DNA of 64,000 nucleotides from Calditrichia bacterium (GCA_050633245.1 JBOEGD010000009.1:96001-160000), one strand, 5' to 3'. Shown: positions 1 through 64,000, numbered from the stretch's first letter. Notes: generated by a model from the letters alone, not told the origin. Numbers and translations: made by a program.

Positions 1-1298
1 TGCTTTAGAAGTTCCTCATCTGTAAAGACGCTTCGCTTTCTGCAAAGTTCTAAAAATCGTTTTTCTGATGAAATATTATCATACATACTATCAACAATAC
101 CAAGTGTTGTAATGACACTTTTATAGTACCCACCTGTTCTGTAGAAAAGAATTAAATCTCCTCGATTAAGGTCTCTATTAAATGAGCGAGAGATATATAC
201 TTTTTGTAATGCGTTTCTATGTGGCTCATTCTCTATATAGTCATCAGGAGTTTCATTCGTTAAGACTGAATCAGGCAATAATTCCGTATGATATCTAGGA
301 TAAATTGGTACTATGTAATTTGTATTATTTCGAGAAACAAATGGAAAAATAAGTTTGGGATTAGTCATGTTAAATGTTGGCGAAAAATCCCTTATAAACA
401 CCTTTTCTGTACCATTACGAGTATTTTTTGTTCCCCAAAACACAAAGCCCCAATCCTCAAATAATTTCATTAACCTAATTTGATCTTCCCGCTTGTCAAA
501 AATTGTTACATATATCTCATCTACTTTATAATTCTGAGCATTATCAAAGACTATCTTTAAGAATCGCTCACCCAACTTATATCCATTTGAAGTGACTTTT
601 AATGTACCAATTTTTAATCTCTTCTTTGGCCTGAATGCGGGTTCAATATCCCCATAGCCTTCATTTTTATCTTCAACTTTGAGATATAAAAAGGCCCCAA
701 TAGCATTATCTGTGTCACAGACATAGCATATTTCTCCTTCTTTTCTATTAAACCATTTTTCAAATTCTTGGTAATCTGTTTTGAATGAATCAAAGAATTG
801 GTCTTGTAGATTTACTTCACCAAAGTGTTTTTTTCTAACAGCTAGAACTTTGTAATCTTTTAAATCAGGATTTTCCGCTGTTACCTTTTCAAGGTATGAG
901 TCTATTTTATAGACTTTTTCAGATATTCCTAGCCGATCTGCCTTAGAGTGAATACCCCTGTCTTCTGTAATGATTAGGTCAACCCTACCATTATAGAGCT
1001 CCTTAATCAGGTCAGTATCAAACTTATCATTTTCTGAATTGTCGTATTCTCGGATTTGAGTTATCGCTTCTGAGTCATCTGAGAGTGTTCTCAAGGACTC
1101 ATAATTTTGTATCTTTATTGCCATCGTCTTTATAACAGACTCATTGGCGTGTCGCCTAATTTCAGTCATGGTATTTGGATGAACAATTTTAGTTGCACCC
1201 GTTTTATCAAGCCAATTAAATAATAAGCCTATATCTTGGTTTACTACAGTAACCGCTTCACGATGAATAATGATGTTTGTATCTAGTAGAATCCGCAT
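1..1298 (-). CDS. PIN domain + GNAT acetyltransferase protein, probably with C-terminal ASCH/EVE-like domain (3' end runs off window)
   Basis: Not in ORF track; translated by hand from ATG at 1298: MRILLDTNIIIHRE...DLIITEDRG (PIN motifs), then FFDSFKTDY..F..WF..K and RLKIGTLKV...GYKLGERFLKIVFD...IYVT (GNAT). AGGAG RBS upstream. Confidence 0.8.
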   Translation of the reverse strand, partial: MRILLDTNIIIHREAVTVVNQDIGLLFNWLDKTGATKIVHPNTMTEIRRHANESVIKTMAIKIQNYESLRTLSDDSEAITQIREYDNSENDKFDTDLIKELYNGRVDLIITEDRGIHSKADRLGISEKVYKIDSYLEKVTAENPDLKDYKVLAVRKKHFGEVNLQDQFFDSFKTDYQEFEKWFNRKEGEICYVCDTDNAIGAFLYLKVEDKNEGYGDIEPAFRPKKRLKIGTLKVTSNGYKLGERFLKIVFDNAQNYKVDEIYVTIFDKREDQIRLMKLFEDWGFVFWGTKNTRNGTEKVFIRDFSPTFNMTNPKLIFPFVSRNNTNYIVPIYPRYHTELLPDSVLTNETPDDYIENEPHRNALQKVYISRSFNRDLNRGDLILFYRTGGYYKSVITTLGIVDSMYDNISSEKRFLELCRKRSVFTDEELLK

Positions 1299-1359
1299 GC
1301 TGACTCCTTTGCAATAGAGAATTAGGGGTTAGTCTCTAAAAACTTTTCCAGCATATAAA

Positions 1360-1400
1360 GGGGAGTAACTAATGATACTTGCACCGCCCACTGAATGCAA
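1360..1400 (-). promoter_or_regulatory. sigma70-like promoter followed by ACTCCCC
   Basis: TTGCAT-N17-TATCAT-N5-ACTCCCC upstream of the PIN-GNAT gene. Confidence 0.55.
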
Positions 1401-1413
1401 CTTGATTTCTAAC

Positions 1414-1813
1414 TCAATACACTGCAGCTACTAAACATGTAATAATCCCAAACACCATGAGCAGAAAATACGGTAAGCTGTGAGAAATGTAATTTCGCGT
1501 ATAGACTCCCATTCCAAGTTCTTCTTCAAGCTCGTTCATGTTTTTAACGGTTCTGGAGTAACCTTCATAGGCACCGAACAAGCACCACAGAAGGATAATG
1601 CCTAATATAATTAATGCAATGAATAACGTCAGAAAGATGAAAATTTGTTTTGTTACCGGTTGTGGCTGATAAACTGATAGCAATTGTAGCTAGGTAAGTC
1701 AGGGGTAATTGCCACATACGATTACCATGAACGTTGAGGCGTGATTGAAGCGTTGAGAATTGTTGTCGCTTTGATTCAATTTGCCTTTGCTTCTTCATTT
1801 TAGTCAGCTCCAA
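1414..1813 (-). pseudogene. Frameshifted small multi-TM membrane protein
   Basis: ORFs 1565..1813 and 1414..1683 join into one coherent ~3-TM protein if a frameshift lies near the A-rich AACAAAACAAA (~1645-1655). Could also be a sequencing error. Confidence 0.55.
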
Positions 1814-1859
1814 TTGATTAGCATATATTTGCTTCGATTATGATATTGGAATCGTATAA

Positions 1860-2336
1860 TTAGAACATCGCTATAATACCAGAATAAATAACATTAACTA
1901 TAAGGAAAAAAGAGAGAAAGATTACTCCACGTAAAACGAACTGGTAAATCGTTCTTCTGATAAGTGCCTCTAAATGCCAATAGTCTGCCAAATCTTCGAT
2001 GTCATTTACTAATGGACGATATGGTGGACCCAAGATGTCGACACATCTGAGAAGAAGGGTTGCTAAAGCCGCATATAGAACAAACTCAATAACAAAAAAG
2101 ATTTTCGCTGGTCCACCAATATTTATTAGAATGCCCAGAACAGCTAGAATTATAGAGGTGTGGCTAAGTAGTGCAGAACTTTTACTATCGATTACTCCCA
2201 TATCATAGACAGCACCACCTGTGTCGGTATCGCCAGATCGCCTGGCCTTCACATACATTTTATTATCTGCGGCTTCGAGCTTCCAAACTTTGACTACAAG
2301 CTTATCAAACCACTTGATCAAAGGGATGTTGAGCAT
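1860..2336 (-). CDS. Hypothetical 3-TM membrane protein
   Basis: ORF with hydrophobic segments; GGAGG precedes the ATG at 2336 (track start 2369). Confidence 0.65.
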   Translation of the reverse strand: MLNIPLIKWFDKLVVKVWKLEAADNKMYVKARRSGDTDTGGAVYDMGVIDSKSSALLSHTSIILAVLGILINIGGPAKIFFVIEFVLYAALATLLLRCVDILGPPYRPLVNDIEDLADYWHLEALIRRTIYQFVLRGVIFLSFFLIVNVIYSGIIAMF

Positions 2337-2451
2337 AAAACACCTCCAAGTTGTAGAGGGGAAAATCAAATTTCATCCAGGGGAGTATTTTCGGGGGAAT
2401 TGTATAATTATACGGCTTGAAGAGCCAAGAGTTCCAATTCGATGGTATCTA

Positions 2452-3585
2452 CTACAACCTCCCCACCGGCGGCCGCTCTCTGGCCCCATCATCAGCCCGC
2501 AGCGCCTTGATAACCCGCTCCACCTGCGCCTCAAAGATCCTCTCATCCTTCTCCCACCCTCTGAAATCTGCCGCCAACCTCGAGCGCACCTGCGTCTTCT
2601 TTGCACTCTGCCACCCGTCTCCCAAGTAACCATCCAAGTCCAGTGGAATCAGTGAGAGCACCTTCTTCTTGCGCTCTCTAAACAGTTTCTGCTCCTTATT
2701 AAAGGCCGTCTCGATCTCATTGTCCACCCACCAGCTGGTCAGCGACTGCTCAGTGCAGCAAAGAAGAACCTTGTCCCAGCCCCGGATACCTCGATCGACC
2801 TGCTCAAAGATATCATCCCCTGGCAGCATCTGCTTCTCATCCAGCCAGCAGCGGATGCCTTTATCCTGGAGAGTGTTGTGCAGCCGGCGGGCGAAGTCTT
2901 TATTAGCATGGCTGTAGCTGATGAAGCATGAGTAGAATTGGATGGGGTAATCGTTGAGAATGTGATCAATCTTGTAGAGAATATCGGTGACTAGGTTTCT
3001 AGTGAGGTTTTTTTGATATAGCTTTGTTGCTTCAATTTCCCAATCCGAAAGGCCGCAGCCTCTAAGGAATTCTAGTGGAAGTGGACCACTGCGAGAAAGT
3101 GTTCTAAGGTCCAATGTGCACGGTCCAGTAAATTTACAGTGCTCAAGGTTTAAAGCCTTGCTAAGGTCAATGTCGCTAAATACTGTTTCATCTAGATTTG
3201 CATCACGCATATCTACAAAATCTAAGACTGTTTTAGAGAAAATCACACTCTCAAGGTTAGCATAAGTGAGATTTGATTGACTTAAATCAGCTGACTCGAA
3301 GTTAGCACCGGAAAACTTTGCTCCACTAAGGTTTGCATTTATACATTTTATAATCCTAAGATTAGCATCAACAAGAAAGGCCTGACTTAGATCAGCTCCA
3401 ATGAGGATTGCTCGAGGTATATCGGCTTGAATTAAATCTGCCCTGGAAAGGTTCGCCCCTTCAAGATTAACCCCGGTGAATTCAATTCTCCTCAAATCCG
3501 GCTTGACAATTGGTTCTTGAGATCGCCACTTATTCCAAACCTCAACACCCTGCTTCAGAATGTCCACGTGTTTTGGATTCGCCAT
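2452..3585 (-). CDS. Pentapeptide-repeat + TIR domain protein (copy 1)
   Basis: A(N/D)LxxA pentapeptide repeats, then [10 protein letters not shown]...GIRCWLDE...SWWVDNEIE; the TIR catalytic Glu position is occupied. Confidence 0.92.
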
Positions 3586-3743
3586 ACGCTGTTCCTTAGG
3601 GGAGTAATGTGATTGGATATCCTAATTATGAGGCGGGCTGGACTAAATGCAAATTATTTTTCGAAAGAAATTCATAATATTTCGATTTACCTATAATTGT
3701 CAGGTAAAGAGGAAAACATATAAATGACCGCCAAAAGAGCTTT

Positions 3744-4142
3744 TTGGGATTAGGGAAATACAGGGTTATTTTTTACTCATCAATTGTAGTGAGGTTACTA
3801 ATTTTAGCCCCGTCAGATGATGAATATAATACGGCAAAACCCATTGATCCAGAAATTAGAGAATTGCAAGAAAAGAAGAAGAAAAAGGAAGCTGAATATA
3901 AATCTAAGCTTTCTGAACATGATCGTGGCGCTATTGACAAGCTAAAAGAAGATAAAGTGTTTAAGAATATGGTTCGCCTGGCGTTTATCCTCCCGATTCT
4001 TGATGCAATTTTCGCTGGTTATACTACCAGAAAATTAGGTTGGTTATCCGAAGGTATACTAGAATCGGTAAAGATAATTCTTGAAATTATTCCAGGTAGC
4101 CGGGAGGTCGCTATGGGGCGAGAGCCCCTGTCCCCGAATTAA
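3744..4142 (+). CDS. Hypothetical protein (start uncertain)
   Basis: 132-aa ORF with charged helix and hydrophobic segment. Confidence 0.4.
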   Translation: MGLGKYRVIFYSSIVVRLLILAPSDDEYNTAKPIDPEIRELQEKKKKKEAEYKSKLSEHDRGAIDKLKEDKVFKNMVRLAFILPILDAIFAGYTTRKLGWLSEGILESVKIILEIIPGSREVAMGREPLSPN

Positions 4143-4163
4143 CCTGATTAGGAAGGTGACATT

Positions 4164-4433
4164 ATGAGTGCAGAGCAAGAGATTAGTATTAGGCAGGCTT
4201 TGAAGATTGCATTACTTATGATCATGGTGTTCTTCTATGCGGTATTGTTCGTTGCTCTCTTTGCAGCAATAACACGAGACATCATTGCCATACAATACGC
4301 AGAATGGTCTTCTTTGATTTTTGGAGGAGCGATTGCAATTGTGTTTTTTCGCAATAAGGGTAGAGTGTTTTACATTATAGCAGCAGGGCTCTGGGTAATT
4401 CTTTACATACTCCTAGAAGTTTTTTATTCCTAA
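4164..4433 (+). CDS. Small 3-TM membrane protein
   Basis: AGGAAGG RBS; three hydrophobic segments. Confidence 0.6.
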   Translation: MSAEQEISIRQALKIALLMIMVFFYAVLFVALFAAITRDIIAIQYAEWSSLIFGGAIAIVFFRNKGRVFYIIAAGLWVILYILLEVFYS

Positions 4434-4531
4434 AATCAGACCCTAGCGACGCTAACCGCCTCAATTCCCCTTGCATATTTCCTCACTCCTTCGTTTTTTA
4501 TATCACTCCCCCTCACTAAACCGGAATAGCT

Positions 4532-5602
4532 ATGTCCGAGAAGAAACCACCCAGCGAGACAGATCAGCTCCGAGAAGAACTTGAGGTGCAACAGGCTGAA
4601 CTCAAGAAGCTCAAAGAGCAACTCCAAGATCAGAAGAAGCAGCTGATCCAACAAGATCATCGTCCGCTTACTGTGCTTAAGAATTTAGTGGTTTCCCACA
4701 TGAATGAAGGTGCAAAGGACACTCGAGAGGCTTCCATAATGGCCGCCGGTAGTTTAGTTTATCGAAAACTTGCACAGCGAACGCGAGTAATTATTGGCGC
4801 AGGCCTAGTTGGAACTCTCATCGGCTTGGGTACTTTGTATGTCACCTGGTCAACACTTACCGAGCTGAAATCCCAGAATCAAGAGTTTATTAAGCAAAAT
4901 GAGTTGGTCACAAGCCAGAATAAGCTGTTTCAGCAGCAGATGGTCGATCAACAACGCTCAACCAATGCGCAGTTGCTTTCGGATATTCTTGCTGAAATTG
5001 AGGATGCAGAACGTGAGGTGAAAAAGACTATAAGGAATTTAGATGGGTATTGGAAACCTAGTCGCCAGCTCTTGTATCGAATTCACACTTCCGCGAGAGC
5101 CTTTGAAACAAATCATCAAGGTTCATATAATTATGAACGCGGTCAGCTATTGCAGGCGCTGGTAGATGCTAGAGTAAGATTTCCCCTTAGACCTAATCCA
5201 CTCTTTCGTAACGCAGATTTAAGGTTGGCTGATCTGAGAAATGCTAGCCTCTCATCCGTAGATCTACCTTATGCAAATCTACAGAAGTCACGACTTGATA
5301 ATACTGATCTAAGTCATTCAATGCTATCAGGGAGCGACTTAAGAATTGTTAATTTCTCTGGAGCAAATTTAATGCACGCTAACCTGTCAGGAGCTGATCT
5401 TGGAGAGGCTTATTTCTATGCTACAGATTTGCGAAACGTTCGTGGTCTTAAAGTTGAACAATTATCTAGAGCTGCAACACTTTATTTGGCACAGATTAGT
5501 GATACAATGTTATTGAATCCATTAAGAAAGTACTGGCCCAATTTGTTTTTGCACCCAGATTCCGTTACAGATTTTTCTCCTTGGTGGAAGAAACCTCAAT
5601 AA
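4532..5602 (+). CDS. Coiled-coil/TM pentapeptide-repeat protein
   Basis: N-terminal coiled coil, one TM, C-terminal ADLR.ADLR.ASL pentapeptide repeats. Confidence 0.85.
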   Translation: MSEKKPPSETDQLREELEVQQAELKKLKEQLQDQKKQLIQQDHRPLTVLKNLVVSHMNEGAKDTREASIMAAGSLVYRKLAQRTRVIIGAGLVGTLIGLGTLYVTWSTLTELKSQNQEFIKQNELVTSQNKLFQQQMVDQQRSTNAQLLSDILAEIEDAEREVKKTIRNLDGYWKPSRQLLYRIHTSARAFETNHQGSYNYERGQLLQALVDARVRFPLRPNPLFRNADLRLADLRNASLSSVDLPYANLQKSRLDNTDLSHSMLSGSDLRIVNFSGANLMHANLSGADLGEAYFYATDLRNVRGLKVEQLSRAATLYLAQISDTMLLNPLRKYWPNLFLHPDSVTDFSPWWKKPQ

Positions 5603-5945
5603 ACACTCCACCTCCCCACCTCCCACCCAATACACCCGGCAGCAATAATGTCATCCTTGATCTTTTTTCTGGCCCACGCCTGCCTTAGATGCGGCACACA
5701 CAAGTTTCGAAAGATCCTCTCGAAGAACAGATACTTGGTGCGCTTCCACTGCGCATTGGTCATGCCGGGTCTTCTCTTTGCCGGATAGAGTTTCCCTTTG
5801 CAACACTTCACTGGCTACCTCGACAACCGGAATACCCGCATCCTCAGCGTAGATTTTAACCCGCGTTGCCACTTCCTCGAGAACTTTTAGCGTCTTGACA
5901 TTGCGTTCCAGGTGCCTATGTTCGATCGCAATGGCTTGCTCTCTG
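5596..5945 (-). pseudogene. Phage-type RuvC-like Holliday junction resolvase remnant (5'-truncated, frameshifted)
   Basis: Joined frames read AIAIEH...RNVKTLKVL.....GIPVVEVA/..GKL...KDDIIAAGCIG, matching RuvC strand-Glu, 'gip..v.P..wk' and C-terminal D..A..I motifs. GC-richer than its flanks. Confidence 0.55.
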
Positions 5946-6052
5946 CAAGAAGGGCTGGAAGGTTTTATTGTGACAATTAGTTTTAGAAAGGGGTATGCTT
6001 ACTACGACATTGATTATCGAAATGAGCATACCAACCAGCTTAAGAACCCAGG

Positions 6053-8182
6053 CTATGTATATTGCTCAAATGGCCCCATACTGTTCAAGAAGTCATCAAA
6101 GTTACTCTCCAGTTGAGAATCAGATTTTCTAATCACAGCTTTATCTGTAATAATCAGGTCGATTAAATCTGGTTTAGATAAATATGTATTCTCTAGTTTA
6201 TCCTGATAAAATTCTGGCAATTGAGTTAAGCTTGGGTAATTCTTGTATGACTCACCAACAACAACGACAAATACCTCACTTCCATTTTCCTGCGCAAAGT
6301 TCTTCAAGGATCGCAACCTGCTAGCATCTCTTGGTGGATGAAATACCCAACGGTCATTGTCAAAACCTTCTGCACCTATAACAACCATAATTTTAGTATT
6401 CGTTAGTACATTCTTGTTATCTGGAAAAGCATCTTTTAGATCAGGTAGAGAGTAGTCTTCTTTTAATTCAAACATCATTAAACGCGCTTCAAATGATTCC
6501 TGGTCGTCTGACTTCATGACAAACAGCTTAGGGGGTATTCTCTTGTTAATTGATTCTGCGTCTTTAAAGACCACGGTCTTAAGCATTTCTAACACTGTTT
6601 TGCTATATCCATGAGTAACCAAAACTTTATCGTTTTTATCTTCCTGCTTCTCAATAGAGCTCAGCCAGGAAGAATACTCTTGAGAGAATTTCTCGACAAT
6701 CCTCTTTCTATTTATATTTATAACCACATTGGTGCTACCGTAAAGCTCTGAAAGAAGCGTTAGCTCATTTGTAGCTCGTTCTTTGTTTATGTCAAATATA
6801 TTGGGAATAGAATTGTCCTGAATCCTTTCCAATAAGGTTCTTGTAGTCCTTAGCTTCGTATTATCTGTTTCAGTTGCACAGAGCCTGAGCGCAGCGACAT
6901 GTAAATCAAAGCCGATGTAGGCTTTTTGTTTATGAAATAGGTAGCGTAGTTGCTCAGAGACTATTGCAAAGACATTATACTTCTCTTGTTCCACCCTTTC
7001 AGTCATTGCTTGATTTGCAACAAACGAAATGGCTCGAACATAGTTAATTAATGAGCTTGAAGCCGACGCATTCGGAATAAAGTCTAATATATAGTTATTA
7101 AGATCCGAATATTTTAAAACCTGCAGCTGGAAAGAGGTTCTGCTTCGAATTTTCTCATGGTCTCTATTGTTTTTGCGAAGAAGCTTTACTATGCTCTCTT
7201 CAAATATTTCCTCTCCGTAGTCACCACGAATTCCATGCAGAAGTATTCTCCAGTTTTCAATATATTTCTCCATACGATTCTTATACATATCTGGACTAAA
7301 CTGAATAATATGATCGCAAAATCTACGAATTGGGATTCCACATTCATCTGCAGCAAAACATTTCATAATCTTCAAACGCTGAATGGAGCTATGACTTTTA
7401 CGGGAAAGCTTGTCCAGCTTTTCCACCGCTGCCAAAATTAGTTTTCGCTCTTCGACTAAAAATTGCAAAAGCTCTGTCCTGGATTTTGCTTTCAGCAATT
7501 TCTGATTAGCAACATTTTGTAAGAAAAGTGTATTTCTGTCTTCCAGAAACGAATTGCCAAGTTTCCATATCTCGTAACTTATTATTTCAAGAATCTCTGA
7601 CTTAGCCCACCCCCTGATTGTTGTCTTGGCATATTCTTCAGGAGAGACTCTCCCAAGAAGGCGCAAGGTGCAAAATGTAGCACCGAGCAAAATTGAAAAA
7701 AGTAAAGATACGGCTATTAGAGCGCTCGCAAATAAACTTGAGTCCAGCGCATTTAACAAAAAGCTATAGAGTGGAATAAACGCTATGATGATAGTGGCTG
7801 CTGCAATAAATGTGATGGTATTACCCAGAGCCAAAGCTCGGATCATTTGCTGAGATCGGATTTTTAATATCCAGGATAAACTTGGGCGAAAATATTCTGA
7901 AGGCATTGCTATTCTTTGCTGAGAACTCGGTCGATTTTTAAATCGATTCCAAGCTGCTTCAATATCTGTATCCGGATCATTGTTCACAGGATTGGTAATT
8001 GCACCAAACAAAATCTCCCCCGACATTTGTTCCTCATAAGCGCATATCAATTCCGCCTTATATTCAGGATACTTTGCTAAATAGTCCTTAATATCGGGAT
8101 TATCTCCGTTGAGTTTTCTAACTGCAATACCATCCAAAACTTCAGTAATCAAGTTTTCAACTTCTAATTTACTATCACTCAT
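6053..8182 (-). CDS. 2-TM protein with C-terminal eIF2B/IF-2B-like (sugar-phosphate isomerase fold) domain; putative partner of adjacent ECF sigma
   Basis: Motifs VLVTHGYSKTV, MVVIGAE, VVVVGESYK and PDLIDLIITD appear in the order of eIF2B alpha/beta/delta-family motifs. Two TM helices at ~aa 120-175. ATGA overlap with sigma gene. Confidence 0.75.
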   Translation of the reverse strand: MSDSKLEVENLITEVLDGIAVRKLNGDNPDIKDYLAKYPEYKAELICAYEEQMSGEILFGAITNPVNNDPDTDIEAAWNRFKNRPSSQQRIAMPSEYFRPSLSWILKIRSQQMIRALALGNTITFIAAATIIIAFIPLYSFLLNALDSSLFASALIAVSLLFSILLGATFCTLRLLGRVSPEEYAKTTIRGWAKSEILEIISYEIWKLGNSFLEDRNTLFLQNVANQKLLKAKSRTELLQFLVEERKLILAAVEKLDKLSRKSHSSIQRLKIMKCFAADECGIPIRRFCDHIIQFSPDMYKNRMEKYIENWRILLHGIRGDYGEEIFEESIVKLLRKNNRDHEKIRSRTSFQLQVLKYSDLNNYILDFIPNASASSSLINYVRAISFVANQAMTERVEQEKYNVFAIVSEQLRYLFHKQKAYIGFDLHVAALRLCATETDNTKLRTTRTLLERIQDNSIPNIFDINKERATNELTLLSELYGSTNVVININRKRIVEKFSQEYSSWLSSIEKQEDKNDKVLVTHGYSKTVLEMLKTVVFKDAESINKRIPPKLFVMKSDDQESFEARLMMFELKEDYSLPDLKDAFPDNKNVLTNTKIMVVIGAEGFDNDRWVFHPPRDASRLRSLKNFAQENGSEVFVVVVGESYKNYPSLTQLPEFYQDKLENTYLSKPDLIDLIITDKAVIRKSDSQLESNFDDFLNSMGPFEQYT

Positions 8183-9126
8183 GTCAACTCCCTATTGAAA
8201 GATAGGTTCGTTAATGATGCAAGTTCGCTGACGATTAATTGCCTACTTTGCGAGGCGGCAATTTTGTTGCCGGCTATTTCTCTATATGTCCTTTTACTCT
8301 GAAAACGTTGCTGAATTAGTTTCGCCTTTCTTGGGCTTGTTCTTGCGAGAATCTTCGCCAAAATCATTTTGTCCTGTTCATCGAACCACTTAAACCTATA
8401 TCCTTCTTCAACGATTATTGAATGCAGATACGGGCCTAGTTTTTCCCCTAATGGGTGGTGGGCAATAAACTCTTTTATAGATGGGGGTTTGCCAGCCTGC
8501 TTCCTTTCACAAAAACTATCAAGGGTATCGGTTATAATGAAATCACCGATTTTCTTAAGACATCTTGCATTTCGCTTGCGTAATCTAACTGCTCCATTCA
8601 AGTCACCTATCTTTTTTGCAATCTCATTGTAGGGTAAACCATGTAAAAATCGTAGCTCAATAAGCTCTGAATCCTCGGGTGAAACAACCCTTGTTATATA
8701 ATCCCAGGCTTCATTCTCAATGAGTTTGATATCTATTGATTTTTCAAACCCTCCAATGTCTTCAATAAGTGGTATTTTCGTGAGTGAGTTCTTCATCTTG
8801 GGATATATTGATGAGAACGGCTTCGGTAAGCGATTATTGAGGTTAAAGTAATCTACACATTTGTTGCGGGCGATCTTGAACAACCATCTTTCAAATGACG
8901 CCCTTATTTGATCTTCTGTATCTTTTTGGTGCGGAGTAAAGGTTGCTATGTTAATAAAGGCCGCAATAAGCACATCCTGGGAAACATCTTCAACTATAGC
9001 TATTGGAATACCCAGATATCTTACAAAGTTGTTTAACCTCTTATAATAATGTTTAAAGAGAATCTCTTTGCTCTTTACATTGCCTCTTCGACAGCCTTCC
9101 AATATTGAGCTAAAGCCTAGTCCCAT
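8179..9126 (-). CDS. ECF sigma-70 factor with long C-terminal extension
   Basis: sigma2 (EDVSQDV; FERWLFKIARNKCVD) and sigma4 (LIELRFLHGLPYNEIAK). ~120-aa extension includes a second sigma4-like segment (LIQQRFQSKRTYREIA). Confidence 0.88.
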   Translation of the reverse strand: MGLGFSSILEGCRRGNVKSKEILFKHYYKRLNNFVRYLGIPIAIVEDVSQDVLIAAFINIATFTPHQKDTEDQIRASFERWLFKIARNKCVDYFNLNNRLPKPFSSIYPKMKNSLTKIPLIEDIGGFEKSIDIKLIENEAWDYITRVVSPEDSELIELRFLHGLPYNEIAKKIGDLNGAVRLRKRNARCLKKIGDFIITDTLDSFCERKQAGKPPSIKEFIAHHPLGEKLGPYLHSIIVEEGYRFKWFDEQDKMILAKILARTSPRKAKLIQQRFQSKRTYREIAGNKIAASQSRQLIVSELASLTNLSFNRELT

Positions 9127-9270
9127 AGGAACCTCCTGTTAAACCCCAAACTGAAAAAGCGTCCTCCAAACTCCCTGTTTAAAGAATACCTGTTACCTCT
9201 AGATTTATATTATTTCATCCTGATCTATAATTGTGCGTGATGAAAGAGTTGATTACCCTAATTTTGGTTA

Positions 9271-9380
9271 CTAACTGAAAAGAGGTCAGAAACGTGACAT
9301 ACTTTTGAAAAAAAGTGAGAAAAAATATCTCATCATGATCTCCCATTCTTCTGTCACATTCTTCTCCCCTTTAGGGTTTA
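9271..9380. promoter_or_regulatory. Back-to-back ECF-type promoters TGTCAC-N18-GTT
   Basis: Minus strand: TGTCAC (9299-9294)-N18-GTTAG, towards the sigma gene. Plus strand: TGTCAC (9352-9357)-N18-GTTTA, towards 9412. Confidence 0.5.
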
Positions 9381-9411
9381 TACAGTAAATAGCCCAATAA
9401 AGGAGATCTAT

Positions 9412-9693
9412 ATGTTAGCTGATCCAAATTTTCAAAGTATTCTGGCTGGCGCATTAATGGGAGGGTTTTGTGTGTTCGCAACAGTATTCGCTCGACTCAT
9501 TGTAAAGATCCTGGTCGGTGCTCTTATCGTGACTCTGTCTTTTGTAGGCTACAGCCAGGGAGTTGTAGGTCTAGAGAAGCTATTTAGTTCAATAGTGGCC
9601 AGCCTGTTGTATCACATTTATTTTTCTGGCGGGTTTGGATTTACACTGTTTGCACTCATTGCTCTTGGCTTTACTAACAAGTCAGATCCGTAA
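9412..9693 (+). CDS. Small 3-TM membrane protein
   Basis: AAGGAG RBS; hydrophobic 93 aa. Confidence 0.7.
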   Translation: MLADPNFQSILAGALMGGFCVFATVFARLIVKILVGALIVTLSFVGYSQGVVGLEKLFSSIVASLLYHIYFSGGFGFTLFALIALGFTNKSDP

Positions 9694-9728
9694 CCATATC
9701 CCATAATCAGAATAAAGAGATTTCACTC

Positions 9729-9752
9729 AAAGGCTCGCTTTTACGAGCCTTT
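9729..9752. terminator. Bidirectional intrinsic terminator
   Basis: AAAGGCTCG-CTTTTA-CGAGCCTTT. Confidence 0.6.
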
Positions 9753-10080
9753 AACATATTCAATCGATAAGCGTGAAACTCATTTAATAAAGTATTCTCC
9801 TGGATGTCTGATTCAAAAATCAGAATGGATGCAATCATTGTTGTAACGAAAAGTTAATACAAGAAGAGGGGGAACGTTCTATTTCTGAAGCTCACTTCCT
9901 GCATTATTGGGGAGTAATTAATAATAGTTCTGCAGCTCATAGATGTCAACCCTTTTCCCTCCACACATACTTTTTTGGTTTGAATTCGAGTTATCGGAAC
10001 ATTTTTTGACTCTCTTGAAATTCTTCAGTAAACTTGTCTAAGAATCTCCCTAGGCCCTATACCTCAACTTGGTAGGTTTT

Positions 10081-10578
10081 ATGATTATTAATGAGCTCGT
10101 AATCGGGATTATTGGCGGTCTAATCGCTTCTCTGATCGTAGGAACGACTCTTCTATTGTATAAAAAAATTATTTTCCCCAAAATCGAAGAGATTATGTAT
10201 AAAGGAGGCATCGATTTCAGCGGAGAATGGGAGTATTCTATAGAGGATAAAGATATAAAAGGGAATAAGGCCGTTCGAGATTTTTCACTCAATCTTGAGC
10301 AGCATGGGTTCAGGATATCTGGAAATTTTATTATTAACAATAAATTTGATGATGGGTCGAAAATCCTGTCTGTTTACAATGTTACTGGCATTGTTGCAAA
10401 TAATTTTATTACTGCACATTACCTTCCAAAGTCACGGAAACGTAATGGTGCTGGTACACTTCTACTAGAGATTGGCAAGGGTGGTAAAGAACTCTTGGGA
10501 ATTAATACAGGCGTAAGTGTTGAGACTGGGAAGGTGAAGATTCGAGATAACTTTATTCTTCTAAGGAAAGGATTTTAA
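10081..10578 (+). CDS. TM + beta-barrel protein resembling SMODS-associated 2TM-beta/Cap15 effector domain
   Basis: One N-terminal TM, then 'DFSGEW', 'LEQHGFRISG', 'G.LLL' beta-rich pattern. ATG at 10081 preferred over track start 10069. Confidence 0.55.
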   Translation: MIINELVIGIIGGLIASLIVGTTLLLYKKIIFPKIEEIMYKGGIDFSGEWEYSIEDKDIKGNKAVRDFSLNLEQHGFRISGNFIINNKFDDGSKILSVYNVTGIVANNFITAHYLPKSRKRNGAGTLLLEIGKGGKELLGINTGVSVETGKVKIRDNFILLRKGF

Positions 10579-10626
10579 ACCTGCCATCTCCGAATATTGA
10601 TTCGTTCATCTTATTCCATTTGACTC

Positions 10627-11880
10627 TCACAACCTCCCCACCGGCGGCTTCTCCCGCGCCCCATCATCTGCCCGCAGCGCCTTGATGACTTGCTCCACTT
10701 GGGCCTCAAAGATTGAGTCATCGTTCTCCCAACCTCTAAAGTCTGCTGCCAGCCTCGATCGAACCTGCGTCTTCTTGGCGCTCTGCCAACCATTGCCCAG
10801 GTAGCCATCCAAATCCAGCGGAATAAGCGAGAGCACCTTCCTTTGGCGTTCCCGCATCAGCTTCTGCTCCTTATTGAAGGCCGTCTCAATCTCGTTGTCT
10901 ACCCACCAGCTGGTTAGCGACTGCTCAGTGCAGCAAAGCAAAACTTTGTCCCAGCCCCTGATACCACGATCGACCTGTTCAAAGATATCATCACCGGGCA
11001 GCATCTGCTTTTCATCCAACCAGCATCGAATGCCTTTGTCCTGGAGAGTGTCATGCAGCCGGCGGGCAAATTTCTTATTAGCGTGGCTATAGCTGATGAA
11101 GCAGGAGTAATACTGGACTGGGTTGGCGATACGTATTTGAGCAATCTTATAGGTAATATCTATCAACTGTCCATCAGACAAGTCTTTTTGGTAGAGCTTG
11201 GTAGCCTCTATTTCCCAATCAGAAAGGCCACATCCTTTGAGGAACTTCTCTGGTAGAACGCCACTTCTTGAGAATGTGCTGGTGTCCAACATGCTTGGCC
11301 CTTTATGTATACATGTTTCAAGGTTTTTGGTGTTTGAGAGGGCTATATTTAGAAGTTTTGTCTCATTCAAGATAGACTCATAGAGCGACGCGTTGCTTAA
11401 TTTAGAATAATGCAGGTTAGCCCAACTGAGGTCGGCCATACTGAGGTTGGCACTTTCAAGATTGATCCCTTTAAGATTGGCGCCACTAAGGCTGGCGTTT
11501 TTTAGATTAGCACTGCTGAAGTCAGCATCTTCGATGTTAGCCCAACCAAGGCTGGCGCCTTCAAGGTTTGCTAAAGAGAGATTAGCCTCGTCAAGATCGG
11601 CTGCGTGGAGACTGGCTTTTTCGAGGTTGGTTTTAACAAGGTTGCTCTCTACAAGTATGGTTTCCGTGAGCTTTGCTTTTTTTAGGTTACTCATACTAAG
11701 GTCGGCCCAGAGGAGGTTCGCTTCACTGAGATTGACGTCTTCGAAATTAACCTCTATCAGCTTGAACCTTGTGAGGTCAGCCTCTATAAGATCCGGCCTC
11801 ACATCTGGATTTTCCTCCCGCCACTTATTCCAAACCTCAACACCCTGCTTCAGAATGTCCAAATGCTCTGGATTCGCCAT
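10627..11880 (-). CDS. Pentapeptide-repeat + TIR domain protein (copy 2)
   Basis: Same architecture as 2452..3585; TIR nearly identical, more repeats. Confidence 0.92.
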
Positions 11881-11974
11881 ACGCTGTTCCTTGGGGGAGT
11901 AATGTGATTGGATATCCTAATTATGGAGGCAGGGAGACCAAATGCAAATTATTTTTCGAAAGAATTAAGTTTAC

Positions 11975-12320
11975 CATTAACCCGCAATCATAGGATAGAA
12001 CCGAACGCTCTCTCAAAAACATAAGAAATGTTAGCCCCCTTAAAGGACTCCTACTTTCTGTGGAAACTTGAAGAGTAGATCAGGCAATTTATTTATCATT
12101 ACTATCACCAGCGAAATCCTGAGGTAATGGATAATGTCATGCCGGAAAATGGGTATTATTGAAGAAAAAAATGGATTGTAAGCTGACGAGAGAAAATTAA
12201 ACCAGGGGAGAATTCGACTAAAGTAAGGCAACAAAAAAGACAACTGAAAAACTATTAACACATTCACTAACTGTCTCTTAGATTACTAATAATTCTACCC
12301 CATTTTTTTTGATGTCATTC
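11975..12320 (+). mobile_element. Decayed 3' remnant of an IS3/IS481-type DDE transposase
   Basis: Broken frames give PQS*DRTERSLKNIRNV and SYFLWKLEE*IRQFIYHYYHQRNPEVMDNVMPENGYY*RK...REKIK, resembling the integrase-core tail 'PQT.GKIER...KN...Y..W.LE..I..F..YYN..R.H..L.N.TP...Y.GR'. Confidence 0.5.
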
Positions 12321-12387
12321 AACGTTCACTGGCATCCTGGGTGTTTTGTAAGATATAATTATTGTCCATTCCCGATCGGCAGGATTT

Positions 12388-14610
12388 GTGAATATGTGCA
12401 AACACACCTATACCAGCGATAGTGGAAAAGAGTCTCATTCCATGGGCAACCAATGCCCCCATCCAGAATATTACAAAAAAGGTCATGCAACCGCCATAAG
12501 CGAATCAGTAGATGGTCTGGTACCTGTTCTTCCAATAGATAGTAATGGGGTCTGCCTCTTCCATAGTAAGGATGTCATCTGGAAACGCAAGAACGGTTTC
12601 AAGCAAATTTTTCTTCAACTTGTGCAGTTCCTCAATAATGACAGCATCTTAAAATGTTGTGATTTTCGAGAGTTTGTATTTGTCGGCGATGAGCTTACAA
12701 TCAAAAATAATATCGAAGACTATGTACTCCAAATTACGAATACAGTATTCCAGAAACCGGTGTACTTCACGGGCGCATCCTTTATCGATTCATTCGAGCT
12801 TAACGATGTCAGTTTCCAGGATGGTGCCACGTTTCGCAGTACAACCTTCACCCAAGACCTGCAAATAATAAATACTCGCTTCTTTGGGCTCGAGTTTAGC
12901 AACACGACGTTTATGCAGATCGCCTACTTCATTAAGGTAGAGTTCCTGAGCTACGCTCTATTCATAAACAATCGGTTTACCGGAAAGACAGGCGTGTATA
13001 CGGTCAAGTTCGTGGACTCGTGTTTTCGGGGAATAACCGACTTCTCTGGCTCAGCCTTCACTTTGGGAGGTGAATCGACAGTTGGCTTTATAAAAGTTCA
13101 GTTTGAAGATTTCACGGATTTTGGGCGTACCCAGTTCCACTGCCAGGTCATCTTCAACGAAGTATCCTTCGCATTTAACACTGAGTTCATTGATACTTCG
13201 TTCGAAACGGTTAGCTCCTCAGCGCGTTACCGCGGAGCTGCTGTCGAGTTCAAACAAATCGAAGTTATGAAGAATGTAATCCTCACTTTCAAAAGTACGG
13301 ATCCCCAGAAAAGGCTGTTCTCCCATAATGTTCAATTTAGCTTTAAAGAAAAGCTGGATGGGATTATTCGGTTTGAGAACGTTAACTTCAGCCACATCGA
13401 TTCGGCTTCTAAGGATCGGTTAGTGCGGCTTGCAAAGTCAGGGAATGTCGAGATTGGGACAGGGTGCATAAAGTATCGTTTTCAAACCGACATTCGAACG
13501 GTCGCTGTGAGTCATGACAATGCTCCACTTGTTTTGGAGCTCTGCCAGACATTCACCAACTACTTCACGGTGAGCAACGGCCTCAATTTGGGCTTTGAAA
13601 TCGTTGCGCGTGACGAAGCGAAAGTAAGCTTTTTCTACTTTACTGACGAAAACATTTCAGAAGCCACCTTTCACGCACGCCTGGCGCATACGGAACAAAG
13701 TTTGTGGAATCTGCTTAGATATCGTTCCGATGAGCAGCTCAAAGCCTTGGAAGCAGCGTCAGCAACGGCAAAGCCCTCTATCCGGGAAAACGCGATCATT
13801 AACGCAGTCGACGGTATCTCGGCACTTCTCGGCACATTCTTCCGTGTAGGAATGAGAATCGCCTTGGGAACCTGGAAAGAGGCTGACACAAAAGCACTCT
13901 TGGGTGCCGTTCAATTTAATAGCGATGGTGCCGAGAACCGCGCACTGAGCTTGCATCGAGTCTTCACAGAAAATTACACCGCAACTACGCTCTTAGATAT
14001 CAACCGTCAGCAAAACCGGCTATTGTCCCCAATGGTTATGGATAGTCGCTACATGGACACTCCCAAGAAGGTCAAAATTCTTTTTTTGGGTGCCAATTCC
14101 TCGAGTTCACCACTGGGCCTTGACTTAGAAGTCAAGCAGCTACAAACCAACCTGAAGCTTGCCAAGGAGCGCGACACCTTAGAGTTTAGCCAAGAGTGGG
14201 CTATAACTGTCGATTCGTTAATGCAGGCGATGCTTGATGAATCACCGACGATCGTTCATTTCTCGGGCCATGGCAACGAATCGGGTATTATTCTTCAGGA
14301 TGGAATGGGCGAACCCAAGGTCGTGTCGACAGACGCCTTATCTAACATGTTCAAACTCTTTAAGGATAGACTTCAATGCGTTGTACTGAACTCATGTTAC
14401 TCAAAGCCTCAGGCACAGGCGATCCGGATGCATATCCCACATGTCATCGGCATGAGTTCAAGTATTCCTGATCCGGCGGCAATTGCATTTTCCACGGGAT
14501 TCTACAAGGCTGTAGGGGCGGGAAAGGATATCCCATTTGCGTTTGATCTGGGAAAAGCGGCCATTCAATTGGAAGGTATTTCCGGTGAAAACATCCCTGT
14601 CTTACTATAA
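12388..14610 (+). CDS. Pentapeptide(F-type)-repeat protein with C-terminal CHAT (caspase-like) domain
   Basis: CxFH motif and F..A.F repeats; C-terminal KILFLGAN, VHFSGHG, VVLNSCYS (His/Cys dyad intact). Confidence 0.85.
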   Translation: MNMCKHTYTSDSGKESHSMGNQCPHPEYYKKGHATAISESVDGLVPVLPIDSNGVCLFHSKDVIWKRKNGFKQIFLQLVQFLNNDSILKCCDFREFVFVGDELTIKNNIEDYVLQITNTVFQKPVYFTGASFIDSFELNDVSFQDGATFRSTTFTQDLQIINTRFFGLEFSNTTFMQIAYFIKVEFLSYALFINNRFTGKTGVYTVKFVDSCFRGITDFSGSAFTLGGESTVGFIKVQFEDFTDFGRTQFHCQVIFNEVSFAFNTEFIDTSFETVSSSARYRGAAVEFKQIEVMKNVILTFKSTDPQKRLFSHNVQFSFKEKLDGIIRFENVNFSHIDSASKDRLVRLAKSGNVEIGTGCIKYRFQTDIRTVAVSHDNAPLVLELCQTFTNYFTVSNGLNLGFEIVARDEAKVSFFYFTDENISEATFHARLAHTEQSLWNLLRYRSDEQLKALEAASATAKPSIRENAIINAVDGISALLGTFFRVGMRIALGTWKEADTKALLGAVQFNSDGAENRALSLHRVFTENYTATTLLDINRQQNRLLSPMVMDSRYMDTPKKVKILFLGANSSSSPLGLDLEVKQLQTNLKLAKERDTLEFSQEWAITVDSLMQAMLDESPTIVHFSGHGNESGIILQDGMGEPKVVSTDALSNMFKLFKDRLQCVVLNSCYSKPQAQAIRMHIPHVIGMSSSIPDPAAIAFSTGFYKAVGAGKDIPFAFDLGKAAIQLEGISGENIPVLL

Positions 14611-15100
14611 CTATAAAGAAGCAATTGAAAAGCATCTTGTTTTATAAGGTCACAAAAGGATAGAGAAGCCATTCAAAAATTAGTCAGAACATACGAAGAA
14701 GAATCCTGGATTACGTGATTCGAGGTGGCTTGATTAGAATCTTTGAAATTGGTTCGCGTCTTTTGGAATAAGTTAGGAAAAGTGTTGTGCGCATGGATAA
14801 TTATGAGAAAAAATCATTCCGTCAAATCAATGGAGCTCCTCTAAAACTACGATCCCGTTTAAGTTGCACTTTGAGCTTGACTCTCCTCCGCCATCCAGCC
14901 AAAAATATGTCATCAAATTTTAGTAGGAGCGGGATTCATTCGGTATTTTCTGTGCCTTGCCCCACGCACGACAATGAATCGGAATGCGAATAAAATATTC
15001 CTGCACATCTATTAGAAGGGTTCAAAACCAGTGAAACTTTACGCAACCGTCACCTGGTTTTGAACGACTCAAGAATAAATCTGATGATGTAAAACTATAA

Positions 15101-16093
15101 TCATAATAACGCCATTTCACGATTATATTTGCGCCGATACTCCAAAGGAGATAATCCGGTAAATTTTTTAAACGTTTTTCTAAAGGCTCTGTCGTCATTG
15201 TATCCAACGCTATACATAACATCAGAAACATTTAAAGTTGAGGATTCCAGGCTCCTTTTCGCAGATTCCACCTTTACTCGCTGTATGTATTCCAAAGGGG
15301 TATTGTAAGTAGCTTTTTTGAATCTCCTTACAAAGTTTCTTCTACTGATTGCAAATGTATTGGCTAATTCTTCGATACTTAGTTTTTTTTGAAAATTCTT
15401 TTCTATATATAGTTGCGCTTCTTTTATCGGCTCATCTGAATGATCTTTCTGTCCATTAAAGATTATAAAGTGGCTCTGATCGCTGCGCTCATAATCTATT
15501 TCCGACACTTTGGCACACCAAATAGCTGATTCTCTTCCATAATACTTCTCAACCAGATAAATCAATAGATTCAGAAATGAATAGGCACCACCACTCGAAT
15601 AGATCCCATTATCTTCGGTGATGATTTTCTCAGCTAAAAGATTTACTTGTGGAAACCTCTTAATAAAGGCTTGATGGACCGTCCAATGAGTGGCACAGGA
15701 TTTACCATTCAATAAACCTGTCTCAGCCAATAAAAACGCCCCTTTACACAAGCTGGCAACCTTCGCACCATTCTCAATTCGCTGCTTTTTTATCCAATTG
15801 ATAAATGGTGAATTTCTTACAAGTGCTTTTTCCAGATCGCCACTAATCCCGGATATTACTATCAGATCCGTTTTAACGACTTGATCAATACTTTTTGTAG
15901 GGGTCACCTGAAAGGCCCCGTTAAAACAGGATGCCTCCTTTGTTAAGCCGACCAAATCTATCTTGTATTTGTCCTCTTGCAGCTGACCGGTATTTCTTAA
16001 GTAAGCATTGGCCATCCTAAACATATTTAGTGACCCGGTAATAGTTTCCAGTATTGCGTCTCCCCGTGGAACCAGAATACTTATATGTTTCAT
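15101..16093 (-). CDS. GlxA-family AraC transcriptional regulator (DJ-1/PfpI + HTH)
   Basis: ASLCKGAFLLAETGLL, ATHW, AraC HTH; likely start MKHISIL at 16093. Confidence 0.92.
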   Translation of the reverse strand: MKHISILVPRGDAILETITGSLNMFRMANAYLRNTGQLQEDKYKIDLVGLTKEASCFNGAFQVTPTKSIDQVVKTDLIVISGISGDLEKALVRNSPFINWIKKQRIENGAKVASLCKGAFLLAETGLLNGKSCATHWTVHQAFIKRFPQVNLLAEKIITEDNGIYSSGGAYSFLNLLIYLVEKYYGRESAIWCAKVSEIDYERSDQSHFIIFNGQKDHSDEPIKEAQLYIEKNFQKKLSIEELANTFAISRRNFVRRFKKATYNTPLEYIQRVKVESAKRSLESSTLNVSDVMYSVGYNDDRAFRKTFKKFTGLSPLEYRRKYNREMALL

Positions 16094-16232
16094 GTGCTGA
16101 ACCTTTCTGTTTTGCAAAGATAAGCAAAGAATTTGGCACAAACAACCCCGCAAGGTGTCGCAAATCACCCTTTCCATAGAGATGTTTGGGCCATAATATT
16201 AATCAACATTAATTATCACTAAAGGAGATACA

Positions 16233-16619
16233 ATGAAGAATCAAGAAATTATGGTGTTCTATAAGTGGACTGCCAAGCATGGAAAATTGGACGAGCTGAA
16301 AACGATTTATAGTGATGTTCTGAAAGCAATGAAGGATGGTGAACCGGGAACTCTTAAAATGGATTGCTACTTTGCGGATGAAGAAAACGCGATATACGTA
16401 CACGACCTCTTTAAAGATGGCGCTGCCTTAGGTGCGCATCTCGGTGGTACCGCTGCTCACCACTTTCCCAAACTCGCTGAAATCGCATTACCCGGTCCTT
16501 TTTTCTTCTGCGGCGATGTTCCCGAAGAATTGATGCAGGCGGCAATTGGAATGAACATGGGTGCTGAATTTGGCAAGCATGCTTTTGGATTTGAACGAAG
16601 CGCTTCTCAGTCAGGTTAA
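16233..16619 (+). CDS. Antibiotic-biosynthesis-monooxygenase (ABM)-like protein
   Basis: EPGTL..D.Y...D.F.D..AL.AH pattern; AAGGAG RBS; divergent from the AraC regulator. Confidence 0.7.
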   Translation: MKNQEIMVFYKWTAKHGKLDELKTIYSDVLKAMKDGEPGTLKMDCYFADEENAIYVHDLFKDGAALGAHLGGTAAHHFPKLAEIALPGPFFFCGDVPEELMQAAIGMNMGAEFGKHAFGFERSASQSG

Positions 16620-16735
16620 TCCCAATGGATTTAACAAAATAATAGTGACCTGATTGTAGCTTTCGAAAGAATTGCGTCGGAGAAACGCTCACCAGCCCCT
16701 CAATTTGACAGCTTCAAAGCCACCATAATAATGAC

Positions 16736-16775
16736 AAAGCCCGGTAAGATAATCGGTTTTATCTTACCGGGCTTT
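16736..16775. terminator. Terminator hairpin downstream of tRNA-Leu
   Basis: AAAGCCCGGTAAGATAA...TTATCTTACCGGGCTTT inverted repeat. Confidence 0.75.
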
Positions 16776-16776
16776 G

Positions 16777-16860
16777 TACCGGGAGCGGGACTCGAACCCG
16801 CACATAGTTGCCTATACTGGATTTTGAATCCAGCGCGTCTACCAATTCCGCCATCCCGGC
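16777..16860 (-). tRNA. tRNA-Leu(CAA)
   Basis: GCCGGGATGGCGGAATTGGTAGACGCG CTGGA-TTCAAAA-TCCAG, long variable arm, GGTTCGAGTCC; CCA not encoded. Confidence 0.95.
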
Positions 16861-16970
16861 ATGTAATGGGACGAAAAAATACGCAAGATATGAGTGGAAG
16901 TCAAGCTGAAATAGCTGAATACAGGTGCCAATTCATTACACCTGTGCAGGCGATCCGAAGGAAAAAGAGT

Positions 16971-17282
16971 TTAAAGAAGATCGACACTCTCTTTTTGCAA
17001 TTTAAGGCCGAAAAGAATCCTCTCAACCGGTTCCTCTAATGCTACGGCAAACTTTGCTATTGAAAGAAGCGTCATATTTGCATTACCACGAAGGACCTTT
17101 GTAATATAGGCATTGGATGTTTGCATTCTGGTTGCCAGTGCGGTTCGATTGAGCCCCTTTTGATCCATAATCTGGCAGATAGATTCCGTGATATCCATAG
17201 CCATACCTTCCGCCAGATATTCAGGATCAAATTGCAGTTCTTTATCGAGCCTGTTCAAGCTTTTCTTTAGTGACATCTTCAT
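16971..17282 (-). CDS. XRE/HigA-like HTH antitoxin
   Basis: GLNRTALATRM.TS.AYITKVLRG..NMTL.SI.K HTH; overlaps the upstream toxin. Confidence 0.85.
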   Translation of the reverse strand: MKMSLKKSLNRLDKELQFDPEYLAEGMAMDITESICQIMDQKGLNRTALATRMQTSNAYITKVLRGNANMTLLSIAKFAVALEEPVERILFGLKLQKESVDLL

Positions 17283-17712
17283 TCTCCAACAGCATTTTTA
17301 CAAAATCGCTTCCCTTTTGATAAGCCGCCCGCGTTTGTTTCCGAGCTTTGTCAGAGCGCTTTTCAAAACCGTTGAGCAAGATAAGACAGTCTTCATAAGG
17401 GCAACATAGGATACGGCAACCCGGGTTGTGCAGCTTAATCTCCCAAACCCCATAGCTTGCCAAATATTTTAGTAATTCTCTGTTAGTGGTTTCAAATCCA
17501 TAATTATCTGCTATGCGGACAATCCTCACAAGAATGCGTTTTTTCGCTTTTTCATCCAGCTGAGTTAAAAAGTCTTGAAAAGTATTCCGATGGTTCACCA
17601 CAAGCGAAACAACCTTAAAGAGCTGAAATCGCCCTTCTATTTCAAAGAAGTAGCTATGTGACAAATTATTTAACCCACAGGTTAAAATACTCGCCCACTT
17701 AACCGGAAGCAA
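17242..17712 (-). CDS. RelE/HigB (Gp49-like) toxin; true start probably downstream of 17712
   Basis: GVWEIK...RIL...LILLNGFEK; toxin-before-antitoxin order. Confidence 0.78.
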   Translation of the reverse strand: MLPVKWASILTCGLNNLSHSYFFEIEGRFQLFKVVSLVVNHRNTFQDFLTQLDEKAKKRILVRIVRIADNYGFETTNRELLKYLASYGVWEIKLHNPGCRILCCPYEDCLILLNGFEKRSDKARKQTRAAYQKGSDFVKMLLENEDVTKEKLEQAR

Positions 17713-17777
17713 GTCATAATATTCAGATCGGGGGTTTACTATTCTATTCGCGATTGAAAGGAGATTTTGGGAGTTTT

Positions 17778-18443
17778 CTACAGAAATTTTTTAACAACGC
17801 GCCAATCTTTCAGCATCTGTTCAAAGCTTCGATGGGTATTTTGCACGGTTCGGCTGGGATGATAGAGAGGAATAATTACGCTATTAGCATTCAAGAAAAC
17901 TGGTTTACCTGCTATCTCTGACATATTGAGACTCATTTTAACATTATAGCAGCGCAAAACAGACTGTATAGCTTTCTTACCTATGCCGAGAACGACTCGT
18001 GGTGAAACAATATCAATCGTCTGGCGCAAAAATGGCTGACAATTTTTATAACAGGCTGCGGGAATATATTGCTGCCGACGACTCTTCCCCTTTACTCCCT
18101 TCTTCATGCAAAGGACCGCATTTGTAAAGAATACTTTATCATTGGGAGCCCCGAGCTGCGGGACTTCAAGATCAATACCAATGCTTTCAAACAGCTTAAT
18201 CAGGGTAAGATTTGTTCCAACATTGTATCCGGCCCAACCTTTAAAAGTGCGAAAACCGGCGACGTCGGCAAAATCTTGCCCTACCAAAACAATCGGCGAA
18301 TCTAGGTTGTCCTGCCAATTGCTATAAGCGCCAATGCGATCCGTATCATAACGGCCATCATCGATTTGGCTGGCATTGGTGAGAATTCCAGCACAATGAT
18401 TGCAGGATCTGCGGGCGGTTGCAAGAGAAGCGTAGGAAGGCAT
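17778..18443 (-). CDS. Uracil-DNA glycosylase superfamily protein
   Basis: C..C, LVGQDF, FFTNAVLC, C..FL...I..V.P, LYHPS motifs. Confidence 0.85.
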   Translation of the reverse strand: MPSYASLATARRSCNHCAGILTNASQIDDGRYDTDRIGAYSNWQDNLDSPIVLVGQDFADVAGFRTFKGWAGYNVGTNLTLIKLFESIGIDLEVPQLGAPNDKVFFTNAVLCMKKGVKGKSRRQQYIPAACYKNCQPFLRQTIDIVSPRVVLGIGKKAIQSVLRCYNVKMSLNMSEIAGKPVFLNANSVIIPLYHPSRTVQNTHRSFEQMLKDWRVVKKFL

Positions 18444-18458
18444 TTTTATCTTGCCTTT

Positions 18459-18767
18459 CTAAAACCGAAACTCTTCGCCTTCATCGCTTTCCAACGGCGG
18501 CAGGTGATTTTCCGGATCAGGTGTCGGTGCCGACGAGTGCTCGATGCGACGAACAGATTCCGGGCGTAGCGCCTCAACCAGTCGGGCACGGATGTCTTCA
18601 AAAGTGTGCTCGACATCTTTATATTTTATGTGCCAAATAGTCAGCTCTTCCAAATATTTGGCTAATTCGATTACGCGGTGATCTTCACCCTCGCTGGCAC
18701 AACGGGCGATCTTACTTAAAAGTTGGGTGTGAAGCCGCTCAAAAGACTGCTGCATAATATCATCCAA
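18459..18767 (-). CDS. Hypothetical helical protein upstream of UDG gene
   Basis: 102-aa ORF ending 15 bp before the UDG start. Confidence 0.5.
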   Translation of the reverse strand: MDDIMQQSFERLHTQLLSKIARCASEGEDHRVIELAKYLEELTIWHIKYKDVEHTFEDIRARLVEALRPESVRRIEHSSAPTPDPENHLPPLESDEGEEFRF

Positions 18768-18980
18768 TCGTTTTAATGCATTCGTCCGCCGACAGGGGAA
18801 GCGACAGAGATTACGGAGAGTTTTTCATAAATTAGCTCAAATTCGACTGGATAAAGTGGAGCATGTCAATAAATCGCGATAAAGGAATTCTAAAATGTGT
18901 GACGTATTTAATCATACACCTCGTTTCGACCTCGACTCCTTTCGACCTGACACTCTGTAAGATTTTTTCTGTCTCCTCGT

Positions 18981-19050
18981 CGACCTATAAGTCCCGAAGC
19001 GACGACCTACCCCCTACAAACGAAGCGCCTTCAAGCGAAGCACCCAATAA
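18981..19050. repeat. CTAC/hairpin REP-like cluster A
   Basis: CGACCTA/CTACCCCCTAC linkers with GCGAAGC-type hairpins. Confidence 0.65.
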
Positions 19051-19187
19051 TAAAAACGCCGACCGATGATTCGAGCAAATCACCGACCGACATTTTTGTT
19101 CAACCTAATTCTAATATCAGAATCTAAAATTCACACCGATACTATGTATTTTATCTCTATTCTCTGTTCTGTATTCTCTGTTCTGTG

Positions 19188-20849
19188 TTAATACACATCT
19201 AGCTTATATTGCAGTCTTGCACTACAGTTGCCACTTCCAGTGGTAAGATACTGAGCAATATTCGGATCATCCGGGACATTCGTCCACTCCCCGGAGCTAA
19301 AGCGAAACGTTTTGGTTATACTCTTGGGATTCATATCCGGGTCGTGGCGAGGATCACCGAAAGTTGGGTTGTCCCACTCCGGACTATAGAAGTAAATGTA
19401 GAACTCTTCACCCTCAACCCGATCAACGGTAAAAATAAATTCGTCATTTAGAGATTTTGTTTCGCCAGATGACACTTCCACTGCCCCCGACCAACTATCT
19501 TCACCAATCTTGGTAAATCCTTTACGAGAACCATTTAATCCACAGCTACCGTAGAGATAAAAGTCTCCCGGACCGGCATCACAGTCTCCTATGACGTAAA
19601 ATTCGTCCATTGTTATTTTGACGGTGTTTTTGTTCTGAACGCGAACACATTCGGTTGCAACATAATCCGTGGTGTACCCCAACTTCGCAAGAGAGTTATC
19701 TTTCAGATGAAATACTGAGTAGGCAATCGGAACGCCGGGATTAGTGGTAGAGTAAACCGCATTGGTATCCTGAATAACGCTTTCCAACTGACCTTCCGTA
19801 CCGTTCAGCGTCACCAGCCGAGACGCAACAGAGGCATTTCCGCCGATGGTTACCACCTCAAGCGATGAATTATTCAAAATACGAATATACTCTGATTCCA
19901 GAGATCCGTCGACATCCACGCCTGCAGCATATTTAAGAGCAGCCTCGACGTTAACCCCGGTGGTTTGAACACTGGTATTGGTCTCCATGCGCATCATGAT
20001 AATACGACCGTAGGTAACCGAAGAGACATAGGCCGGTGCATCGGCGCCGGTAAGCGTGTTCTGAACATCAGACAACTCTACATTCTCAGAAAAAACCGCT
20101 TCCGGAGAAGTAGGCGTCGTAAAATCCACGCTGTAAAACCCCTGCTTATAAACCGCCATGCTCACCCACTTCTGTTCGTTACTAAAAAAGTCGAACTGCG
20201 AATTCACCTCACCGCCTGCCCACGCAACGTTCAAACCAACATCGAGCGAAAGCTGCTCAGAACTATAGGCCGTGGTAAATTCGAACGAAGAGTTTGCAGG
20301 ATTCACATAACCTTCCTGATAGGCATTGTTGTTCCACCACTGCAGGGCCTCATCAATCGCAGCAGTGACTGTCGCATTGGTTGGTTCAGAGACTTCCAGA
20401 ACACCATTCTGTCCCATGCCCGGCAGGTTAACGCTCAGCTGCATGGGAGCGCGCGGTAATCCGATTGGTTCCGGCACACCATCGGTAAGACCCTGGTTGG
20501 CTTTTACCAACGCGCCCGGGAAAACAATTCCCTGAGTTGGACGAAGAATGGCAACATTGTCAAAGTTTTGCTTAAGATTATAACTGGTGCGCGTGCAGCT
20601 CTGCTGAAAGTTGCCAACCTGTGAGATTGTCGTGTCGGTATTGCCGGCAGTACGCAGATTGTCATTATTACCAGTATCCTGCACATTGAGCAAAGCCGCT
20701 GAGTCATAGTCCAGGCTGCGCAGATATTGTGTGACTTCACCGCCGCCAACATCACCATCGCTGCTGGTTGGGTTGTTACTACATCCGGCAAAGAGCCCGG
20801 CAATTACGATTGCTCCTACCCACATCCTGTTTTTGAAATGCTGCTTCAT
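19188..20849 (-). CDS. Thiol-activated (cholesterol-dependent) cytolysin-like lipoprotein
   Basis: Lipobox LFAG-C; VFPGALV, YKQ.FYSV, PAYVSSVTYGR, GVPIAY CDC-core motifs; no undecapeptide seen. Confidence 0.88.
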   Translation of the reverse strand: MKQHFKNRMWVGAIVIAGLFAGCSNNPTSSDGDVGGGEVTQYLRSLDYDSAALLNVQDTGNNDNLRTAGNTDTTISQVGNFQQSCTRTSYNLKQNFDNVAILRPTQGIVFPGALVKANQGLTDGVPEPIGLPRAPMQLSVNLPGMGQNGVLEVSEPTNATVTAAIDEALQWWNNNAYQEGYVNPANSSFEFTTAYSSEQLSLDVGLNVAWAGGEVNSQFDFFSNEQKWVSMAVYKQGFYSVDFTTPTSPEAVFSENVELSDVQNTLTGADAPAYVSSVTYGRIIMMRMETNTSVQTTGVNVEAALKYAAGVDVDGSLESEYIRILNNSSLEVVTIGGNASVASRLVTLNGTEGQLESVIQDTNAVYSTTNPGVPIAYSVFHLKDNSLAKLGYTTDYVATECVRVQNKNTVKITMDEFYVIGDCDAGPGDFYLYGSCGLNGSRKGFTKIGEDSWSGAVEVSSGETKSLNDEFIFTVDRVEGEEFYIYFYSPEWDNPTFGDPRHDPDMNPKSITKTFRFSSGEWTNVPDDPNIAQYLTTGSGNCSARLQYKLDVY

Positions 20850-21043
20850 TGTAGATCTCCTTTTAAAATTATTGGTCGCTCTCTTCGTTCGCTTTTAAAT
20901 TGACCACTTTCCATTGCCCAGTGAAATATTCCGTATCAATTAATGATCAATGGACAATTAAAAATGATCAATTCTTCCCTTCATATACTAACGCAGAAGA
21001 GTTTCGCAAAAGTGCTAATGGGAAGTAAGAAATCGGAAATCGG

Positions 21044-21278
21044 CAGCAAAGCGACCCATAAGTGAACGAAGTGAACGACCCAAAAAGGAAAGATCGCTAC
21101 GGACTACGACCTACGCTGGTTGGGGGTAGGACGCGTCTATGACGCTGTAGGAAAAGAATCATTTAATACAAGCGTAGCATCCTACCAGCGAAATGACCTA
21201 CCAGCGAAGCGACCTATAAGTGAACGAAGTAAACGCCCGACAAGTCCCAAAGGGACGCCCAATAAGTGCAACGCCCCA
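21044..21278. repeat. CTAC/hairpin REP-like cluster B
   Basis: AGTGAACGAAGT(G/A)AACG x2, CCTACCAGCGAA, GTCCCAAAGGGAC modules. Confidence 0.7.
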
Positions 21279-21454
21279 TTCCCAATCAAAAACAGTTGCA
21301 TTCATGCTACAGTCGTACTAGCTTTCCCATCGTCGTTCATTGATAAAAACAATAAAACTTTTGCACGATGCAGAAGTATATACTTCAGGCACGGTATTTG
21401 TTAAGTTAAATCATGGAATAGACGACGATACGATCACTACTTGAAGGAAGTTGA

Positions 21455-22150
21455 ATGGATTCCCTGTCATCAATAGATAGTAATTTTTTGTCCTTCGTCT
21501 GGAATAGCGGCATCTTTGCGAAGGTCATAATTTTCTCACTTTTTGCACTTTCCATGGCCGCATGGACAATCACTCTAACCAAAACGAAGCAGTTCGGCTC
21601 GCTAAAGCGAAAGCTGCGCATTGTATTTGATGAGCCGGCAGACAATTCCAATACCGACCTGCAAAAACTATTGGCAGACAAAAAAACGCCCATAGGACGC
21701 ATCTATCGCCAGGGGAATCGGGTGGTAAAATCGGCCGTTAAGCATCAGGCTCGCGGGCAATCGAGTTCCCTGGTTCTGGATGAAGTAAAACAGCAGGTAG
21801 ACATTGCTGTTGATGAAGAAATTTCCCAGCTTGCCAGTGGACTTTCGTTTTTAGGCACCGTGATTACGGTGAGTCCATTTCTTGGCCTGCTAGGCACGGT
21901 TTGGGGCGTTATGCAGGCCTTTGTCAGTATTGCGGACAGTGGGAATGCCGATTTATCGACGCTTGCACCAGGTATTGCAGAAGCTCTGATAACTACGATT
22001 GCAGGCCTTGCTGTGGCTATTCCGGCAGTCTTTTGCTATAACTTTTTGAACACTCGTCTCAAGCGAATCGAGGATTCCCTTTACCGCCTCTCGAGTGAAT
22101 TAAGCCTGTATTTCGCAAAACGGTGGGAACATGAAAAGACGAAAATCTGA
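21455..22150 (+). CDS. tolQ: TolQ (MotA/TolQ/ExbB)
   Basis: SPFLGLLGTVWGVM, APGIAEALITT; first gene of tol-pal operon. Confidence 0.93.
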   Translation: MDSLSSIDSNFLSFVWNSGIFAKVIIFSLFALSMAAWTITLTKTKQFGSLKRKLRIVFDEPADNSNTDLQKLLADKKTPIGRIYRQGNRVVKSAVKHQARGQSSSLVLDEVKQQVDIAVDEEISQLASGLSFLGTVITVSPFLGLLGTVWGVMQAFVSIADSGNADLSTLAPGIAEALITTIAGLAVAIPAVFCYNFLNTRLKRIEDSLYRLSSELSLYFAKRWEHEKTKI

Positions 22151-22529
22151 AACGCTTGCTGAAATAAACATCACCTCTTTGGTCGATGTAACGCTGGTGC
22201 TGTTAATCGTTTTCATGATCGCTGCACCGTTTATTCGTGCCGGAACCAAGGTTGTGCTGCCAAAGGCAGAAACACGTGAAAAGCACCCAAAAGACTCGCT
22301 GGTGATTTTTGTAAATCAGGTAGGACAGGCCTATTTCGAAGGTCAGAACCTGAGTGACGAGGAGCTGAAGCAACGCCTTGAACGCATTTATGCAGAGTCC
22401 CCCGAGGCTTCTGTTCTTTTGGAAGGTGATGTCGACGCTGCGTATGGTCGGGTCGTCACGATTATCGATGTCGTGCGTCAAGCAGGTTATGAAAATGTTG
22501 GACTTGTTTTGGATAAGCTGGATAGATGA
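22131..22529 (+). CDS. tolR: TolR (ExbD family)
   Basis: EINITSLVDVTLVLLIVFMI. Confidence 0.93.
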   Translation: MKRRKSETLAEINITSLVDVTLVLLIVFMIAAPFIRAGTKVVLPKAETREKHPKDSLVIFVNQVGQAYFEGQNLSDEELKQRLERIYAESPEASVLLEGDVDAAYGRVVTIIDVVRQAGYENVGLVLDKLDR

Positions 22530-23146
22530 AACGCTCCTTTACATATGCCCTTGGAGGGCACCTTCTAATTCTGCTGCTATTGTGGTTAAGTGGGCAGACT
22601 TTTTACAAACCTACGCGTATTCAAGGATATCCTACGAAGATCAATGCTCGCGTTGTTGAAAAAAATACCATTCAGCAGCGAAGCCAACGTCCACCGAGTC
22701 TGCCTAAGCAAGAAGCTGCAAAGCCAAAAGTGCAGCCTGAACCCAAAAAAACAGCCCCGACTCCAAAGAAGCAAGCCGCAAAACCCAAAGCCAAGCCGCA
22801 AAATCAGCAGTCGGCTCCGGCTGCGGCGGCGGCTCCGGCTGCAAACTCACTCTCGCTGGATGCGCAGGATTTTCCTTTTCCGGAATATTTACTTTTAATG
22901 CAATATCGCGTGGAGCGTCAATGGAATCCGCCGCGAGCTGCATTGGCAGGAAAGAGTGCGTTAATCTATTTTCGCCTCGAACGTAATGGAAAGGTTGCCG
23001 AAGCAAAAGTTGAGCGATCCAGTGGAAACTTTGCCTTCGATCAGGCAGCACTGCGAGCGGTGTATTCTGCAGATCCTCTTCCTGCTCTTCCAGAAGAATC
23101 TTCACTAAATACTTTGGGTGTACACTTTGAGTTTGTGGGGAACTGA
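22526..23146 (+). CDS. tolA: TolA/TonB C-terminal domain protein
   Basis: TM anchor, Pro/Lys linker, [15 protein letters not shown]; position in operon. Confidence 0.82.
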
Positions 23147-23152
23147 GCGGAT

Positions 23153-23275
23153 ATCGGGAATCGGGAATCGGGAATCGGGAATCGGGAATCGGGAATCGGG
23201 AATCGGGAATCGGGAATCGGGAATCGGGAATCGGGAATCGGGAATCGGGAATCGGGAATCGGGAATCGGGAATCG
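23153..23275 (+). repeat. Perfect heptamer tandem repeat (ATCGGGA) x~17
   Basis: Directly visible between tolA and tolB. Confidence 0.97.
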
Positions 23276-23346
23276 AAAGAGAATATACGCCATTTAGAAT
23301 ACGCTAGTATATGAAATAGTGAACTCTGAACTCTGAACTTATTTAC

Positions 23347-24657
23347 GTGGAAAACATGAACTACAGACTTCTCTTTTTACTCGCATTTATAGTCGGAATT
23401 ACAGCGGCGCAGGCCCAAAACGATGTGTATCTGCGGACAGAATCAAAATACTTTACACGCCTGCCAGTGCTGCTAAAACCGGTCCTGATAGAAGGTCGTG
23501 TTAATCAAACCGTTGCCGATGATATTTTGCGAATTCTTGATACCGACTTGTGGTATTCAAGCGTCATCGACCCACGTCAGGAGATGGCAAGTGCACAGTC
23601 TGCATCTGGCAGCGCGGCTTCACCGGCAGAGAATATGTCGATCCGCTATTCAGTCTCCGCAAAAGCTATTATCCAGGGTGATAAGTTGGAGCTGACTACC
23701 GAAATCCTCGATCGTACCAAGAACGCACGCATTGGCGGCAAGACCTACAAAAGCTGTCCGGATAAACTCCGTCTGGCTGTGCATACCGCAGCTGACGACA
23801 TTGTCGAGATGCTGACCGGAGAACAAGGTATTGCACGCAGCCGCGTGGCCTACACGGTAGATTTTAATGCCTCTAAAGAGATTTTCCTTATCGATTATGA
23901 TAGCCATAATCGCAGACAGTTAACCAAAAATCGTTCGCTAAACCTAACGCCGGCATGGCTTATGGATGGAACTCAGGTTCTGTTGACCTCGTATGTTAAC
24001 AAGAATCCGGATCTCTTTACAATTGCTACCGGAACGGGCGAAATGAAACCGCTTATCAGGGGCGAAAGTTTGACCACATCAGCAGCTATTTCGCCGGACG
24101 GTAAAAAGGTTGCATTTGTCTCAACTCGCGATGGAAATGCAGAAATTTACGTTATGGATAGTAACGGTAAAAACCCACAGCGCATCACCCGGCACTGGTC
24201 TATCGACACCTCGCCGGACTGGTCACCAAATAGCCGAGAGATCATTTTCACGTCTGATCGTCTTGGCAAGCCGCAGCTATTTATTATGGATGCGGAGGGT
24301 AGTAATCTGCGTCGGCTCGATACCCGGCTGGATTACTGCGGTTCACCAAGCTGGTCTCCCAAGGGCGATAAAATTGCTTTTGTTGCCCGCGAAAACGGCA
24401 GGTTTAATATTTTCACTTACGATGTGTTGACACAGTCTGTTGCCCGCCTTACGCAAAATGCCGGCAGCAATGAAGACCCGGACTGGTCGCCAAATGGATT
24501 TCAGTTGGTCTTTAGCTCGACGCGAGATAGAGGCCGCGACATATATCAAATGAATTGGGATGGCTCGCAGCTGCTGCGACTTACCTTCACCGGTAATTGC
24601 TCCAGCCCAAGCTGGTCTCCCAACCAGCGCCCGGATGAAACACTCGGGTGCAACTAA
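23347..24657 (+). CDS. tolB: TolB beta-propeller
   Basis: Signal peptide, PD40 repeats (P.WSP.G). Confidence 0.93.
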   Translation: MENMNYRLLFLLAFIVGITAAQAQNDVYLRTESKYFTRLPVLLKPVLIEGRVNQTVADDILRILDTDLWYSSVIDPRQEMASAQSASGSAASPAENMSIRYSVSAKAIIQGDKLELTTEILDRTKNARIGGKTYKSCPDKLRLAVHTAADDIVEMLTGEQGIARSRVAYTVDFNASKEIFLIDYDSHNRRQLTKNRSLNLTPAWLMDGTQVLLTSYVNKNPDLFTIATGTGEMKPLIRGESLTTSAAISPDGKKVAFVSTRDGNAEIYVMDSNGKNPQRITRHWSIDTSPDWSPNSREIIFTSDRLGKPQLFIMDAEGSNLRRLDTRLDYCGSPSWSPKGDKIAFVARENGRFNIFTYDVLTQSVARLTQNAGSNEDPDWSPNGFQLVFSSTRDRGRDIYQMNWDGSQLLRLTFTGNCSSPSWSPNQRPDETLGCN

Positions 24658-24675
24658 CCACACAGAGGAGTAGGA

Positions 24676-25221
24676 ATGATTCATTCACACAAGCTGTTTT
24701 CGCCCCAAACACGTTATGTGCTGCCTTTTGTATTGATGTTTGCCTTAATAATGAGCTGTGGTAGTTCAAAACAGACTATTGAGGATACCGGACCGGTTTT
24801 TGAACCTGTTGAAGAAGAAACGACCATTCCGATTGAAAAGCCGGTTGAGCAGCAGGAAGAAGTTCGTCCACCACGCGTAGAAAAAGTGCCCATGACCATG
24901 CGTACGCTCTACTTTGGTTATGATGAAGCAACACTAACAACAGACGCCGTACGAATCTTGCAAGATAATGCCAAGGTCCTAAAAGACTATCCGGATGTTC
25001 GCATCACTGTTGAAGGTCATTGCGATGAGCGGGGAACTATTGAATACAACCTGGCACTCGGTGATCGTCGAGCCCGCTCGGTTAAGCAATTTTTAATAGA
25101 TCTCGGCGTAAGTTCTAATCGTATCGCAACGGTAAGCTATGGCAAAGAACGCCCGGCAGATCGTGGTCGCAGCGAATCGGCTTATTCCTTGAATCGACGG
25201 GCGGAGTTTGTTATAAAGTAG
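24676..25221 (+). CDS. pal: Peptidoglycan-associated lipoprotein
   Basis: Lipobox, EGHCDERGT.EYNLALG.RRA, NRRAEF. Confidence 0.96.
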   Translation: MIHSHKLFSPQTRYVLPFVLMFALIMSCGSSKQTIEDTGPVFEPVEEETTIPIEKPVEQQEEVRPPRVEKVPMTMRTLYFGYDEATLTTDAVRILQDNAKVLKDYPDVRITVEGHCDERGTIEYNLALGDRRARSVKQFLIDLGVSSNRIATVSYGKERPADRGRSESAYSLNRRAEFVIK

Positions 25222-25223
25222 GC

Positions 25224-25300
25224 ATTGAAATGACAATTGAGCAGTGAACTTTGAACTTTGAACTTTGAACTTTGAGCATTGAGCATTGAACTTTGAACAG
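25224..25300 (+). repeat. Degenerate heptamer tract TTGA(A/G)C(T/A)
   Basis: About 10 units of TTGAACT/TTGAGCA just after the pal stop. Confidence 0.85.
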
Positions 25301-25367
25301 TGATGCAAATTACGGTTTGAAAGCTATATCAATATTTTTGTCACGCCGAGTGGAGTCGAGGCGCTTA
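25301..25367 (+). repeat. Dispersed 67-bp repeat (inverted copy at 52694..52760)
   Basis: 63/67 identical by eye; includes GTCACGCCGAGTGGAGTCGAGGCG. Confidence 0.85.
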
Positions 25368-25570
25368 AGGTAAAAAATTGAACAACACCTGACGAAAATT
25401 GCATGCTGGTGTCGATAAGACTATGCGTAAGATGCAGGTTACTTGCAGCATGAAAAAAGATATCAGTGGAAAATGGTCAATTTTCATGCTCATTTATCCC
25501 GTGCTTCGACAATAAAAATTTTGTACATTTTCGCAATTCTAACGCGACAACAATTATGGCAGGATGTCTG

Positions 25571-26356
25571 ATGAAGCAATTAGCACTAGCGACACTTTTA
25601 GGAATGTTTCTCTTTAGCAGCTGCGCAAGTCGGAAAGATGTTTCTTTTCTACAGGCGGATACGTCAACCATGCGTCAACAGATTATTGCGCTAAAGAGTG
25701 AGCAAAAAGCTGTTATCCGCACCCTCGATGAGATTAAGCAGCTTCTTAACCAAAGTAGCGAAACCGGACAAACCGGAATTGCTGAGACCAGACTTCAGCT
25801 GCGAGATGTGACGCAGCAGGTAGCCATTCTAACTGAACGCATCAGCGATTTACAGCGTCAGGCCGCGCGCTCCGGTTATGCAGGTAGTGACTCCAGAAAT
25901 ACTCAACCTGTCTCCCCTACCCCGACTCAACCATCTCCGGATAATCCTTCTCCGCTGGAGGAACGGGCTCCGGTTATCAGCAATGAGGATGGCGCTGCAA
26001 TTTATCAAACGGCCTATCAGGATTTGGTAAACGGAAAATACGATTTGGCAGTGCAGGGGTTTAAAGGTTATCTGCAGGGCTTTCCTAAAACGAATCTTTC
26101 AGACAATGCATATTATTGGATCGGCGAAGCGCACTATGCGCGTCAGAAATTTGATGAGGCGGCACAGTCGTTTTCCGTAGTTATTTCAGACTTTCCATAC
26201 GGAGACAAAATTAGCGCCGCGATTTTAAAGCTCGCCTATTCGCAGATCGCGCTTGGTCAGACCCAAAATGCCCGTGGAAATCTGCAAAAAGTTATCAGCA
26301 TGTTTCCAACCAGCAATGAAGCATCACTGGCTCAGGCGAAGTTGAAGGAGATATAG
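25571..26356 (+). CDS. cpoB: CpoB/YbgF tol-pal TPR lipoprotein
   Basis: Lipobox FSSC, coiled coil, NAYYWIGE TPR; likely start MKQLAL at 25571. Confidence 0.9.
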   Translation: MKQLALATLLGMFLFSSCASRKDVSFLQADTSTMRQQIIALKSEQKAVIRTLDEIKQLLNQSSETGQTGIAETRLQLRDVTQQVAILTERISDLQRQAARSGYAGSDSRNTQPVSPTPTQPSPDNPSPLEERAPVISNEDGAAIYQTAYQDLVNGKYDLAVQGFKGYLQGFPKTNLSDNAYYWIGEAHYARQKFDEAAQSFSVVISDFPYGDKISAAILKLAYSQIALGQTQNARGNLQKVISMFPTSNEASLAQAKLKEI

Positions 26357-26380
26357 TCGATAGTTTGCACCTGCGATGCT

Positions 26381-26557
26381 CGTAGGTCGTTCGCTAGGCT
26401 CACTTGTAGTAGATAGGACGCTCATTACATTCGCTGGTAGTTTCTACCCCCTACAGCGCAGGCCAAAGGCCAAGCGTCCTACAAGCGGTAAAGCCGCGAC
26501 CTAATGCCCGAAGGACGGCCTCCCCCTACCAGCGCAGGCCGAAGGCCAAGCGATCTA
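26381..26557. repeat. CTAC/hairpin REP-like cluster C (inverted halves)
   Basis: GTAGGTCG..CTGGTAG units followed by CTACCCCCTAC-AGCGCAGGCC(A/G)AAGGCCAAGCG units. Confidence 0.75.
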
Positions 26558-26561
26558 ATCA

Positions 26562-28514
26562 CTATCGTATCAACACCGCTTTTCCAACACTCGAGGTCAC
26601 ACCGCTACTCAAGCGATAGAGATAAATTCCCGAGCTAACGCCTTCTCCACGCTCATTCAGGCCATTCCATTCAACCTCATAATTCCCGACCTGCTGAATC
26701 GCCTCAGAAACCAATATTTGAACAAGTCGACCGGCAGTATCGTAAATCTGAAGTTCAACCGGCATTGCCTGTAGCAATTCATAGCGAATGGTTGTTGAAG
26801 GATTAAATGGATTGGGATAGTTCGATTTAAGCTGAAATCGATTCGCTACTGCATCAGTAAGCGGTTCAATCCCCGTCACGTTTAGCGCTTCCTGAACCGC
26901 AGCATACGCGTTTATCTTACCATATCCCCATGCCGCATTCGGTGTCGTTCCGGTAAAAGCATCCGATCGTGCCGTATTCCGAAGAATCGTGCGCACCTGC
27001 TCCGCATCCAAATTGGGATTGGCATCAAGCATCAAAGCAATTATTCCGGTAACAACCGGAGCAGCTCCGCTCACCGCGCCAAGAGTGCCATAAAATCCGT
27101 TACCAGGGGCAACCTTATTAAAGCGGAATGTATTGAACCAGCTTCGCTGTCCGTAAGGTGCGATGTTTGTATTACCGGGAGCACTCACATCGATGCCCAA
27201 TCGACCATCATATGTCGGGCCAACACCACTTCCTGTCCAGAGATTTCCCGGCCCGGCATCATTGCCCGGGAAAGTGCGTTGAATGCCATCAATATCTGTC
27301 CAGAACTCACGCAGTACGTATGAATTCGGAGTAATATTATTTTGCGCGGAGGCAAGATCCCAAACGGTATGCCCGGCCACCACGAATGTTTGAAACTCGC
27401 TTGCTGTAGGGGTAAAAATAGTAGACGGATTTAATGATGCCTGGAACGAACCATCTGTTACCGAAGCTCCGGTCAGTCGAATGGTGTAGGTACCCGGGGT
27501 CAACATATCGATGAAGATCTCGCGGCGATTGTTATCGGCTCCATAAAAATCGACGTCACTACCATTGTGGTAGAATCGAATTTCTGCATTCAGGATTTGT
27601 GTTCGTCCGGCATTGTTAACCGGCCCGGGAAAGGTGCCGTAGTCTGTGGTTGGTGAGATAATCTGCACATCAAATCGATCGGTGTCATCATACCAAAGAT
27701 CGAGACGCAGAAAATTGCCAACGCTATTGATTTCAATATCGACCGATTGTCCTTGCTGAACGGTTCCGGCAGCGTGGTTATTTTTCCCACCATCATCACT
27801 ACTGCCGGTAACAAAAACCACTCCCGGCTTTCCGGGCCCAAAACGCTGATCTATAGAACGTGCCAGGTCGCTGGAACCATCCATCGGTCCGCCACTGCTA
27901 CCAAAGTTTGCAAGAAGCACCACTGGTTTCCCCACAACAGATGCTTCCGCAATCACATAGTCCATTGCTATCGGAACCAAAAGGGGATCATAAAATGGCC
28001 CTTCTGCCGGTTCATTGCCATGAGCAGGTGCGCCTTCGGTCGTAACTTTAACAATCAGAAAGTCTGCATCCGGAGCCATACCGGCATACTGCCCGGCGCT
28101 TTGAGATCCGTTTCCGCCTGCCGCTCCTGCAGTAGCTGTTCCGTGGCCAACAGCGTCGCGTGTATCGAGACGAACACCAGAGCTTAGCGCCTGGTCAATC
28201 TCGGCCTTGGTATAGAGAGTACCAATATTATAGGGATTATTAGGGTCATTCGCGCCACGCGGATTTAGCATATCAAAGATTCCAATAATGCGAGAAGTGC
28301 CGTCGGGTTTAATAAAATCAGGATGTTCATAATCAATTCCACGGTCGAGAATTGCAACAATAGCCCCGGTTCCATCATAGCCGAGAACATTCCAAACGGA
28401 ATCGACGCGCGTTTCTGTTCGAACGAGATCATCGGCGAAAGTGACCTGGCTAAAGGCGGCTAAGGCAATTAATACAGCAAGAAATCTATTGAGATTAAGC
28501 ATGCGTTCCCCCAT
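26562..28514 (-). CDS. Secreted S8 subtilase (CspA-like insert) with FlgD/T9SS-like C-terminal domain
   Basis: VAILDRG, GHGT, S-GAAP triad motifs; WGYGK; NYPNPFNP tail. Confidence 0.9.
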   Translation of the reverse strand: MGERMLNLNRFLAVLIALAAFSQVTFADDLVRTETRVDSVWNVLGYDGTGAIVAILDRGIDYEHPDFIKPDGTSRIIGIFDMLNPRGANDPNNPYNIGTLYTKAEIDQALSSGVRLDTRDAVGHGTATAGAAGGNGSQSAGQYAGMAPDADFLIVKVTTEGAPAHGNEPAEGPFYDPLLVPIAMDYVIAEASVVGKPVVLLANFGSSGGPMDGSSDLARSIDQRFGPGKPGVVFVTGSSDDGGKNNHAAGTVQQGQSVDIEINSVGNFLRLDLWYDDTDRFDVQIISPTTDYGTFPGPVNNAGRTQILNAEIRFYHNGSDVDFYGADNNRREIFIDMLTPGTYTIRLTGASVTDGSFQASLNPSTIFTPTASEFQTFVVAGHTVWDLASAQNNITPNSYVLREFWTDIDGIQRTFPGNDAGPGNLWTGSGVGPTYDGRLGIDVSAPGNTNIAPYGQRSWFNTFRFNKVAPGNGFYGTLGAVSGAAPVVTGIIALMLDANPNLDAEQVRTILRNTARSDAFTGTTPNAAWGYGKINAYAAVQEALNVTGIEPLTDAVANRFQLKSNYPNPFNPSTTIRYELLQAMPVELQIYDTAGRLVQILVSEAIQQVGNYEVEWNGLNERGEGVSSGIYLYRLSSGVTSSVGKAVLIR

Positions 28515-28684
28515 TTGATTTTATTTGCAACGAATGTAATAGAGCAATGAGTAAAAGGATGTGCTTCCCGGCGCAGCAAATAAAACGCTGTTGGCGGGAA
28601 TAAATAGAAAGGTAAGCACTTTCTATTCAGGCTTCAAGTGTCATCTGAAGCCTGATAATATGATCGTGCGACTCGCAAAAAATT

Positions 28685-29455
28685 TTAGTCCTTTTTGCCG
28701 GCGTCGTATTTTTTCCATTTATTGGCAGGTTGGGCAAGGCGATCGGAGACAATTTCCAATACCAGTGGATTATGCCCAAGTCCAAAGTGGCTACCCAGCA
28801 CTTCAATGTTTTGAGTCTCTGGGCCTTCAGTAGCTTCCATACAGTGCTGCCACTGCACAACACCATCATATTTGGAGTAAATAGCTGTCGTTGGTACCGG
28901 AGGAGGTTTGACAATTTCCTTCACCAGTTCCTCATCCAGTTCCTTAATCTCACGTCCGGACAGCCATTCATAAAGGCGCGTCACGTTGTTCACTTCGGTA
29001 ATTCCGCCAAAGGGTGAGCCCAACGTTATGACTTGCCTGACCAGCTCCGGGTTCGCTCTGGCTAATTCGCGCGAGAATACACCGCCCAGGCTCCATCCGA
29101 TAAGCGTCACCTTTTGCTGATGCTTATCGACCAGCTCTTTTAGCGTTGCAGAGAGCGTCTCCAGATATTCCTGCTTGCCCATATTTCTTCCAAGACCCCA
29201 ATCGTATGCAGCATAGCCGCCTTCGTTTAGGAAATTACGCAGTGGAATGGTAGAAAGACTACTGGCAAGATACCCCGGCAACACCATAACCGGATGCCCG
29301 TCGGATTTTAATTCATTTTTCAAACGTGGTCTGGCGAGGAAAAAAAGGCCGAGCTCAAAGAGGGCTCGTCCACCTTCTGTGGCGAGCAATAACTTAGACG
29401 GTGGCTTTATGGGTTTGGCCGAAGCCGTTGTTTCACTTTTCATCAGATTGCTCAT
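28685..29455 (-). CDS. Alpha/beta hydrolase (lipase-like)
   Basis: GWSLGG nucleophile elbow, DGVV, SHFG; overlaps WS/DGAT. Confidence 0.9.
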   Translation of the reverse strand: MSNLMKSETTASAKPIKPPSKLLLATEGGRALFELGLFFLARPRLKNELKSDGHPVMVLPGYLASSLSTIPLRNFLNEGGYAAYDWGLGRNMGKQEYLETLSATLKELVDKHQQKVTLIGWSLGGVFSRELARANPELVRQVITLGSPFGGITEVNNVTRLYEWLSGREIKELDEELVKEIVKPPPVPTTAIYSKYDGVVQWQHCMEATEGPETQNIEVLGSHFGLGHNPLVLEIVSDRLAQPANKWKKYDAGKKD

Positions 29456-30890
29456 CTAATAGCTTCTCCAATTCATTCAATTCATCCCGAATATAACTGC
29501 AGTAATTATACACGTCTGGCATAACTTCTTCGCAAGAAGTCGCACAAATACTCACCAAACCCGCATAGCTAAACACAGTAATCATTAATCCGAGTCCATC
29601 CATGGTAATCCCAAGGCCATAGTGACGCACTAAACGCGCACCATTCATAAATAGTGGAACTGGTGGCCCGGGAACATTTGTAATAACAAGATTGTAAAAT
29701 GGCCGGTGGAGCTCAGAAAGCCCCATGCGAGTGTACACCTTACTTGCCAAACCACTTAACTCTGATGGCAGAAAATCCATCAGCTTCTCGGCGGAGATCG
29801 CGCGACCAACCTCCTTCGAAGACTTTGTTGTCTTACGAATCGCTTTTAATCGTTCAAGCGGATCTGCAATTTCTGTTGCCAGCGAAATAAACATCGCGGA
29901 GACCTTATTTCCAGCCTGCCCCTGTTCGCGCTCATCGCGAACCGAGATCGGCACCATTGCCGACATCCCCTTCTCTGGCAACGCATCTTTTTCGAGCAAA
30001 TATCGTCTGAGGGCTCCGGCGCAGATGCCCAATACAACATCGTTTAGTTTTACCTCTGCAGCCGCACGCACCTTCTTTAGTGTTTTCAATGGAAGGTCAA
30101 CGGCGCCAAAAATTTTGTTCTGAGTAACCGGCACGTTTAAGATACTATTTGGGGCGGTCATCGGAAGAGCCGGCGGAGAGCTAAGTCCATCAACGAGTTC
30201 CTTTGAGATGTCCAATGCGTTGCCGGCCGTTTCCCCGATAAAACTAAGCAGCTTCATCGGCGTATTTAGAATACCCTTGTAGCTTCGAGCAATCAGATCT
30301 GTTGTAGAAGGAATTTCTTCCGGCATCCACTCTTCTGCAGGCGGCGGCACGTCTCGTGGTTCCGCCGTAAGATCATAAATAACCCCCATGATTTCTGCAC
30401 CAGATCCGCCATCGATATTGGCATGATGAATTTTGGCTAAAACAGCGAAGGAATTCGGCGGCAATTCTTCAATGCCATTTATTCCGGAAATACAGGTGAG
30501 GCTCCAAAGCGGCCGACTTCGGTCGAGCGGGGTATTATATATTTGCGCGGCCAATTTAGCCAACCCGCGCATGCCTCCGGGTTTTGGCAGAGCGACATGA
30601 AAAAGGTGGTGATCCAGGTGAAAGTCGGGATCGCGAATCCACACCGGACGTCCAAGATCCAGCGGAACTTCAACAAGACGGCGACGAAAAATCGGAGAAA
30701 GGTGAAGGCGTGACGCAAAGAAGCGCTTGAACTCATCGAAATCAAAGCTACCTTTGGGGTCCTCTGGGACGTAAATATGCAGACCACCAATATGCATCGG
30801 AGTCTTATTCGTTTCGAGCTGTAAAAATAGCGTATCCTGAGCAGAAAGCTGCTCCATAAGTCCATCCACGGTTACAGGGTTGTGAGTCAA
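29433..30890 (-). CDS. Wax ester synthase/diacylglycerol acyltransferase (WS/DGAT)
   Basis: KIHHANIDG motif, PLDRSRPLW, TNVPGP. Confidence 0.95.
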   Translation of the reverse strand: MTHNPVTVDGLMEQLSAQDTLFLQLETNKTPMHIGGLHIYVPEDPKGSFDFDEFKRFFASRLHLSPIFRRRLVEVPLDLGRPVWIRDPDFHLDHHLFHVALPKPGGMRGLAKLAAQIYNTPLDRSRPLWSLTCISGINGIEELPPNSFAVLAKIHHANIDGGSGAEIMGVIYDLTAEPRDVPPPAEEWMPEEIPSTTDLIARSYKGILNTPMKLLSFIGETAGNALDISKELVDGLSSPPALPMTAPNSILNVPVTQNKIFGAVDLPLKTLKKVRAAAEVKLNDVVLGICAGALRRYLLEKDALPEKGMSAMVPISVRDEREQGQAGNKVSAMFISLATEIADPLERLKAIRKTTKSSKEVGRAISAEKLMDFLPSELSGLASKVYTRMGLSELHRPFYNLVITNVPGPPVPLFMNGARLVRHYGLGITMDGLGLMITVFSYAGLVSICATSCEEVMPDVYNYCSYIRDELNELEKLLDEQSDEK

Positions 30891-31066
30891 AACAACTTAC
30901 AATATATCAAACTATCTCTTGCACCGAACTTATGCAAGAGTGCAAAATATTTCAGATGTGAGACGCTAAATCTGTGATCCCCGTATCCGCTAACCTTCCG
31001 TGCGATCTTATCTTAATTAAGATGTCCCGTTTCTAATTTTTCCACAGTATTCATTGAAAGGATTCT

Positions 31067-32653
31067 ATGGTGTATAAGATACCGCTTCGTATTGATTCAA
31101 TAAAAATATTCATCTCAGTTCTTGCTCTCGTATGCCTGTTTTCTGCACAGATTTTTGCGCAATCAACCCCTGTACTATTGAATGATTGGGTTGAAGAGGG
31201 TCTTGACAGCAATGGCAATTGGACCGTTTCGCAAGATAATCGTTCCGTCTTGCAGAGCATTAATGGGGCGCCGACTTTTTTTGTAAGTCCGGACACCTTC
31301 ATTAATACAACATTTGAAGGCAAGTTCTCCGTTCGCACAACAAGCGACAATGACTTTATAGGCTTTGTCTTTGGCTTTAACAGACCGGTTGGCGAAGAAG
31401 ACTATTTCGATTTTTTGCTGTTCGATTGGAAACAAGGTGACCAGAGCATTGGAGGTCGTTTCGCACCCGCCGGGTTTACTCTTTCCAGAATAGAAGGTAC
31501 CGTTAGCGGCAATCTTGCCAGCGGAAACCATCCCTATTGGAATCACTCCGATTCAACAATTACAATCCTCGATTCTATGTATGCAGATAGCCTGGGCTGG
31601 CAAGACAGTCTGGAATATTCCTTCAACCTCTTGTATGAAACCGGAAGAATTCAAATAAGCATAGATAATGACGTTATTTTTGATGTCGAAGGTACCTTCC
31701 CTGAAGGCAGATTTGGCTTTTATAACTATTCTCAGGCACTGGTGCGTTACCAGGGATTTACGCTTAATGAATTTCCACAGGCAAATAACGACATTGCGAT
31801 CGTTCCTGAAGACAGTGTTTTTACAATACCCGTCCTTTCAAATGATACTGATCCGGACGAGAATCCTCTCCAGGTTGTGTCTACATCAGGTGCTTTCCAT
31901 GGCATGGTGAATATTGGAAGCGGAGATTCGACAATCGTATATTTTCCAAGTACAAATTTTAACGGCGCAGACAGTTTCATGTACTTTATTGACGACGGAT
32001 TTGGTGGAACGGATTCTGCCGTTGTAAACATTACCGTCACCGCTCGCAATGATGCACCAATCGTTGCAAACCCGATTGCGGACACCACGTTAGCTGAAAA
32101 CAGTGGCTTAGTTTTTATTGCTTCGTTAAACACCGTGTTTAACGATGTTGATACCAACGATATGCCACTGGAGAATTTTAATGTAAGCTCATCCGGCAGC
32201 ATTATCTCGTCACTGGCGGGAGACTCACTTTATCTTGCGGTACCCTCCGGTGCTTCCGGAACGGACACAATTACTGTAACTGCAGTAGACGATAGTGTTG
32301 CGACCGTCGATGACCAGTTTGTTGTACAAATTCAAGCACCTGCAGCAGTTGACGACCTTCCGCAAACAGTTCCACAAGATTTTACAGTATTTGCAAACTA
32401 TCCTAACCCTTTTAATCCGATTACACACATCCGCTACTATCTGCCGACACGAAGCAACATCACGATAACGGTGTTTGATATTGCCGGCGGAACGATTAAG
32501 ACACTTCTAAATGGCGCACAGCCGGCAGGGAATCACGAAATTAGCTGGAATGCTCGAGATCAGAACGGTAATCCCGTAAGTTCAGGAGTCTATCTTTACA
32601 GGGTAGAGGCAAATGGACGCATCGAAACACGCAAAATGATTTATATTAAGTAA
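31067..32653 (+). CDS. Secreted thrombospondin-C-like lectin + Ig/cadherin-like repeats + FlgD/T9SS-like domain
   Basis: SDNDFIGFVFGF and GRFGFYNYSQ (TSP_C-like); VLSNDTDPD and NDAP repeats; NYPNPFNP. Confidence 0.78.
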   Translation: MVYKIPLRIDSIKIFISVLALVCLFSAQIFAQSTPVLLNDWVEEGLDSNGNWTVSQDNRSVLQSINGAPTFFVSPDTFINTTFEGKFSVRTTSDNDFIGFVFGFNRPVGEEDYFDFLLFDWKQGDQSIGGRFAPAGFTLSRIEGTVSGNLASGNHPYWNHSDSTITILDSMYADSLGWQDSLEYSFNLLYETGRIQISIDNDVIFDVEGTFPEGRFGFYNYSQALVRYQGFTLNEFPQANNDIAIVPEDSVFTIPVLSNDTDPDENPLQVVSTSGAFHGMVNIGSGDSTIVYFPSTNFNGADSFMYFIDDGFGGTDSAVVNITVTARNDAPIVANPIADTTLAENSGLVFIASLNTVFNDVDTNDMPLENFNVSSSGSIISSLAGDSLYLAVPSGASGTDTITVTAVDDSVATVDDQFVVQIQAPAAVDDLPQTVPQDFTVFANYPNPFNPITHIRYYLPTRSNITITVFDIAGGTIKTLLNGAQPAGNHEISWNARDQNGNPVSSGVYLYRVEANGRIETRKMIYIK

Positions 32654-32658
32654 TAGTA

Positions 32659-32695
32659 TTGCGCAATATTTCGGTAGACCCGAAATATTGCGCAA
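32659..32695. terminator. 16-bp perfect-stem hairpin between convergent genes
   Basis: TTGCGCAATATTTCGG-TAGAC-CCGAAATATTGCGCAA. Confidence 0.75.
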
Positions 32696-32710
32696 CCTTC
32701 TTCACTGTTC

Positions 32711-35700
32711 TTATTCCTTGTAATTTGGATTCTTGATAAATTCCCCCACAAACTTCCCGTCTTTATCTACTTGCCTGGCACCTAAAATATCTTCCGTTTT
32801 AACACCACCGGGAATTGCAAACTCCTTCTCATAGGGATATGGACTCTTATCACCGAGTGCTTTATTCACGTCGACCCCGCCTTTTGGACGGACAACGTAG
32901 ACATAATTACCTTTCTGTGAGAACTTGGCAGCAATCCCCGGAGCTGATGTTGTAGAGACATAATTACTCGGAGGTTTTATGTTGTTCCTGGCGTGCTTCA
33001 ACACATCCATACTTTCTCCACGCGGCTGGAACCCCTTTTCAAAAACCTCTGAAGGCATACGACGATCTCCGCGAAACAGGTAACGTTTTCCGGAACATAA
33101 CCCATCGACCAGCTGGCTACTTCCTCGAACGGCACCAAGAGCATCGCTGCCACGATCAAGCGTTTTATAGAGCGTTCCCAATCCTGCAGCGCCGGGCGTT
33201 AAAATCCCAACTAGATCAAGCCCAACCGCAGTCCAATTCGAATAACTTGCAGGATCAATCACCAAATCCTTTATGGAAAATCCGAGTGATATGACGTCGA
33301 AGATTGTCTCGAAATATGCACCATCCTGCTCCACTTTGCTAACCGGATCATTCGCCGTAAAAGCATAAGGACTTATTGACAGATAGTCGAGCGCCTTAGG
33401 GTCTGGTGATAACCAGCGTCCCAATGATGGATCGTAATAGCGACGACCAAAACTCAACCAGCCCGTCTCGTCATCACCATGTTGTCCACTAAAACCCGGA
33501 GTTCCGGTCGTGGCACCACTTAAGTAAGACTTGCCGGGCATGAGTTGTCCAAATGGATAGAACTCCATTGCAGCAAGCAGTTCACCATCTTCACTCACAA
33601 CTCGCTTCACTGAACCCTGATAATCACGCAAAAAATAATGCTTAACAGGAGCGATAGTCTCACCCGTTTTGCTGTCAACCTGGGCCGGCAGCCATCTGCC
33701 TTCGACTTTCTCGCCGATAATATTCCAGTGAACCAGCTTTCCATTATGGAATTGACCCAGCGGATGCTTCTTGGCAAAAATTGCCGCCTCACAATACGAG
33801 CCGTTTTTCTTCGCTACACGTTGGTTATCGCGATTATAACTAAACTGAAGCTCGGCTCCGCTAAACGTTTTAACATAAATTGGCCTGTTAAACCAATCAT
33901 AGTCGATTTCCATTGTTGCTGTAGCTTGTTCAATACGAATAATATTGCCATTCGCGTCATACGAGAAGTCACTTGATTCCGCATCCCACTTTTCCTCAGT
34001 TGCATTCACCCGATCCAGAATAGTTTGAATTTGATTCGATTCACCATAGTGATAGTCGAGCCTATCGAGCAACTCGCCTTCGCCGTCATACTTGCGAAAT
34101 CCAAGAATATTGCCACTGGCATCGTAGGAGAAACCATTTAGCTTATAGGCTGACTTTTCTTGCCAAATGCGATCGAACTCAGAGTAGGTTGCAGAACGCA
34201 AGCGGTCGGCGGAATCGAACGCGTAGTCGTATCTTTGTAAAAGCTCATTGTGGTCCAGAAAATCGACTTGATTTATGCGACCATCAGGCGAATAGGCGAA
34301 GCGTTGGAACATGCCATAAGCTGTATTGGTAATCTGCCCTGAAGACACTAACCAGCCACGTAGGTTGTGCTCATAAGGCATTGCAACAGTCGGGGTTGAA
34401 CCATTGGCATATCCCAGACCAATAAAGTTTTGCATGCCTTCTACGGCGTAGTCGTATTTGACATCCAGTTCATGTGAGGTTAAACTCGCTGCAGTTCGCA
34501 CGGCTGCCAGACGATCCCGCTCGTCATAGTCAAAATGGTGGGAATAAAAGTTGTCTCCAGCCTGCACAGTCAGTGAAAGAGGATTGTCTTGCAGATCGTA
34601 GCTTAGTTGAAGATCTGCAAGGGGGATCTCTGCGTTCAGCTTACGTGTTTCGCGCAAATTACCGCGCTCATCGTAAGAGAATAATTCTACCTGCCAAGCC
34701 CCATTCGAGAAATAGGCATGTGCAGTCCGTCTTGAAACGGGAAGGTGATGTGTAAAGGTGGTATACCGGCTGTTCGGGAAAATATTCCACGGTGCAGTGG
34801 TAAAATCCGGCGACATATCATAGCAGTTCACCTCCACCCAATTCTTGTCGTCGTGTTCAAAGAAATAGGATTCGGCCGGGTTCAGCTCATCGAAATCCGC
34901 ATTGGCATGCCCTACCAACTTCAGCCGGTCGAGAAAATCATAGATGTAAAATCGAACAATACCGGCATTGCGCATGTTGGCATCTTGCATAAAACGCAGA
35001 TTTCCATGTGGATCATAGCGATACTGACGCCGTCCGCTATCAATTAGATTATCTTCCATCGGCAGGTTCAGCGTATTGTATTTTTGAGTCATTAGCCAAT
35101 CATTGGCATTGCTTCCGGAAGGCGGTGCGAAGAAGTTTGGTGGACGAATAATGAGTTGATTTCCGGCAGCATCTACATCGGATTGTGATTTTAAGACTGA
35201 GCTGAGTTGCCCGGGATTCCAAAAAGTGACATCGCCGATCACCCGGGCTGGGGCGTTATGCTGTGGATTTAGTCGACGCGCAACAGCCCGAAGCAAATAG
35301 GATCCTGCTGCCAACTCAACTTCCCCCTGCCAATTGCCATCTTCTGAAAGAGACAGAAAGGATACGCTACCGTTAAGATTGGTGATACTAAACTCTCCGC
35401 TCAGGTACGGACCATTAGCGGTGATTGAGCAACTCCAGCCGATACGTTGCGGTTCATCCAGGACGATTAATTTGCTATCCGCCGCCTCACCTTCGTTGCA
35501 ATTTCCGTCATTGTAACAGCTGGCATTGACTTCTGCAGTCGCTTCCGTCGAGCCGGAGAAGAGCTGCGAGCCAACAAGATTGTTCAGTTCGTCGAAGTAG
35601 CTTGCGCGCTCTCGCCCAGCCTCATCACGAGAGTAGTCAGTGCGCAGAAGGATAGACCGCGAAGTTGGATACACTTCGGGGAAGACTTCTGAGGCTTTCT

Positions 35701-38700
35701 GAAATCGCTGCATAAACAGTTGATTTGTGCTTGTTCCACTCTCGGTTGGATAAGCGATACGCTGCGGATTTCCGGTAAATTTCCCGGGATACAGGTATTG
35801 CGTTACTCGATTGGTTTTTTGATCAGAAAGCGTGCCGTCAGCATTGCGACGGTCATAAAGCGAATCGAAATGAACCGGTTGCCCAACCGAACGCGCATAC
35901 GGCAAATATTTGCTGTAGATCCTCCCCTGCAGGTCAAGTTCATTCGTTAAGTAGGTGTTGCGATTGTCCGCTGTTATTACGGTTTGTACTGCCTCGCCTA
36001 AACCATTAGAGAAGACCGTTTCATTACGCTGTTTTGTCGCATCCTGAAAAAATTGCGAAATCACCGAGTTTGGGGAGTGCATTTCTTCCCCGGCATCTCG
36101 ACCATAACTATAGCTATGTTTCGAGATGATTCTGCCAGAGCGATCTTTTATCGTGGTCAACCGCGAAAACGAGTCATAGTTGTATCGCGTTACTATACCG
36201 TTTTCATCTTCAACCGACTCCATGTTAAGAGAGGATTGATTATAATCATACGCTCGAAAAACCTGCCCGGCCATGGATATACCAGTCAAATAAGCATGGC
36301 CGAACTCTTGATGATGAGCCAGATTTGAGAAGTTATTTTCGTTGTTACCATAAAAAAGCGCGAGCTCTTCTCCACGGCCATCCTCAAACAAGACCCGGTT
36401 TCCATTCGAATATTCCAAAACACGAAATCCCAGCTGCCAGTGGGTTCCCGGCATCTCATCCACTTCCCAGGCATTAAACTCTGGTGGAAAAGCTAAATCT
36501 CCGGGTGCTGCAAGATCATAGCGTTCATACAGCCGCCAGGCAGTGGGGGCTTCCCCTTTCTTCGAGTCAATTTCCGGCGTTTCCCGCCATGTTTGACGAT
36601 AGGTACCATGTAAGCTCGTTACCCCAAGTCGATTGTTTTTGCTAAATGCGGTTTCTTCGGCCAATGCCGCAAGCTGATTGCGGCTTCGCATGCCGGTTAT
36701 CTGTTCAGTTTCCCAACTGTTGCCGCCATATTCCGGTATTTGCCAGGCATAACGAAGCTGCTTGTCTATCTTCCACTCTGGTGTGGAAATTGTCTCGCGC
36801 TTTAGCTGACCGGTTTCTTCAATGTATTCCCGCAGAATCGTTTTTGCGCGTACAACATCCGGATTATAGAATTCCTTTTGTTTTTCTTCAATTATATAGC
36901 TTGATGTCTGCCATGCATATGCTTTGTAAGGTAGAAGATCCGCAAGATCCAATACCAGTGCAGCCTTTGAAGCAGATGTGAGATAGTTAAAGTCTGCCGA
37001 AGTCGTGAGCTGGCCTTCACGTGCAGTAGAACGGACAATGGCAGAGCGGACTGCTCCGGCAGGCATTCCGATAGCACCTGCAAAGGCAACCCAGCGCTCG
37101 CTATAAACCGGGGATTGAAATAAAATCGTCCGGCACGAGGAATTGCTCTGATAGTATGTTTTAACAGAAGACGAATCGGACCAGGCTCGACGAATCCATT
37201 CGTACACAACATCCTGCTCACCGCGATTAACCGCCCGAAAGGCATTCGGTTCAATAAAGTGAGAATTGACAAACGGAAGTAGACGAGACGGCATGCAGCC
37301 AATGGTTCCAGGGCCATAGGAAAACTCGCTATACTCTGCATTTCCCATACCGTCCGAGCGCGTAATCCGAGTAACTCGAACTCCCCCCTGTCTACGACTT
37401 CCACCGGCTGGCCAGGCGTCGAAATCAAACACCATCTCGTCATATTGATGCTGCCCGGTAGAAAGGTTGTAGCGCACCCGATCGATGCGAACATCCTGCT
37501 GATCAATCTGATCATTTGAATATCTGTAGCTCTCCCAGCCACCAGTTGGGAAAACCATCTTGCGCAAGCTCCAGGCTGCCGCATCGTTTGGATTTGTGTC
37601 TATGCCAGAACCGGGATGCGGCATGTCATTGTAATAGCCGAGCCCATCGTAGTAGTGATGCGATGGATTAAAACTCCACTCGGGATTACCGGCACTACCC
37701 ACTTCGGGATAAACGAAATCATACCCGGGAAGCGTCTCGCCAGCCGGGTCACGATAGAAAAAACCGTGCAATGTCAGCTTGCCGCGACTTATTCCGCCAG
37801 ACGCCCCCTTGCCCAAAACATAATCGCTCAGTGAATTCCCATGATTCATTTCTACAATTTGGTTGACTTCACCACTGCGTGTGGCTAACTCGATGTGCTT
37901 AAGACGACGATAAAACCGGCTGATATCCTCGGTATTATTTCGCGCATAAACCAAATCGGCATCTTTGCGGTCCGCAACTGTAATAAACTCGGCACGATGG
38001 CTGGGCGTGGTAATAAAACGTAAATAGGTATTCTCGATGGCTTGCTCCGGCCCGGAATTACCAATCGCAACCGGCTCATTTTCATCAAAACCATAGTCGA
38101 AGCGAATCCAATCTGCCAGGCTTTCCAGTGCAGAATAAATATCTGCCGCAGAAGCTGGCTGAGCATCCGGCTTTTGTAATAACAGCCCAATATCACCATG
38201 ATATTCCGGTCCGGCGATAGCAAGCAGGCGCCAGGCATTGGGATGGTAAATCGTTTGTGCCAGGCCGCTAAACGAGCGAAATGCCGCGACTGTCGGGTTG
38301 CCAAACACGTAACGCACATTCTCGTCGGTGGTAATCATAAAACGCGTAATGTATTTTCCGGGGAGCAACGGATGATAGCTTTCACCAGGCCAGGGGTGAT
38401 TTTCACGATCGGTGATTAGCGTCTCGATCTTATAGGGAAGGTGCGTTTCGAGGTAAAATTTTGACGCATTATACGGCGCGCGAAACGATTTGACATTGGT
38501 ATTCTCATTAAAACCGGCAACCGTAGCGCGGCCCATGGGAATCGTACCAATTCCCGGCAGATTTACAAAAAAAGCATCAGGCATTTGAGCAGCCGTAGAC
38601 GGATCATCGACTCGGTCGACACCATAATGCACACCATTTGAAATCAGATTGCCCTTCACATCGCGCGTAATACTTCCGGGGTCAAAATTCCAGCCCAAGC

Positions 38701-38971
38701 CTAACCATGATGCCGTTTGATGATAGCGAATCCCGGCTCGATAGGAAAATTCAATTTCAAAGCTGCGTCCCGGGCTCCCCGGAACGGTTAAGACCGGAAT
38801 CCTTAGATGCAGATCTCCCTTGCTATCGACATTGCCTTCCGCAGGCGTGGCGAATGACCAAACCTCCGGCTGCATGTTAAACTCATTAAATCGTTGAAAA
38901 ACCGGCTGCTGCGCTACAGTGCTAATTGAAAACAGCAAGAGCAACAGTCCACATAGCCAAACAGGTTGCAT
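32711..38971 (-). CDS. Rhs/YD-repeat protein with C-terminal ADP-ribosyltransferase toxin (pertussis-S1/scabin-like fold)
   Basis: Signal peptide; YD repeats; core RYYDPSLGRWLSPDP...SPYAF..NDPV; tip LFRGD, YVSTT, PYEKEF (R-S-E triad). Confidence 0.9.
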   Translation of the reverse strand: MQPVWLCGLLLLLFSISTVAQQPVFQRFNEFNMQPEVWSFATPAEGNVDSKGDLHLRIPVLTVPGSPGRSFEIEFSYRAGIRYHQTASWLGLGWNFDPGSITRDVKGNLISNGVHYGVDRVDDPSTAAQMPDAFFVNLPGIGTIPMGRATVAGFNENTNVKSFRAPYNASKFYLETHLPYKIETLITDRENHPWPGESYHPLLPGKYITRFMITTDENVRYVFGNPTVAAFRSFSGLAQTIYHPNAWRLLAIAGPEYHGDIGLLLQKPDAQPASAADIYSALESLADWIRFDYGFDENEPVAIGNSGPEQAIENTYLRFITTPSHRAEFITVADRKDADLVYARNNTEDISRFYRRLKHIELATRSGEVNQIVEMNHGNSLSDYVLGKGASGGISRGKLTLHGFFYRDPAGETLPGYDFVYPEVGSAGNPEWSFNPSHHYYDGLGYYNDMPHPGSGIDTNPNDAAAWSLRKMVFPTGGWESYRYSNDQIDQQDVRIDRVRYNLSTGQHQYDEMVFDFDAWPAGGSRRQGGVRVTRITRSDGMGNAEYSEFSYGPGTIGCMPSRLLPFVNSHFIEPNAFRAVNRGEQDVVYEWIRRAWSDSSSVKTYYQSNSSCRTILFQSPVYSERWVAFAGAIGMPAGAVRSAIVRSTAREGQLTTSADFNYLTSASKAALVLDLADLLPYKAYAWQTSSYIIEEKQKEFYNPDVVRAKTILREYIEETGQLKRETISTPEWKIDKQLRYAWQIPEYGGNSWETEQITGMRSRNQLAALAEETAFSKNNRLGVTSLHGTYRQTWRETPEIDSKKGEAPTAWRLYERYDLAAPGDLAFPPEFNAWEVDEMPGTHWQLGFRVLEYSNGNRVLFEDGRGEELALFYGNNENNFSNLAHHQEFGHAYLTGISMAGQVFRAYDYNQSSLNMESVEDENGIVTRYNYDSFSRLTTIKDRSGRIISKHSYSYGRDAGEEMHSPNSVISQFFQDATKQRNETVFSNGLGEAVQTVITADNRNTYLTNELDLQGRIYSKYLPYARSVGQPVHFDSLYDRRNADGTLSDQKTNRVTQYLYPGKFTGNPQRIAYPTESGTSTNQLFMQRFQKASEVFPEVYPTSRSILLRTDYSRDEAGRERASYFDELNNLVGSQLFSGSTEATAEVNASCYNDGNCNEGEAADSKLIVLDEPQRIGWSCSITANGPYLSGEFSITNLNGSVSFLSLSEDGNWQGEVELAAGSYLLRAVARRLNPQHNAPARVIGDVTFWNPGQLSSVLKSQSDVDAAGNQLIIRPPNFFAPPSGSNANDWLMTQKYNTLNLPMEDNLIDSGRRQYRYDPHGNLRFMQDANMRNAGIVRFYIYDFLDRLKLVGHANADFDELNPAESYFFEHDDKNWVEVNCYDMSPDFTTAPWNIFPNSRYTTFTHHLPVSRRTAHAYFSNGAWQVELFSYDERGNLRETRKLNAEIPLADLQLSYDLQDNPLSLTVQAGDNFYSHHFDYDERDRLAAVRTAASLTSHELDVKYDYAVEGMQNFIGLGYANGSTPTVAMPYEHNLRGWLVSSGQITNTAYGMFQRFAYSPDGRINQVDFLDHNELLQRYDYAFDSADRLRSATYSEFDRIWQEKSAYKLNGFSYDASGNILGFRKYDGEGELLDRLDYHYGESNQIQTILDRVNATEEKWDAESSDFSYDANGNIIRIEQATATMEIDYDWFNRPIYVKTFSGAELQFSYNRDNQRVAKKNGSYCEAAIFAKKHPLGQFHNGKLVHWNIIGEKVEGRWLPAQVDSKTGETIAPVKHYFLRDYQGSVKRVVSEDGELLAAMEFYPFGQLMPGKSYLSGATTGTPGFSGQHGDDETGWLSFGRRYYDPSLGRWLSPDPKALDYLSISPYAFTANDPVSKVEQDGAYFETIFDVISLGFSIKDLVIDPASYSNWTAVGLDLVGILTPGAAGLGTLYKTLDRGSDALGAVRGSSQLVDGLCSGKRYLFRGDRRMPSEVFEKGFQPRGESMDVLKHARNNIKPPSNYVSTTSAPGIAAKFSQKGNYVYVVRPKGGVDVNKALGDKSPYPYEKEFAIPGGVKTEDILGARQVDKDGKFVGEFIKNPNYKE

Positions 38972-39022
38972 AACAACCTCCCGTGTTGTGTAAAAACGCG
39001 GGGGACGTGTGGCAAGTGCTTT

Positions 39023-39178
39023 TGCACATCATGTGCCAACAAAAAGAAACGCCATTTTGTGCAGTTTTTCGGTTTGCAGAACGTTCTAAGATGCAAAAAG
39101 AACTGGCAGGGATTTATGAAGCAAATGACTGTAGGTGCGTGGTAGAGACATCTGAGGCAGCTGCAAAACAGCTTTGCA
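39023..39178 (-). promoter_or_regulatory. Candidate sigma54 promoter with upstream activator site for rhs
   Basis: TTGGCACATGATGTGCA (GG-N10-GC) at 39039-39023; TGCA-N9-TGCA palindrome at 39162-39178. Confidence 0.45.
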
Positions 39179-39228
39179 GACATGCAAGGAAATAGTGCGT
39201 TGGTGCACGGTGTGCCAAGGTAAGACTT

Positions 39229-39252
39229 GTAAAGACGCGATGCTTCGCGTCT
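39229..39252 (+). repeat. REP-like palindrome GTAAAGACGCGATGCTTCGCGTCT
   Basis: Inverted copies at 44978..45001 and 49823..49846. Confidence 0.75.
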
Positions 39253-39285
39253 CGTAAGCCAAATGGTGCTAACGAATATTGCCTA

Positions 39286-39987
39286 TTAAATCGCCGTGAA
39301 CAGCCCTAGTGCAAAGCGCCAGGATCGCGCTCTTTGCTCAAGGCCATCGTTAGATCTGTTTAGCTGATTGGTAAGCTCCAGATTATACGCTCCGCCGATA
39401 TCTATTCCGAATGCCCCACGTATCGGTATTTGAACCCCAACTGCGAGGCTAAATCCAATTGCTTCATCCCTTGTAGGTTTCACTAATATGTCTTCAACAA
39501 AGAATGCGGCTTCCAAAGCAGGATCTAACTCCAGCCCGGTACTGCGCAAAAAGCCGACTGTTACGCCAGACGCTAAATACGGATGATATCCTGCACGCTT
39601 TACAACGTATCTCAATAATAGTGGTATTTCGATATAAGATAATTTTGCAACAAATCGTATGTCATTCAACACTCTGCCTGTAACGTCTGTAGTAACCTGC
39701 AAATCACTCTTTCCGCCAAGACGCACAAAGCCCACACCGCTTCGGATGCGCAATTCAGGGGAAAGTTGGTATTCAAGCTGAACATCGGTCAGATAACTCA
39801 ACTCCATATTCCCATATGGTTCGCCCGGAATATTAAATCCCTTCGCAGACAGTTTAGATAGAGTCATGCCTCCGTTGACCGTAATTGACAGGGGAGTTTT
39901 GGAAGATGAGGCAAAACGATCGTTCTGGCAATAAACAGATGTGGTAAAAAAGAGGAATAGTAGGATTACCGAGGCAAAAAACTTCAT
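39286..39987 (-). CDS. Outer-membrane beta-barrel (PorT/OMP_b-brl-like), paralogue 2
   Basis: Signal peptide MKFFASV, YIEIPLLLRY motif; GAGG RBS. Confidence 0.82.
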   Translation of the reverse strand: MKFFASVILLFLFFTTSVYCQNDRFASSSKTPLSITVNGGMTLSKLSAKGFNIPGEPYGNMELSYLTDVQLEYQLSPELRIRSGVGFVRLGGKSDLQVTTDVTGRVLNDIRFVAKLSYIEIPLLLRYVVKRAGYHPYLASGVTVGFLRSTGLELDPALEAAFFVEDILVKPTRDEAIGFSLAVGVQIPIRGAFGIDIGGAYNLELTNQLNRSNDGLEQRARSWRFALGLFTAI

Positions 39988-40113
39988 TATGAATCCTCTG
40001 TTAAGATGAGTATCAAAGTAACATTCTTTGCGAAGTATTAATATAATGTCCCGCCTTATCAAAAGTTCATGCCAAAATCGAGTATCATTTATATCCAGGT
40101 AACATTAAGATCA

Positions 40114-40812
40114 CTAGATCCCCAAAAACAGCCCCAGCTCAAAGCGCCAGGATCTAACCTTTTGGCTTCGATCTTCATCTGCTGCATCCAGTTGATTTGT
40201 TAGCCCCAGATTGTAAGTGCCACCAATATCCAAACCAAGCGCTGCGCGCAGAGGAATCTGAACCCCGACTGAAAAATTTAATCCAACCGCCGTATCTTTC
40301 AACACATCGGAAATATCCTCATCAATAGTTAATGTTTCGCCGTTTAAGGTGCCATCAGCAACCAGGCTGGCAGATGTCAAAAAGCCAATCGTTGCGCCGG
40401 ATTCGATATAGGGTTGATACCAATCTCCCGTGAAAACATACTTTAACAGAAGCGGAATTTCTATGTTGGACTGTTTGTTTACGATGCGAATCCGATTCAG
40501 TTCTCTTCCCTCAGTATCCGTTTGCACTGTTTCCTCGCTTTTTCCACCAAGACGAACGTACTTCACGCCGCTGCGCACTCGGACAGCCGGCGTTATCGCA
40601 TACTCCAGCTCTGCACCGGGCATATAGCTAAGCTCCATCCCCCCATACAGATCGCCCAAAATATTAAAGCCCTCGTTAGAAAGTTTTGACAGCGTCATTC
40701 CACCGTCCAGGGCAATAGTAAACGGATCTGCAGTTTTAGAACGGTTGTCCTGACCATAGACCATTCCGGAAAAGTAAACACATAAAGCGAACATGATGAT
40801 AAATATCTTCAT
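40114..40812 (-). CDS. Outer-membrane beta-barrel (PorT/OMP_b-brl-like), paralogue 1
   Basis: Signal peptide, NIEIPLLLKY; clearly paralogous to its neighbour. Confidence 0.85.
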   Translation of the reverse strand: MKIFIIMFALCVYFSGMVYGQDNRSKTADPFTIALDGGMTLSKLSNEGFNILGDLYGGMELSYMPGAELEYAITPAVRVRSGVKYVRLGGKSEETVQTDTEGRELNRIRIVNKQSNIEIPLLLKYVFTGDWYQPYIESGATIGFLTSASLVADGTLNGETLTIDEDISDVLKDTAVGLNFSVGVQIPLRAALGLDIGGTYNLGLTNQLDAADEDRSQKVRSWRFELGLFLGI

Positions 40813-41099
40813 TCAGCCAACTCCGATAATTTTGAAATATGAAGAATGAGTTTTATGAGGGGAGTTATTCTATATACAGAATATATAAACTCCGCACAAA
40901 TATGAATTTTCGTTCGGCTTTCTTGCCGGACTATGTAGATACGTATAATGAAGTGGAATTTGAATTTCCATATTGCATAATCTTCCACAACCACCTTATA
41001 CTGTTAATGCAAGACAAATACTCCCTCAGCATTGCTTGTAAAAGCGAGTGTTTTATTTTACTCGTACAAATAGACCCCTTATTCAGCGAGAGGCATTAA

Positions 41100-41528
41100 A
41101 TGTCTGATAATCTTACTGTGATACAAAACTGGTTTCATCGCGTATGGAACAAGCAGGACGTAACTGCAATCGACGAAATGTTTGCGGCCAAAGGAATGGC
41201 TGAAGGACTGGGAGGTCAGATACTTATTGGTCCACAGGATTTTAAGATATTCCACCAGGCTTTGTGCGCCATGGTTACCCGAATTGAGATTAATATTGAC
41301 AAAAGCCTGGAAGACGGCATGTGGATTTCCGCACTCTGCACCATGCGCGCGGTTTCTCGCGCTTCCGGAAAAAAAATACAGATGACCGGTACCGTTTTCT
41401 GCATGATTGATAAGGGAAAACTTGTTCAGGCGTTCAATCATTGGGACTTTATGGGATTCTTCGAACAAATCGGCCTGCTTCCGGCAGATGCACTTGCAAT
41501 GGGGCTAGCGGGCAAGAAGATACGCTAA
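41100..41528 (+). CDS. SnoaL-like/ester cyclase (NTF2 fold)
   Basis: WF..VWN......IDE, GKLV....WD...F.QIG. Confidence 0.88.
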   Translation: MSDNLTVIQNWFHRVWNKQDVTAIDEMFAAKGMAEGLGGQILIGPQDFKIFHQALCAMVTRIEINIDKSLEDGMWISALCTMRAVSRASGKKIQMTGTVFCMIDKGKLVQAFNHWDFMGFFEQIGLLPADALAMGLAGKKIR

Positions 41529-41684
41529 TACTTCATTAAGGCCTCATAGTCCTGCACTCGCTGATCGCCGTTTGGACCCTCGCGAAACAGCTCTTCCCTG
41601 CCATCGCTGTCTGGCTCGCCGGTTTGAAAATAGACGGCGTAGTAATTTGTCCGATTCAGCAGGTTCTCTGGACTTAAGAAGGAA

Positions 41685-43961
41685 TTACTGTAGTAACACC
41701 ATTTTTCGTGTGGAGGAATACTCTTTTCCGGTCAGTCGGTATAGATAAACACCTGAACTCACCGCGACACCCGATTCATTCTTACCTCCCCAAACGTATT
41801 CATAGGTCCCCGCTGTTAACTGATCGGCAGCAAGACGTTTAATCAGACGACCGGCAATGTCAAAAATCTGAAGCTCGATGTATTGCGCAGTGGAGAGACT
41901 AAATTGAATTGTTGTCTCAGGGTTAAAAGGGTTTGGGTAGTTTTGCTGTAGAGAGAATTTCTCCGGTACTCGAATAACATCCTCAATCCCCAGTGGTGAG
42001 CCATTGTTACGAAAAATTTGCAATCCCTGATCGCTATCCACGACCGCAAAATAATCACCGTCAACCGTCATTCTGTATAGGCTCTGTTTTTCAACGCTGG
42101 CGATTTGAAAAGGATTTTGTAAGTCGCTGACGTCAACAACACCGAATCCAGATCCACTCCAGTACAAATAATTCCCCGAGACCTCTCCCCACACATTACT
42201 TGCGCTTGATGCAATTTCGATCTCGCCTAAAAAGGTAGGACTTGCCGGATTCAGCACTCCCAAAATTGAAAGAGAGCTGCTTAATAAATAAGCCGCATTG
42301 TTTTCTACAATCACTCCTGAAGTGTGTTTTTTCACATTCCCGAGGGCTATTGGAGCATGCGGGTTTGAAATATCATATATTTTCATGTCATCAAATGTCG
42401 CGACATAAAGCGTGCTGTCTTCAATGGCAATATCGATGGGCTTTCTAATTCCGCTTAAAATCGCTATTGATTGTGGGTTCTGCACATCTGCCACATCAAT
42501 AAGCTGTAGAGTTGAATCGGTAGATGAAGGTGCTGTACACCCAAGAGCTACAATATCGCCATGCTTTGTCAGCGATGTCACGTAGCGACCGGAATTTCCG
42601 CTTAGAACGCCCGGGAAATGGGCAAGAAACGTGGGCTGCATCGGATTCGAAACATTATAAATATACAGTCCAGCGGGGTTATACTCAGAATCACTTCCTG
42701 CAGCGACGTAGAGTGTATCACCTTCAAACTGCATGTCAATAATTCGCGTATTACCTAGTACATTGCCCAAATGGGTTGGTCGCGCAGGATTGGCAACGTC
42801 AAATTTCCAAAGTCCGCTCATGCTACTGATAAAGAGAAGCTGATCTGCCCAATGCATAACCCCCGCCGAGGCCAATAGCGGAACGGCCTCTTCCTCTTCC
42901 AGAGAGGCAGGATTATCGCTATTTACAATACGCAGGCCGGAATAGTGGCCAGCATAGACACGCCCACCAGAGGCGGCAATCGCATCCTCATACCGCAGCC
43001 AAGCTTTATTACCGGGCAAAATGTCGGCAACTATTGGGCTGGCAGGCTCAGAGATATCGATAGAGAGAATGCCGCTTTGGGAGTTATTCAGGAATAAGAA
43101 ATCTCCGGACTGTGCAATTGATGTAGAACGGTGATATGGAGTTGGTAGCGATAGATAGGTTACGAAAGTTGCATTTAGTGGATCAGAGATATTATACACT
43201 GTGCAGTCGAGCCGACCGTCAAATACATAGAGGAAGGAATCGACGACCTGTGCGCTTCCCTGGACGGAATTAGTGTTAATTGTAGCGACCCAGTTCAGGC
43301 TGTCGAAACTCGTGGCATCGAAGACCTTAATGCCAAACTCAAATTCATTATCGGCAACGAAAACATAGTTGTCCTTTACCGCAATACAGGTTGGGAAATA
43401 ATCCCAAACATCTCCCAAAGCAAGTCTACGAGGATACATCGGATCGGAAATGTCTACCGATACCAACGTCTGCCAATGCACCATGAATAGCCGATTTCCC
43501 TCGCGCACCATTCGTCTTCCAAAAAGATTGCGATTTCGCCCCAGCAGCACCGGATCGGCGGGTTCGGAAATGTCGTAAATACGCAGACCATCAGATGAGA
43601 CAAAGAGCAGGGAATCATCGGCTAATAAACACACGGCCTGATAGGGAATCACGATCTCACCAATTACCGAGTATGGATTAGCAGCCTTTGCATCGATAAT
43701 TTGAATCCTCGATCCATTGGCGATAAAAACCGCATTTTCTGTTGCCGAGACCGCACCACCAGCTCCATACTTCCATTGTGAGAGCAGGCTGATAGTGGAA
43801 TCCTGCTGCACAGACTGCTGCTTTTGCGAAGAAAGCGAGCGTTCCACAATTCCATTATAATACTCTGCGAGAAACGAATCCTGTGCGGCAACTGAGGTCG
43901 ATCCGGCAATCAGCATGCAAAACGACATACATGAATAAATGATCTTCGCGAATGCGTTCAT
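41685..43961 (-). CDS. LVIVD-repeat secreted protein with FlgD/T9SS-like domain
   Basis: Many L.I.D(I/V)S.P..P repeats; NYPNPFNP. Confidence 0.9.
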   Translation of the reverse strand: MNAFAKIIYSCMSFCMLIAGSTSVAAQDSFLAEYYNGIVERSLSSQKQQSVQQDSTISLLSQWKYGAGGAVSATENAVFIANGSRIQIIDAKAANPYSVIGEIVIPYQAVCLLADDSLLFVSSDGLRIYDISEPADPVLLGRNRNLFGRRMVREGNRLFMVHWQTLVSVDISDPMYPRRLALGDVWDYFPTCIAVKDNYVFVADNEFEFGIKVFDATSFDSLNWVATINTNSVQGSAQVVDSFLYVFDGRLDCTVYNISDPLNATFVTYLSLPTPYHRSTSIAQSGDFLFLNNSQSGILSIDISEPASPIVADILPGNKAWLRYEDAIAASGGRVYAGHYSGLRIVNSDNPASLEEEEAVPLLASAGVMHWADQLLFISSMSGLWKFDVANPARPTHLGNVLGNTRIIDMQFEGDTLYVAAGSDSEYNPAGLYIYNVSNPMQPTFLAHFPGVLSGNSGRYVTSLTKHGDIVALGCTAPSSTDSTLQLIDVADVQNPQSIAILSGIRKPIDIAIEDSTLYVATFDDMKIYDISNPHAPIALGNVKKHTSGVIVENNAAYLLSSSLSILGVLNPASPTFLGEIEIASSASNVWGEVSGNYLYWSGSGFGVVDVSDLQNPFQIASVEKQSLYRMTVDGDYFAVVDSDQGLQIFRNNGSPLGIEDVIRVPEKFSLQQNYPNPFNPETTIQFSLSTAQYIELQIFDIAGRLIKRLAADQLTAGTYEYVWGGKNESGVAVSSGVYLYRLTGKEYSSTRKMVLLQ

Positions 43962-44146
43962 ATTAGCTTTCCAAAAAAATAATCGAGGGCTTTAAGATTA
44001 TATTCGCATGAAAGAAAAAGGTTCTGATATTTTATCGACATAAAGTGCGCACAGGTCAACTGCTGCCCGATGCTCATTTTTCAGCAAACTCTCCAAAACC
44101 GTAAATAACGATTAATCGAGTCCCGAGATCTAACCACGGAGGGCAA

Positions 44147-44896
44147 ATGTTGATCGTCGAGCGAATAGTGTTTGCGACAATAGTAATACTGCTGTTATCC
44201 GCCTGCTCGCAGCGCACCATGGTAAACTGGCTGGAACAGCGCAATCCGGACGTATTGTTTTCGGTGGAAACCGAAGAACGTGTCGTCGCGCTAACCATTG
44301 ACGATGGCCCACACGCTGTGGTAACCCCGCTTATTTTGGACGTATTGAAAAAATACGATGCGCACGCGACGTTTTTTGTGATGGGAAAACGCGTGCCCGG
44401 TAATGAACACCTGCTGCAGCGCATGGTTGATGAAGATCATGAAATCGGCAATCACATGATGACCGGCACGCCGAGCATCTGGTTGTCGGAAGAAGATTTT
44501 GAGCAGCAGCTTCTGCAAACGCATCAGCTGGTGAGTGATTTTGCCGATCCGGTTTGGATGCGCCCGGCCTTTGGATTTTTCAATGACCGCATGTTGAAGC
44601 AGCTGGAAGAGGCGGGCTATCGCTGCGCTCTGGGCTCGGTCTACCCTTTCGATCCGCAAATGCCTTTTGTCGGCTATCTGAGTAATTATGTGTTAAGACA
44701 CAGCTATCCGGGTGACGTGATTATCCTGCATGATGGCAAGCCGGGGCGTGCCCGCACGGCAAAAGTGCTGGAGCGCGTGCTGTCAGTATTTGCGGAGTGG
44801 GGCTATCGCGTGGTTACGCTAAGTGAGCTGATGGAGATACAAGGAGCGGAGCTAAGGAGGCAGGGAGAAGGGCTACACATTCCGATCACACCCTGA
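44147..44896 (+). CDS. Polysaccharide deacetylase (NodB/CE4) lipoprotein
   Basis: ALTIDDGP, HEIGNH, RP..G, IILHDG; lipobox LSAC. Confidence 0.92.
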   Translation: MLIVERIVFATIVILLLSACSQRTMVNWLEQRNPDVLFSVETEERVVALTIDDGPHAVVTPLILDVLKKYDAHATFFVMGKRVPGNEHLLQRMVDEDHEIGNHMMTGTPSIWLSEEDFEQQLLQTHQLVSDFADPVWMRPAFGFFNDRMLKQLEEAGYRCALGSVYPFDPQMPFVGYLSNYVLRHSYPGDVIILHDGKPGRARTAKVLERVLSVFAEWGYRVVTLSELMEIQGAELRRQGEGLHIPITP

Positions 44897-45290
44897 GTCA
44901 CCAAGCATCGCATCGTTACGGACGAAGAGCTGCCTTTTTCCCGCGGTCTGTTTTCCGTTCACCGAGACCCGGCTTGAAGACGCGAAGTACCGCACCTTTA
45001 CTGAGCAAGTTGATAAATATGCGACAATTGAGAATAACTTTTCAGAATTATCGAAAGTTCTACTAATAGTGTATTAGTATCCTCATACCTTACCTGCGCC
45101 AAACATTAGTCCTCCCACCAATTTTACCTATACATGGAGATTAACCCATACCTATCGAGCATTCTTCATTTTATGTTGACTTTTCTGCTAATACCGTTAC
45201 CCCTGAGGCTGCTTCTAATGCCAGAACAAAGGGCTAAGATGTCTAGAGAGCAATTTATCAAAACACTTTCAAAACAATTAGGAGATAGCA

Positions 45291-48200
45291 ATGAAATGTA
45301 AATTGAGACTAGTTCCGGGTCTGATTCTTTTATTTGGCCTGACCCTATTTGGCAATGCCCAAACGCTTTGGAATGGTGGACATATTCCTACAACTTATCA
45401 AACCAACTGGACACGCGCAGGACTGTTGCCGAGTACACCAACCATTTCGACGCAGGTAATTGATGTAAATACTGCCAGAACCGGGTCGGAACCATGGGAA
45501 GCGGTTGTACAGACGTTGGTAAATAATGCCAGTGCGGCTCCTGCCGGCACGGTTACAATGCTATATTTCCCTCAAACTGGTGGAGATTCGAATAACGGTA
45601 TCTATACCTTTACCGGTAGCATAACCGTTAGCCCCGGAATTGAGACGAGCATTATTTTCCAGGGGGACGGAGCGGAAAGAACCTATTTGTATTTTGATAA
45701 CGGCAACAAAGTGGCCTTTCATGTGAAGGGTAATCCGACTCATTCAACACTGCCAGCCGATGCTGATCTGGATATCATACTTTCTAAGCGCAGTAATGGC
45801 TTTTTTGTAGATGATGCTACCGATTTCGAGGCATTGGACTGGATCATTCTTGAACAAGAGGGATTCTACAATCACTGGGATTGCGAGGGCTGTGGCAGCT
45901 GGATTCACGTGGGACAGATCGACCAAATTACGGGTATCAATCAAGCTACGAACAACATGACGATTTGGACTCTTGCAGCAAAGACATATACTCCGAACGA
46001 GACCACATCTTCCGGGGATGTTAAGACCACAATAACGAAGTTTGAACCGGTGCAGAATATTGGGTTTGAGAATTTCACTCTCCATCGGGTCGATGAGGGA
46101 CAGGCACCTGAATCAAAAGACAATAATATCACCTTTGAATATGCCGTTAACTGCTGGGTGAAGGGTGTGCATATGCGTCGTACGCCCAGGCATCATATAA
46201 AAATTGACTGGGGTGCACATATCGAGGTCAGTGGTTGTTATTTTGTTAATGCCAACTCCAAAAAAAATTGGGGTGGTGGCTTTGGATACGGCGTTATTAT
46301 TCAAAATGCCAGCACCAATAATCTCATCCAAAATAATATCTTCAGAAAACTGCGACACTCCATTCTTTTACAGGCCGGAGCCAATACCAACGTGATCACC
46401 TATAATTTTTCGCGCCAGCCGGAGAAGTGCGAAAACCACGACAACCGAACCTTTAATCAGTGTATCCCGATTCCGGGGGGCGGAGGTGAAATCGTCCTCC
46501 ACAGCAACTATTCTTATTCGAACCTTTTTGAACACAATGTTGCCAATAAAATTGAGGCAGACAATGCAAACAGCAAAGAGGATGGACCTTACAATGCATT
46601 CGTACGCAATATTGTGAGAGATGGTGATGATGTGGTGCCGCCTTATACAGACTTTTTCGACCTCGGAACACATTTAAAATTTCGTGAAATTCCTCTTGTT
46701 AGCAATCTGGGAAACTGGTTGAGGGGAGGAATTCACTATATTGGCGATAAAACAACTATCGGCATCGATTTATATGGTTACGAAACGAATTCCGGCGCAT
46801 ATCCCACCGGCGATGCCATTCCCCACCTGACCGGAATAGTCCTGGATCAGAGTTTACAATTGCAGGATGTATCGTATTATTACGACTCAGCACCGGACTT
46901 TCTCGAAGGAATGTCCTGGCCAAGTGCAGGTCCGCGGCTATCGTTGGCAGATCCGATGCCGGATCAGAATATTCCTGCAGCAAACCGGTATCACCACCAT
47001 ACAGAGAAAACCTACAACAATAGTTCTACCGAGCATAATGCAATAGTAAAAACATCGGTGGTAAATAGTTTTCCCGGCGGCGTGGTTGAAGTTGATGAGC
47101 AAGTGGTTGCAACTGGCATCCCCTATACCTGGAATATCGGGGAGACCCATGTCCTTGAAGCGATCGATCAGGTTTGGCCACAAACTGGAGGTTTTAACCA
47201 AAAGTTTGAAGGGTGGCTGGATACGGGAAATAACCTTGTCTCAACCAATAAAGAGTATACCTTCCAGGTTAAGGCTGTCCCGGGCTCCTACACCGCAATG
47301 TTTAGCACTCTTTATGATATTGATGTGTCAATGGATTTCCTGAACGGCGGTTCCGGCGGGGTTTTAACCATCGATGGGCTACCCCAGGCAACCCCTTATT
47401 CCGCCCAGACGTATATTAAAGACGTATTAGTGGTTGGAGCCGCACCGGTTACAAAAACAATAAATGGTATTCCCGTTGAATACAAACTACGCAGCTGGAC
47501 CAATGATTCTTTCGAAGAAGTGCAAACCCTGACTCCCGACGACCATGTAAACCTGACTGCATATATGAAGGGACAGCGGATGGCCAACAGTGCTGAGGCA
47601 ACGCACGGCAGTCAACAATCGAAGTTAATCAGCAATCCGATTACCGATGAACTGCATATGGTATATGAAGATGATGGAGCTATCTATTATACCTTCTCTA
47701 GTGATTATGGCATAACCTGGAGTCGCGACATGATGATCGATGGGTCCGATGACTACGGTTGCCTGAACCCGAGTATCAGTATCGACAAATACGAAACCAT
47801 TCACATCTTTTACGAACGAAAAGATGCGAGCGAATATGACGTTTGCTATATGAGCTATGATTTTGATGGCAACGCTTCAGCAATTGAAATTTTGGGATCA
47901 TCTGCTACAACCTATGGTGGCAATGGCAGGGAAACCACGCCTGCCGGTGTGGCTGAGTATAATGGTAAAGTTTTTGTTGTCTGGCGTTTTTCCGGTCCGC
48001 TTGGGCTCAAGGGTCTTGTTTTGCGGGAAAAAGATGTTCTCTCAGGGTGGGGCCCGCATCGCGTTGTTCCTGGTACTGGTGCACATTCATATCAGCCGAC
48101 TGTTAGTTATGGCCTGGTTGCAGGCAATGACTATCCGACCCATGTGTTTTGGTGTGAGGGTGCAACATCAACTCAGATTAATCAATTAAGCGGCGGCTAC

Positions 48201-49700
48201 TCCAATAGCCAATGGGAATGGAATCTTCCAACAACCGACCTAACCCCTGGGAACACATTTGGCTACAGTGGCTTTCCGTCTGTTCATCAGATATATGAAA
48301 GTAATCCTAAAGATATTTTTCTGACGTGGCAAGCTCTACAGCCCACTCCTCCAAACAGCTCAAAAACGGCAAATATCAGGCAAGCATCCAATAAAAGGAT
48401 CGTGAACGAAGGCGAGATCGTAATAGAGGATAAAAAGTCGGTCGGTCGCAAAGGCTCTTCTACAAATTGTCCGGTGCCGGTACCGGCAGATCCGATTGTT
48501 TGTTTCCGGGAACACAAAGGATCCTGGCTACCGACCATTGTGTTTGAAACCAACAATTGGTGTGACAGAAAGCCAGTGGTAACAAGCTGGCAGTATGCTA
48601 CCGATCAAAACGTAATGATTGCCTTTGAAAGTGACGAGGGCGAAATCTCGACTGTCGAACGTGATCATGTCGGCGTCTGGCATACCGTAACTGTATTAAC
48701 AACAAATGGATCCAATCCTTCCATAACTGCTCTGGATGAGGTCGAACCGAATCTTATCTATACCAAGCACAGCAGCAATCCTCATGAGATTGTATTTGAA
48801 GGTGATATTACCCAGTACCAGGGGAAGACAGCCACGGTGATACCGCATCGTCGTCGTGTTTCACTTAATATGGAGCAGGCAATACATAATGCCAGCCTTA
48901 GCAGTTTTGATGGCGATGTAATCATCGAGATCGGAGATCTGGAGATTCAAACGGCGGACGGCATCAAGTTTATAAAACCGCAACACAGCGATTCAGCATT
49001 AACGGCGGAAAATGCCTTCATTTTTAACAAAATCGAGCTGGATGAAAGTATGCGGATAATCCGGGTTCCCGTGCGGATCTCGGCACGTAATGTCGTCGCA
49101 AAATCCGGCATCAAACAAAAAGGAGTTTCGATACCGCTACTCAGCCTGGGCGCACTCGATGCGGTCAGCAACAAAACTATTGGCTCGATGAAGGAATATG
49201 ATTCAGCATTCATCAGCATCGGTGATACCGCTCAGGTAATCGATACGCTGGAGTTCGATCTGAAGGCGATCAAATCTTCCGCCATCGTTATTCAGGGAAC
49301 GATGCATTTGCGTGACAAACCCTCCGGAATAAACTTTTATGAGGTTTATAACCTCAGAAACCTCAAGTACGATTCAGCCGGCAATGAGAACGCGGCTGAG
49401 ATCATTTCCAATCAGCTACCCAAGACGTTTGCACTGCGCCAGAACTTTCCAAATCCGTTTAATCCGACAACGACAATCCGTTTTGATTTGCCAAAAAATA
49501 GTACCGTATCGCTTAAGATTTATGATGTCCAGGGACGGCTGGTTCGTAAACTGGTTAATCAAAAGATGAAAGCCGGCTTTCACGAAACCCAATGGGATGG
49601 CTTAAACAGTCATGGTAATCGGGTTGCGACAGGCGTCTACTTTTATCGGATTCGAGCGGATAAATTCATTCGAACCAAAAAAATGGTACTCGTGCGTTAA
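45291..49700 (+). CDS. Large secreted beta-helix (pectate-lyase-like) + BNR/propeller + FlgD/T9SS-like protein
   Basis: NWTRAG, QNIGFENF, NCWVKGV, NNLIQNNIF..LRH; SSDYGITWS Asp-box; NFPNPFNP. Confidence 0.82.
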   Translation: MKCKLRLVPGLILLFGLTLFGNAQTLWNGGHIPTTYQTNWTRAGLLPSTPTISTQVIDVNTARTGSEPWEAVVQTLVNNASAAPAGTVTMLYFPQTGGDSNNGIYTFTGSITVSPGIETSIIFQGDGAERTYLYFDNGNKVAFHVKGNPTHSTLPADADLDIILSKRSNGFFVDDATDFEALDWIILEQEGFYNHWDCEGCGSWIHVGQIDQITGINQATNNMTIWTLAAKTYTPNETTSSGDVKTTITKFEPVQNIGFENFTLHRVDEGQAPESKDNNITFEYAVNCWVKGVHMRRTPRHHIKIDWGAHIEVSGCYFVNANSKKNWGGGFGYGVIIQNASTNNLIQNNIFRKLRHSILLQAGANTNVITYNFSRQPEKCENHDNRTFNQCIPIPGGGGEIVLHSNYSYSNLFEHNVANKIEADNANSKEDGPYNAFVRNIVRDGDDVVPPYTDFFDLGTHLKFREIPLVSNLGNWLRGGIHYIGDKTTIGIDLYGYETNSGAYPTGDAIPHLTGIVLDQSLQLQDVSYYYDSAPDFLEGMSWPSAGPRLSLADPMPDQNIPAANRYHHHTEKTYNNSSTEHNAIVKTSVVNSFPGGVVEVDEQVVATGIPYTWNIGETHVLEAIDQVWPQTGGFNQKFEGWLDTGNNLVSTNKEYTFQVKAVPGSYTAMFSTLYDIDVSMDFLNGGSGGVLTIDGLPQATPYSAQTYIKDVLVVGAAPVTKTINGIPVEYKLRSWTNDSFEEVQTLTPDDHVNLTAYMKGQRMANSAEATHGSQQSKLISNPITDELHMVYEDDGAIYYTFSSDYGITWSRDMMIDGSDDYGCLNPSISIDKYETIHIFYERKDASEYDVCYMSYDFDGNASAIEILGSSATTYGGNGRETTPAGVAEYNGKVFVVWRFSGPLGLKGLVLREKDVLSGWGPHRVVPGTGAHSYQPTVSYGLVAGNDYPTHVFWCEGATSTQINQLSGGYSNSQWEWNLPTTDLTPGNTFGYSGFPSVHQIYESNPKDIFLTWQALQPTPPNSSKTANIRQASNKRIVNEGEIVIEDKKSVGRKGSSTNCPVPVPADPIVCFREHKGSWLPTIVFETNNWCDRKPVVTSWQYATDQNVMIAFESDEGEISTVERDHVGVWHTVTVLTTNGSNPSITALDEVEPNLIYTKHSSNPHEIVFEGDITQYQGKTATVIPHRRRVSLNMEQAIHNASLSSFDGDVIIEIGDLEIQTADGIKFIKPQHSDSALTAENAFIFNKIELDESMRIIRVPVRISARNVVAKSGIKQKGVSIPLLSLGALDAVSNKTIGSMKEYDSAFISIGDTAQVIDTLEFDLKAIKSSAIVIQGTMHLRDKPSGINFYEVYNLRNLKYDSAGNENAAEIISNQLPKTFALRQNFPNPFNPTTTIRFDLPKNSTVSLKIYDVQGRLVRKLVNQKMKAGFHETQWDGLNSHGNRVATGVYFYRIRADKFIRTKKMVLVR

Positions 49701-49734
49701 TTCGCTTCTTTAGTAAAAGTTTCCTGTTTCAGAT

Positions 49735-49770
49735 TGCGGTTGTGGGTTTTAAACTTAATCCACAGCCGCA
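49735..49770 (+). terminator. Hairpin after large secreted gene
   Basis: TGCGGTTGTGGGTT...AATCCACAGCCGCA. Confidence 0.55.
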
Positions 49771-50075
49771 GGTCTTTCCATTAGAGATGCCACCGACACA
49801 CAGGTCGACGCACATTGGTATCAGACGCGAAGCATAGCGTCTTTACTTAGTAAGGTGCCGTCTCTTTCCTGCCGTTTCTTATCTCTCGTCCGTTATCTGC
49901 CGTCTGTTTTCTGACGTCCCTTATCTGCCGTCTGCTATCTTGCGATACCCGACACCCGATACCCGTTCACCGTTTTTTAATAATCTCTTGGATACATTTT
50001 GCCGATTCTGTATTCTGATGAATGATTGTTTAACAACTGTTAGTACCCCCGCTAAATACGCAAGGATATCGCTCC

Positions 50076-51017
50076 ATGAAAAACGTTCTGATCACCGGGG
50101 CCTGTGGACAAATCGGCTCTGAACTGGTAGTGGAAATCGGAAAAAACATCCCCGCCAAACACCTCATCGCAACTGATGTCAGTAAAGCCCTTCCGCTGTT
50201 TAAAGACCACGCGACATTCGCCTATCTCGACGTGCTCGATCGCGATCGCCTGCTGGCCGTGGTGACTGAAAACGAAATCGATACCATTTTTCACATGGCG
50301 GCAATTTTGTCCGCTCGCGGAGAGCAAAATCCACAGCTGGCCTATAACATCAATCTTGGTGGACTGTTTAACGTGCTGGAAGTAGCGCGTAAGCGCGGGG
50401 TAAATCGCGTGATATCGCCATCGACGATTGCCGTATTCGGACCCGATGCGCCAAAGGAGAATACGCCCAACGAAACGCCGCTGAATCCCACCACCATGTA
50501 TGGCGTTACCAAAGTCGCCGGTGAGAAGCTGATGCAGTATTATCACGGCAAGTTCGGCGTCGATACCCGCGGCCTGCGCTATCCCGGGATTATCAGCAGC
50601 GCAACCGCCCCCGGTGGCGGCACCACAGACTACGCGGTCGACATGTATATCCACGCGGTGAAACAGCTTCCCTACGACTGCTTCGTAAAAGACGACACTC
50701 CCCTGCCCTTCATGTATATGCCCGACGCCATCAAGGCTATTGTCGATCTCGCCAATGCCGACGGCAGTAAGCTGAAGCGACGCAACTACAACGTCAATGC
50801 CATGAGCCTGACGCCCAGACAAATTGAAGACTCGATTAAAGCACGCATTCCGGAGTTCTCCTGCGGCTATAAGCCGGATTACCGCCAGGCTATTGCCGAA
50901 AGCTGGCCCTGGAGCATCGATGACAGCACTGCACGTGCCGAGTGGGACTGGCAGCCGGACTATGATCTGGATGCGATGAGTGATGATATGATTGCTAACT
51001 TACGGTCGCTTCGCTAA
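50076..51017 (+). CDS. L-threonine 3-dehydrogenase-like NAD-dependent epimerase/SDR
   Basis: GACGQIG, AAILSA.GE, YGVTK, PGGGTTDYAV. Confidence 0.9.
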   Translation: MKNVLITGACGQIGSELVVEIGKNIPAKHLIATDVSKALPLFKDHATFAYLDVLDRDRLLAVVTENEIDTIFHMAAILSARGEQNPQLAYNINLGGLFNVLEVARKRGVNRVISPSTIAVFGPDAPKENTPNETPLNPTTMYGVTKVAGEKLMQYYHGKFGVDTRGLRYPGIISSATAPGGGTTDYAVDMYIHAVKQLPYDCFVKDDTPLPFMYMPDAIKAIVDLANADGSKLKRRNYNVNAMSLTPRQIEDSIKARIPEFSCGYKPDYRQAIAESWPWSIDDSTARAEWDWQPDYDLDAMSDDMIANLRSLR

Positions 51018-51160
51018 TGGGGCGTTTCACTGATGGGGCGCTCTCCCGACATGTCGGGGTCGCTAATTGGACGACCCTACAGTGAGTGAAACGAGCGTCC
51101 TACCAGTCCCGACTTGTCGGGGCGTCCTACCCCCTACCAGCCCGCGCAGTGGGCGACCTA
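51018..51160. repeat. CTAC/hairpin REP-like cluster D
   Basis: CCCGAC(A/T)TGTCGGG hairpins with CGTCCTACCAG/CCTACCCCCTACCAG linkers. Confidence 0.75.
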
Positions 51161-51390
51161 TTTTATTTTTTTTTCAAAAAACCAGACGTTTTTTATAAGA
51201 TAAAGAAAGGCCGCTTCTACATGGGGGTGACCAGACCATAGAAATCAAGGCAAATTTAGTGAAACTAAATTTTGTTAAAGCTGCACAATTCACTATAATT
51301 TATCAGCGTGGTTTACAAGGCGCTCATCCCGCACGCCGGAATCAATAGTCGGGCGCTTTGCTTATAGACGATTAAGTGACAAGGTGAGGA

Positions 51391-51543
51391 GGGAGAGACG
51401 ATCTACCCACTACCAGCGAATCCGCGATAGCGGAGAGCGATCTACCCCCTACCAGCCCGACGCAGGAGGGCGGTCTACCAGTCGATCCCGACACTTCGGG
51501 AGAGACGATCTACCTCCAGCCCGACGCAGGAGGGCGGCCTAAT
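51391..51543. repeat. CTAC/hairpin REP-like cluster E directly upstream of fabH
   Basis: Tandem CGATCTAC..CTACCAG linkers; AGCCCGACGCAGGAGGGCG x2. Confidence 0.8.
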
Positions 51544-51556
51544 AACAGGAGATGAA

Positions 51557-52552
51557 ATGAAGAACTCAATAATCGTTGGTACCGGACATTACGTACCTCA
51601 GAAGGTAGTGACGAATGCCGACCTCGAAAAATTAATGGATACCTCGGACGAGTGGATACAGGAGCGCACCGGTATAAAGGAACGCCGTTGGGTAAGCGAG
51701 GGTGAAACGCAGTCGTTTATGGCCGAGAAGGCCACGCGCATGGCGCTGGATGATGCCGGGATGCAGCCGGAAGACATTGAGTTTATTGTGTTCGCCGGAA
51801 TTGCCAGTGAGTATATGTTCCCCGGTGGGGCTTGCTTTTTAGGTGAGCGCTTAGGCCTGCCCGGCGTGCCGGCACTGGATATTCGCCAGGCCTGTAGCGG
51901 CTTCGTCTATGCGCTGTCTATTGCCGATAAGTTTATAAAGACCGGCACCTATAAAAACGTGCTGGTTATTTGCAGCGAGATTCAAAGCACCAGCATTAAT
52001 AAAAGCACTGAGGGCCGCGATATTTCGGTGATCTTTGCCGACGGCGCCGGAGCCGCCATGCTGACCGCCACCGACGACAATAGCAAGGGCGTGCTAACCA
52101 CCCATTTACATGCCGACGGCAGCCACAAGGAAAAGCTGGTAGTGCGCAAACCCTCTATTAACGACCCGCAGCGCATTAGTGCCAATACACCGAACGATCC
52201 GGACGTGTACCCCTATATGGACGGACGCTTCGTCTTCAAGCACGCCATTGTAAACTTTAGCAGGGTAATTGGTGAGGCGCTGGCCGCTACCGGTAACCAG
52301 GTGTCTGACATTAATCTGCTGATCCCCCACCAGGCCAATAAGCGTATTAGCGAGATGGTAGGCAAAAAGCTCGGCCTTAGCGAAGAGCAGGTCTTCCACA
52401 ATATTCAGAAATACGGCAATACCACCGCCGCCAGTATACCCATTGGCCTCAGCGAAGCAATGCGCGAAGGACGCATAAAAAAGGGCGACCTGGTATGCAT
52501 GGCGGCCTTTGGTGCCGGCTTTACCTGGGGGAGTGTTCTGGTGAGGTTTTGA
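51557..52552 (+). CDS. fabH: 3-oxoacyl-ACP synthase III
   Basis: TSDEWIQERTGI, ACSGF, PHQAN, YGNT.AASIP. Confidence 0.95.
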   Translation: MKNSIIVGTGHYVPQKVVTNADLEKLMDTSDEWIQERTGIKERRWVSEGETQSFMAEKATRMALDDAGMQPEDIEFIVFAGIASEYMFPGGACFLGERLGLPGVPALDIRQACSGFVYALSIADKFIKTGTYKNVLVICSEIQSTSINKSTEGRDISVIFADGAGAAMLTATDDNSKGVLTTHLHADGSHKEKLVVRKPSINDPQRISANTPNDPDVYPYMDGRFVFKHAIVNFSRVIGEALAATGNQVSDINLLIPHQANKRISEMVGKKLGLSEEQVFHNIQKYGNTTAASIPIGLSEAMREGRIKKGDLVCMAAFGAGFTWGSVLVRF

Positions 52553-52584
52553 GTAAGATATTTGATTAGATAGTAATTGACCAT

Positions 52585-52760
52585 TAATGTCAATTACATG
52601 TTGAAGCTTTGGCTATACTTTAGAGACGAAAATGTCGTGCAGAGCGGAGTCGAAGCGCACATTTTCGTTAATTGAGCTGCTAAATGGTTTGTCTAAGCGC
52701 CTCGACTCCGCTCTGCGTGACAAAAATATTGATATAGATTTCAAACCGTAATTCGCATCA
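52585..52760. mobile_element. MITE/REPIN-like element
   Basis: Imperfect terminal inverted ends (TAATGTCAATTACATGTTGAA / TTCAAACCGTAATTCGCATCA) and an internal inverted pair GTCGTGCAGAGCGGAGTCGA...TCGACTCCGCTCTGCGTGAC. Confidence 0.6.
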
Positions 52761-52788
52761 TTGTTAATAAAGGGTGATTGGGAGATAA

Positions 52789-53232
52789 ATGACTATTGAA
52801 ACTTTTTCTGCAATCGCGCAGATCATAAGTTCAACGGTTGTGATCATATCAATTTTAGTTGCTCTAAGGACGCTAAGCGAAATGAAAAACGCAAGATATT
52901 TAGAGGCAATGCTTAGGATATATGATATGATTGGATCGAAAGAAGCACGAACGGACCGAAAATACGTTTGCAATAAGTTGCCAAACAACCCTGGGAAGTT
53001 AAAGGCAAAGGATTGGGAGATTGTGAACAGGATATCAACTCAATTGGACCGTATTGCAAACTTGGTTCATCATAAGTTAGTACCTGAAAAATATCTTCTT
53101 CACACACATCGGCATCTTTTCATTAAGATGTGGGAACAGCTTGAGGAGCACATAGTTTATTGCCGTTGCAAGGAAGGCGCTGAAAATCACGTTAAAAAAT
53201 TTGAAAAATTCTATAACTTCTGCAAAAATTAA
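52789..53232 (+). CDS. DUF4760-like single-TM helical protein
   Basis: N-terminal TM, 'LD.IA.LV....VP', 'W..L...I...R' pattern; AT-rich. Confidence 0.65.
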   Translation: MTIETFSAIAQIISSTVVIISILVALRTLSEMKNARYLEAMLRIYDMIGSKEARTDRKYVCNKLPNNPGKLKAKDWEIVNRISTQLDRIANLVHHKLVPEKYLLHTHRHLFIKMWEQLEEHIVYCRCKEGAENHVKKFEKFYNFCKN

Positions 53233-53237
53233 TAGAG

Positions 53238-53301
53238 CCTGGTGTGCATGGCAGCCATTGGGGCCGGAGTATACCTGGGGAGTATGTTGGTGCGGTTTTA
53301 G
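53238..53301 (+). repeat. Diverged duplicate of the last 20 codons + stop of fabH
   Basis: Reads LVCMAAIGAGVYLGSMLVRF* vs fabH LVCMAAFGAGFTWGSVLVRF* (52489..52552). Confidence 0.85.
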
Positions 53302-53419
53302 GAAGCTAGTCTTGTATTTGCACGTAATAAAAGAAACATTTCAAATTTCTTAAAAGATACCAGCTAACTAACTATATAAGTTGATTTAAATAATCGTAAC
53401 TTTAAAAGACGATTTATTC

Positions 53420-56400
53420 ATGAGAACAACCCTAAAAGTTATTGCCCTATTTTTTTCCCTCTTAATAATAACTTTTTTACAGATCGAAACAAATGAGAAC
53501 AAAAAAAGACGCCTAGCTTCTAGACTTAATGTATCATCCAACCTTGAATTAGCAGAACATTACTTTCTCCATGCCAAATATGATAGCTCACTTCAGATCT
53601 ACTCCGAACTAGTAAACTCACCAACATTGCCTCCTAAAGAGAGTATATCCTATCAGATTAAGATTGCCAATCTAAATAGTTTAAAAGGCGAACACGAATT
53701 GTCACTTCGAATTCTTGAAGAGCTAATTTGCTCTGTTAGAAGTGAAAGTGAATATTTTAAGAAAGAGCTTGAACAACTATATAGGATATATGGGCAAACT
53801 CTAAAAAGAGACGGAGAACACGAAAAGTCCTTTGAGTTTCATCGCAAAGCGCTCATGCTTTCGAGAAGGATTTATGGAGGTAATAGCCTTGAGATTGCAA
53901 AGACCTATAACAATCTTGCAATTTCATTCTTTTATATCGGAAAGTATGATAGCTCAAAGTATTATTTTAGCAAAGCCTTAGAAATAAGAACCGTAAAGTT
54001 AGGCTTGTCAAATTTAGAGGTCGCAAAACAATACAACAACCTAGGCATAATTAGTTTTCAAGCAAAAGAATATGAATTAGCATTGAGTTATTTAAATACA
54101 TCCTTAATGATAAGGAAGCGCCTTCTTAAATATCAACATCCATTAATTGCCAGCAACCTATTAAATATTGGCAATATTTATCTAACCCTCGGAAGCTTTG
54201 AATTGGCTTTATATTATCTAAACGAGTCTAATAAAATTCGACTGTCAATATTTGACAAAAACCATACATCACTTACTAAGGGATACAATTCAATAGGTGT
54301 CGCCTTTAAGAATCTTGGCCAAATTGGTAAAGCACGCAAAAACTTTCAGAGGGCATATCAAATTTCGACAGTCAACTACCGTAGACCACCCCGGAATTCA
54401 GCATACTATCTTTCAAATATTGGGGAGTCATATGCACTAGAAAACAAACATCAAATGGCTATAGAGTATCTTGAAAGAGCTAACAAAATTTTATCAAAAG
54501 CTCCACAAAGTTCTATTCCCGAAAGAGTCGAAACATGTCTACTTCTTGCCGAAAGTTACTCAGCCATATCTGACTCACAACAAGTAAACCGAAGCTTTAA
54601 CCTCGCTTACAAGCTAATCAATGCTACCTCCCCCGTAGATCATTCCATACTCGCAAAGTTCTTTTTAATTAAGGGCAAACATTACTTCAAGTCCCAACGC
54701 CTAAAAAAAGCAGACAAATATATTCAGCAAGCCGTGGATTTGGTCGAGCTTTCTTTAAACGGACAGTTAAACACTGATCATAGAAGTATTTTTACTTCGG
54801 TTAACCCAAAGCTTAAACTGCAAATTTTAAAGATTCAAAGGCAACTTTGCACTTTAAAATTATCAAAACAAAAAATCAAAAAGAATTCCAATAGCCACCG
54901 CTCTTTGGATAATTCTAAAGTTAGGAAGCAACTTCAAAGAAATGAGATGCAAACACTTATTACCTTTCAAAATCTTAAAACCTTTTTTCCAATCCTAACT
55001 ACAAGAAAAGACTTAGCCACAGGAAGAAATAACTCCAGAGAGCGGCTTCTAGCTACACGGGAAGATATACCTACTGAAGAGACTGATTCAAATAGAACTG
55101 AGTTTAGTGATCTCTGTCTGTTCATAGCTGCGACAAAACAACCAGACTTATTCTCTCATCGAGAGATGATATCAGCATTACAAAAACTTAAACTAACAGA
55201 TTCATTGCTCATAAAGTTACAAATACTTAGATCAGAAATTCAAAGGCTATCAGTTGAAATAGATAACTTTGATCCAACTTCAAATACTCCTTCATCAGCT
55301 TCGACAAACAGGCTGGAAAACGTACTTAAATTCGATGTCTTAAGCAGTTCCTTTTTCAATAGTTTAAGTAGTAGAGGTCCAACACGGTTTTCGATTAGAA
55401 ATAGGATCAATGGACTTTCACAGGAGCTTGTAAATCTTAATAGAGATACAGCAATACTAGATTTCTATTGGACTACTTCAGGCGTTTATGTTTTTGTTAT
55501 ACTAACTGACCGAATCGAAAGTTTTTTTATATCTAACTCAACCATTTCGAAGAAGAAAATAGCTACATTTCGCTCATCTGCGCTACGTTTGTCTCTTAAA
55601 AGAAACTTTCAAAGCTCTTTTTCAGAGCTATATAAATCTATTTTTGAAACTATTCACGTTAAAATAAGAAATTGTAGCGAACTAATCGTTATTCCCGATG
55701 GCCCTTTAAATTCGATTCCATTTGAAGCCTTCATTTCAAATCATAATAAGAGCAAAAGTGAAAATTTACTAGACCGCTTCAATATACGGTACAACTATTC
55801 GCTACCACTTGCGATTCGATCTCTAAGAGCCAAAAGTTTGAATAGAAAAAATGAAATAATCTCCTTTGCTCCAGCGTTTAAAACGATCCCCGCATCTTTC
55901 TCTTCTATGCTAAAACGTTACTGGTGGCCAGATCAAAGCCCAACTAATATTAGAAACAATAATATTAAAGCACTGCCACAATCAGCTAATGAAGTAACAA
56001 AGATAGCTTCGTTGTACAGCATTGCACAAAAATCAAATTTAATCTTTTTAAACGAGAACGCAACGGAGACACAATTCAAAAAGCTTGCATCAAGCGCTAA
56101 CACCATTCACCTTGCTACTCACAGCATCATCGACTCTGAAAATCCCGACAGCTCGGCCATCCTCTTTTATCTGCCCTCCGACAGCACTGCTGAAGACGAC
56201 GGCTACCTCTACCCACAGGAAATAGAATCCCTATATATACCGGCAGACCTGGTTGTCTTAAGCTCCTGCGACGGCGCAGCCGGCACTGAAGTTCCCGGTG
56301 AGGGCATCTTCACTTTGGCGCGCAGCTTTCTCATGGCTGGGGCAAATTCAGTAGTGGCATCCTTGTGGAAGGTCCCGGATGAGTTCACCAAAAAGCTGAT

Positions 56401-56536
56401 GGTAAAGTTTCATAGCTACCTGCTGGCGGGTAAAAGCAAAGCCGCTGCCCTGCGTCAGGCCAAGCTGGACTTGTTAGCAGAAAACCCGGAGCTGCCACCA
56501 AAGTTTTGGGCGGGATTTATTTTGATTGGTAGTTGA
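53420..56536 (+). CDS. TPR-repeat CHAT domain protein
   Basis: A..YNNL TPRs; IPDGPL..IPFEA, IHLATHS, VVLSSC, ASLWKV, FWAGF. Confidence 0.92.
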   Translation: MRTTLKVIALFFSLLIITFLQIETNENKKRRLASRLNVSSNLELAEHYFLHAKYDSSLQIYSELVNSPTLPPKESISYQIKIANLNSLKGEHELSLRILEELICSVRSESEYFKKELEQLYRIYGQTLKRDGEHEKSFEFHRKALMLSRRIYGGNSLEIAKTYNNLAISFFYIGKYDSSKYYFSKALEIRTVKLGLSNLEVAKQYNNLGIISFQAKEYELALSYLNTSLMIRKRLLKYQHPLIASNLLNIGNIYLTLGSFELALYYLNESNKIRLSIFDKNHTSLTKGYNSIGVAFKNLGQIGKARKNFQRAYQISTVNYRRPPRNSAYYLSNIGESYALENKHQMAIEYLERANKILSKAPQSSIPERVETCLLLAESYSAISDSQQVNRSFNLAYKLINATSPVDHSILAKFFLIKGKHYFKSQRLKKADKYIQQAVDLVELSLNGQLNTDHRSIFTSVNPKLKLQILKIQRQLCTLKLSKQKIKKNSNSHRSLDNSKVRKQLQRNEMQTLITFQNLKTFFPILTTRKDLATGRNNSRERLLATREDIPTEETDSNRTEFSDLCLFIAATKQPDLFSHREMISALQKLKLTDSLLIKLQILRSEIQRLSVEIDNFDPTSNTPSSASTNRLENVLKFDVLSSSFFNSLSSRGPTRFSIRNRINGLSQELVNLNRDTAILDFYWTTSGVYVFVILTDRIESFFISNSTISKKKIATFRSSALRLSLKRNFQSSFSELYKSIFETIHVKIRNCSELIVIPDGPLNSIPFEAFISNHNKSKSENLLDRFNIRYNYSLPLAIRSLRAKSLNRKNEIISFAPAFKTIPASFSSMLKRYWWPDQSPTNIRNNNIKALPQSANEVTKIASLYSIAQKSNLIFLNENATETQFKKLASSANTIHLATHSIIDSENPDSSAILFYLPSDSTAEDDGYLYPQEIESLYIPADLVVLSSCDGAAGTEVPGEGIFTLARSFLMAGANSVVASLWKVPDEFTKKLMVKFHSYLLAGKSKAAALRQAKLDLLAENPELPPKFWAGFILIGS

Positions 56537-56653
56537 AACATAGGGAACAAGAGATGAGCAATGAGTTGTTTTGGCGAAGGTCTAAATAAGGTAGATGAAA
56601 TACAAGTCCCACGGGATCATTTCTGACCCCATGGGGTGTTTGCTACCAATACT

Positions 56654-59533
56654 TTATTCAATCATTAACATTTTACGCGTTTGAATAATGTTTCCGGCCT
56701 CTAGTCGCAAGAAGTAAATACCACTGGCAACGCGTTGACCGCTATCATCAGTCCCATTCCACGATATGCTGTATTCACCGGCTTCAACACTCTCCTCAAC
56801 CAAGATATTCACTTTCTGCCCCAGCGCATTATAAATTATAAGACTGATGTCGGAACGCTCTGCCAGAGCGAAACGAATGGTTGTGGAAGGATTGAATGGG
56901 TTTGGATAATTACCAATAATACTGGTAGACAAACTGGTATTATTCGTAATACTATTCTTAGCCTTCGGATTGTACTGAACCTGAAACTCATGTTGTGCGC
57001 AATTATCCGTTGATGTATCAGTTATTAGCAGTTTTACGGTCAGATCGGTGCCATCCATTGTGACCGACTGTGTTGTACCCGTTCCAAGAGTCACCCAACT
57101 TCCTCCATCCTCTTTAAAAGACCACTGATAGGTATAGCTCCCTGATCCCCCGGCAACGCTAGACGTATAGGTAGCACTTTGCCCTGAACCAAGCTCAGCT
57201 GCTCCGCTAATAGATGCAGTATAAGATTGTCCGATATAGGGCCAGCTATTGTAGTTCGCCAGTGGATCGGGACGCTCCAAATAACCATATTTTTTTACCC
57301 ACTCGATCATACTTACCAAACTGGTGACGGATGAATTTCCGTAATGCCCGTCTGGAAAGGCACCGGTAGGTGAGTTTAGATCGCTTCGGGAATCCCAAAC
57401 AGATTTTATGTTCGGGTCATACGCATAAATAGTGTCTGCAAAAATTTCCCAACCAGGATATTCCGTAGTATCTGCATGAGCAGCCTCACTGCCATAACGT
57501 TTTGCCCAGTAAATAAAGTCTTTGCTATCGTTCCAGCCTTCGGACGCGGCTTCGGCTGAATCGGGCAGATGTGCATCCGGAAACAATGCTCTTAGGTCTG
57601 AACGGGAGCGCCATATGAGATGGATAGGTGAACGAGTAGTGCCAACTTCATTGTAAAGGGCAGGCGTATACACATATTCGCCATGCCCGTTGTCTAATAT
57701 CCTGGTTGCATTAATAAATTCAACCTGCGAATCGTCTATTTCTGTCGTTAGTAAAGCCAGATAAACACTGTCCGACATCCAGTTGCTGCTTTCTGTCAAG
57801 GAATAGTCCGAATAATTGCTCAGGTAATCCGGCGTATGTTCAATCATATAATCCGTAACAATGTCGCTGGAGATGCTCGGATAGCTATCATTGGGATTAG
57901 AATAGTTTTTGTTCATTATTGCCTTCGGCATATAAAAGGTATCTCGCCCATTTATCACTCCCGAGTCCACAGGAATGGTAGAAAAATAAGCAGAGCTATA
58001 GTGAATAGCTCTAGTCGCTGCGCTTGGAGATTGTCGACTCGGAGAGCTCGGTGTAGTAAGTGTTTTAATGGCATCTGTAAAGCTATGATACCAGTCATTT
58101 GTACCCGAAGTATCAATGATTGTCAGATTTCCAACTAACAAATCATCTTTAGTAATGCTAGATACGGGGTCAGGTCTCTCCCCATCTGAAGTAGCCCAAA
58201 ATTGCCAGCGAGCCTGTACATTGCCCCAACCAAAAATTACATGATAATCAGCTCCTTCATCATAAAATGCCATCATCTGGTCTTCAAAGTCATCAGATAA
58301 ATCATTTGCGGCTACTTCATGAGAACTTGCAAGTGGATCCACCATCGGATCTGTCACGGCAAATCCTTTGGTTGACAAATGCCAATTTGTTTCTGAAGAG
58401 AATCCTCTACGAGTATGGATACTTCCAGGTTGATCATCCCAGTATTCGCAAATCGAACGAGAGAAATCGGCGCTAAAATTAAAATAATCTCTAAAACCTG
58501 GTATATCGGCAACCCGGAGTCCATAAGCTTTTTCCATGAAAGGAGTTGCATCGAAATAACCGCGAAAATCAAGCCGCTTATCGTAAATACTTCCGAACTG
58601 AATTCCCATACGAAAGCCGTTAGTATTAGTTATGTCAGCAAACTCATTTGCAAGTGAGAGCAACGCCTCTGATTTAAAGCTTAGCCAATCGATACGCCCT
58701 GGTAGTAGATCATAGCCATCAGAATCTACCAATTCAAGATGCCAATTGTAATTGGCTGGATCTATAGTAAATGAATTGATTAGTGTATCACCCCATGCAG
58801 CTTCAAGTCGTGATATATCATTATCATATTTTGCCTTTAGGTACGTTATAAATGCAGTCTTCTCAAGAGCTGAGTACCCCGTCATCCGCCAGTCAGAATC
58901 AAGTTCAAATTCAGCAGTCAAGTTGATGCTCGGTGTAAATTCAATCGGTCGACGAGCTCGGCCAGAGTGATGGTTAGTGCCTTCGTAATCATATAGTAAT
59001 GGCGTATTCACCACTAATGTATCTTTGACGTGTAATACAACCTTTTCGTAGAATATTTTCATCCTATCTGTTCCAAGAGAAGATGAGGGGTGAAAATATC
59101 GATCAGACGTTCCATCACTTCCTTTTGCAATTATTTCTCCAAATTTATCCGTGTGAAATTCTTTGTCTTGATACTGCCCTTCCGAATCAGGCTCAGCCCA
59201 ATCAGGTAGAAATGATCCCATGCGAACGAGAATGTTCACATCAAGCCCTGCGTTTAAGATTTTCAATAGTGCAGCATCAAAATCAGTCCAATTGAATACA
59301 TTACGAGTCGGTTCAATGTCACTCCAAATTGCATAGAGCTGCACACCTGTTGCCCCCCAGTCATCTCGTATCGCCTCGAGCCAAAGTTGTCCGGTATCCC
59401 CTCCAAAGTCCTCGTTAATAGTCCATGGAAATGCTGTAAAATATACTCCATAAGCTTCGGAGTCTGCAGTTTTGGACTGCGCCTGCGCCATTCCGGATAG
59501 GAATAGCAGTGTTAAAAAAAATCGTTTAATCAT
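56654..59533 (-). CDS. Secreted GH42/beta-galactosidase-like TIM-barrel protein + PKD-like + FlgD/T9SS-like domain
   Basis: WSDIEP...FNW..FD..L, F..YLK.KY..I..L..AWG; SYTYQW; NYPNPFNP. Confidence 0.75.
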   Translation of the reverse strand: MIKRFFLTLLFLSGMAQAQSKTADSEAYGVYFTAFPWTINEDFGGDTGQLWLEAIRDDWGATGVQLYAIWSDIEPTRNVFNWTDFDAALLKILNAGLDVNILVRMGSFLPDWAEPDSEGQYQDKEFHTDKFGEIIAKGSDGTSDRYFHPSSSLGTDRMKIFYEKVVLHVKDTLVVNTPLLYDYEGTNHHSGRARRPIEFTPSINLTAEFELDSDWRMTGYSALEKTAFITYLKAKYDNDISRLEAAWGDTLINSFTIDPANYNWHLELVDSDGYDLLPGRIDWLSFKSEALLSLANEFADITNTNGFRMGIQFGSIYDKRLDFRGYFDATPFMEKAYGLRVADIPGFRDYFNFSADFSRSICEYWDDQPGSIHTRRGFSSETNWHLSTKGFAVTDPMVDPLASSHEVAANDLSDDFEDQMMAFYDEGADYHVIFGWGNVQARWQFWATSDGERPDPVSSITKDDLLVGNLTIIDTSGTNDWYHSFTDAIKTLTTPSSPSRQSPSAATRAIHYSSAYFSTIPVDSGVINGRDTFYMPKAIMNKNYSNPNDSYPSISSDIVTDYMIEHTPDYLSNYSDYSLTESSNWMSDSVYLALLTTEIDDSQVEFINATRILDNGHGEYVYTPALYNEVGTTRSPIHLIWRSRSDLRALFPDAHLPDSAEAASEGWNDSKDFIYWAKRYGSEAAHADTTEYPGWEIFADTIYAYDPNIKSVWDSRSDLNSPTGAFPDGHYGNSSVTSLVSMIEWVKKYGYLERPDPLANYNSWPYIGQSYTASISGAAELGSGQSATYTSSVAGGSGSYTYQWSFKEDGGSWVTLGTGTTQSVTMDGTDLTVKLLITDTSTDNCAQHEFQVQYNPKAKNSITNNTSLSTSIIGNYPNPFNPSTTIRFALAERSDISLIIYNALGQKVNILVEESVEAGEYSISWNGTDDSGQRVASGIYFLRLEAGNIIQTRKMLMIE

Positions 59534-60046
59534 GCGAATAAGCCTCCTAAAATCAAGTTCCAGTTAGTTGAATTCCCCAACTCCATACCAAAACCGATTT
59601 TTTTTCCTGGTATACGATACCTCCTTCTCCTTATAAGGTTTAATGGCTCTGAGAATTTTGACATGTGGGCTTGAGTACAACGTTTTAATGTCCCATGACC
59701 GATTATTTGGGATATAAAATAGCGCTCTCGAGCCCGGTTTTTTTGGCGCTCGCAGTAGAACTAGACATGTTGACTTTTGCTGTCTTTGATATTTTGGCAG
59801 ACAGATCCGTACGACAACTCCAAAACCGTAAGCAGGTCAATCAGTAGCGATTAGATTGAGGAAAAAGTATCAATGGAAACCTTGAAAAAATTTTCAAGGA
59901 AAGCAAGACATTTCTTTTTATATACCTGTTTTTAAACAACTTGTAAATATTTATCCAGTGGTTTTGTAGCCGGGTATTGACATCTCGTTTTTATCTGACA
60001 GACAACGGTGACAAGGTTTGTAGATTCCGCTTTCCTATCGATTTCG

Positions 60047-60103
60047 CAAAGCCCGCAGCTGCCACCAAAGTTTTGGGCGGGGTTTATTTTGGTTGGAAAT
60101 TGA
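60047..60103 (+). repeat. Orphan copy 2 of CHAT gene 3' end
   Basis: QSPQLPPKFWAGFILVGN*; contains GCTGCCACCAAAGTTTTGGGC. Confidence 0.9.
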
Positions 60104-60142
60104 ACCAGTCTTCAGAACACAGAATAAAAAGCAGGAAACTCT

Positions 60143-61297
60143 TTATTCTGGTCGTATCCAATCTAAATAGTTTTCATGATGAACGATTTTAAACTCTGAA
60201 TGTTGATAGGTGTCCAGCCAAATTTTTGGCGCTCGCGCCTTCGCCCTCGGATTCCACTTGAACTCATAGCCAAAGAGTCTCCCTTCCCTCTCCTCAACCC
60301 AATCAATTTCCTGCTGATCATAGGTTCGCCAAAAATAGTTATTGACAATCATACCGCTGTAAAGCTGGTGTTTTATTCTCTCGCTGATAATATAATTCTC
60401 CCAAAGCATGCCAATATCATTACGCAGCTCAAGAGGATTCATATTCGCAATCAAAACATTGCGCAAACCATTATCATAAAAGTACCATTTGTTCTTCTTT
60501 GCAACTTCTTTGCGCAAATTTCGACTAAACCCGCCAACTCTATGCAACACAAAGACCTTTGAAAGAAGATCAAGATATTTTTCCACTGTGTTCTTCGTCA
60601 GAGACAGCGTATTTCCCAACTCTGCCAGCGACACTTCATTACCAATCTGAAACGCAATAAGCCGCAGAAGACTTAGTATCTTATCGGAATTTTTAATATT
60701 CTCAAATGCCAGTATATCCCTCAATAGATAAGAGTTCACAATTTCGCTGAGGTAGGCGGCCTTCTCGTCATTATTATTGAGATGGACGAGCTCGGGATAG
60801 CTACCGTAAACAAGGCGCTGCCGTAAGTTGTCTCTTTTTGAAACGGAATCTTCAATTTGATCGTACTCAGAGTCAGAGAGTGAGAGCAACGTAAAGGTCT
60901 TTTTTCTACCAGTAAGCGGCTCCCCGGTATATTTACTGATGTCAAAGGCAGAGGAGCCTGTCACCAAAATTCGAATGCCGTCTATTTCATCAACCATCAG
61001 TTTCAGAATGTTGCCGATTTCCGGCACTTTCTGCGCCTCATCGATAAGCACGATGCGCTTATCCCCGAGCAAATTTTTATAATTCTGCACGCTCCGCCTG
61101 GCAAGCACTTCCTGAACGGCAAAGTCTTCGCCATTAAGCAGCATATGCGGCTCATCCAGCTTCTCAATAATTTGCTGAATTAGAACCGTTTTACCCACCC
61201 GTCTTGGCCCAAGCAGAATAACGGCCTTATTGGGCGTCAAACTTTGAAGAACTTGATCTTCTATAGATCTTTTTAAGATTAAATTTGGCATTTTCAT
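60143..61297 (-). CDS. AAA_14 ATPase with DUF4143 domain
   Basis: GPRRVGKT, IDEAQ, TGSS, K.YFYDNG, EIDWV...EFKW. Confidence 0.93.
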   Translation of the reverse strand: MKMPNLILKRSIEDQVLQSLTPNKAVILLGPRRVGKTVLIQQIIEKLDEPHMLLNGEDFAVQEVLARRSVQNYKNLLGDKRIVLIDEAQKVPEIGNILKLMVDEIDGIRILVTGSSAFDISKYTGEPLTGRKKTFTLLSLSDSEYDQIEDSVSKRDNLRQRLVYGSYPELVHLNNNDEKAAYLSEIVNSYLLRDILAFENIKNSDKILSLLRLIAFQIGNEVSLAELGNTLSLTKNTVEKYLDLLSKVFVLHRVGGFSRNLRKEVAKKNKWYFYDNGLRNVLIANMNPLELRNDIGMLWENYIISERIKHQLYSGMIVNNYFWRTYDQQEIDWVEEREGRLFGYEFKWNPRAKARAPKIWLDTYQHSEFKIVHHENYLDWIRPE

Positions 61298-61362
61298 CGA
61301 CTAAATTTAGCTAAAAACAGTCAATAAGTCTACTTTTTTTAGTTTTTTTTGGAATCATGAAG

Positions 61363-61419
61363 GAAAACCCTCGGCTGCCACCAAAGTTTTGGGCCCGGTT
61401 TATTTTAATTGGCAACTAA
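61363..61419 (+). repeat. Orphan copy 3 of CHAT gene 3' end
   Basis: ENPRLPPKFWARFILIGN*; same 21-bp core. Confidence 0.9.
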
Positions 61420-61690
61420 CATAAGTGGATGGAACGAAAAAGAAATAAAGTAAAATACTTGGTGGCACACATGCGCTGCATGAAGTGCGAAAAAATGTCG
61501 ATCAGTATTTTGCTCACAGACAGACCTCACAAAAATTGGATAAAAATGGTCCATACAAAACTCAGAAACAAACGAGCAGCACAACAGAAGGTCAAAATTT
61601 GCCCGATTGCCTCATTGCCAAATGCTGACGATCTTTTCACTTTCCCTATTGTTTTCCGAAAATCAGCATGTTATATTCAGTCCGCTAAAC

Positions 61691-61773
<83 letters not shown>

Positions 61774-61789
61774 CGAATCAAATAAAATC

Positions 61790-61813
61790 AGGCGCTTAAC
61801 GGCGCCTTTTTTT
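61790..61813 (+). terminator. Intrinsic terminator after tRNA-Leu(TAG)
   Basis: AGGCGC-TTAACG-GCGCCT followed by a T-run. Confidence 0.75.
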
Positions 61814-62096
61814 ATTGCAAAAATCTCCCCTTTTCTCCTCAAAACTGCTCTGCTTGTGCAATACTGTGCTCAACTTGACTGAAACATCTTGAGTTTTCGG
61901 AAATTCAACTCTCTAGTTTAGCGTGTACCAAGTAAATAATCTTCCCACAACTTGCCTGAGAGGCTCCCTTTCCTTAATCGGGAAGCCTTCCTTTTATGCT
62001 ACATAGATATCGGTTATTGTTTGAGGGTTCTCATTTTAAAACTACAAAGCATGTTTTCCAGAAACGTGGTATGGAGTCATTTATTGGGGGTAAAAA

Positions 62097-62315
62097 ATGG
62101 CTGGGATTGTTGAGAAAAGAATTGATCTGCTATCGGATCAGTTTATTCCGGAAGAATATGTAATGGGTCCGGATATCACCACGGTTGAAAAAGAACTTTG
62201 GGGGCTGCCGCAGGCGAACTTTCCAGAAAAGATTGTGATCTACTATTACTGTAAAGGTGAACTGGTAGGCTGCCAAATTGTGCAGGTACTGCCCTACCCT
62301 GTTGGCAGAGCCTAA
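62097..62315 (+). CDS. Small hypothetical protein
   Basis: 72-aa ORF with G-rich RBS-like sequence; no recognisable motif. Confidence 0.4.
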   Translation: MAGIVEKRIDLLSDQFIPEEYVMGPDITTVEKELWGLPQANFPEKIVIYYYCKGELVGCQIVQVLPYPVGRA

Positions 62316-62493
62316 AATGTCGAATGTTTATAAAAGCGTGATCACTAAAAATGTTGTATCTAATTGAGGTAGTGGAAAAACTCTGGTAATATATTGACAA
62401 TTGCTCACTAACAAAGTGACTTAAAGTGAACATTAACACACTACAACAAATGTCCCAATCTTCCCACATTGATTCCAAATATACTTAGTTACA

Positions 62494-63291
62494 TCAAAAT
62501 TTTGCCTTAAAGCCCATTGTCACTCCTGCACCATCCAAAGTCGGATTTGCATCCTCAAAGCCATTGTATCGTGCTTCAATGATGATATCCAAGCTTTGAT
62601 TAACTACGAAATTTAATTGCGGTTCCGAGATCCATTGGTTGCGAGTATTCTTATTCACATTCAAATCTGCAAATCCACTAATATTAACTCTATCAGATAA
62701 GCTAAGGAACCAAATGACACTGGCTTGCCAACCGGAATCATCGCTTTCGTATGGGTGTAGGCGCCATTGCAGCCAACTTTTCCCGCCGGGCAAGATCGGT
62801 ATAGCGTGTTTAAAAGTGGGGCCGATTCGAAGCGTATGATTTCCAGGACCATTCAAATCATTGTATTCAAATTCCATTGCCAAGCCTCGAATCCCTAAGA
62901 CCCACTTTGGGTTGAGTGTGCGCCGAAGACGGTATTCCATAAAATGACGAGTAAAATCAATACGACTTCCTGCACGTTGGCTACTGTGAAGGTCTGTGAA
63001 ACCAAAAACATCTAACCCAAATGGTAGAGCAGATGTTTTAAGAAGAATATTTGCTGTATTGTATTCACGGCTGTCAATATAGTAGCTGACATTCAAATAA
63101 GTCTGTTTGCTGTTCTTAGACGGTACAGAGTTTATCTTCCCTTTCTCCTTGCCAAATGCTGAGACAGTAAGTATACCGATTAGTAAGCATACCAAAAAAA
63201 AGACGCGTTTATTTGACATTAAATTGAGTGCCTTCATCGAACGTCCTTTTTCATAAATACAAACGAAGATCATTTTTATTTTAGCTATCAA
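62494..63291 (-). CDS. Outer-membrane beta-barrel protein (Tsx/DUF5020-like); start probably ~63237
   Basis: Signal peptide, FGFTD, SGFAD, EPQL motifs, terminal Phe. Confidence 0.7.
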   Translation of the reverse strand: MIAKIKMIFVCIYEKGRSMKALNLMSNKRVFFLVCLLIGILTVSAFGKEKGKINSVPSKNSKQTYLNVSYYIDSREYNTANILLKTSALPFGLDVFGFTDLHSSQRAGSRIDFTRHFMEYRLRRTLNPKWVLGIRGLAMEFEYNDLNGPGNHTLRIGPTFKHAIPILPGGKSWLQWRLHPYESDDSGWQASVIWFLSLSDRVNISGFADLNVNKNTRNQWISEPQLNFVVNQSLDIIIEARYNGFEDANPTLDGAGVTMGFKAKF

Positions 63292-63431
63292 TATCGGCGA
63301 TTAATGGCCGAACATTAAAGCTGGAGCTAATGAAATATTTGCAGAAGCCGATCCAATACGAACGTCAATTCTCGAAAACAGCACGTCTCCTGTGTTGTTG
63401 AAAATTAGACCCTATTGAAGAGAGTCACTGA

Positions 63432-64000
63432 ATGAAATCCCAATTAGGTGAAAAGCAAAATCTTCATCGCGAAAGAGAGGCCATCGCCAAGGCCGGTAGA
63501 CTGCACTTCCTTCACTGGATTATTATAATCTTCTCTTTACTCCTCACTATTACAGCCTGGTATTTTTCAAAAAATCAAATTGATGAAAAGATCGAAACTC
63601 AATTTCTCCGGGAAGCGAACCAAGCTGTTGAACTTATTACAGAACGCATGCAGAAATATGAAGATGGGCTTTGGGGCGGTGTCTCAGCTATTCAGGCACA
63701 AGGTGGTAACATTGAGCATAAAAATTGGCAGAAATTTGCCAATAGTCTTCGTATTGACATTAAATATCCCGGAATTAATGGAATTGGTGTTATCCACCAT
63801 GTACCACAACACAGACTAGGTGCATACCTCGAAGAACAAAGGCAAGACCGACCAAATTATGACATCCATCCTCAACACACTGAGGGTGAATTCTGGCCGA
63901 TCACTTATGTTGAACCGGTTAGCGTCAATGCTCAAGCTGTCGGGTTGGACATGGCGCACGAAACAAATCGCTATTCTGCTGCAAAAAAAGCTCGCGATAC
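63432..64000 (+). CDS. CHASE-domain sensor (kinase or cyclase), 3'-truncated by window
   Basis: Hand translation: MKSQLG...TM...YPGINGIG...PITYVEP...N.QAVGLDM..E..R..A...ARD. Confidence 0.88.
   Translation, partial: MKSQLGEKQNLHREREAIAKAGRLHFLHWIIIIFSLLLTITAWYFSKNQIDEKIETQFLREANQAVELITERMQKYEDGLWGGVSAIQAQGGNIEHKNWQKFANSLRIDIKYPGINGIGVIHHVPQHRLGAYLEEQRQDRPNYDIHPQHTEGEFWPITYVEPVSVNAQAVGLDMAHETNRYSAAKKARD

Follow-up and report, generated by a model that had tools for sequence, protein, structure and literature searches.

In a 64,000-nt stretch of DNA from a Calditrichia bacterium (GCA_050633245.1 JBOEGD010000009.1:96001-160000; "the window"), positions 6053-9693 hold an ECF-type sigma factor gene that overlaps the gene of a 709-aa membrane protein, P0001, whose C-terminal half is predicted to have the fold of the IF-2B proteins. 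We propose, at even chances, that P0001 acts as an anti-sigma factor tethered to the membrane and that its ligand is a sugar-5-phosphate or nucleotide-like molecule of the cytoplasm. If so, it would represent an undescribed bacterial route from an internal metabolite to transcription, by way of an eIF2B-like membrane sensor. The features of the locus are as follows.

2452..3585, minus strand: gene for a 377-aa TIR_2 and pentapeptide-repeat protein (Pfam; context)
6053..8182, minus strand: P0001, 709-aa membrane protein gene (ORF; start overlaps the sigma stop)
6068..7162, minus strand: predicted IF-2B-like (eIF2B-alpha-like) two-lobed domain, P0001 aa ~341-705 (Foldseek, profile, Atlas)
7163..7651, minus strand: predicted helical domain, P0001 aa 178-340, motif IPxRRxCDHxxQFSP (AF2 of aa 176-345)
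7652..7843, minus strand: predicted two-helix membrane hairpin with a very short outer loop, P0001 aa 114-177 (hydropathy, AF2)
7883..8182, minus strand: putatively cytoplasmic N-terminal extension, P0001 aa 1-100, candidate sigma-binding part (AF2 helices, complex prediction)
8179..9126, minus strand: P0002, 315-aa ECF-type sigma factor gene (ORF, TIGR02937, Pfam)
8182..8541, minus strand: sigma C-terminal extension, P0002 aa 196-315, with a 29-aa motif shared with P0001 and then a putative second region-4-like helix-turn-helix
8551..8682, minus strand: sigma region 4, P0002 aa 149-192 (Pfam Sigma70_r4 aa 149-187, E 3.1e-7)
8842..9060, minus strand: sigma region 2, P0002 aa 23-95 (Pfam Sigma70_r2, E 1.2e-8)
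9127..9411, no strand: 285-bp intergenic region separating the sigma operon from the divergent 93-aa ORF
9412..9693, plus strand: P0003, 93-aa hydrophobic ORF, divergent, a candidate module member at most
10627..11880, minus strand: gene for a 417-aa TIR_2 and pentapeptide-repeat protein (Pfam; context)

The preliminary description of this DNA had reported a sigma gene, ORFs of 709 and 93 aa, an ATGA overlap between the sigma gene and the 709-aa gene, and a position between two TIR genes. We confirm the coordinates and strands of all three ORFs and the flanking TIR genes at 2452-3585 and 10627-11880, and the overlap can be read directly in the DNA (sigma end ...GAG TTG ACA TGA, P0001 start ATG AGT GAT). 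A strong Shine-Dalgarno sequence (AGGAGG) precedes the ATG of P0002. The sigma gene had been called ECF, and rightly so: P0002 is an ECF-type sigma factor by the group 4 criteria, with regions 2 and 4 and a match to the ECF model TIGR02937 over aa 22-192 (E 7.9e-19, 67.9 bits against a cut-off of 42.9). Its Pfam families are Sigma70_r2, Sigma70_r4, and Sigma70_ECF, and its nearest solved chains are ECF sigmas (6dxo at 4.1e-6; E. coli sigma-E, 1or7, at 3.4e-4); no specific NCBIfam sigma subgroup scored over its cut-off. Within the C-terminal extension, aa 197-225 match aa 11-39 of P0001 at 41% identity (E 1e-6 between two fragments and 9e-5 between the whole proteins), and aa 201-285 resemble the sigma's own aa 90-170 (27% identity, E 2.5e-4). 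Pfam found no family in the extension scanned alone, while the Atlas structural rows for it are all sigma region 4 at a TM of ~0.5, a lead toward a second region-4-like module.

P0001 belongs to a family without a name, with 173 cluster representatives at E <= 1e-3; the conservation counts given here refer to 63 aligned members. Its AF2 model (pLDDT 84.3, pTM 0.82) predicts the two-lobed IF-2B fold, an N-terminal helix bundle followed by a C-terminal Rossmann-like domain. In a Foldseek search with this model, the best 50 of 122 matches at E <= 0.001 were chains of the IF-2B family alone; the matches listed comprise eIF2B subunits and ribose-1,5-bisphosphate isomerase, with E values from 1.2e-7, TM scores by target of 0.46-0.61, and 338-394 aligned columns. 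The Atlas structural rows for this part cover aa 339-709. When the 63-member profile was compared with the PDB, eIF2B alpha ranked first (E 4.5e-4) and each of the best 15 matches was an eIF2B alpha or beta chain (E up to 2.1e-3), and because the profile aligns exactly the motifs THGYSKTV (523-530), GAE (603-605), and ESYK (644-647) with eIF2B alpha, these motifs go beyond chance. P0001 alone matched 0 Pfam families at E <= 1, including IF-2B (PF01008), which appears in 1 of the 63 members, weakly (7.4e-4); the NCBIfam IF-2B alpha model gave E 0.037 and 13.3 bits against a cut-off of 339. By curated models P0001 is thus not a member of IF-2B, and sequence comparison points to a remote homologue. 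The earlier description of the C terminus as IF-2B-like is nevertheless borne out by the fold and by the pocket residues.

In eIF2B alpha, the sugar is bound by G196, A129, Y130, E198, and N208 and the phosphate by R132 and K234 (PMC8187479). In the profile-PDB alignment, the P0001 equivalents of the former are G603, G525, Y526, E605, and H615, kept in 62, 58, 55 (plus 8 with F), 62, and 53 of the 63 members, respectively; those of the latter are K528 (K or R in 53) and K647 (62). S527, the equivalent of Ser137, which binds the 5-phosphate in ribose-1,5-bisphosphate isomerase, is kept in 63/63. These equivalents are the best conserved positions of the family, which keeps the sugar/5-phosphate pocket motifs THxxS[KR], GA[DE], and xSxK. 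An active membrane-anchored isomerase akin to MtnA or to ribose-1,5-bisphosphate isomerase would share this fold, and isomerase chain 3a11 is among the top Foldseek matches (1.9e-7), but we find this identity barely credible. In ribose-1,5-bisphosphate isomerase, Cys135 and Asp204 are catalytic and Lys215 binds the 1-phosphate (PMC5789824). The Cys135 position is Gly525 in P0001 (Gly in 58/63 and never Cys), as in Schizosaccharomyces pombe eIF2B alpha; the Asp204 position is Glu605 (Glu in 62, Asp in 1), an equivalence also taken from the 5yfs stretch coordinates in the profile alignment; the Lys215 position is Pro616, with Pro, Thr, or Ala in the family; and the best sequence matches are to non-catalytic eIF2B subunits. 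With both catalytic residues replaced, we rejected the isomerase assignment. The loss of the catalytic Cys to Gly argues for a sensor rather than an enzyme, and the IF-2B-like domain is probably non-catalytic. Because the pocket keeps the sugar and 5-phosphate residues of eIF2B alpha and the isomerase, the ligand is most likely a sugar 5-phosphate or a carrier of one (a nucleoside monophosphate or an ADP-ribose-like molecule); because N208 of eIF2B alpha is His in P0001 and Lys215 is replaced by Pro616, it probably differs from the ligands of both models.

The remainder of P0001 bears on where such a ligand would be read. Two hydrophobic segments, aa 114-147 and 148-177, agree with AF2 helices at aa 102-145 and 150-178, as expected from the two-transmembrane character originally ascribed to the protein. 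Basic residues flank this hairpin (K107, R109, and R115 before it; R173 and R177 after it) and none falls in the loop at 142-149, so that the N- and C-terminal parts are probably both cytoplasmic. Between the hairpin and the IF-2B-like part, the helical domain was modeled by AF2 on aa 176-345, using the alignment of the family, and reached a pLDDT of 95.5 and a pTM of 0.88. The model had 0 Foldseek matches in the PDB at E <= 0.001 (best, 0.28), and the domain would seem to be novel; its conserved positions include P297 (58/63), S296 (52/63), and C289 (49/63).

Ahead of the hairpin, AF2 places helices at aa 4-24, 29-37, 39-58, and 74-82, with low pLDDT (39-65). In the family alignment, the pre-membrane stretch is 116-142 aa long in the P0001 clade, whereas the members around this clade have 2-27 aa there. 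Among the other 60 aligned members, 3 reach 119-133 aa with a sequence that is unrelated or hydrophobic, and all others fall within 2-103 aa, so the alignment indicates that the cytoplasmic extension is limited to the P0001 clade. An ECF-like sigma gene lies directly upstream of the P0001 gene in 3/3 carrier genomes, all of one family (Calditrichaceae) and mutual kin; in the two other genomes the two genes share a strand and are 8 and 34 nt apart. These two sigmas match TIGR02937 at E 2.5e-11 (43.5 bits) and at E 3.4e-8 (33.3 bits, below the cut-off of 42.9, so that this call rests on a sub-threshold match). The pair accordingly recurs elsewhere, within one bacterial family, and extension and sigma are restricted to the same clade. 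P0002 cannot be aligned with its relatives' sigmas (BLASTP E 0.83), and therefore the pair was perhaps assembled more than once or one partner was replaced.

The layout is that of an anti-sigma gene, directly downstream of its sigma and encoding predicted N-terminal cytoplasmic helices and then a membrane segment. P0001 has no sequence match to a class I anti-sigma domain (zf-HC2, RskA, etc.): Pfam found no family in aa 1-111 at E <= 0.1 and no known anti-sigma family, a PDB sequence search with the extension returned nothing relevant, and HxxxCxxC is absent from aa 1-100. Complex prediction for the sigma with P0001 aa 1-112 scored 0.60 (best of 3 controls, 0.16), a weak pass; in this range of scores, wrong passes outnumber right ones unless the prior is high. 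The runs had no fewer than 52% of contacts in common, and the pLDDT of the partner was 63 or higher. The mark was reached by 58/80 solved complexes and 2/110 mismatched pairs, with just 7 of those 80 and both mismatched pairs at 0.60 or under. Likeness may also raise the score, since solved sigma/anti-sigma complexes exist. The complex prediction lends weak support to an anti-sigma function, which is plausible. In the literature searched we found no paper linking eIF2B or IF-2B to anti-sigma or ECF factors, in keeping with the earlier remark that no described ECF group has such a partner. The sugar-sensing anti-sigma proposed in the preliminary description is thus plausible in its anti-sigma part; its link to TIR products is not supported, as discussed below.

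The mechanism we favor would run as follows. The hairpin would anchor P0001 such that its N-terminal extension lies inside the cell, as does its large C-terminal part, and the pocket between the lobes of the IF-2B-like domain would bind the ligand. The P0001 clade would have gained both the extension and the ECF sigma gene directly upstream, and the extension would hold the co-translated sigma at the membrane. Ligand-driven closure or dimerization of the IF-2B-like domain may then alter this hold, in whichever direction, so that a small sigma regulon would respond to a metabolite inside the cell.

It is possible, and in our view unlikely without being negligible, that P0001 is instead an autonomous membrane sensor or effector, signaling through either its hairpin or its helical domain, as by oligomerization upon ligand binding, and with the upstream sigma merely driving or sharing its expression. 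In the 7 distant loci whose upstream DNA could be read (L006-L009, L018, L021, and L023), we found no sigma there, and since most members lack a sigma, the core output of the family would be something other than sigma control. Likewise, the 79 flanking ORFs of 14 loci hold no recurrent neighbor among the first 25 of 79 families listed, where those counted more than once are FlgD_ig (4), Por_Secre_tail (3), CHU_C (2), glycosyltransferases (2), MazF (2), and SLT (2); the first three represent domains of type IX secretion sorting or of the Ig-like kind. Exactly two hydrophobic segments are kept in 54/63 members, 2 family members carry a C-terminal PilZ fusion that suggests a signaling protein with an output of its own, and one of the 63 has a weak PycTM match (E 0.0039). 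Against this, the clade-specific extension coincides with the sigma, the two genes are translationally coupled by ATGA, the complex prediction is a pass, if a weak one, P0001 matches no PADLOC model, and its relatives were not found in viral contigs.

The TIR genes suggest another reading, in which the neighboring TIR NADases make ADP-ribose-type products for the pocket to sense and the module serves a TIR defense as its transcriptional or effector arm; we judge it very unlikely. In its specific form, ADP-ribose or a cyclic ADPR isomer from the TIR-pentapeptide proteins would release the ECF sigma, and TIR immunity would be wired to transcription through a sensor fold new to bacterial defense; this we judge very unlikely indeed. 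The two TIR genes flank the module at ~2.5 and ~1.5 kb, a CHAT protease gene follows, each TIR protein matches Pfam TIR_2 (E 1.7e-23), and both match ThsB-like PADLOC models. Pockets of this type accommodate ribose 5-phosphate-like groups, AMP and GMP are ligands of eIF2B alpha (PMC4787765), the 1' side of the sugar bound in eIF2B alpha is solvent-exposed (PMC8187479), and clusters of IF-2B plus NUDIX fusions exist. However, the TIR proteins are paralogues, 62% identical with almost identical TIR parts, and their genes form direct repeats at a distance of 8.2 kb, in which 300 nt are 84% identical and 174 nt are 86% identical; being duplicates of each other, they count as one association. With 18 TIR_2 matches and 36 ECF sigma matches above cut-off in the genome, a chance TIR neighbor is not unlikely: roughly 0.5-0.7 sigma genes expected within 3 kb of a TIR. 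Plus-strand genes separate the TIR genes from the module, which do not form one operon. A tblastn search of the window's TIR, CHAT, and pentapeptide proteins against 21 related loci gave no match. The TIR_2 matches in 5 relatives' genomes are on contigs other than that of the locus, save perhaps for one ~11 kb away. Of the 79 families for the 79 flanking ORFs, the first 25 include no TIR, and single matches may lie among the rest. The suggested co-occurrence with TIR was thus not found in the flanks of related loci, nor was a conserved TIR gene adjoining the effector gene, as in Thoeris. The main text of a systematic TIR-system survey does not mention eIF2B or IF-2B.

The 93-aa gene, which had been assigned to the sigma regulon, is an orphan. 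It has a good Shine-Dalgarno sequence (AAGGAG, 7 nt before the ATG) and weak sub-threshold matches at E <= 1 (Pfam ABC2_membrane_2, 0.041; NCBIfam, 0.02 and 0.099), but no homologue among 90 candidates and no match in related loci or in PADLOC; in the two Calditrichaceae relatives a lytic transglycosylase gene takes the divergent position, and the assignment is not supported. Neither strand of the region 9127..9411 contains the pattern GGAAC-N15-18-CGT/GTC, and sigma-70-like matches there show no excess (11 versus 13.6 in shuffles).

In its short anchor and putative cytoplasmic small-molecule-binding domain, P0001 resembles PycTM of Pycsar, 2TM-SAVED of CBASS, and the TM-bearing Thoeris effectors (described in 10.64898/2025.12.03.692087). 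Unlike these defense effectors, P0001 has no PADLOC match and its family no conserved adjoining signal-making enzyme among the families listed, and the IF-2B fold is not among the TM-effector sensor domains named in that source.

A sigma gene followed by an overlapping membrane-protein gene is also the arrangement of RpoE-RseA of E. coli, RpoE-ChrR of Rhodobacter sphaeroides, and DdvS-DdvA; P0002 resembles RpoE-type ECFs, and P0001 has the putatively cytoplasmic N-terminal helical region of ~100 aa of a membrane anti-sigma. P0001 differs from these anti-sigmas in having no recognizable anti-sigma domain family, and P0002 from their sigmas in its 120-aa C-terminal extension with the candidate second region-4-like module. 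In place of a single span with an outside sensor, P0001 has a hairpin anchor whose outer loop is minimal, so it would sense in the cytoplasm, as ChrR does through a cupin domain. That an ECF pair can govern a defense island is shown by DdvS-DdvA of the Myxococcus CBASS-CRISPR island (PMC11506125).

The IF-2B-like part itself shares its fold and pocket position with ribose-1,5-bisphosphate isomerase and MtnA and keeps their 5-phosphate Ser and Lys, but the catalytic Cys and Asp and the 1-phosphate Lys are replaced, and its closest sequence matches are non-catalytic eIF2B subunits rather than isomerases. The likeness to eIF2B is too remote for PF01008, and P0001 differs from eIF2B alpha in being bacterial, membrane-anchored, and without an eIF2 partner, in the change of N208 to His, and in the extra 160-aa helical domain, without structural match, ahead of the fold. 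With eIF2B alpha and archaeal aIF2B, P0001 appears to share the two lobes (helical bundle and Rossmann-like domain), the loss of the catalytic Cys to Gly or Ala, GAE in place of GAD, and the contacts Y130, S131, R/K132, G196, E198, and K234. By analogy, the action of P0001 would be allosteric ligand sensing, not catalysis.

The layout given for this module in the preliminary description was confirmed: the sigma gene, the gene for a 709-aa membrane protein, and a divergent 93-aa open reading frame (ORF) are all present, and the first two are joined by an ATGA overlap in which the sigma stop codon, TGA, falls within the ATG of the downstream gene (GAG TTG ACA TGA and ATG AGT GAT, as read from the sequence). 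The three products are referred to below as P0002 (sigma), P0001 (membrane protein), and P0003 (small ORF).

Features of the sigma module (window coordinates unless given as residues)
6053-8182, minus strand: P0001 gene, 709 aa, its start overlapping the sigma stop
P0001 aa 114-147 and aa 148-177: hydrophobic segments with an 8-residue loop between them
8179-9126, minus strand: P0002 gene, ECF-type sigma, 315 aa (TIGR02937, Pfam)
8182-8541, minus strand: C-terminal extension of P0002, 120 aa (self-similarity, structural rows of the Atlas)
9412-9693, divergent: P0003 gene, 93-aa hydrophobic ORF across a 285-bp spacer

By its domain content, P0002 is an ECF-type sigma factor. It scores 67.9 bits against TIGR02937 (cut-off, 42.9) over aa 22-192, contains Sigma70_r2 and Sigma70_r4 in Pfam, and has ECF sigmas as its closest solved chains (6dxo, E. 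coli sigma-E, and R. sphaeroides RpoE); in NCBIfam it reaches the cut-off of no specific sigma subgroup. An internal duplication of the linker and region 4 may account for its extension, in which aa 201-285 resemble aa 90-170 (27% identity, E = 2.5e-4), and the model of the extension in the Atlas resembles sigma region 4 at a TM score of ~0.5, which serves as a lead only. The extension starts with a 29-aa motif (aa 197-225) that recurs at aa 11-39 of P0001 with 41% identity (E = 1e-6 when the two fragments are compared and 9e-5 when the whole proteins are). No similarity was found between the DNA of the extension and the 5' end of the P0001 gene, so this motif is not a recent duplication. A like pattern, in which a hydrophobic helix is followed by DP or NP and then by a basic residue and an aromatic residue or Leu, is seen in the N termini of the two same-family relatives. 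The G+C content is 0.37-0.40 over the module (window 6001-10000) versus 0.44-0.48 in the flanking TIR-pentapeptide genes.

Single-sequence searches with P0001 found no Pfam family and, in NCBIfam, only a hint of IF-2B alpha (E = 0.037), and word-based homologue searches with P0001, P0002, and P0003 each returned the query alone. It took an exhaustive phmmer search, over 1.84 billion representatives, to reveal the P0001 family, which comprises 173 proteins at E ≤ 1e-3 (120 at ≤ 1e-10 and 38 at ≤ 1e-30), counted as representatives at 50% clustering. Most are 550-850 aa long and align over residues about 100-690 of P0001. According to record annotation, they come from at least six lineages (Calditrichaceae, Calditrichota, Thermoanaerobaculia, Saprospiraceae, Latescibacteria, and Alphaproteobacteria). 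Within the window's phylum, 3 of the 86 genomes searched carry the gene, as do 3 of the 16 of its family, the window's own genome being counted in both; a further 11 loci come from metagenomes, and none of 41 pattern matches on viral contigs is a relative. Related loci were located with a 12-row alignment of family members, and 63 near-full-length members, picked by eye for coverage from the 150 listed, make up the alignment used below (A3).

Exactly two hydrophobic segments precede the conserved cytoplasmic part in 54 of these 63 members. Because the P0001 hairpin has basic residues on each outer flank and none in its 8-residue loop, we infer that both ends of the protein are probably cytoplasmic. 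Two members (P0020, aa 665-764, and P0070, aa 681-752) end in a PilZ domain, a c-di-GMP receptor domain, that scores over the Pfam cut-off. At three loci the homologue is split into two overlapping ORFs (L008, 7827-9975; L009, 7578-9696; L013, 5523-7752), for which decay, faulty assembly, or a frameshift are possible reasons; apart from the split, L013 matches the intact L004 exactly.

The claim that P0001 has an IF-2B-like C terminus was borne out by structure and sequence comparisons. An AlphaFold2 model made with A3 (pLDDT 84.3, pTM 0.82) is poor at aa 1-100 only, and Foldseek gave it 122 PDB matches at E ≤ 0.001 (best, 1.2e-7); the matches listed, to rank 50, are all eIF2B alpha, beta, or delta or ribose-1,5-bisphosphate isomerase, with TM scores by target of 0.46-0.61 over 338-394 aligned columns. 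The A3 profile ranks eIF2B alpha first among PDB sequences (E = 4.5e-4), pairing THGYSKTV with THAYSRVV, GAE with GAE, and VVAExYK with VVAESFK. In the Atlas, the structural neighbours are IF-2B clusters spanning aa 339-709, and two of these are fusions of IF-2B with NUDIX. From this agreement, aa about 341-705 is, as modelled, a complete two-lobed IF-2B fold. A phmmer search of the PDB with aa 461-709 alone gave no significant match (aIF2B 1vb5 at E = 0.29). The region between hairpin and fold, aa 176-345, was predicted on its own, with the family alignment, as a confident helical bundle (pLDDT 95.5), for which Foldseek found nothing in the PDB at E ≤ 0.001 (best, 0.28).

What this fold might bind was assessed by mapping known pocket positions onto P0001 through the profile-PDB alignment and counting conservation over the 63 members of A3. 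In human eIF2B alpha, the sugar of fructose 6-phosphate is held by G196, A129, Y130, E198, and N208 and its phosphate by R132 and K234, and the mutations E198K and N208Y abolish binding (PMC8187479); eIF2B alpha also takes AMP and GMP as ligands (PMC4787765). In the isomerase of P. horikoshii, the catalytic residues are Cys135 and Asp204, while the 5-phosphate is held by Ser137 and Lys240, the sugar by Asn214 and Lys215, and the 1-phosphate by Arg22, Arg65, Gln166, and Lys215; the Cys is replaced in eIF2B alpha by Ala (human) or Gly (S. pombe) (PMC5789824).

Pocket positions (human eIF2B alpha / P. horikoshii isomerase), the P0001 residue, and its conservation
A129 / Cys135: G525, 58 of 63
Y130: Y526, 55 of 63, plus 8 Phe
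S131 / Ser137: S527, 63 of 63
R132: K528, 40 Lys and 13 Arg of 63
G196: G603, 62 of 63
E198 / Asp204: E605, 62 of 63
N208 / Asn214: H615, 53 of 63
Lys215: P616, no basic residue in the tally of 63
K234 / Lys240: K647, 62 of 63

The pocket columns rank among the most conserved of the family, together with S373 (62/63) and G424 (63/63) of the helical lobe. Because the mapped residues are conserved, the family retains that portion of the pocket which serves the sugar and the 5-phosphate. It has neither the catalytic Cys nor the 1-phosphate Lys, and a His of its own replaces Asn; we accordingly rejected an active isomerase as exceedingly improbable. The pattern matches a ligand sensor of the eIF2B alpha kind.

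The pairing of sigma and P0001 homologue was compared across related loci. Two same-family relatives (annotated Calditrichaceae and Calditrichota, with proteins identical within L002/L004 and within L003/L005) have a 193- to 197-aa ECF-like sigma 34 and 8 nt upstream on the homologue's strand, one scoring under the TIGR02937 cut-off (3.4e-8, 33.3 bits) and the other over it (2.5e-11, 43.5 bits); L013, being the same sequence as L004, is not independent. The two sigmas are 33% identical to one another and could not be aligned with the window's by BLASTP (E = 0.83). A lytic transglycosylase gene lies divergently upstream in each of the two. At seven more distant loci whose upstream DNA could be read (L006-L009, L018, L021, and L023), the upstream ORFs scanned included no sigma, and the recurrent families listed among 79 flanking ORFs at 14 loci were type IX secretion sorting, Ig-like domains, two glycosyltransferases, two MazF, and two transglycosylases, with no others. 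Individual neighbours of family members include a caspase of "EACC1-associated type" (NF047832, 8.5e-21) after the Saprospiraceae member (L007, 9926-10618, plus strand) and two toxin-antitoxin genes, an AbiEii nucleotidyltransferase toxin (5.8e-17; L005, 8032-8697, minus strand), and a MazF/PemK toxin (4.3e-16; L018, 5137-5715, minus strand), MazF being counted twice in the 79.

The pairing coincides with a feature of P0001 itself. Ahead of the hairpin, P0001 has 116 residues, and P0005 and P0006, family members that also bear the extension, have 133 and 142; of the other 60 aligned members, 3 also have 119-133 residues there, of unrelated or hydrophobic sequence, and the rest have 2-103, mostly fewer than 80. 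The three extension-bearers form one clade, nested among members with 2-27 such residues, in a midpoint-rooted FastTree tree built from 604 columns of A3 (branch support values not used), so extension and sigma appear, as far as the contexts read go (P0005's excluded), to be joint derived traits of one clade.

These observations bear on the claim that P0001 is an anti-sigma factor. The P0001 extension, four helices predicted at low confidence, has no Pfam family and no PDB sequence match, but a complex prediction with its own 3-row alignment paired aa 1-112 with the whole sigma at a score of 0.60, against 0.16 for the best of three controls, which lends the claim weak support. Of 80 solved complexes 58 reach the pass mark, as do 2 of 110 mismatched pairs, and passing scores of 0.60 or under belong to 7 of those 80 and to both mismatches. 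The runs share at least 52% of contacts, with partner pLDDT of at least 63; since solved sigma/anti-sigma complexes exist, likeness to them may contribute to the score. We give roughly even odds to the reading that P0001 is a membrane-tethered, cytoplasm-facing anti-sigma factor: the hairpin would tether it at the membrane with the sensor domain in the cytoplasm, the non-catalytic eIF2B-alpha-like domain would read a sugar 5-phosphate or nucleotide-like metabolite, and P0001 would act on its partner sigma. The main rival is that P0001 works on its own and that the sigma merely shares its expression. The many sigma-less relatives, which must act without a sigma, favour this, and the joint appearance of extension and sigma speaks against it; we regard this rival as rather unlikely.

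A link to TIR signalling, in which the pocket would read TIR products, had been proposed from the flanking genes.

TIR genes flanking the module (Pfam)
2452-3585: pentapeptide-repeat and TIR_2 gene, paralogous copy 1
10627-11880: pentapeptide-repeat and TIR_2 gene, paralogous copy 2

The ribose 5-phosphate group of ADP-ribose makes the chemistry possible, but the comparative data offer the link no support, and we consider it very improbable. The two TIR proteins are 62% identical overall and almost identical in the TIR part, and their genes lie in direct repeats 8.2 kb apart (window 2452-3669 and 10627-11964; DNA identity 84% over 300 nt and 86% over 174 nt); as close paralogues so arranged, they count as one duplicated gene and not as two independent neighbours. 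The genome abounds in both kinds of gene, with 18 TIR_2 matches and 51 sigma70-ECF matches (36 over cut-off), and by rough arithmetic chance alone would place about 0.5-0.7 sigma genes no more than 3 kb from a TIR gene. A tblastn search of 21 related loci with the TIR, CHAT, pentapeptide, sigma, and 93-aa proteins of the window gave no match, and in the genomes of five relatives TIR_2 matches lie on contigs other than the homologue's; a possible exception, ~11 kb from the homologue of the Saprospiraceae record, depends on contig C26 being that of L007. PADLOC matched none of P0001, P0002, and P0003, and the main text of a 2025 preprint surveying TIR systems mentions neither eIF2B nor IF-2B.

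Several of the genomic TIR_2 matches lie in clusters; contig C11 has four of them in a stretch of about 42 kb. The repeats also enclose a third pentapeptide gene (4532-5602) along with the module. Adjoining the second TIR gene is a gene (12388-14610, plus strand) for a 740-aa protein with a pentapeptide stretch and a C-terminal CHAT protease (Pfam, 6e-7; PADLOC "chat," 3.7e-12), and a 432-aa ORF that runs past the window edge (3-1298, minus strand) has a weak PIN_3 match (2.5e-4, under cut-off).

P0003 has a good ribosome-binding site, an empty homologue search, and no counterpart in related loci by tblastn; it could be a genuine small membrane protein and is a candidate sigma target. The ECF-type promoter GGAAC-N15-18-CGT/GTC was not found in the intergenic region of the window or of the two relatives, and sigma-70-like sites in the window's are no commoner than in shuffles. 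The relatives share GGCATTATATA (L004, about 7060-7085; L005, about 4515-4540) about 25-45 nt before the sigma start codons, and CACAATTATAGA occupies a similar position in the window, making a shared promoter element possible. Two possible half-sites noted by eye in the window's divergent spacer, GTGACA (about 9301-9306) and TGTCAC (about 9358-9363), are ~57 nt apart.

The P0001 family (173 representatives) is unnamed and deserves a family model; it combines a membrane hairpin with an IF-2B-like domain and a helical domain that has no structural relatives. ECF anti-sigma factors are known mostly for sensing outside the cell or redox state, and no paper in the literature searched connected anti-sigma factors or ECF sigmas with eIF2B or IF-2B. 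If the anti-sigma reading holds, the module would be a kind of ECF sigma/anti-sigma pair built on this family, a switch whose sensor faces the cytoplasm and has a metabolite pocket of the eIF2B alpha type. Non-catalytic, ligand-sensing descendants of sugar-phosphate isomerases would then have arisen in bacteria as well as in eIF2B's lineage, and a simple bacterial system would be at hand for how ligand binding to an IF-2B fold becomes regulatory output. Like eIF2B alpha, P0001 has the sugar and 5-phosphate residues and no catalytic Cys, differing in His615 at the position of N208. With the isomerase it shares the 5-phosphate pair, Ser137 and Lys240 being matched by S527 and K647, whereas Cys135 and Lys215 correspond to G525 and P616.

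Follow-up and report, generated by a model that had tools for sequence, protein, structure and literature searches.

The end of a TPR-CHAT protease gene in the genome of a Calditrichia bacterium (GCA_050633245.1) occurs as three direct copies of a 57-nt repeat, made up of the last 19 codons and stop of the gene, with a single gene lying between successive copies. We suggest that two unrelated single-gene segments may have been inserted serially, each with a long target duplication, at this one reusable gene-end site by an enzyme acting in trans. We put the probability of this reading at about one half; it is drawn from the DNA of one genome, of which the window is a stretch of 64,000 nt (JBOEGD010000009.1:96001-160000). 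The features of the locus are collected in Table 1.

Table 1. Features of the repeat locus, in coordinates counted from the first nucleotide of the window.
Feature	Position	Strand	Description
Low-GC block	52553..56051	+	DUF4760 gene and first 877 CHAT codons, GC3 0.30
TPR-CHAT protease gene, 1038 aa	53420..56536	+	Pfam CHAT E=2.8e-56, residues 735-1038, plus TPR families
Repeat copy 1	56480..56536	+	CHAT gene's own last 19 codons and TGA
Invariant 21-nt core	56491..56511, 60058-60078, 61374-61394	+	exact in all three copies
Inner cassette, 3.5 kb	56537..60046		117 nt, one gene, 514 nt of non-coding upstream DNA
Terminator-like GC-rich hairpin, then T run	56608..56635	listed for -	between convergent CHAT and cargo-1 genes
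Cargo 1, 959-aa secreted protein	56654..59533	-	T9SS C-terminal sorting domain
Repeat copy 2 (orphan)	60047..60103	+	7 differences from copy 1; stop TGA
Outer cassette, 1.26 kb	60104..61362		39 nt, one gene, 65 nt
Cargo 2, 384-aa predicted AAA_14 + DUF4143 ATPase-nuclease	60143..61297	-	AAA_14 1.1e-25, DUF4143 1.9e-40 (Pfam)
Repeat copy 3 (orphan)	61363..61419	+	11 differences from copy 1; stop TAA
tRNA-Leu(tag)	61691..61774	+	whole; 271 nt beyond copy 3; no part of the repeat

The repeat was recovered by a repeat finder as a single 60-nt family (56481-56540, 60048-60107 at 88% and 61364-61423 at 78%, spaced 3567 and 1316 apart), and a self-BLAST listed 60 pairs of other local direct repeats. 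It is confined to one locus of the 6.3-Mb genome: an nhmmer profile gave three matches at E≤3e-17 and its next match at 0.88, so that the genome-wide search proposed in a first-pass annotation of this DNA yields no copy beyond the locus. As that annotation had stated, each copy lies in a 57-nt frame closed by a stop codon (TGA, TGA and TAA), with translations exactly as it gave them, and the frames of the two orphan copies measure 34 codons from stop to stop. The ends of the repeat are sharp, identity dropping to 10-16 of 40 positions beyond the 57 nt on both sides, and the starting points of the two orphans agree to about 2 nt. The encoded motif PxxWAxFxLxG is a conserved end of CHAT domains, as would be expected if the three copies were relics of tandem CHAT paralogues whose bodies had been deleted or overwritten. 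This origin is scarcely credible, because searches of 56537-62000 with the CHAT gene (tblastn and blastn) matched only the repeat pieces and left the DNA upstream of the orphans, where the annotation had named far-reaching homology as the mark of decayed tandem genes, without a match at either the protein or the nucleotide level. The shared starting point also argues against it, as do the intact cargo genes that occupy the intervals and the remaining CHAT genes of the genome, which end quite differently.

Within the repeat, the 21-mer reported as identical at 56491, 60058 and 61374 is indeed exact in all three places and on the plus strand throughout, and it has no fourth match at up to 3 mismatches (0 expected from 100 shuffles). 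Variable sites number 14 of 57, and chance placement of those sites would seldom leave an invariant stretch as long as 21 (P=0.0075). Of the third codon positions, none of the 7 in the core varies, while the arms vary at 6 of their 12 (Fisher p=0.034). The differences between copies had been described as largely synonymous or conservative; the synonymous part of that description is here corrected to 8 of 15 changes silent or stop-preserving, as compared with an expected 22-29% (P=0.01-0.03). This excess cannot tell imported gene ends from in-place duplication, because a functional copy collects silent changes either way.

The gene that hosts the docking site is the TPR-CHAT gene, which is intact, with its His (IHLATHS) and Cys (LSSCDG) motifs present, and which stays whole because the repeat extends to the stop codon. 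Its 3′ part, with copy 1, has a GC3 of 0.60 and adjoins the low-GC block. The tRNA-Leu that had been noted after the third copy is present and is the sole Rfam match on the locus. An epimerase-fabH pair is conserved in three of the five relatives compared; because the DNA after fabH differs in every one of them, no ancestral state can be inferred for the locus.

Each interval between repeats holds one reverse-oriented gene, as first described, in the form of a single long minus-strand ORF. The label "GH42-like" given to the inner one is weak, the Glyco_hydro_42 match being only 33 residues long and, at 19.8 bits, below the Pfam cut-off of 21. Cargo 1 carries Por_Secre_tail (30.8 bits, cut-off 27), FlgD_ig and TIGR04183 domains, and its N-terminal part has no family assignment. 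Relatives covering most of it (residues 9-642) occur in 2 of 40 relative genomes, and neither of its two orthologues, in G015 and G010, has flanking repeats. Cargo 2 is a full-length match to the PADLOC model PDC-S01 (AAA_14 + DUF4143, COG1373), covering positions 2-373 of 375 (PDLC04789, E=2.9e-155, 514.9 bits). PDC-S01 is a candidate defence system only, and the PADLOC library is silent on how the gene moves; we know of no defence test for it. DUF4143 relatives are found in 23 of 41 genomes, the best match, at 61%, coming from another family. Each of the two cargo genes is intact and has a patchy distribution, and the PDB holds no sequence relative of either.

No integrase had been seen in the window, and none appeared when the search was widened by 20 kb: no recombinase family was matched by any of 61 ORFs, counted over the window plus 20 kb downstream of it. 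In and near the two units there is no integrase or relaxase, intact or relic, 10 non-coding frames being blank at E≤1. The locus had been called integron-like, and it does share with integron cassettes an array of short direct repeats with single-gene units between them, which would have been captured serially at one end. Integrons are defined by IntI, attI and attC, and attC sites are imperfect palindromes that fold as single-strand hairpins. However, the best match to the integron integrase model TIGR02249 in the whole genome reaches 83.3 bits against a cut-off of 265, and attC-like folding is absent from the three copies on both strands (z = 0.86, -1.12, 1.43, 0.79, 0.27 and 0.87 versus shuffles). 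With no IntI in the genome and no attC-like fold in the repeat, the locus is not an integron. The repeat, moreover, is a coding gene end present in just three copies at one locus, and the cargo genes point the opposite way from the CHAT gene, each with its own upstream region. A true integron, or an integrase-less attC cluster (CALIN) served by an IntI from elsewhere, is accordingly very improbable. What stands of the earlier interpretation, once its integron-like part is removed, is serial capture inside the 3′ end of a gene by an enzyme in trans or by short homology, which is still the best reading.

According to this reading of serial insertion, two single-gene segments would have entered the same target of ~57 bp, the last 19 CHAT codons, one after the other, and each time an extra copy of the target would have remained beyond the inserted segment. 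The likeliest route would be a single crossover in the 21-bp core, between the gene end and incoming, probably circular, DNA with the same end. The outer, PDC-S01-type cassette would have arrived first and the inner T9SS cassette later, displacing the outer one outward; copies 1 and 2 are closer to each other (7 differing sites) than either is to copy 3 (11), which fits an older outer cassette. The enzyme would be encoded outside the locus, as host recombination working on the short core or as an unlinked recombinase; the unlinked recombinases of the genome comprise two large serine recombinases, one small serine recombinase and four non-Xer tyrosine recombinases. The presence of two unrelated cargoes at one core points to a property of the site together with a trans-acting activity, and not to a cargo-specific trick. 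It counts against this explanation that an identical stretch of 21 nt does not exceed the length needed for efficient RecA-type recombination.

The main rival, which we consider unlikely, is that two larger integrase-bearing elements once stood in tandem at the CHAT 3′ end, where they had inserted site-specifically, and were each reduced to one cargo gene with its att repeats. The streptococcal CIMEs, as described in PMC7563491, are att-flanked, integrase-less cargo units of 1.2-13 kb, arrayed in tandem at a protein gene's 3′ end, and decay is most advanced in the unit at the greatest distance from that gene; they are defined as derivatives of ICEs and IMEs by deletion and are found beside such elements. 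Our locus follows the same pattern in its gene-3′-end direct repeats with an identical core and diverged arms, its intact target gene, its most diverged copy lying farthest away and its units without integrase, relaxase or conjugation genes. The pattern would likewise suit tycheposons in tandem, which have partial tRNAs between their units, as described in bioRxiv 10.1101/2020.12.28.424599. Active members of these and other tRNA-targeting islands contain an integrase; the locus differs from such islands in that its repeat is not a tRNA, no integrase is present and the sole tRNA is whole and lies beyond copy 3. From CIMEs it differs in having no ICE, IME, integrase, relic or partner element with the site, and in belonging to a different phylum. 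Because the outer unit spares just 39 + 65 nt beside its gene, the reduction of two elements would also require two independent near-perfect trimmings.

Searches for an element or relative that carries the repeat bear on the same rival. No attP-like partner with the repeat was found in viral contigs, plasmids, phages or the rest of the genome; species genomes searched with the CHAT protein yielded nothing, and a degenerate peptide pattern of the repeat found nothing among 185,579 of them. The closest relatives that were found share 27-34% protein identity, and for the last 154 CHAT residues the best relative in a set of 5.8 billion protein clusters has 47-51% identity. When the 21-mer was sought at up to 3 mismatches in 15 genomes of the family, the only matches had 3 mismatches and were about as frequent as with the reversed control. 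The CHAT ends of relatives gave four weak short-frame matches (E 0.09-0.95). Two 71-codon CHAT-end frames in G007, considered as orphans, proved to be contig-end truncations, and a metagenome contig with the 21-mer (L022) has it inside an unrelated minus-strand ORF with dissimilar flanks, which we read as a chance match.

Repeat-flanked DUF4143 genes recur in other genomes. Flanking direct repeats accompany 9 of 35 DUF4143 genes of relatives (4 of 27 without G040) versus 2 of 249 control ORFs in G000, the control rate thus coming from a different genome and the related genomes being counted without forming independent samples. The five positives from G040 carry no weight, because the 125-nt repeat of these apparent arrays is dispersed, its family numbering at least 42 copies. 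Of the random ORFs, one (C2:76102) scored comparably, and it belongs to a paralogue pair with an Lcl_C end in common. The repeats around DUF4143 genes elsewhere are unrelated in sequence and length from locus to locus, which argues against one dedicated att/integrase pair, and two of them have no copy in their genomes beyond the flanking pair. By comparison with G016, of the same genus, G018 has two inserted DUF4143 units. One of these, G018:C1, has a 136-nt repeat, and its intergenic DNA is too diverged to show whether that repeat was the target. The repeats of the other, G018:C17, are local and absent from the empty site in G016, and arrived with the insert, so that not every repeat-flanked DUF4143 gene has a target duplication.

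In another reading, the DUF4143 protein, with its restriction-endonuclease fold, would itself be the insertion enzyme, breaking a target whose repair duplicates ~57 bp, with the resident copy later reopening the site for capture of a second gene. Such a role would explain the double use of one site, and it would agree with the enrichment of flanking repeats around the family and with the listing of DUF4143 within the PD-(D/E)XK nuclease superfamily (PMC3424549); Furuta et al. suggested double-strand breakage as the property that unites restriction-modification genes whose insertion leaves long duplications (PMC2853133). We nevertheless regard this role as distinctly improbable, given that flanking repeats are lacking from 26 of the 35 DUF4143 genes tested, that an invariant 21-nt core is not predicted by simple duplication in place and neutral decay thereafter, and that cargo 1 encodes no nuclease and has orthologues without flanking repeats. 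A broader version, in which the DUF4143 ATPase-nuclease would be a selfish element of one gene, inserting itself with a long target duplication and then holding the site open for unrelated genes, seems to us rather improbable. If it were true, this element would be a minimal, integrase-free counterpart of the integron, and the locus would show its first captured passenger.

In the e14 and phage 21 prophages, insertion takes place at the 3′ end of icd, the phage brings a replacement end, and the displaced end is orphaned with mostly silent differences. Unlike the CHAT locus, these are complete prophages: they have an integrase, and the segment they duplicate is much longer. The serial insertion that we favour has its nearest parallel in insertion with long target duplication; to our knowledge, nobody has shown the mechanism of this process. 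It was described by Nobusato et al. 2000 (ref. 37 of PMC2853133) and taken further by Furuta, Abe & Kobayashi (Nucleic Acids Res 2010, PMC2853133), who report restriction-modification genes as inserts with unique target duplications of 46-423 bp, some of them over the 3′ end of a gene, and with no mobility gene nearby. Their definition, as given in that paper, takes an insert of less than 20 kb, a direct repeat of more than 30 bp unique in the genome, and no mobility gene; here the inserts are 3.5 and 1.26 kb, the 57-nt repeat is unique, and no mobility gene is present. The two cases are alike in their small size, conflict-type gene, unique repeat, lack of integrase or transposase and, as that paper presents it, unknown mechanism. 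They differ in that the cargo here is a PDC-S01-type ATPase-nuclease and a T9SS protein with no restriction-modification system, and in that the target, in a single genome, would have been used twice by unrelated cargoes, with three old, diverged copies (78-88%) around an invariant core. The locus bears on the question of how a single defence-type gene passes from one genome to another when neither a transposase nor an integrase takes part, and for this question it supplies a short sequence that is well defined, together with a candidate enzyme. To the known restriction-modification inserts it would add a long-target-duplication scar around a very common candidate defence gene, and one site with a conserved 21-bp core used twice, by two unrelated cargoes.

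The 21-mer GCTGCCACCAAAGTTTTGGGC occurs exactly at 56491, 60058 and 61374 of the window, each time on the plus strand, and is the core of a direct repeat of ~57–60 nt. The first copy of this repeat consists of the final 19 codons and stop of the gene for a 1038-aa TPR-CHAT protein, and the frames of copies 1, 2 and 3 translate as ENPELPPKFWAGFILIGS, QSPQLPPKFWAGFILVGN and ENPRLPPKFWARFILIGN, respectively, each ending in a stop. These features, together with the single reverse-oriented gene in each interval, the tRNA-Leu that follows and the lack of an integrase in the window, had been described in the first-pass annotation and are all borne out; the tRNA gene is whole and has nothing in common with the repeat. 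No further match to the 21-mer at three or fewer mismatches was found in the window (expectation 0, 100 shuffles), and the same three copies are the only ones in the 6.35-Mb, 59-contig assembly, in which the window is C9:96001-160000, by fuzzy search, by a six-frame search with the C-terminal peptide motif and by an nhmmer profile built from all three, with which each copy scored E≤3e-17 and the next match in the whole genome E=0.88. The C-terminal ends of the genome's other CHAT genes differ from the repeat. The genome also has other local families of non-coding direct repeats, 60–100 nt long and 82–99% identical.

Coordinates of the features discussed (window positions unless a contig is named; repeat copies as delimited by the repeat search; G000 is the window's own genome and other G numbers are relatives)
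Feature	Position	Strand	Remark
TPR-CHAT gene	53420-56536		
Repeat copy 1	56481-56540	+	reference copy
Repeat copy 2	60048-60107	+	88% identity
Repeat copy 3	61364-61423	+	78% identity
Inner interval	56537-60046		one gene
Inner gene	56654-59533	-	
Outer interval	60104-61362		one gene, nearly filling it
Outer gene	60143-61297	-	
Mini-ORF at copy 3	61358-61419		
tRNA-Leu(tag)	61691-61774		
DUF4760 and CHAT genes	52553-56536		
RHS-repeat protein gene	32714-38971	-	
Cytolysin-domain protein gene	19191-20849	-	
Pentapeptide-repeat/TIR and CHAT genes	2455-3585, 10630-11880, 12388-14607		
Other local repeats, G000	C11:217662-220841, C11:96620-100184, C31:33556-39501		
Insertion in G018	C17:42000-60000, at 6690-12390		locus L079
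Repeat in G040	C1:4368000-4387999, at 8691-14135		locus L037
Lcl_C gene pair, G000	C2:72000-82000, at 4011-5531		locus L078

Homology extending far upstream of copies 2 and 3, which the first-pass annotation had named as the mark of decayed CHAT genes, was absent: tblastn and blastn searches of 56537–62000 with the whole CHAT gene recovered nothing beyond the repeat pieces, and the edges of the repeat are sharp, the copies matching at only 10–16 positions in the 40 nt on each side. An origin of these orphan copies from decayed CHAT paralogues is contradicted by the searches, and we regard it as scarcely credible. An ATG in frame ahead of copy 3 opens a 20-codon mini-ORF (MKENPRLPPKFWARFILIGN, then a stop), and an in-frame GTG lies 31 codons ahead of the stop of copy 2; these start codons are probably coincidence.

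Although 14 of the 57 repeat sites are variable, 21 successive sites are invariant (P=0.0075 under random placement of the variable sites), and within the core none of the 7 third codon positions varies, as against 6 of 12 in the arms (Fisher p=0.034). Seven sites separate copy 1 from copy 2, and 11 separate copy 3 from either of them. Of 15 inferred changes, eight are silent or keep the stop, compared with 22–29% expected (P=0.01–0.03), an excess that cannot separate imported gene ends from in-place duplication because a functional copy gains silent changes under both. The conserved core is harder to account for by decay alone; it suggests a function at the level of DNA, the simplest being that of a crossover site.

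The inner gene, firmly assigned a T9SS sorting domain, had been called GH42-like; a Glyco_hydro_42 match does exist, but it covers 33 residues and falls under the Pfam cut-off. Relatives over most of its length (residues 9–642) were found in only 2 of the 40 relatives searched, at 41–45% identity, and the 514 nt ahead of it hold no credible ORF and, in eight frames at E≤1, no Pfam match except one chance match. The outer gene, flanked within its interval by 39 and 65 nt of spare DNA, encodes AAA_14 and DUF4143 domains (Pfam) and gives a full-length match (E=2.9e-155) to the PADLOC candidate defence system PDC-S01. Its relatives are patchy, occurring in 23 of 41 genomes with up to 17 matches per genome, and the best of them (61%) belongs to a family other than the host's.

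Pfam searches of 61 ORFs, taken from the window and 20 kb past its end, identified no integrase, resolvase or transposase. Across the genome there are six Phage_integrase-family and three resolvase-family matches, all on contigs other than the window's. The integron-like label is contradicted, as an integron-integrase model had no match at cut-off in the genome and the repeat folds no better than shuffles on either strand, and a true integron is highly improbable; the earlier interpretation was right in outline but wrong as to family. We suggest, with a probability of about 0.5 for the claim as a whole, that two serial insertions with target duplication would have occurred at one reusable site, the outer cassette first, through crossover inside the 21-bp core by an enzyme acting in trans.

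Flanking direct repeats were also surveyed around 46 DUF4143 genes at 41 loci from relatives, 36 of the genes being flanked by 500 nt or more in each direction. Repeats scoring above every control flanked 9 of 35 DUF4143 genes in other genomes, against 3 positives among 250 random ORFs of similar size in G000, one of them the window's own gene, with the control rate taken from another genome and the related genomes not being independent samples. Five of the nine come from G040, whose repeat is a dispersed family with 42 or more copies; leaving out G040 gives 4 of 27, against 2 of 249 control ORFs once the window's own gene is set aside (p about 0.001). This ~125-nt non-coding repeat resembles a MITE or REP-like family, and across G040 it often adjoins accessory genes, among them DUF4143 genes and an IS transposase. 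In G039 the repeat is 36 nt long and in G001 an exact 20 nt, and neither occurs in its genome outside the flanking pair. Compared with G016, of the same genus, G018 has two DUF4143 units that are insertions; at one site the repeats arrived with the insert, and intergenic DNA at the second has diverged too far for such a comparison. The ~6-kb insertion at L079, which lies between a TPR gene and an aminotransferase gene, contains hairpin-rich units of ~263 nt, a DUF4143 gene and two small genes, and all five G018 occurrences of its repeat 33-mer (≤3 mismatches) are at that locus. In G000, neighbouring TIR-Lcl_C and EAD8-Lcl_C genes, adjoined by an EAD8-CHAT-TIR gene, have a common 85-nt repeat past their stops and a 27-nt repeat within their 3' ends; this was rejected as an insertion scar, being a partial duplication between paralogues. 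DUF4143 appears among the PD-(D/E)XK nuclease-fold families in PMC3424549, and on the boldest reading the DUF4143 protein would itself drive insertion as a nuclease, which would also account for the double use of the site; we consider this a long shot, and a full-text search on the family and titles on duplication yielded no published link between DUF4143 and long target duplication.

In composition the CHAT gene is chimeric, with GC3 of 0.30 over codons 1–877 and 0.60 over the last 161; among long ORFs of this genome, both values fall outside the 1st–99th percentiles. GC3 shifts at about nt 56051, close to the catalytic His motif (permutation p≤0.0005), and the upstream DUF4760 gene groups with the GC3-0.30 part. 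This composition suggests that an allele was replaced through recombination at a conserved motif. A conserved epimerase–fabH block stops just upstream of the CHAT region, and the genes after fabH are different in every relative examined. Given the chimera and this variable DNA, the docking site therefore lies in a recombination-prone, flexible stretch. The best CHAT relative among 40 related genomes has 27–34% identity, and in a search of 5.8 billion protein clusters nothing exceeded 51% identity to the last 154 residues. Neither the 21-mer nor the peptide-level repeat pattern was found in the family's genomes, 185,579 species genomes, viral contigs, plasmids or phages; a single metagenome match to the 21-mer was read as chance. 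Elsewhere in the window are a 2086-aa RHS-repeat protein of polymorphic-toxin architecture, with a C-terminal Scabin-like/enterotoxin-A-type ADP-ribosyltransferase domain, and a protein of 553 aa in which a thiol-activated cytolysin domain, unusual outside Firmicutes, is present at full length (E=4.9e-78). Two proteins that each combine pentapeptide repeats with TIR, together with a second CHAT protein, a weak one, make up a conflict-type cluster in the first 15 kb.

Streptococcal CIMEs (cis-mobilizable elements), as described in PMC7563491, are att-flanked units of 1.2–13 kb, lacking an integrase, that lie in tandem at the 3' ends of genes, the most decayed outermost. By definition they are wreckage of ICEs or IMEs, and no such remains are present at this locus. 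Because the repeats flanking DUF4143 genes elsewhere are mutually unrelated in sequence and length, and no trace of an integrase was found at the locus, insertion with target duplication is favored, and a CIME seems unlikely. Restriction-modification genes inserted with unique target duplications of 46–423 bp are described by Furuta, Abe and Kobayashi (PMC2853133); some duplications there overlap a neighbor's 3' end, the cases as presented have no mobility gene nearby, and the mechanism is given as unknown, with double-strand breakage suggested as a common property. The locus belongs to this known, mechanistically unexplained kind of insertion, and what is new and testable is the use of one site twice, by unrelated cargoes, around a conserved core.
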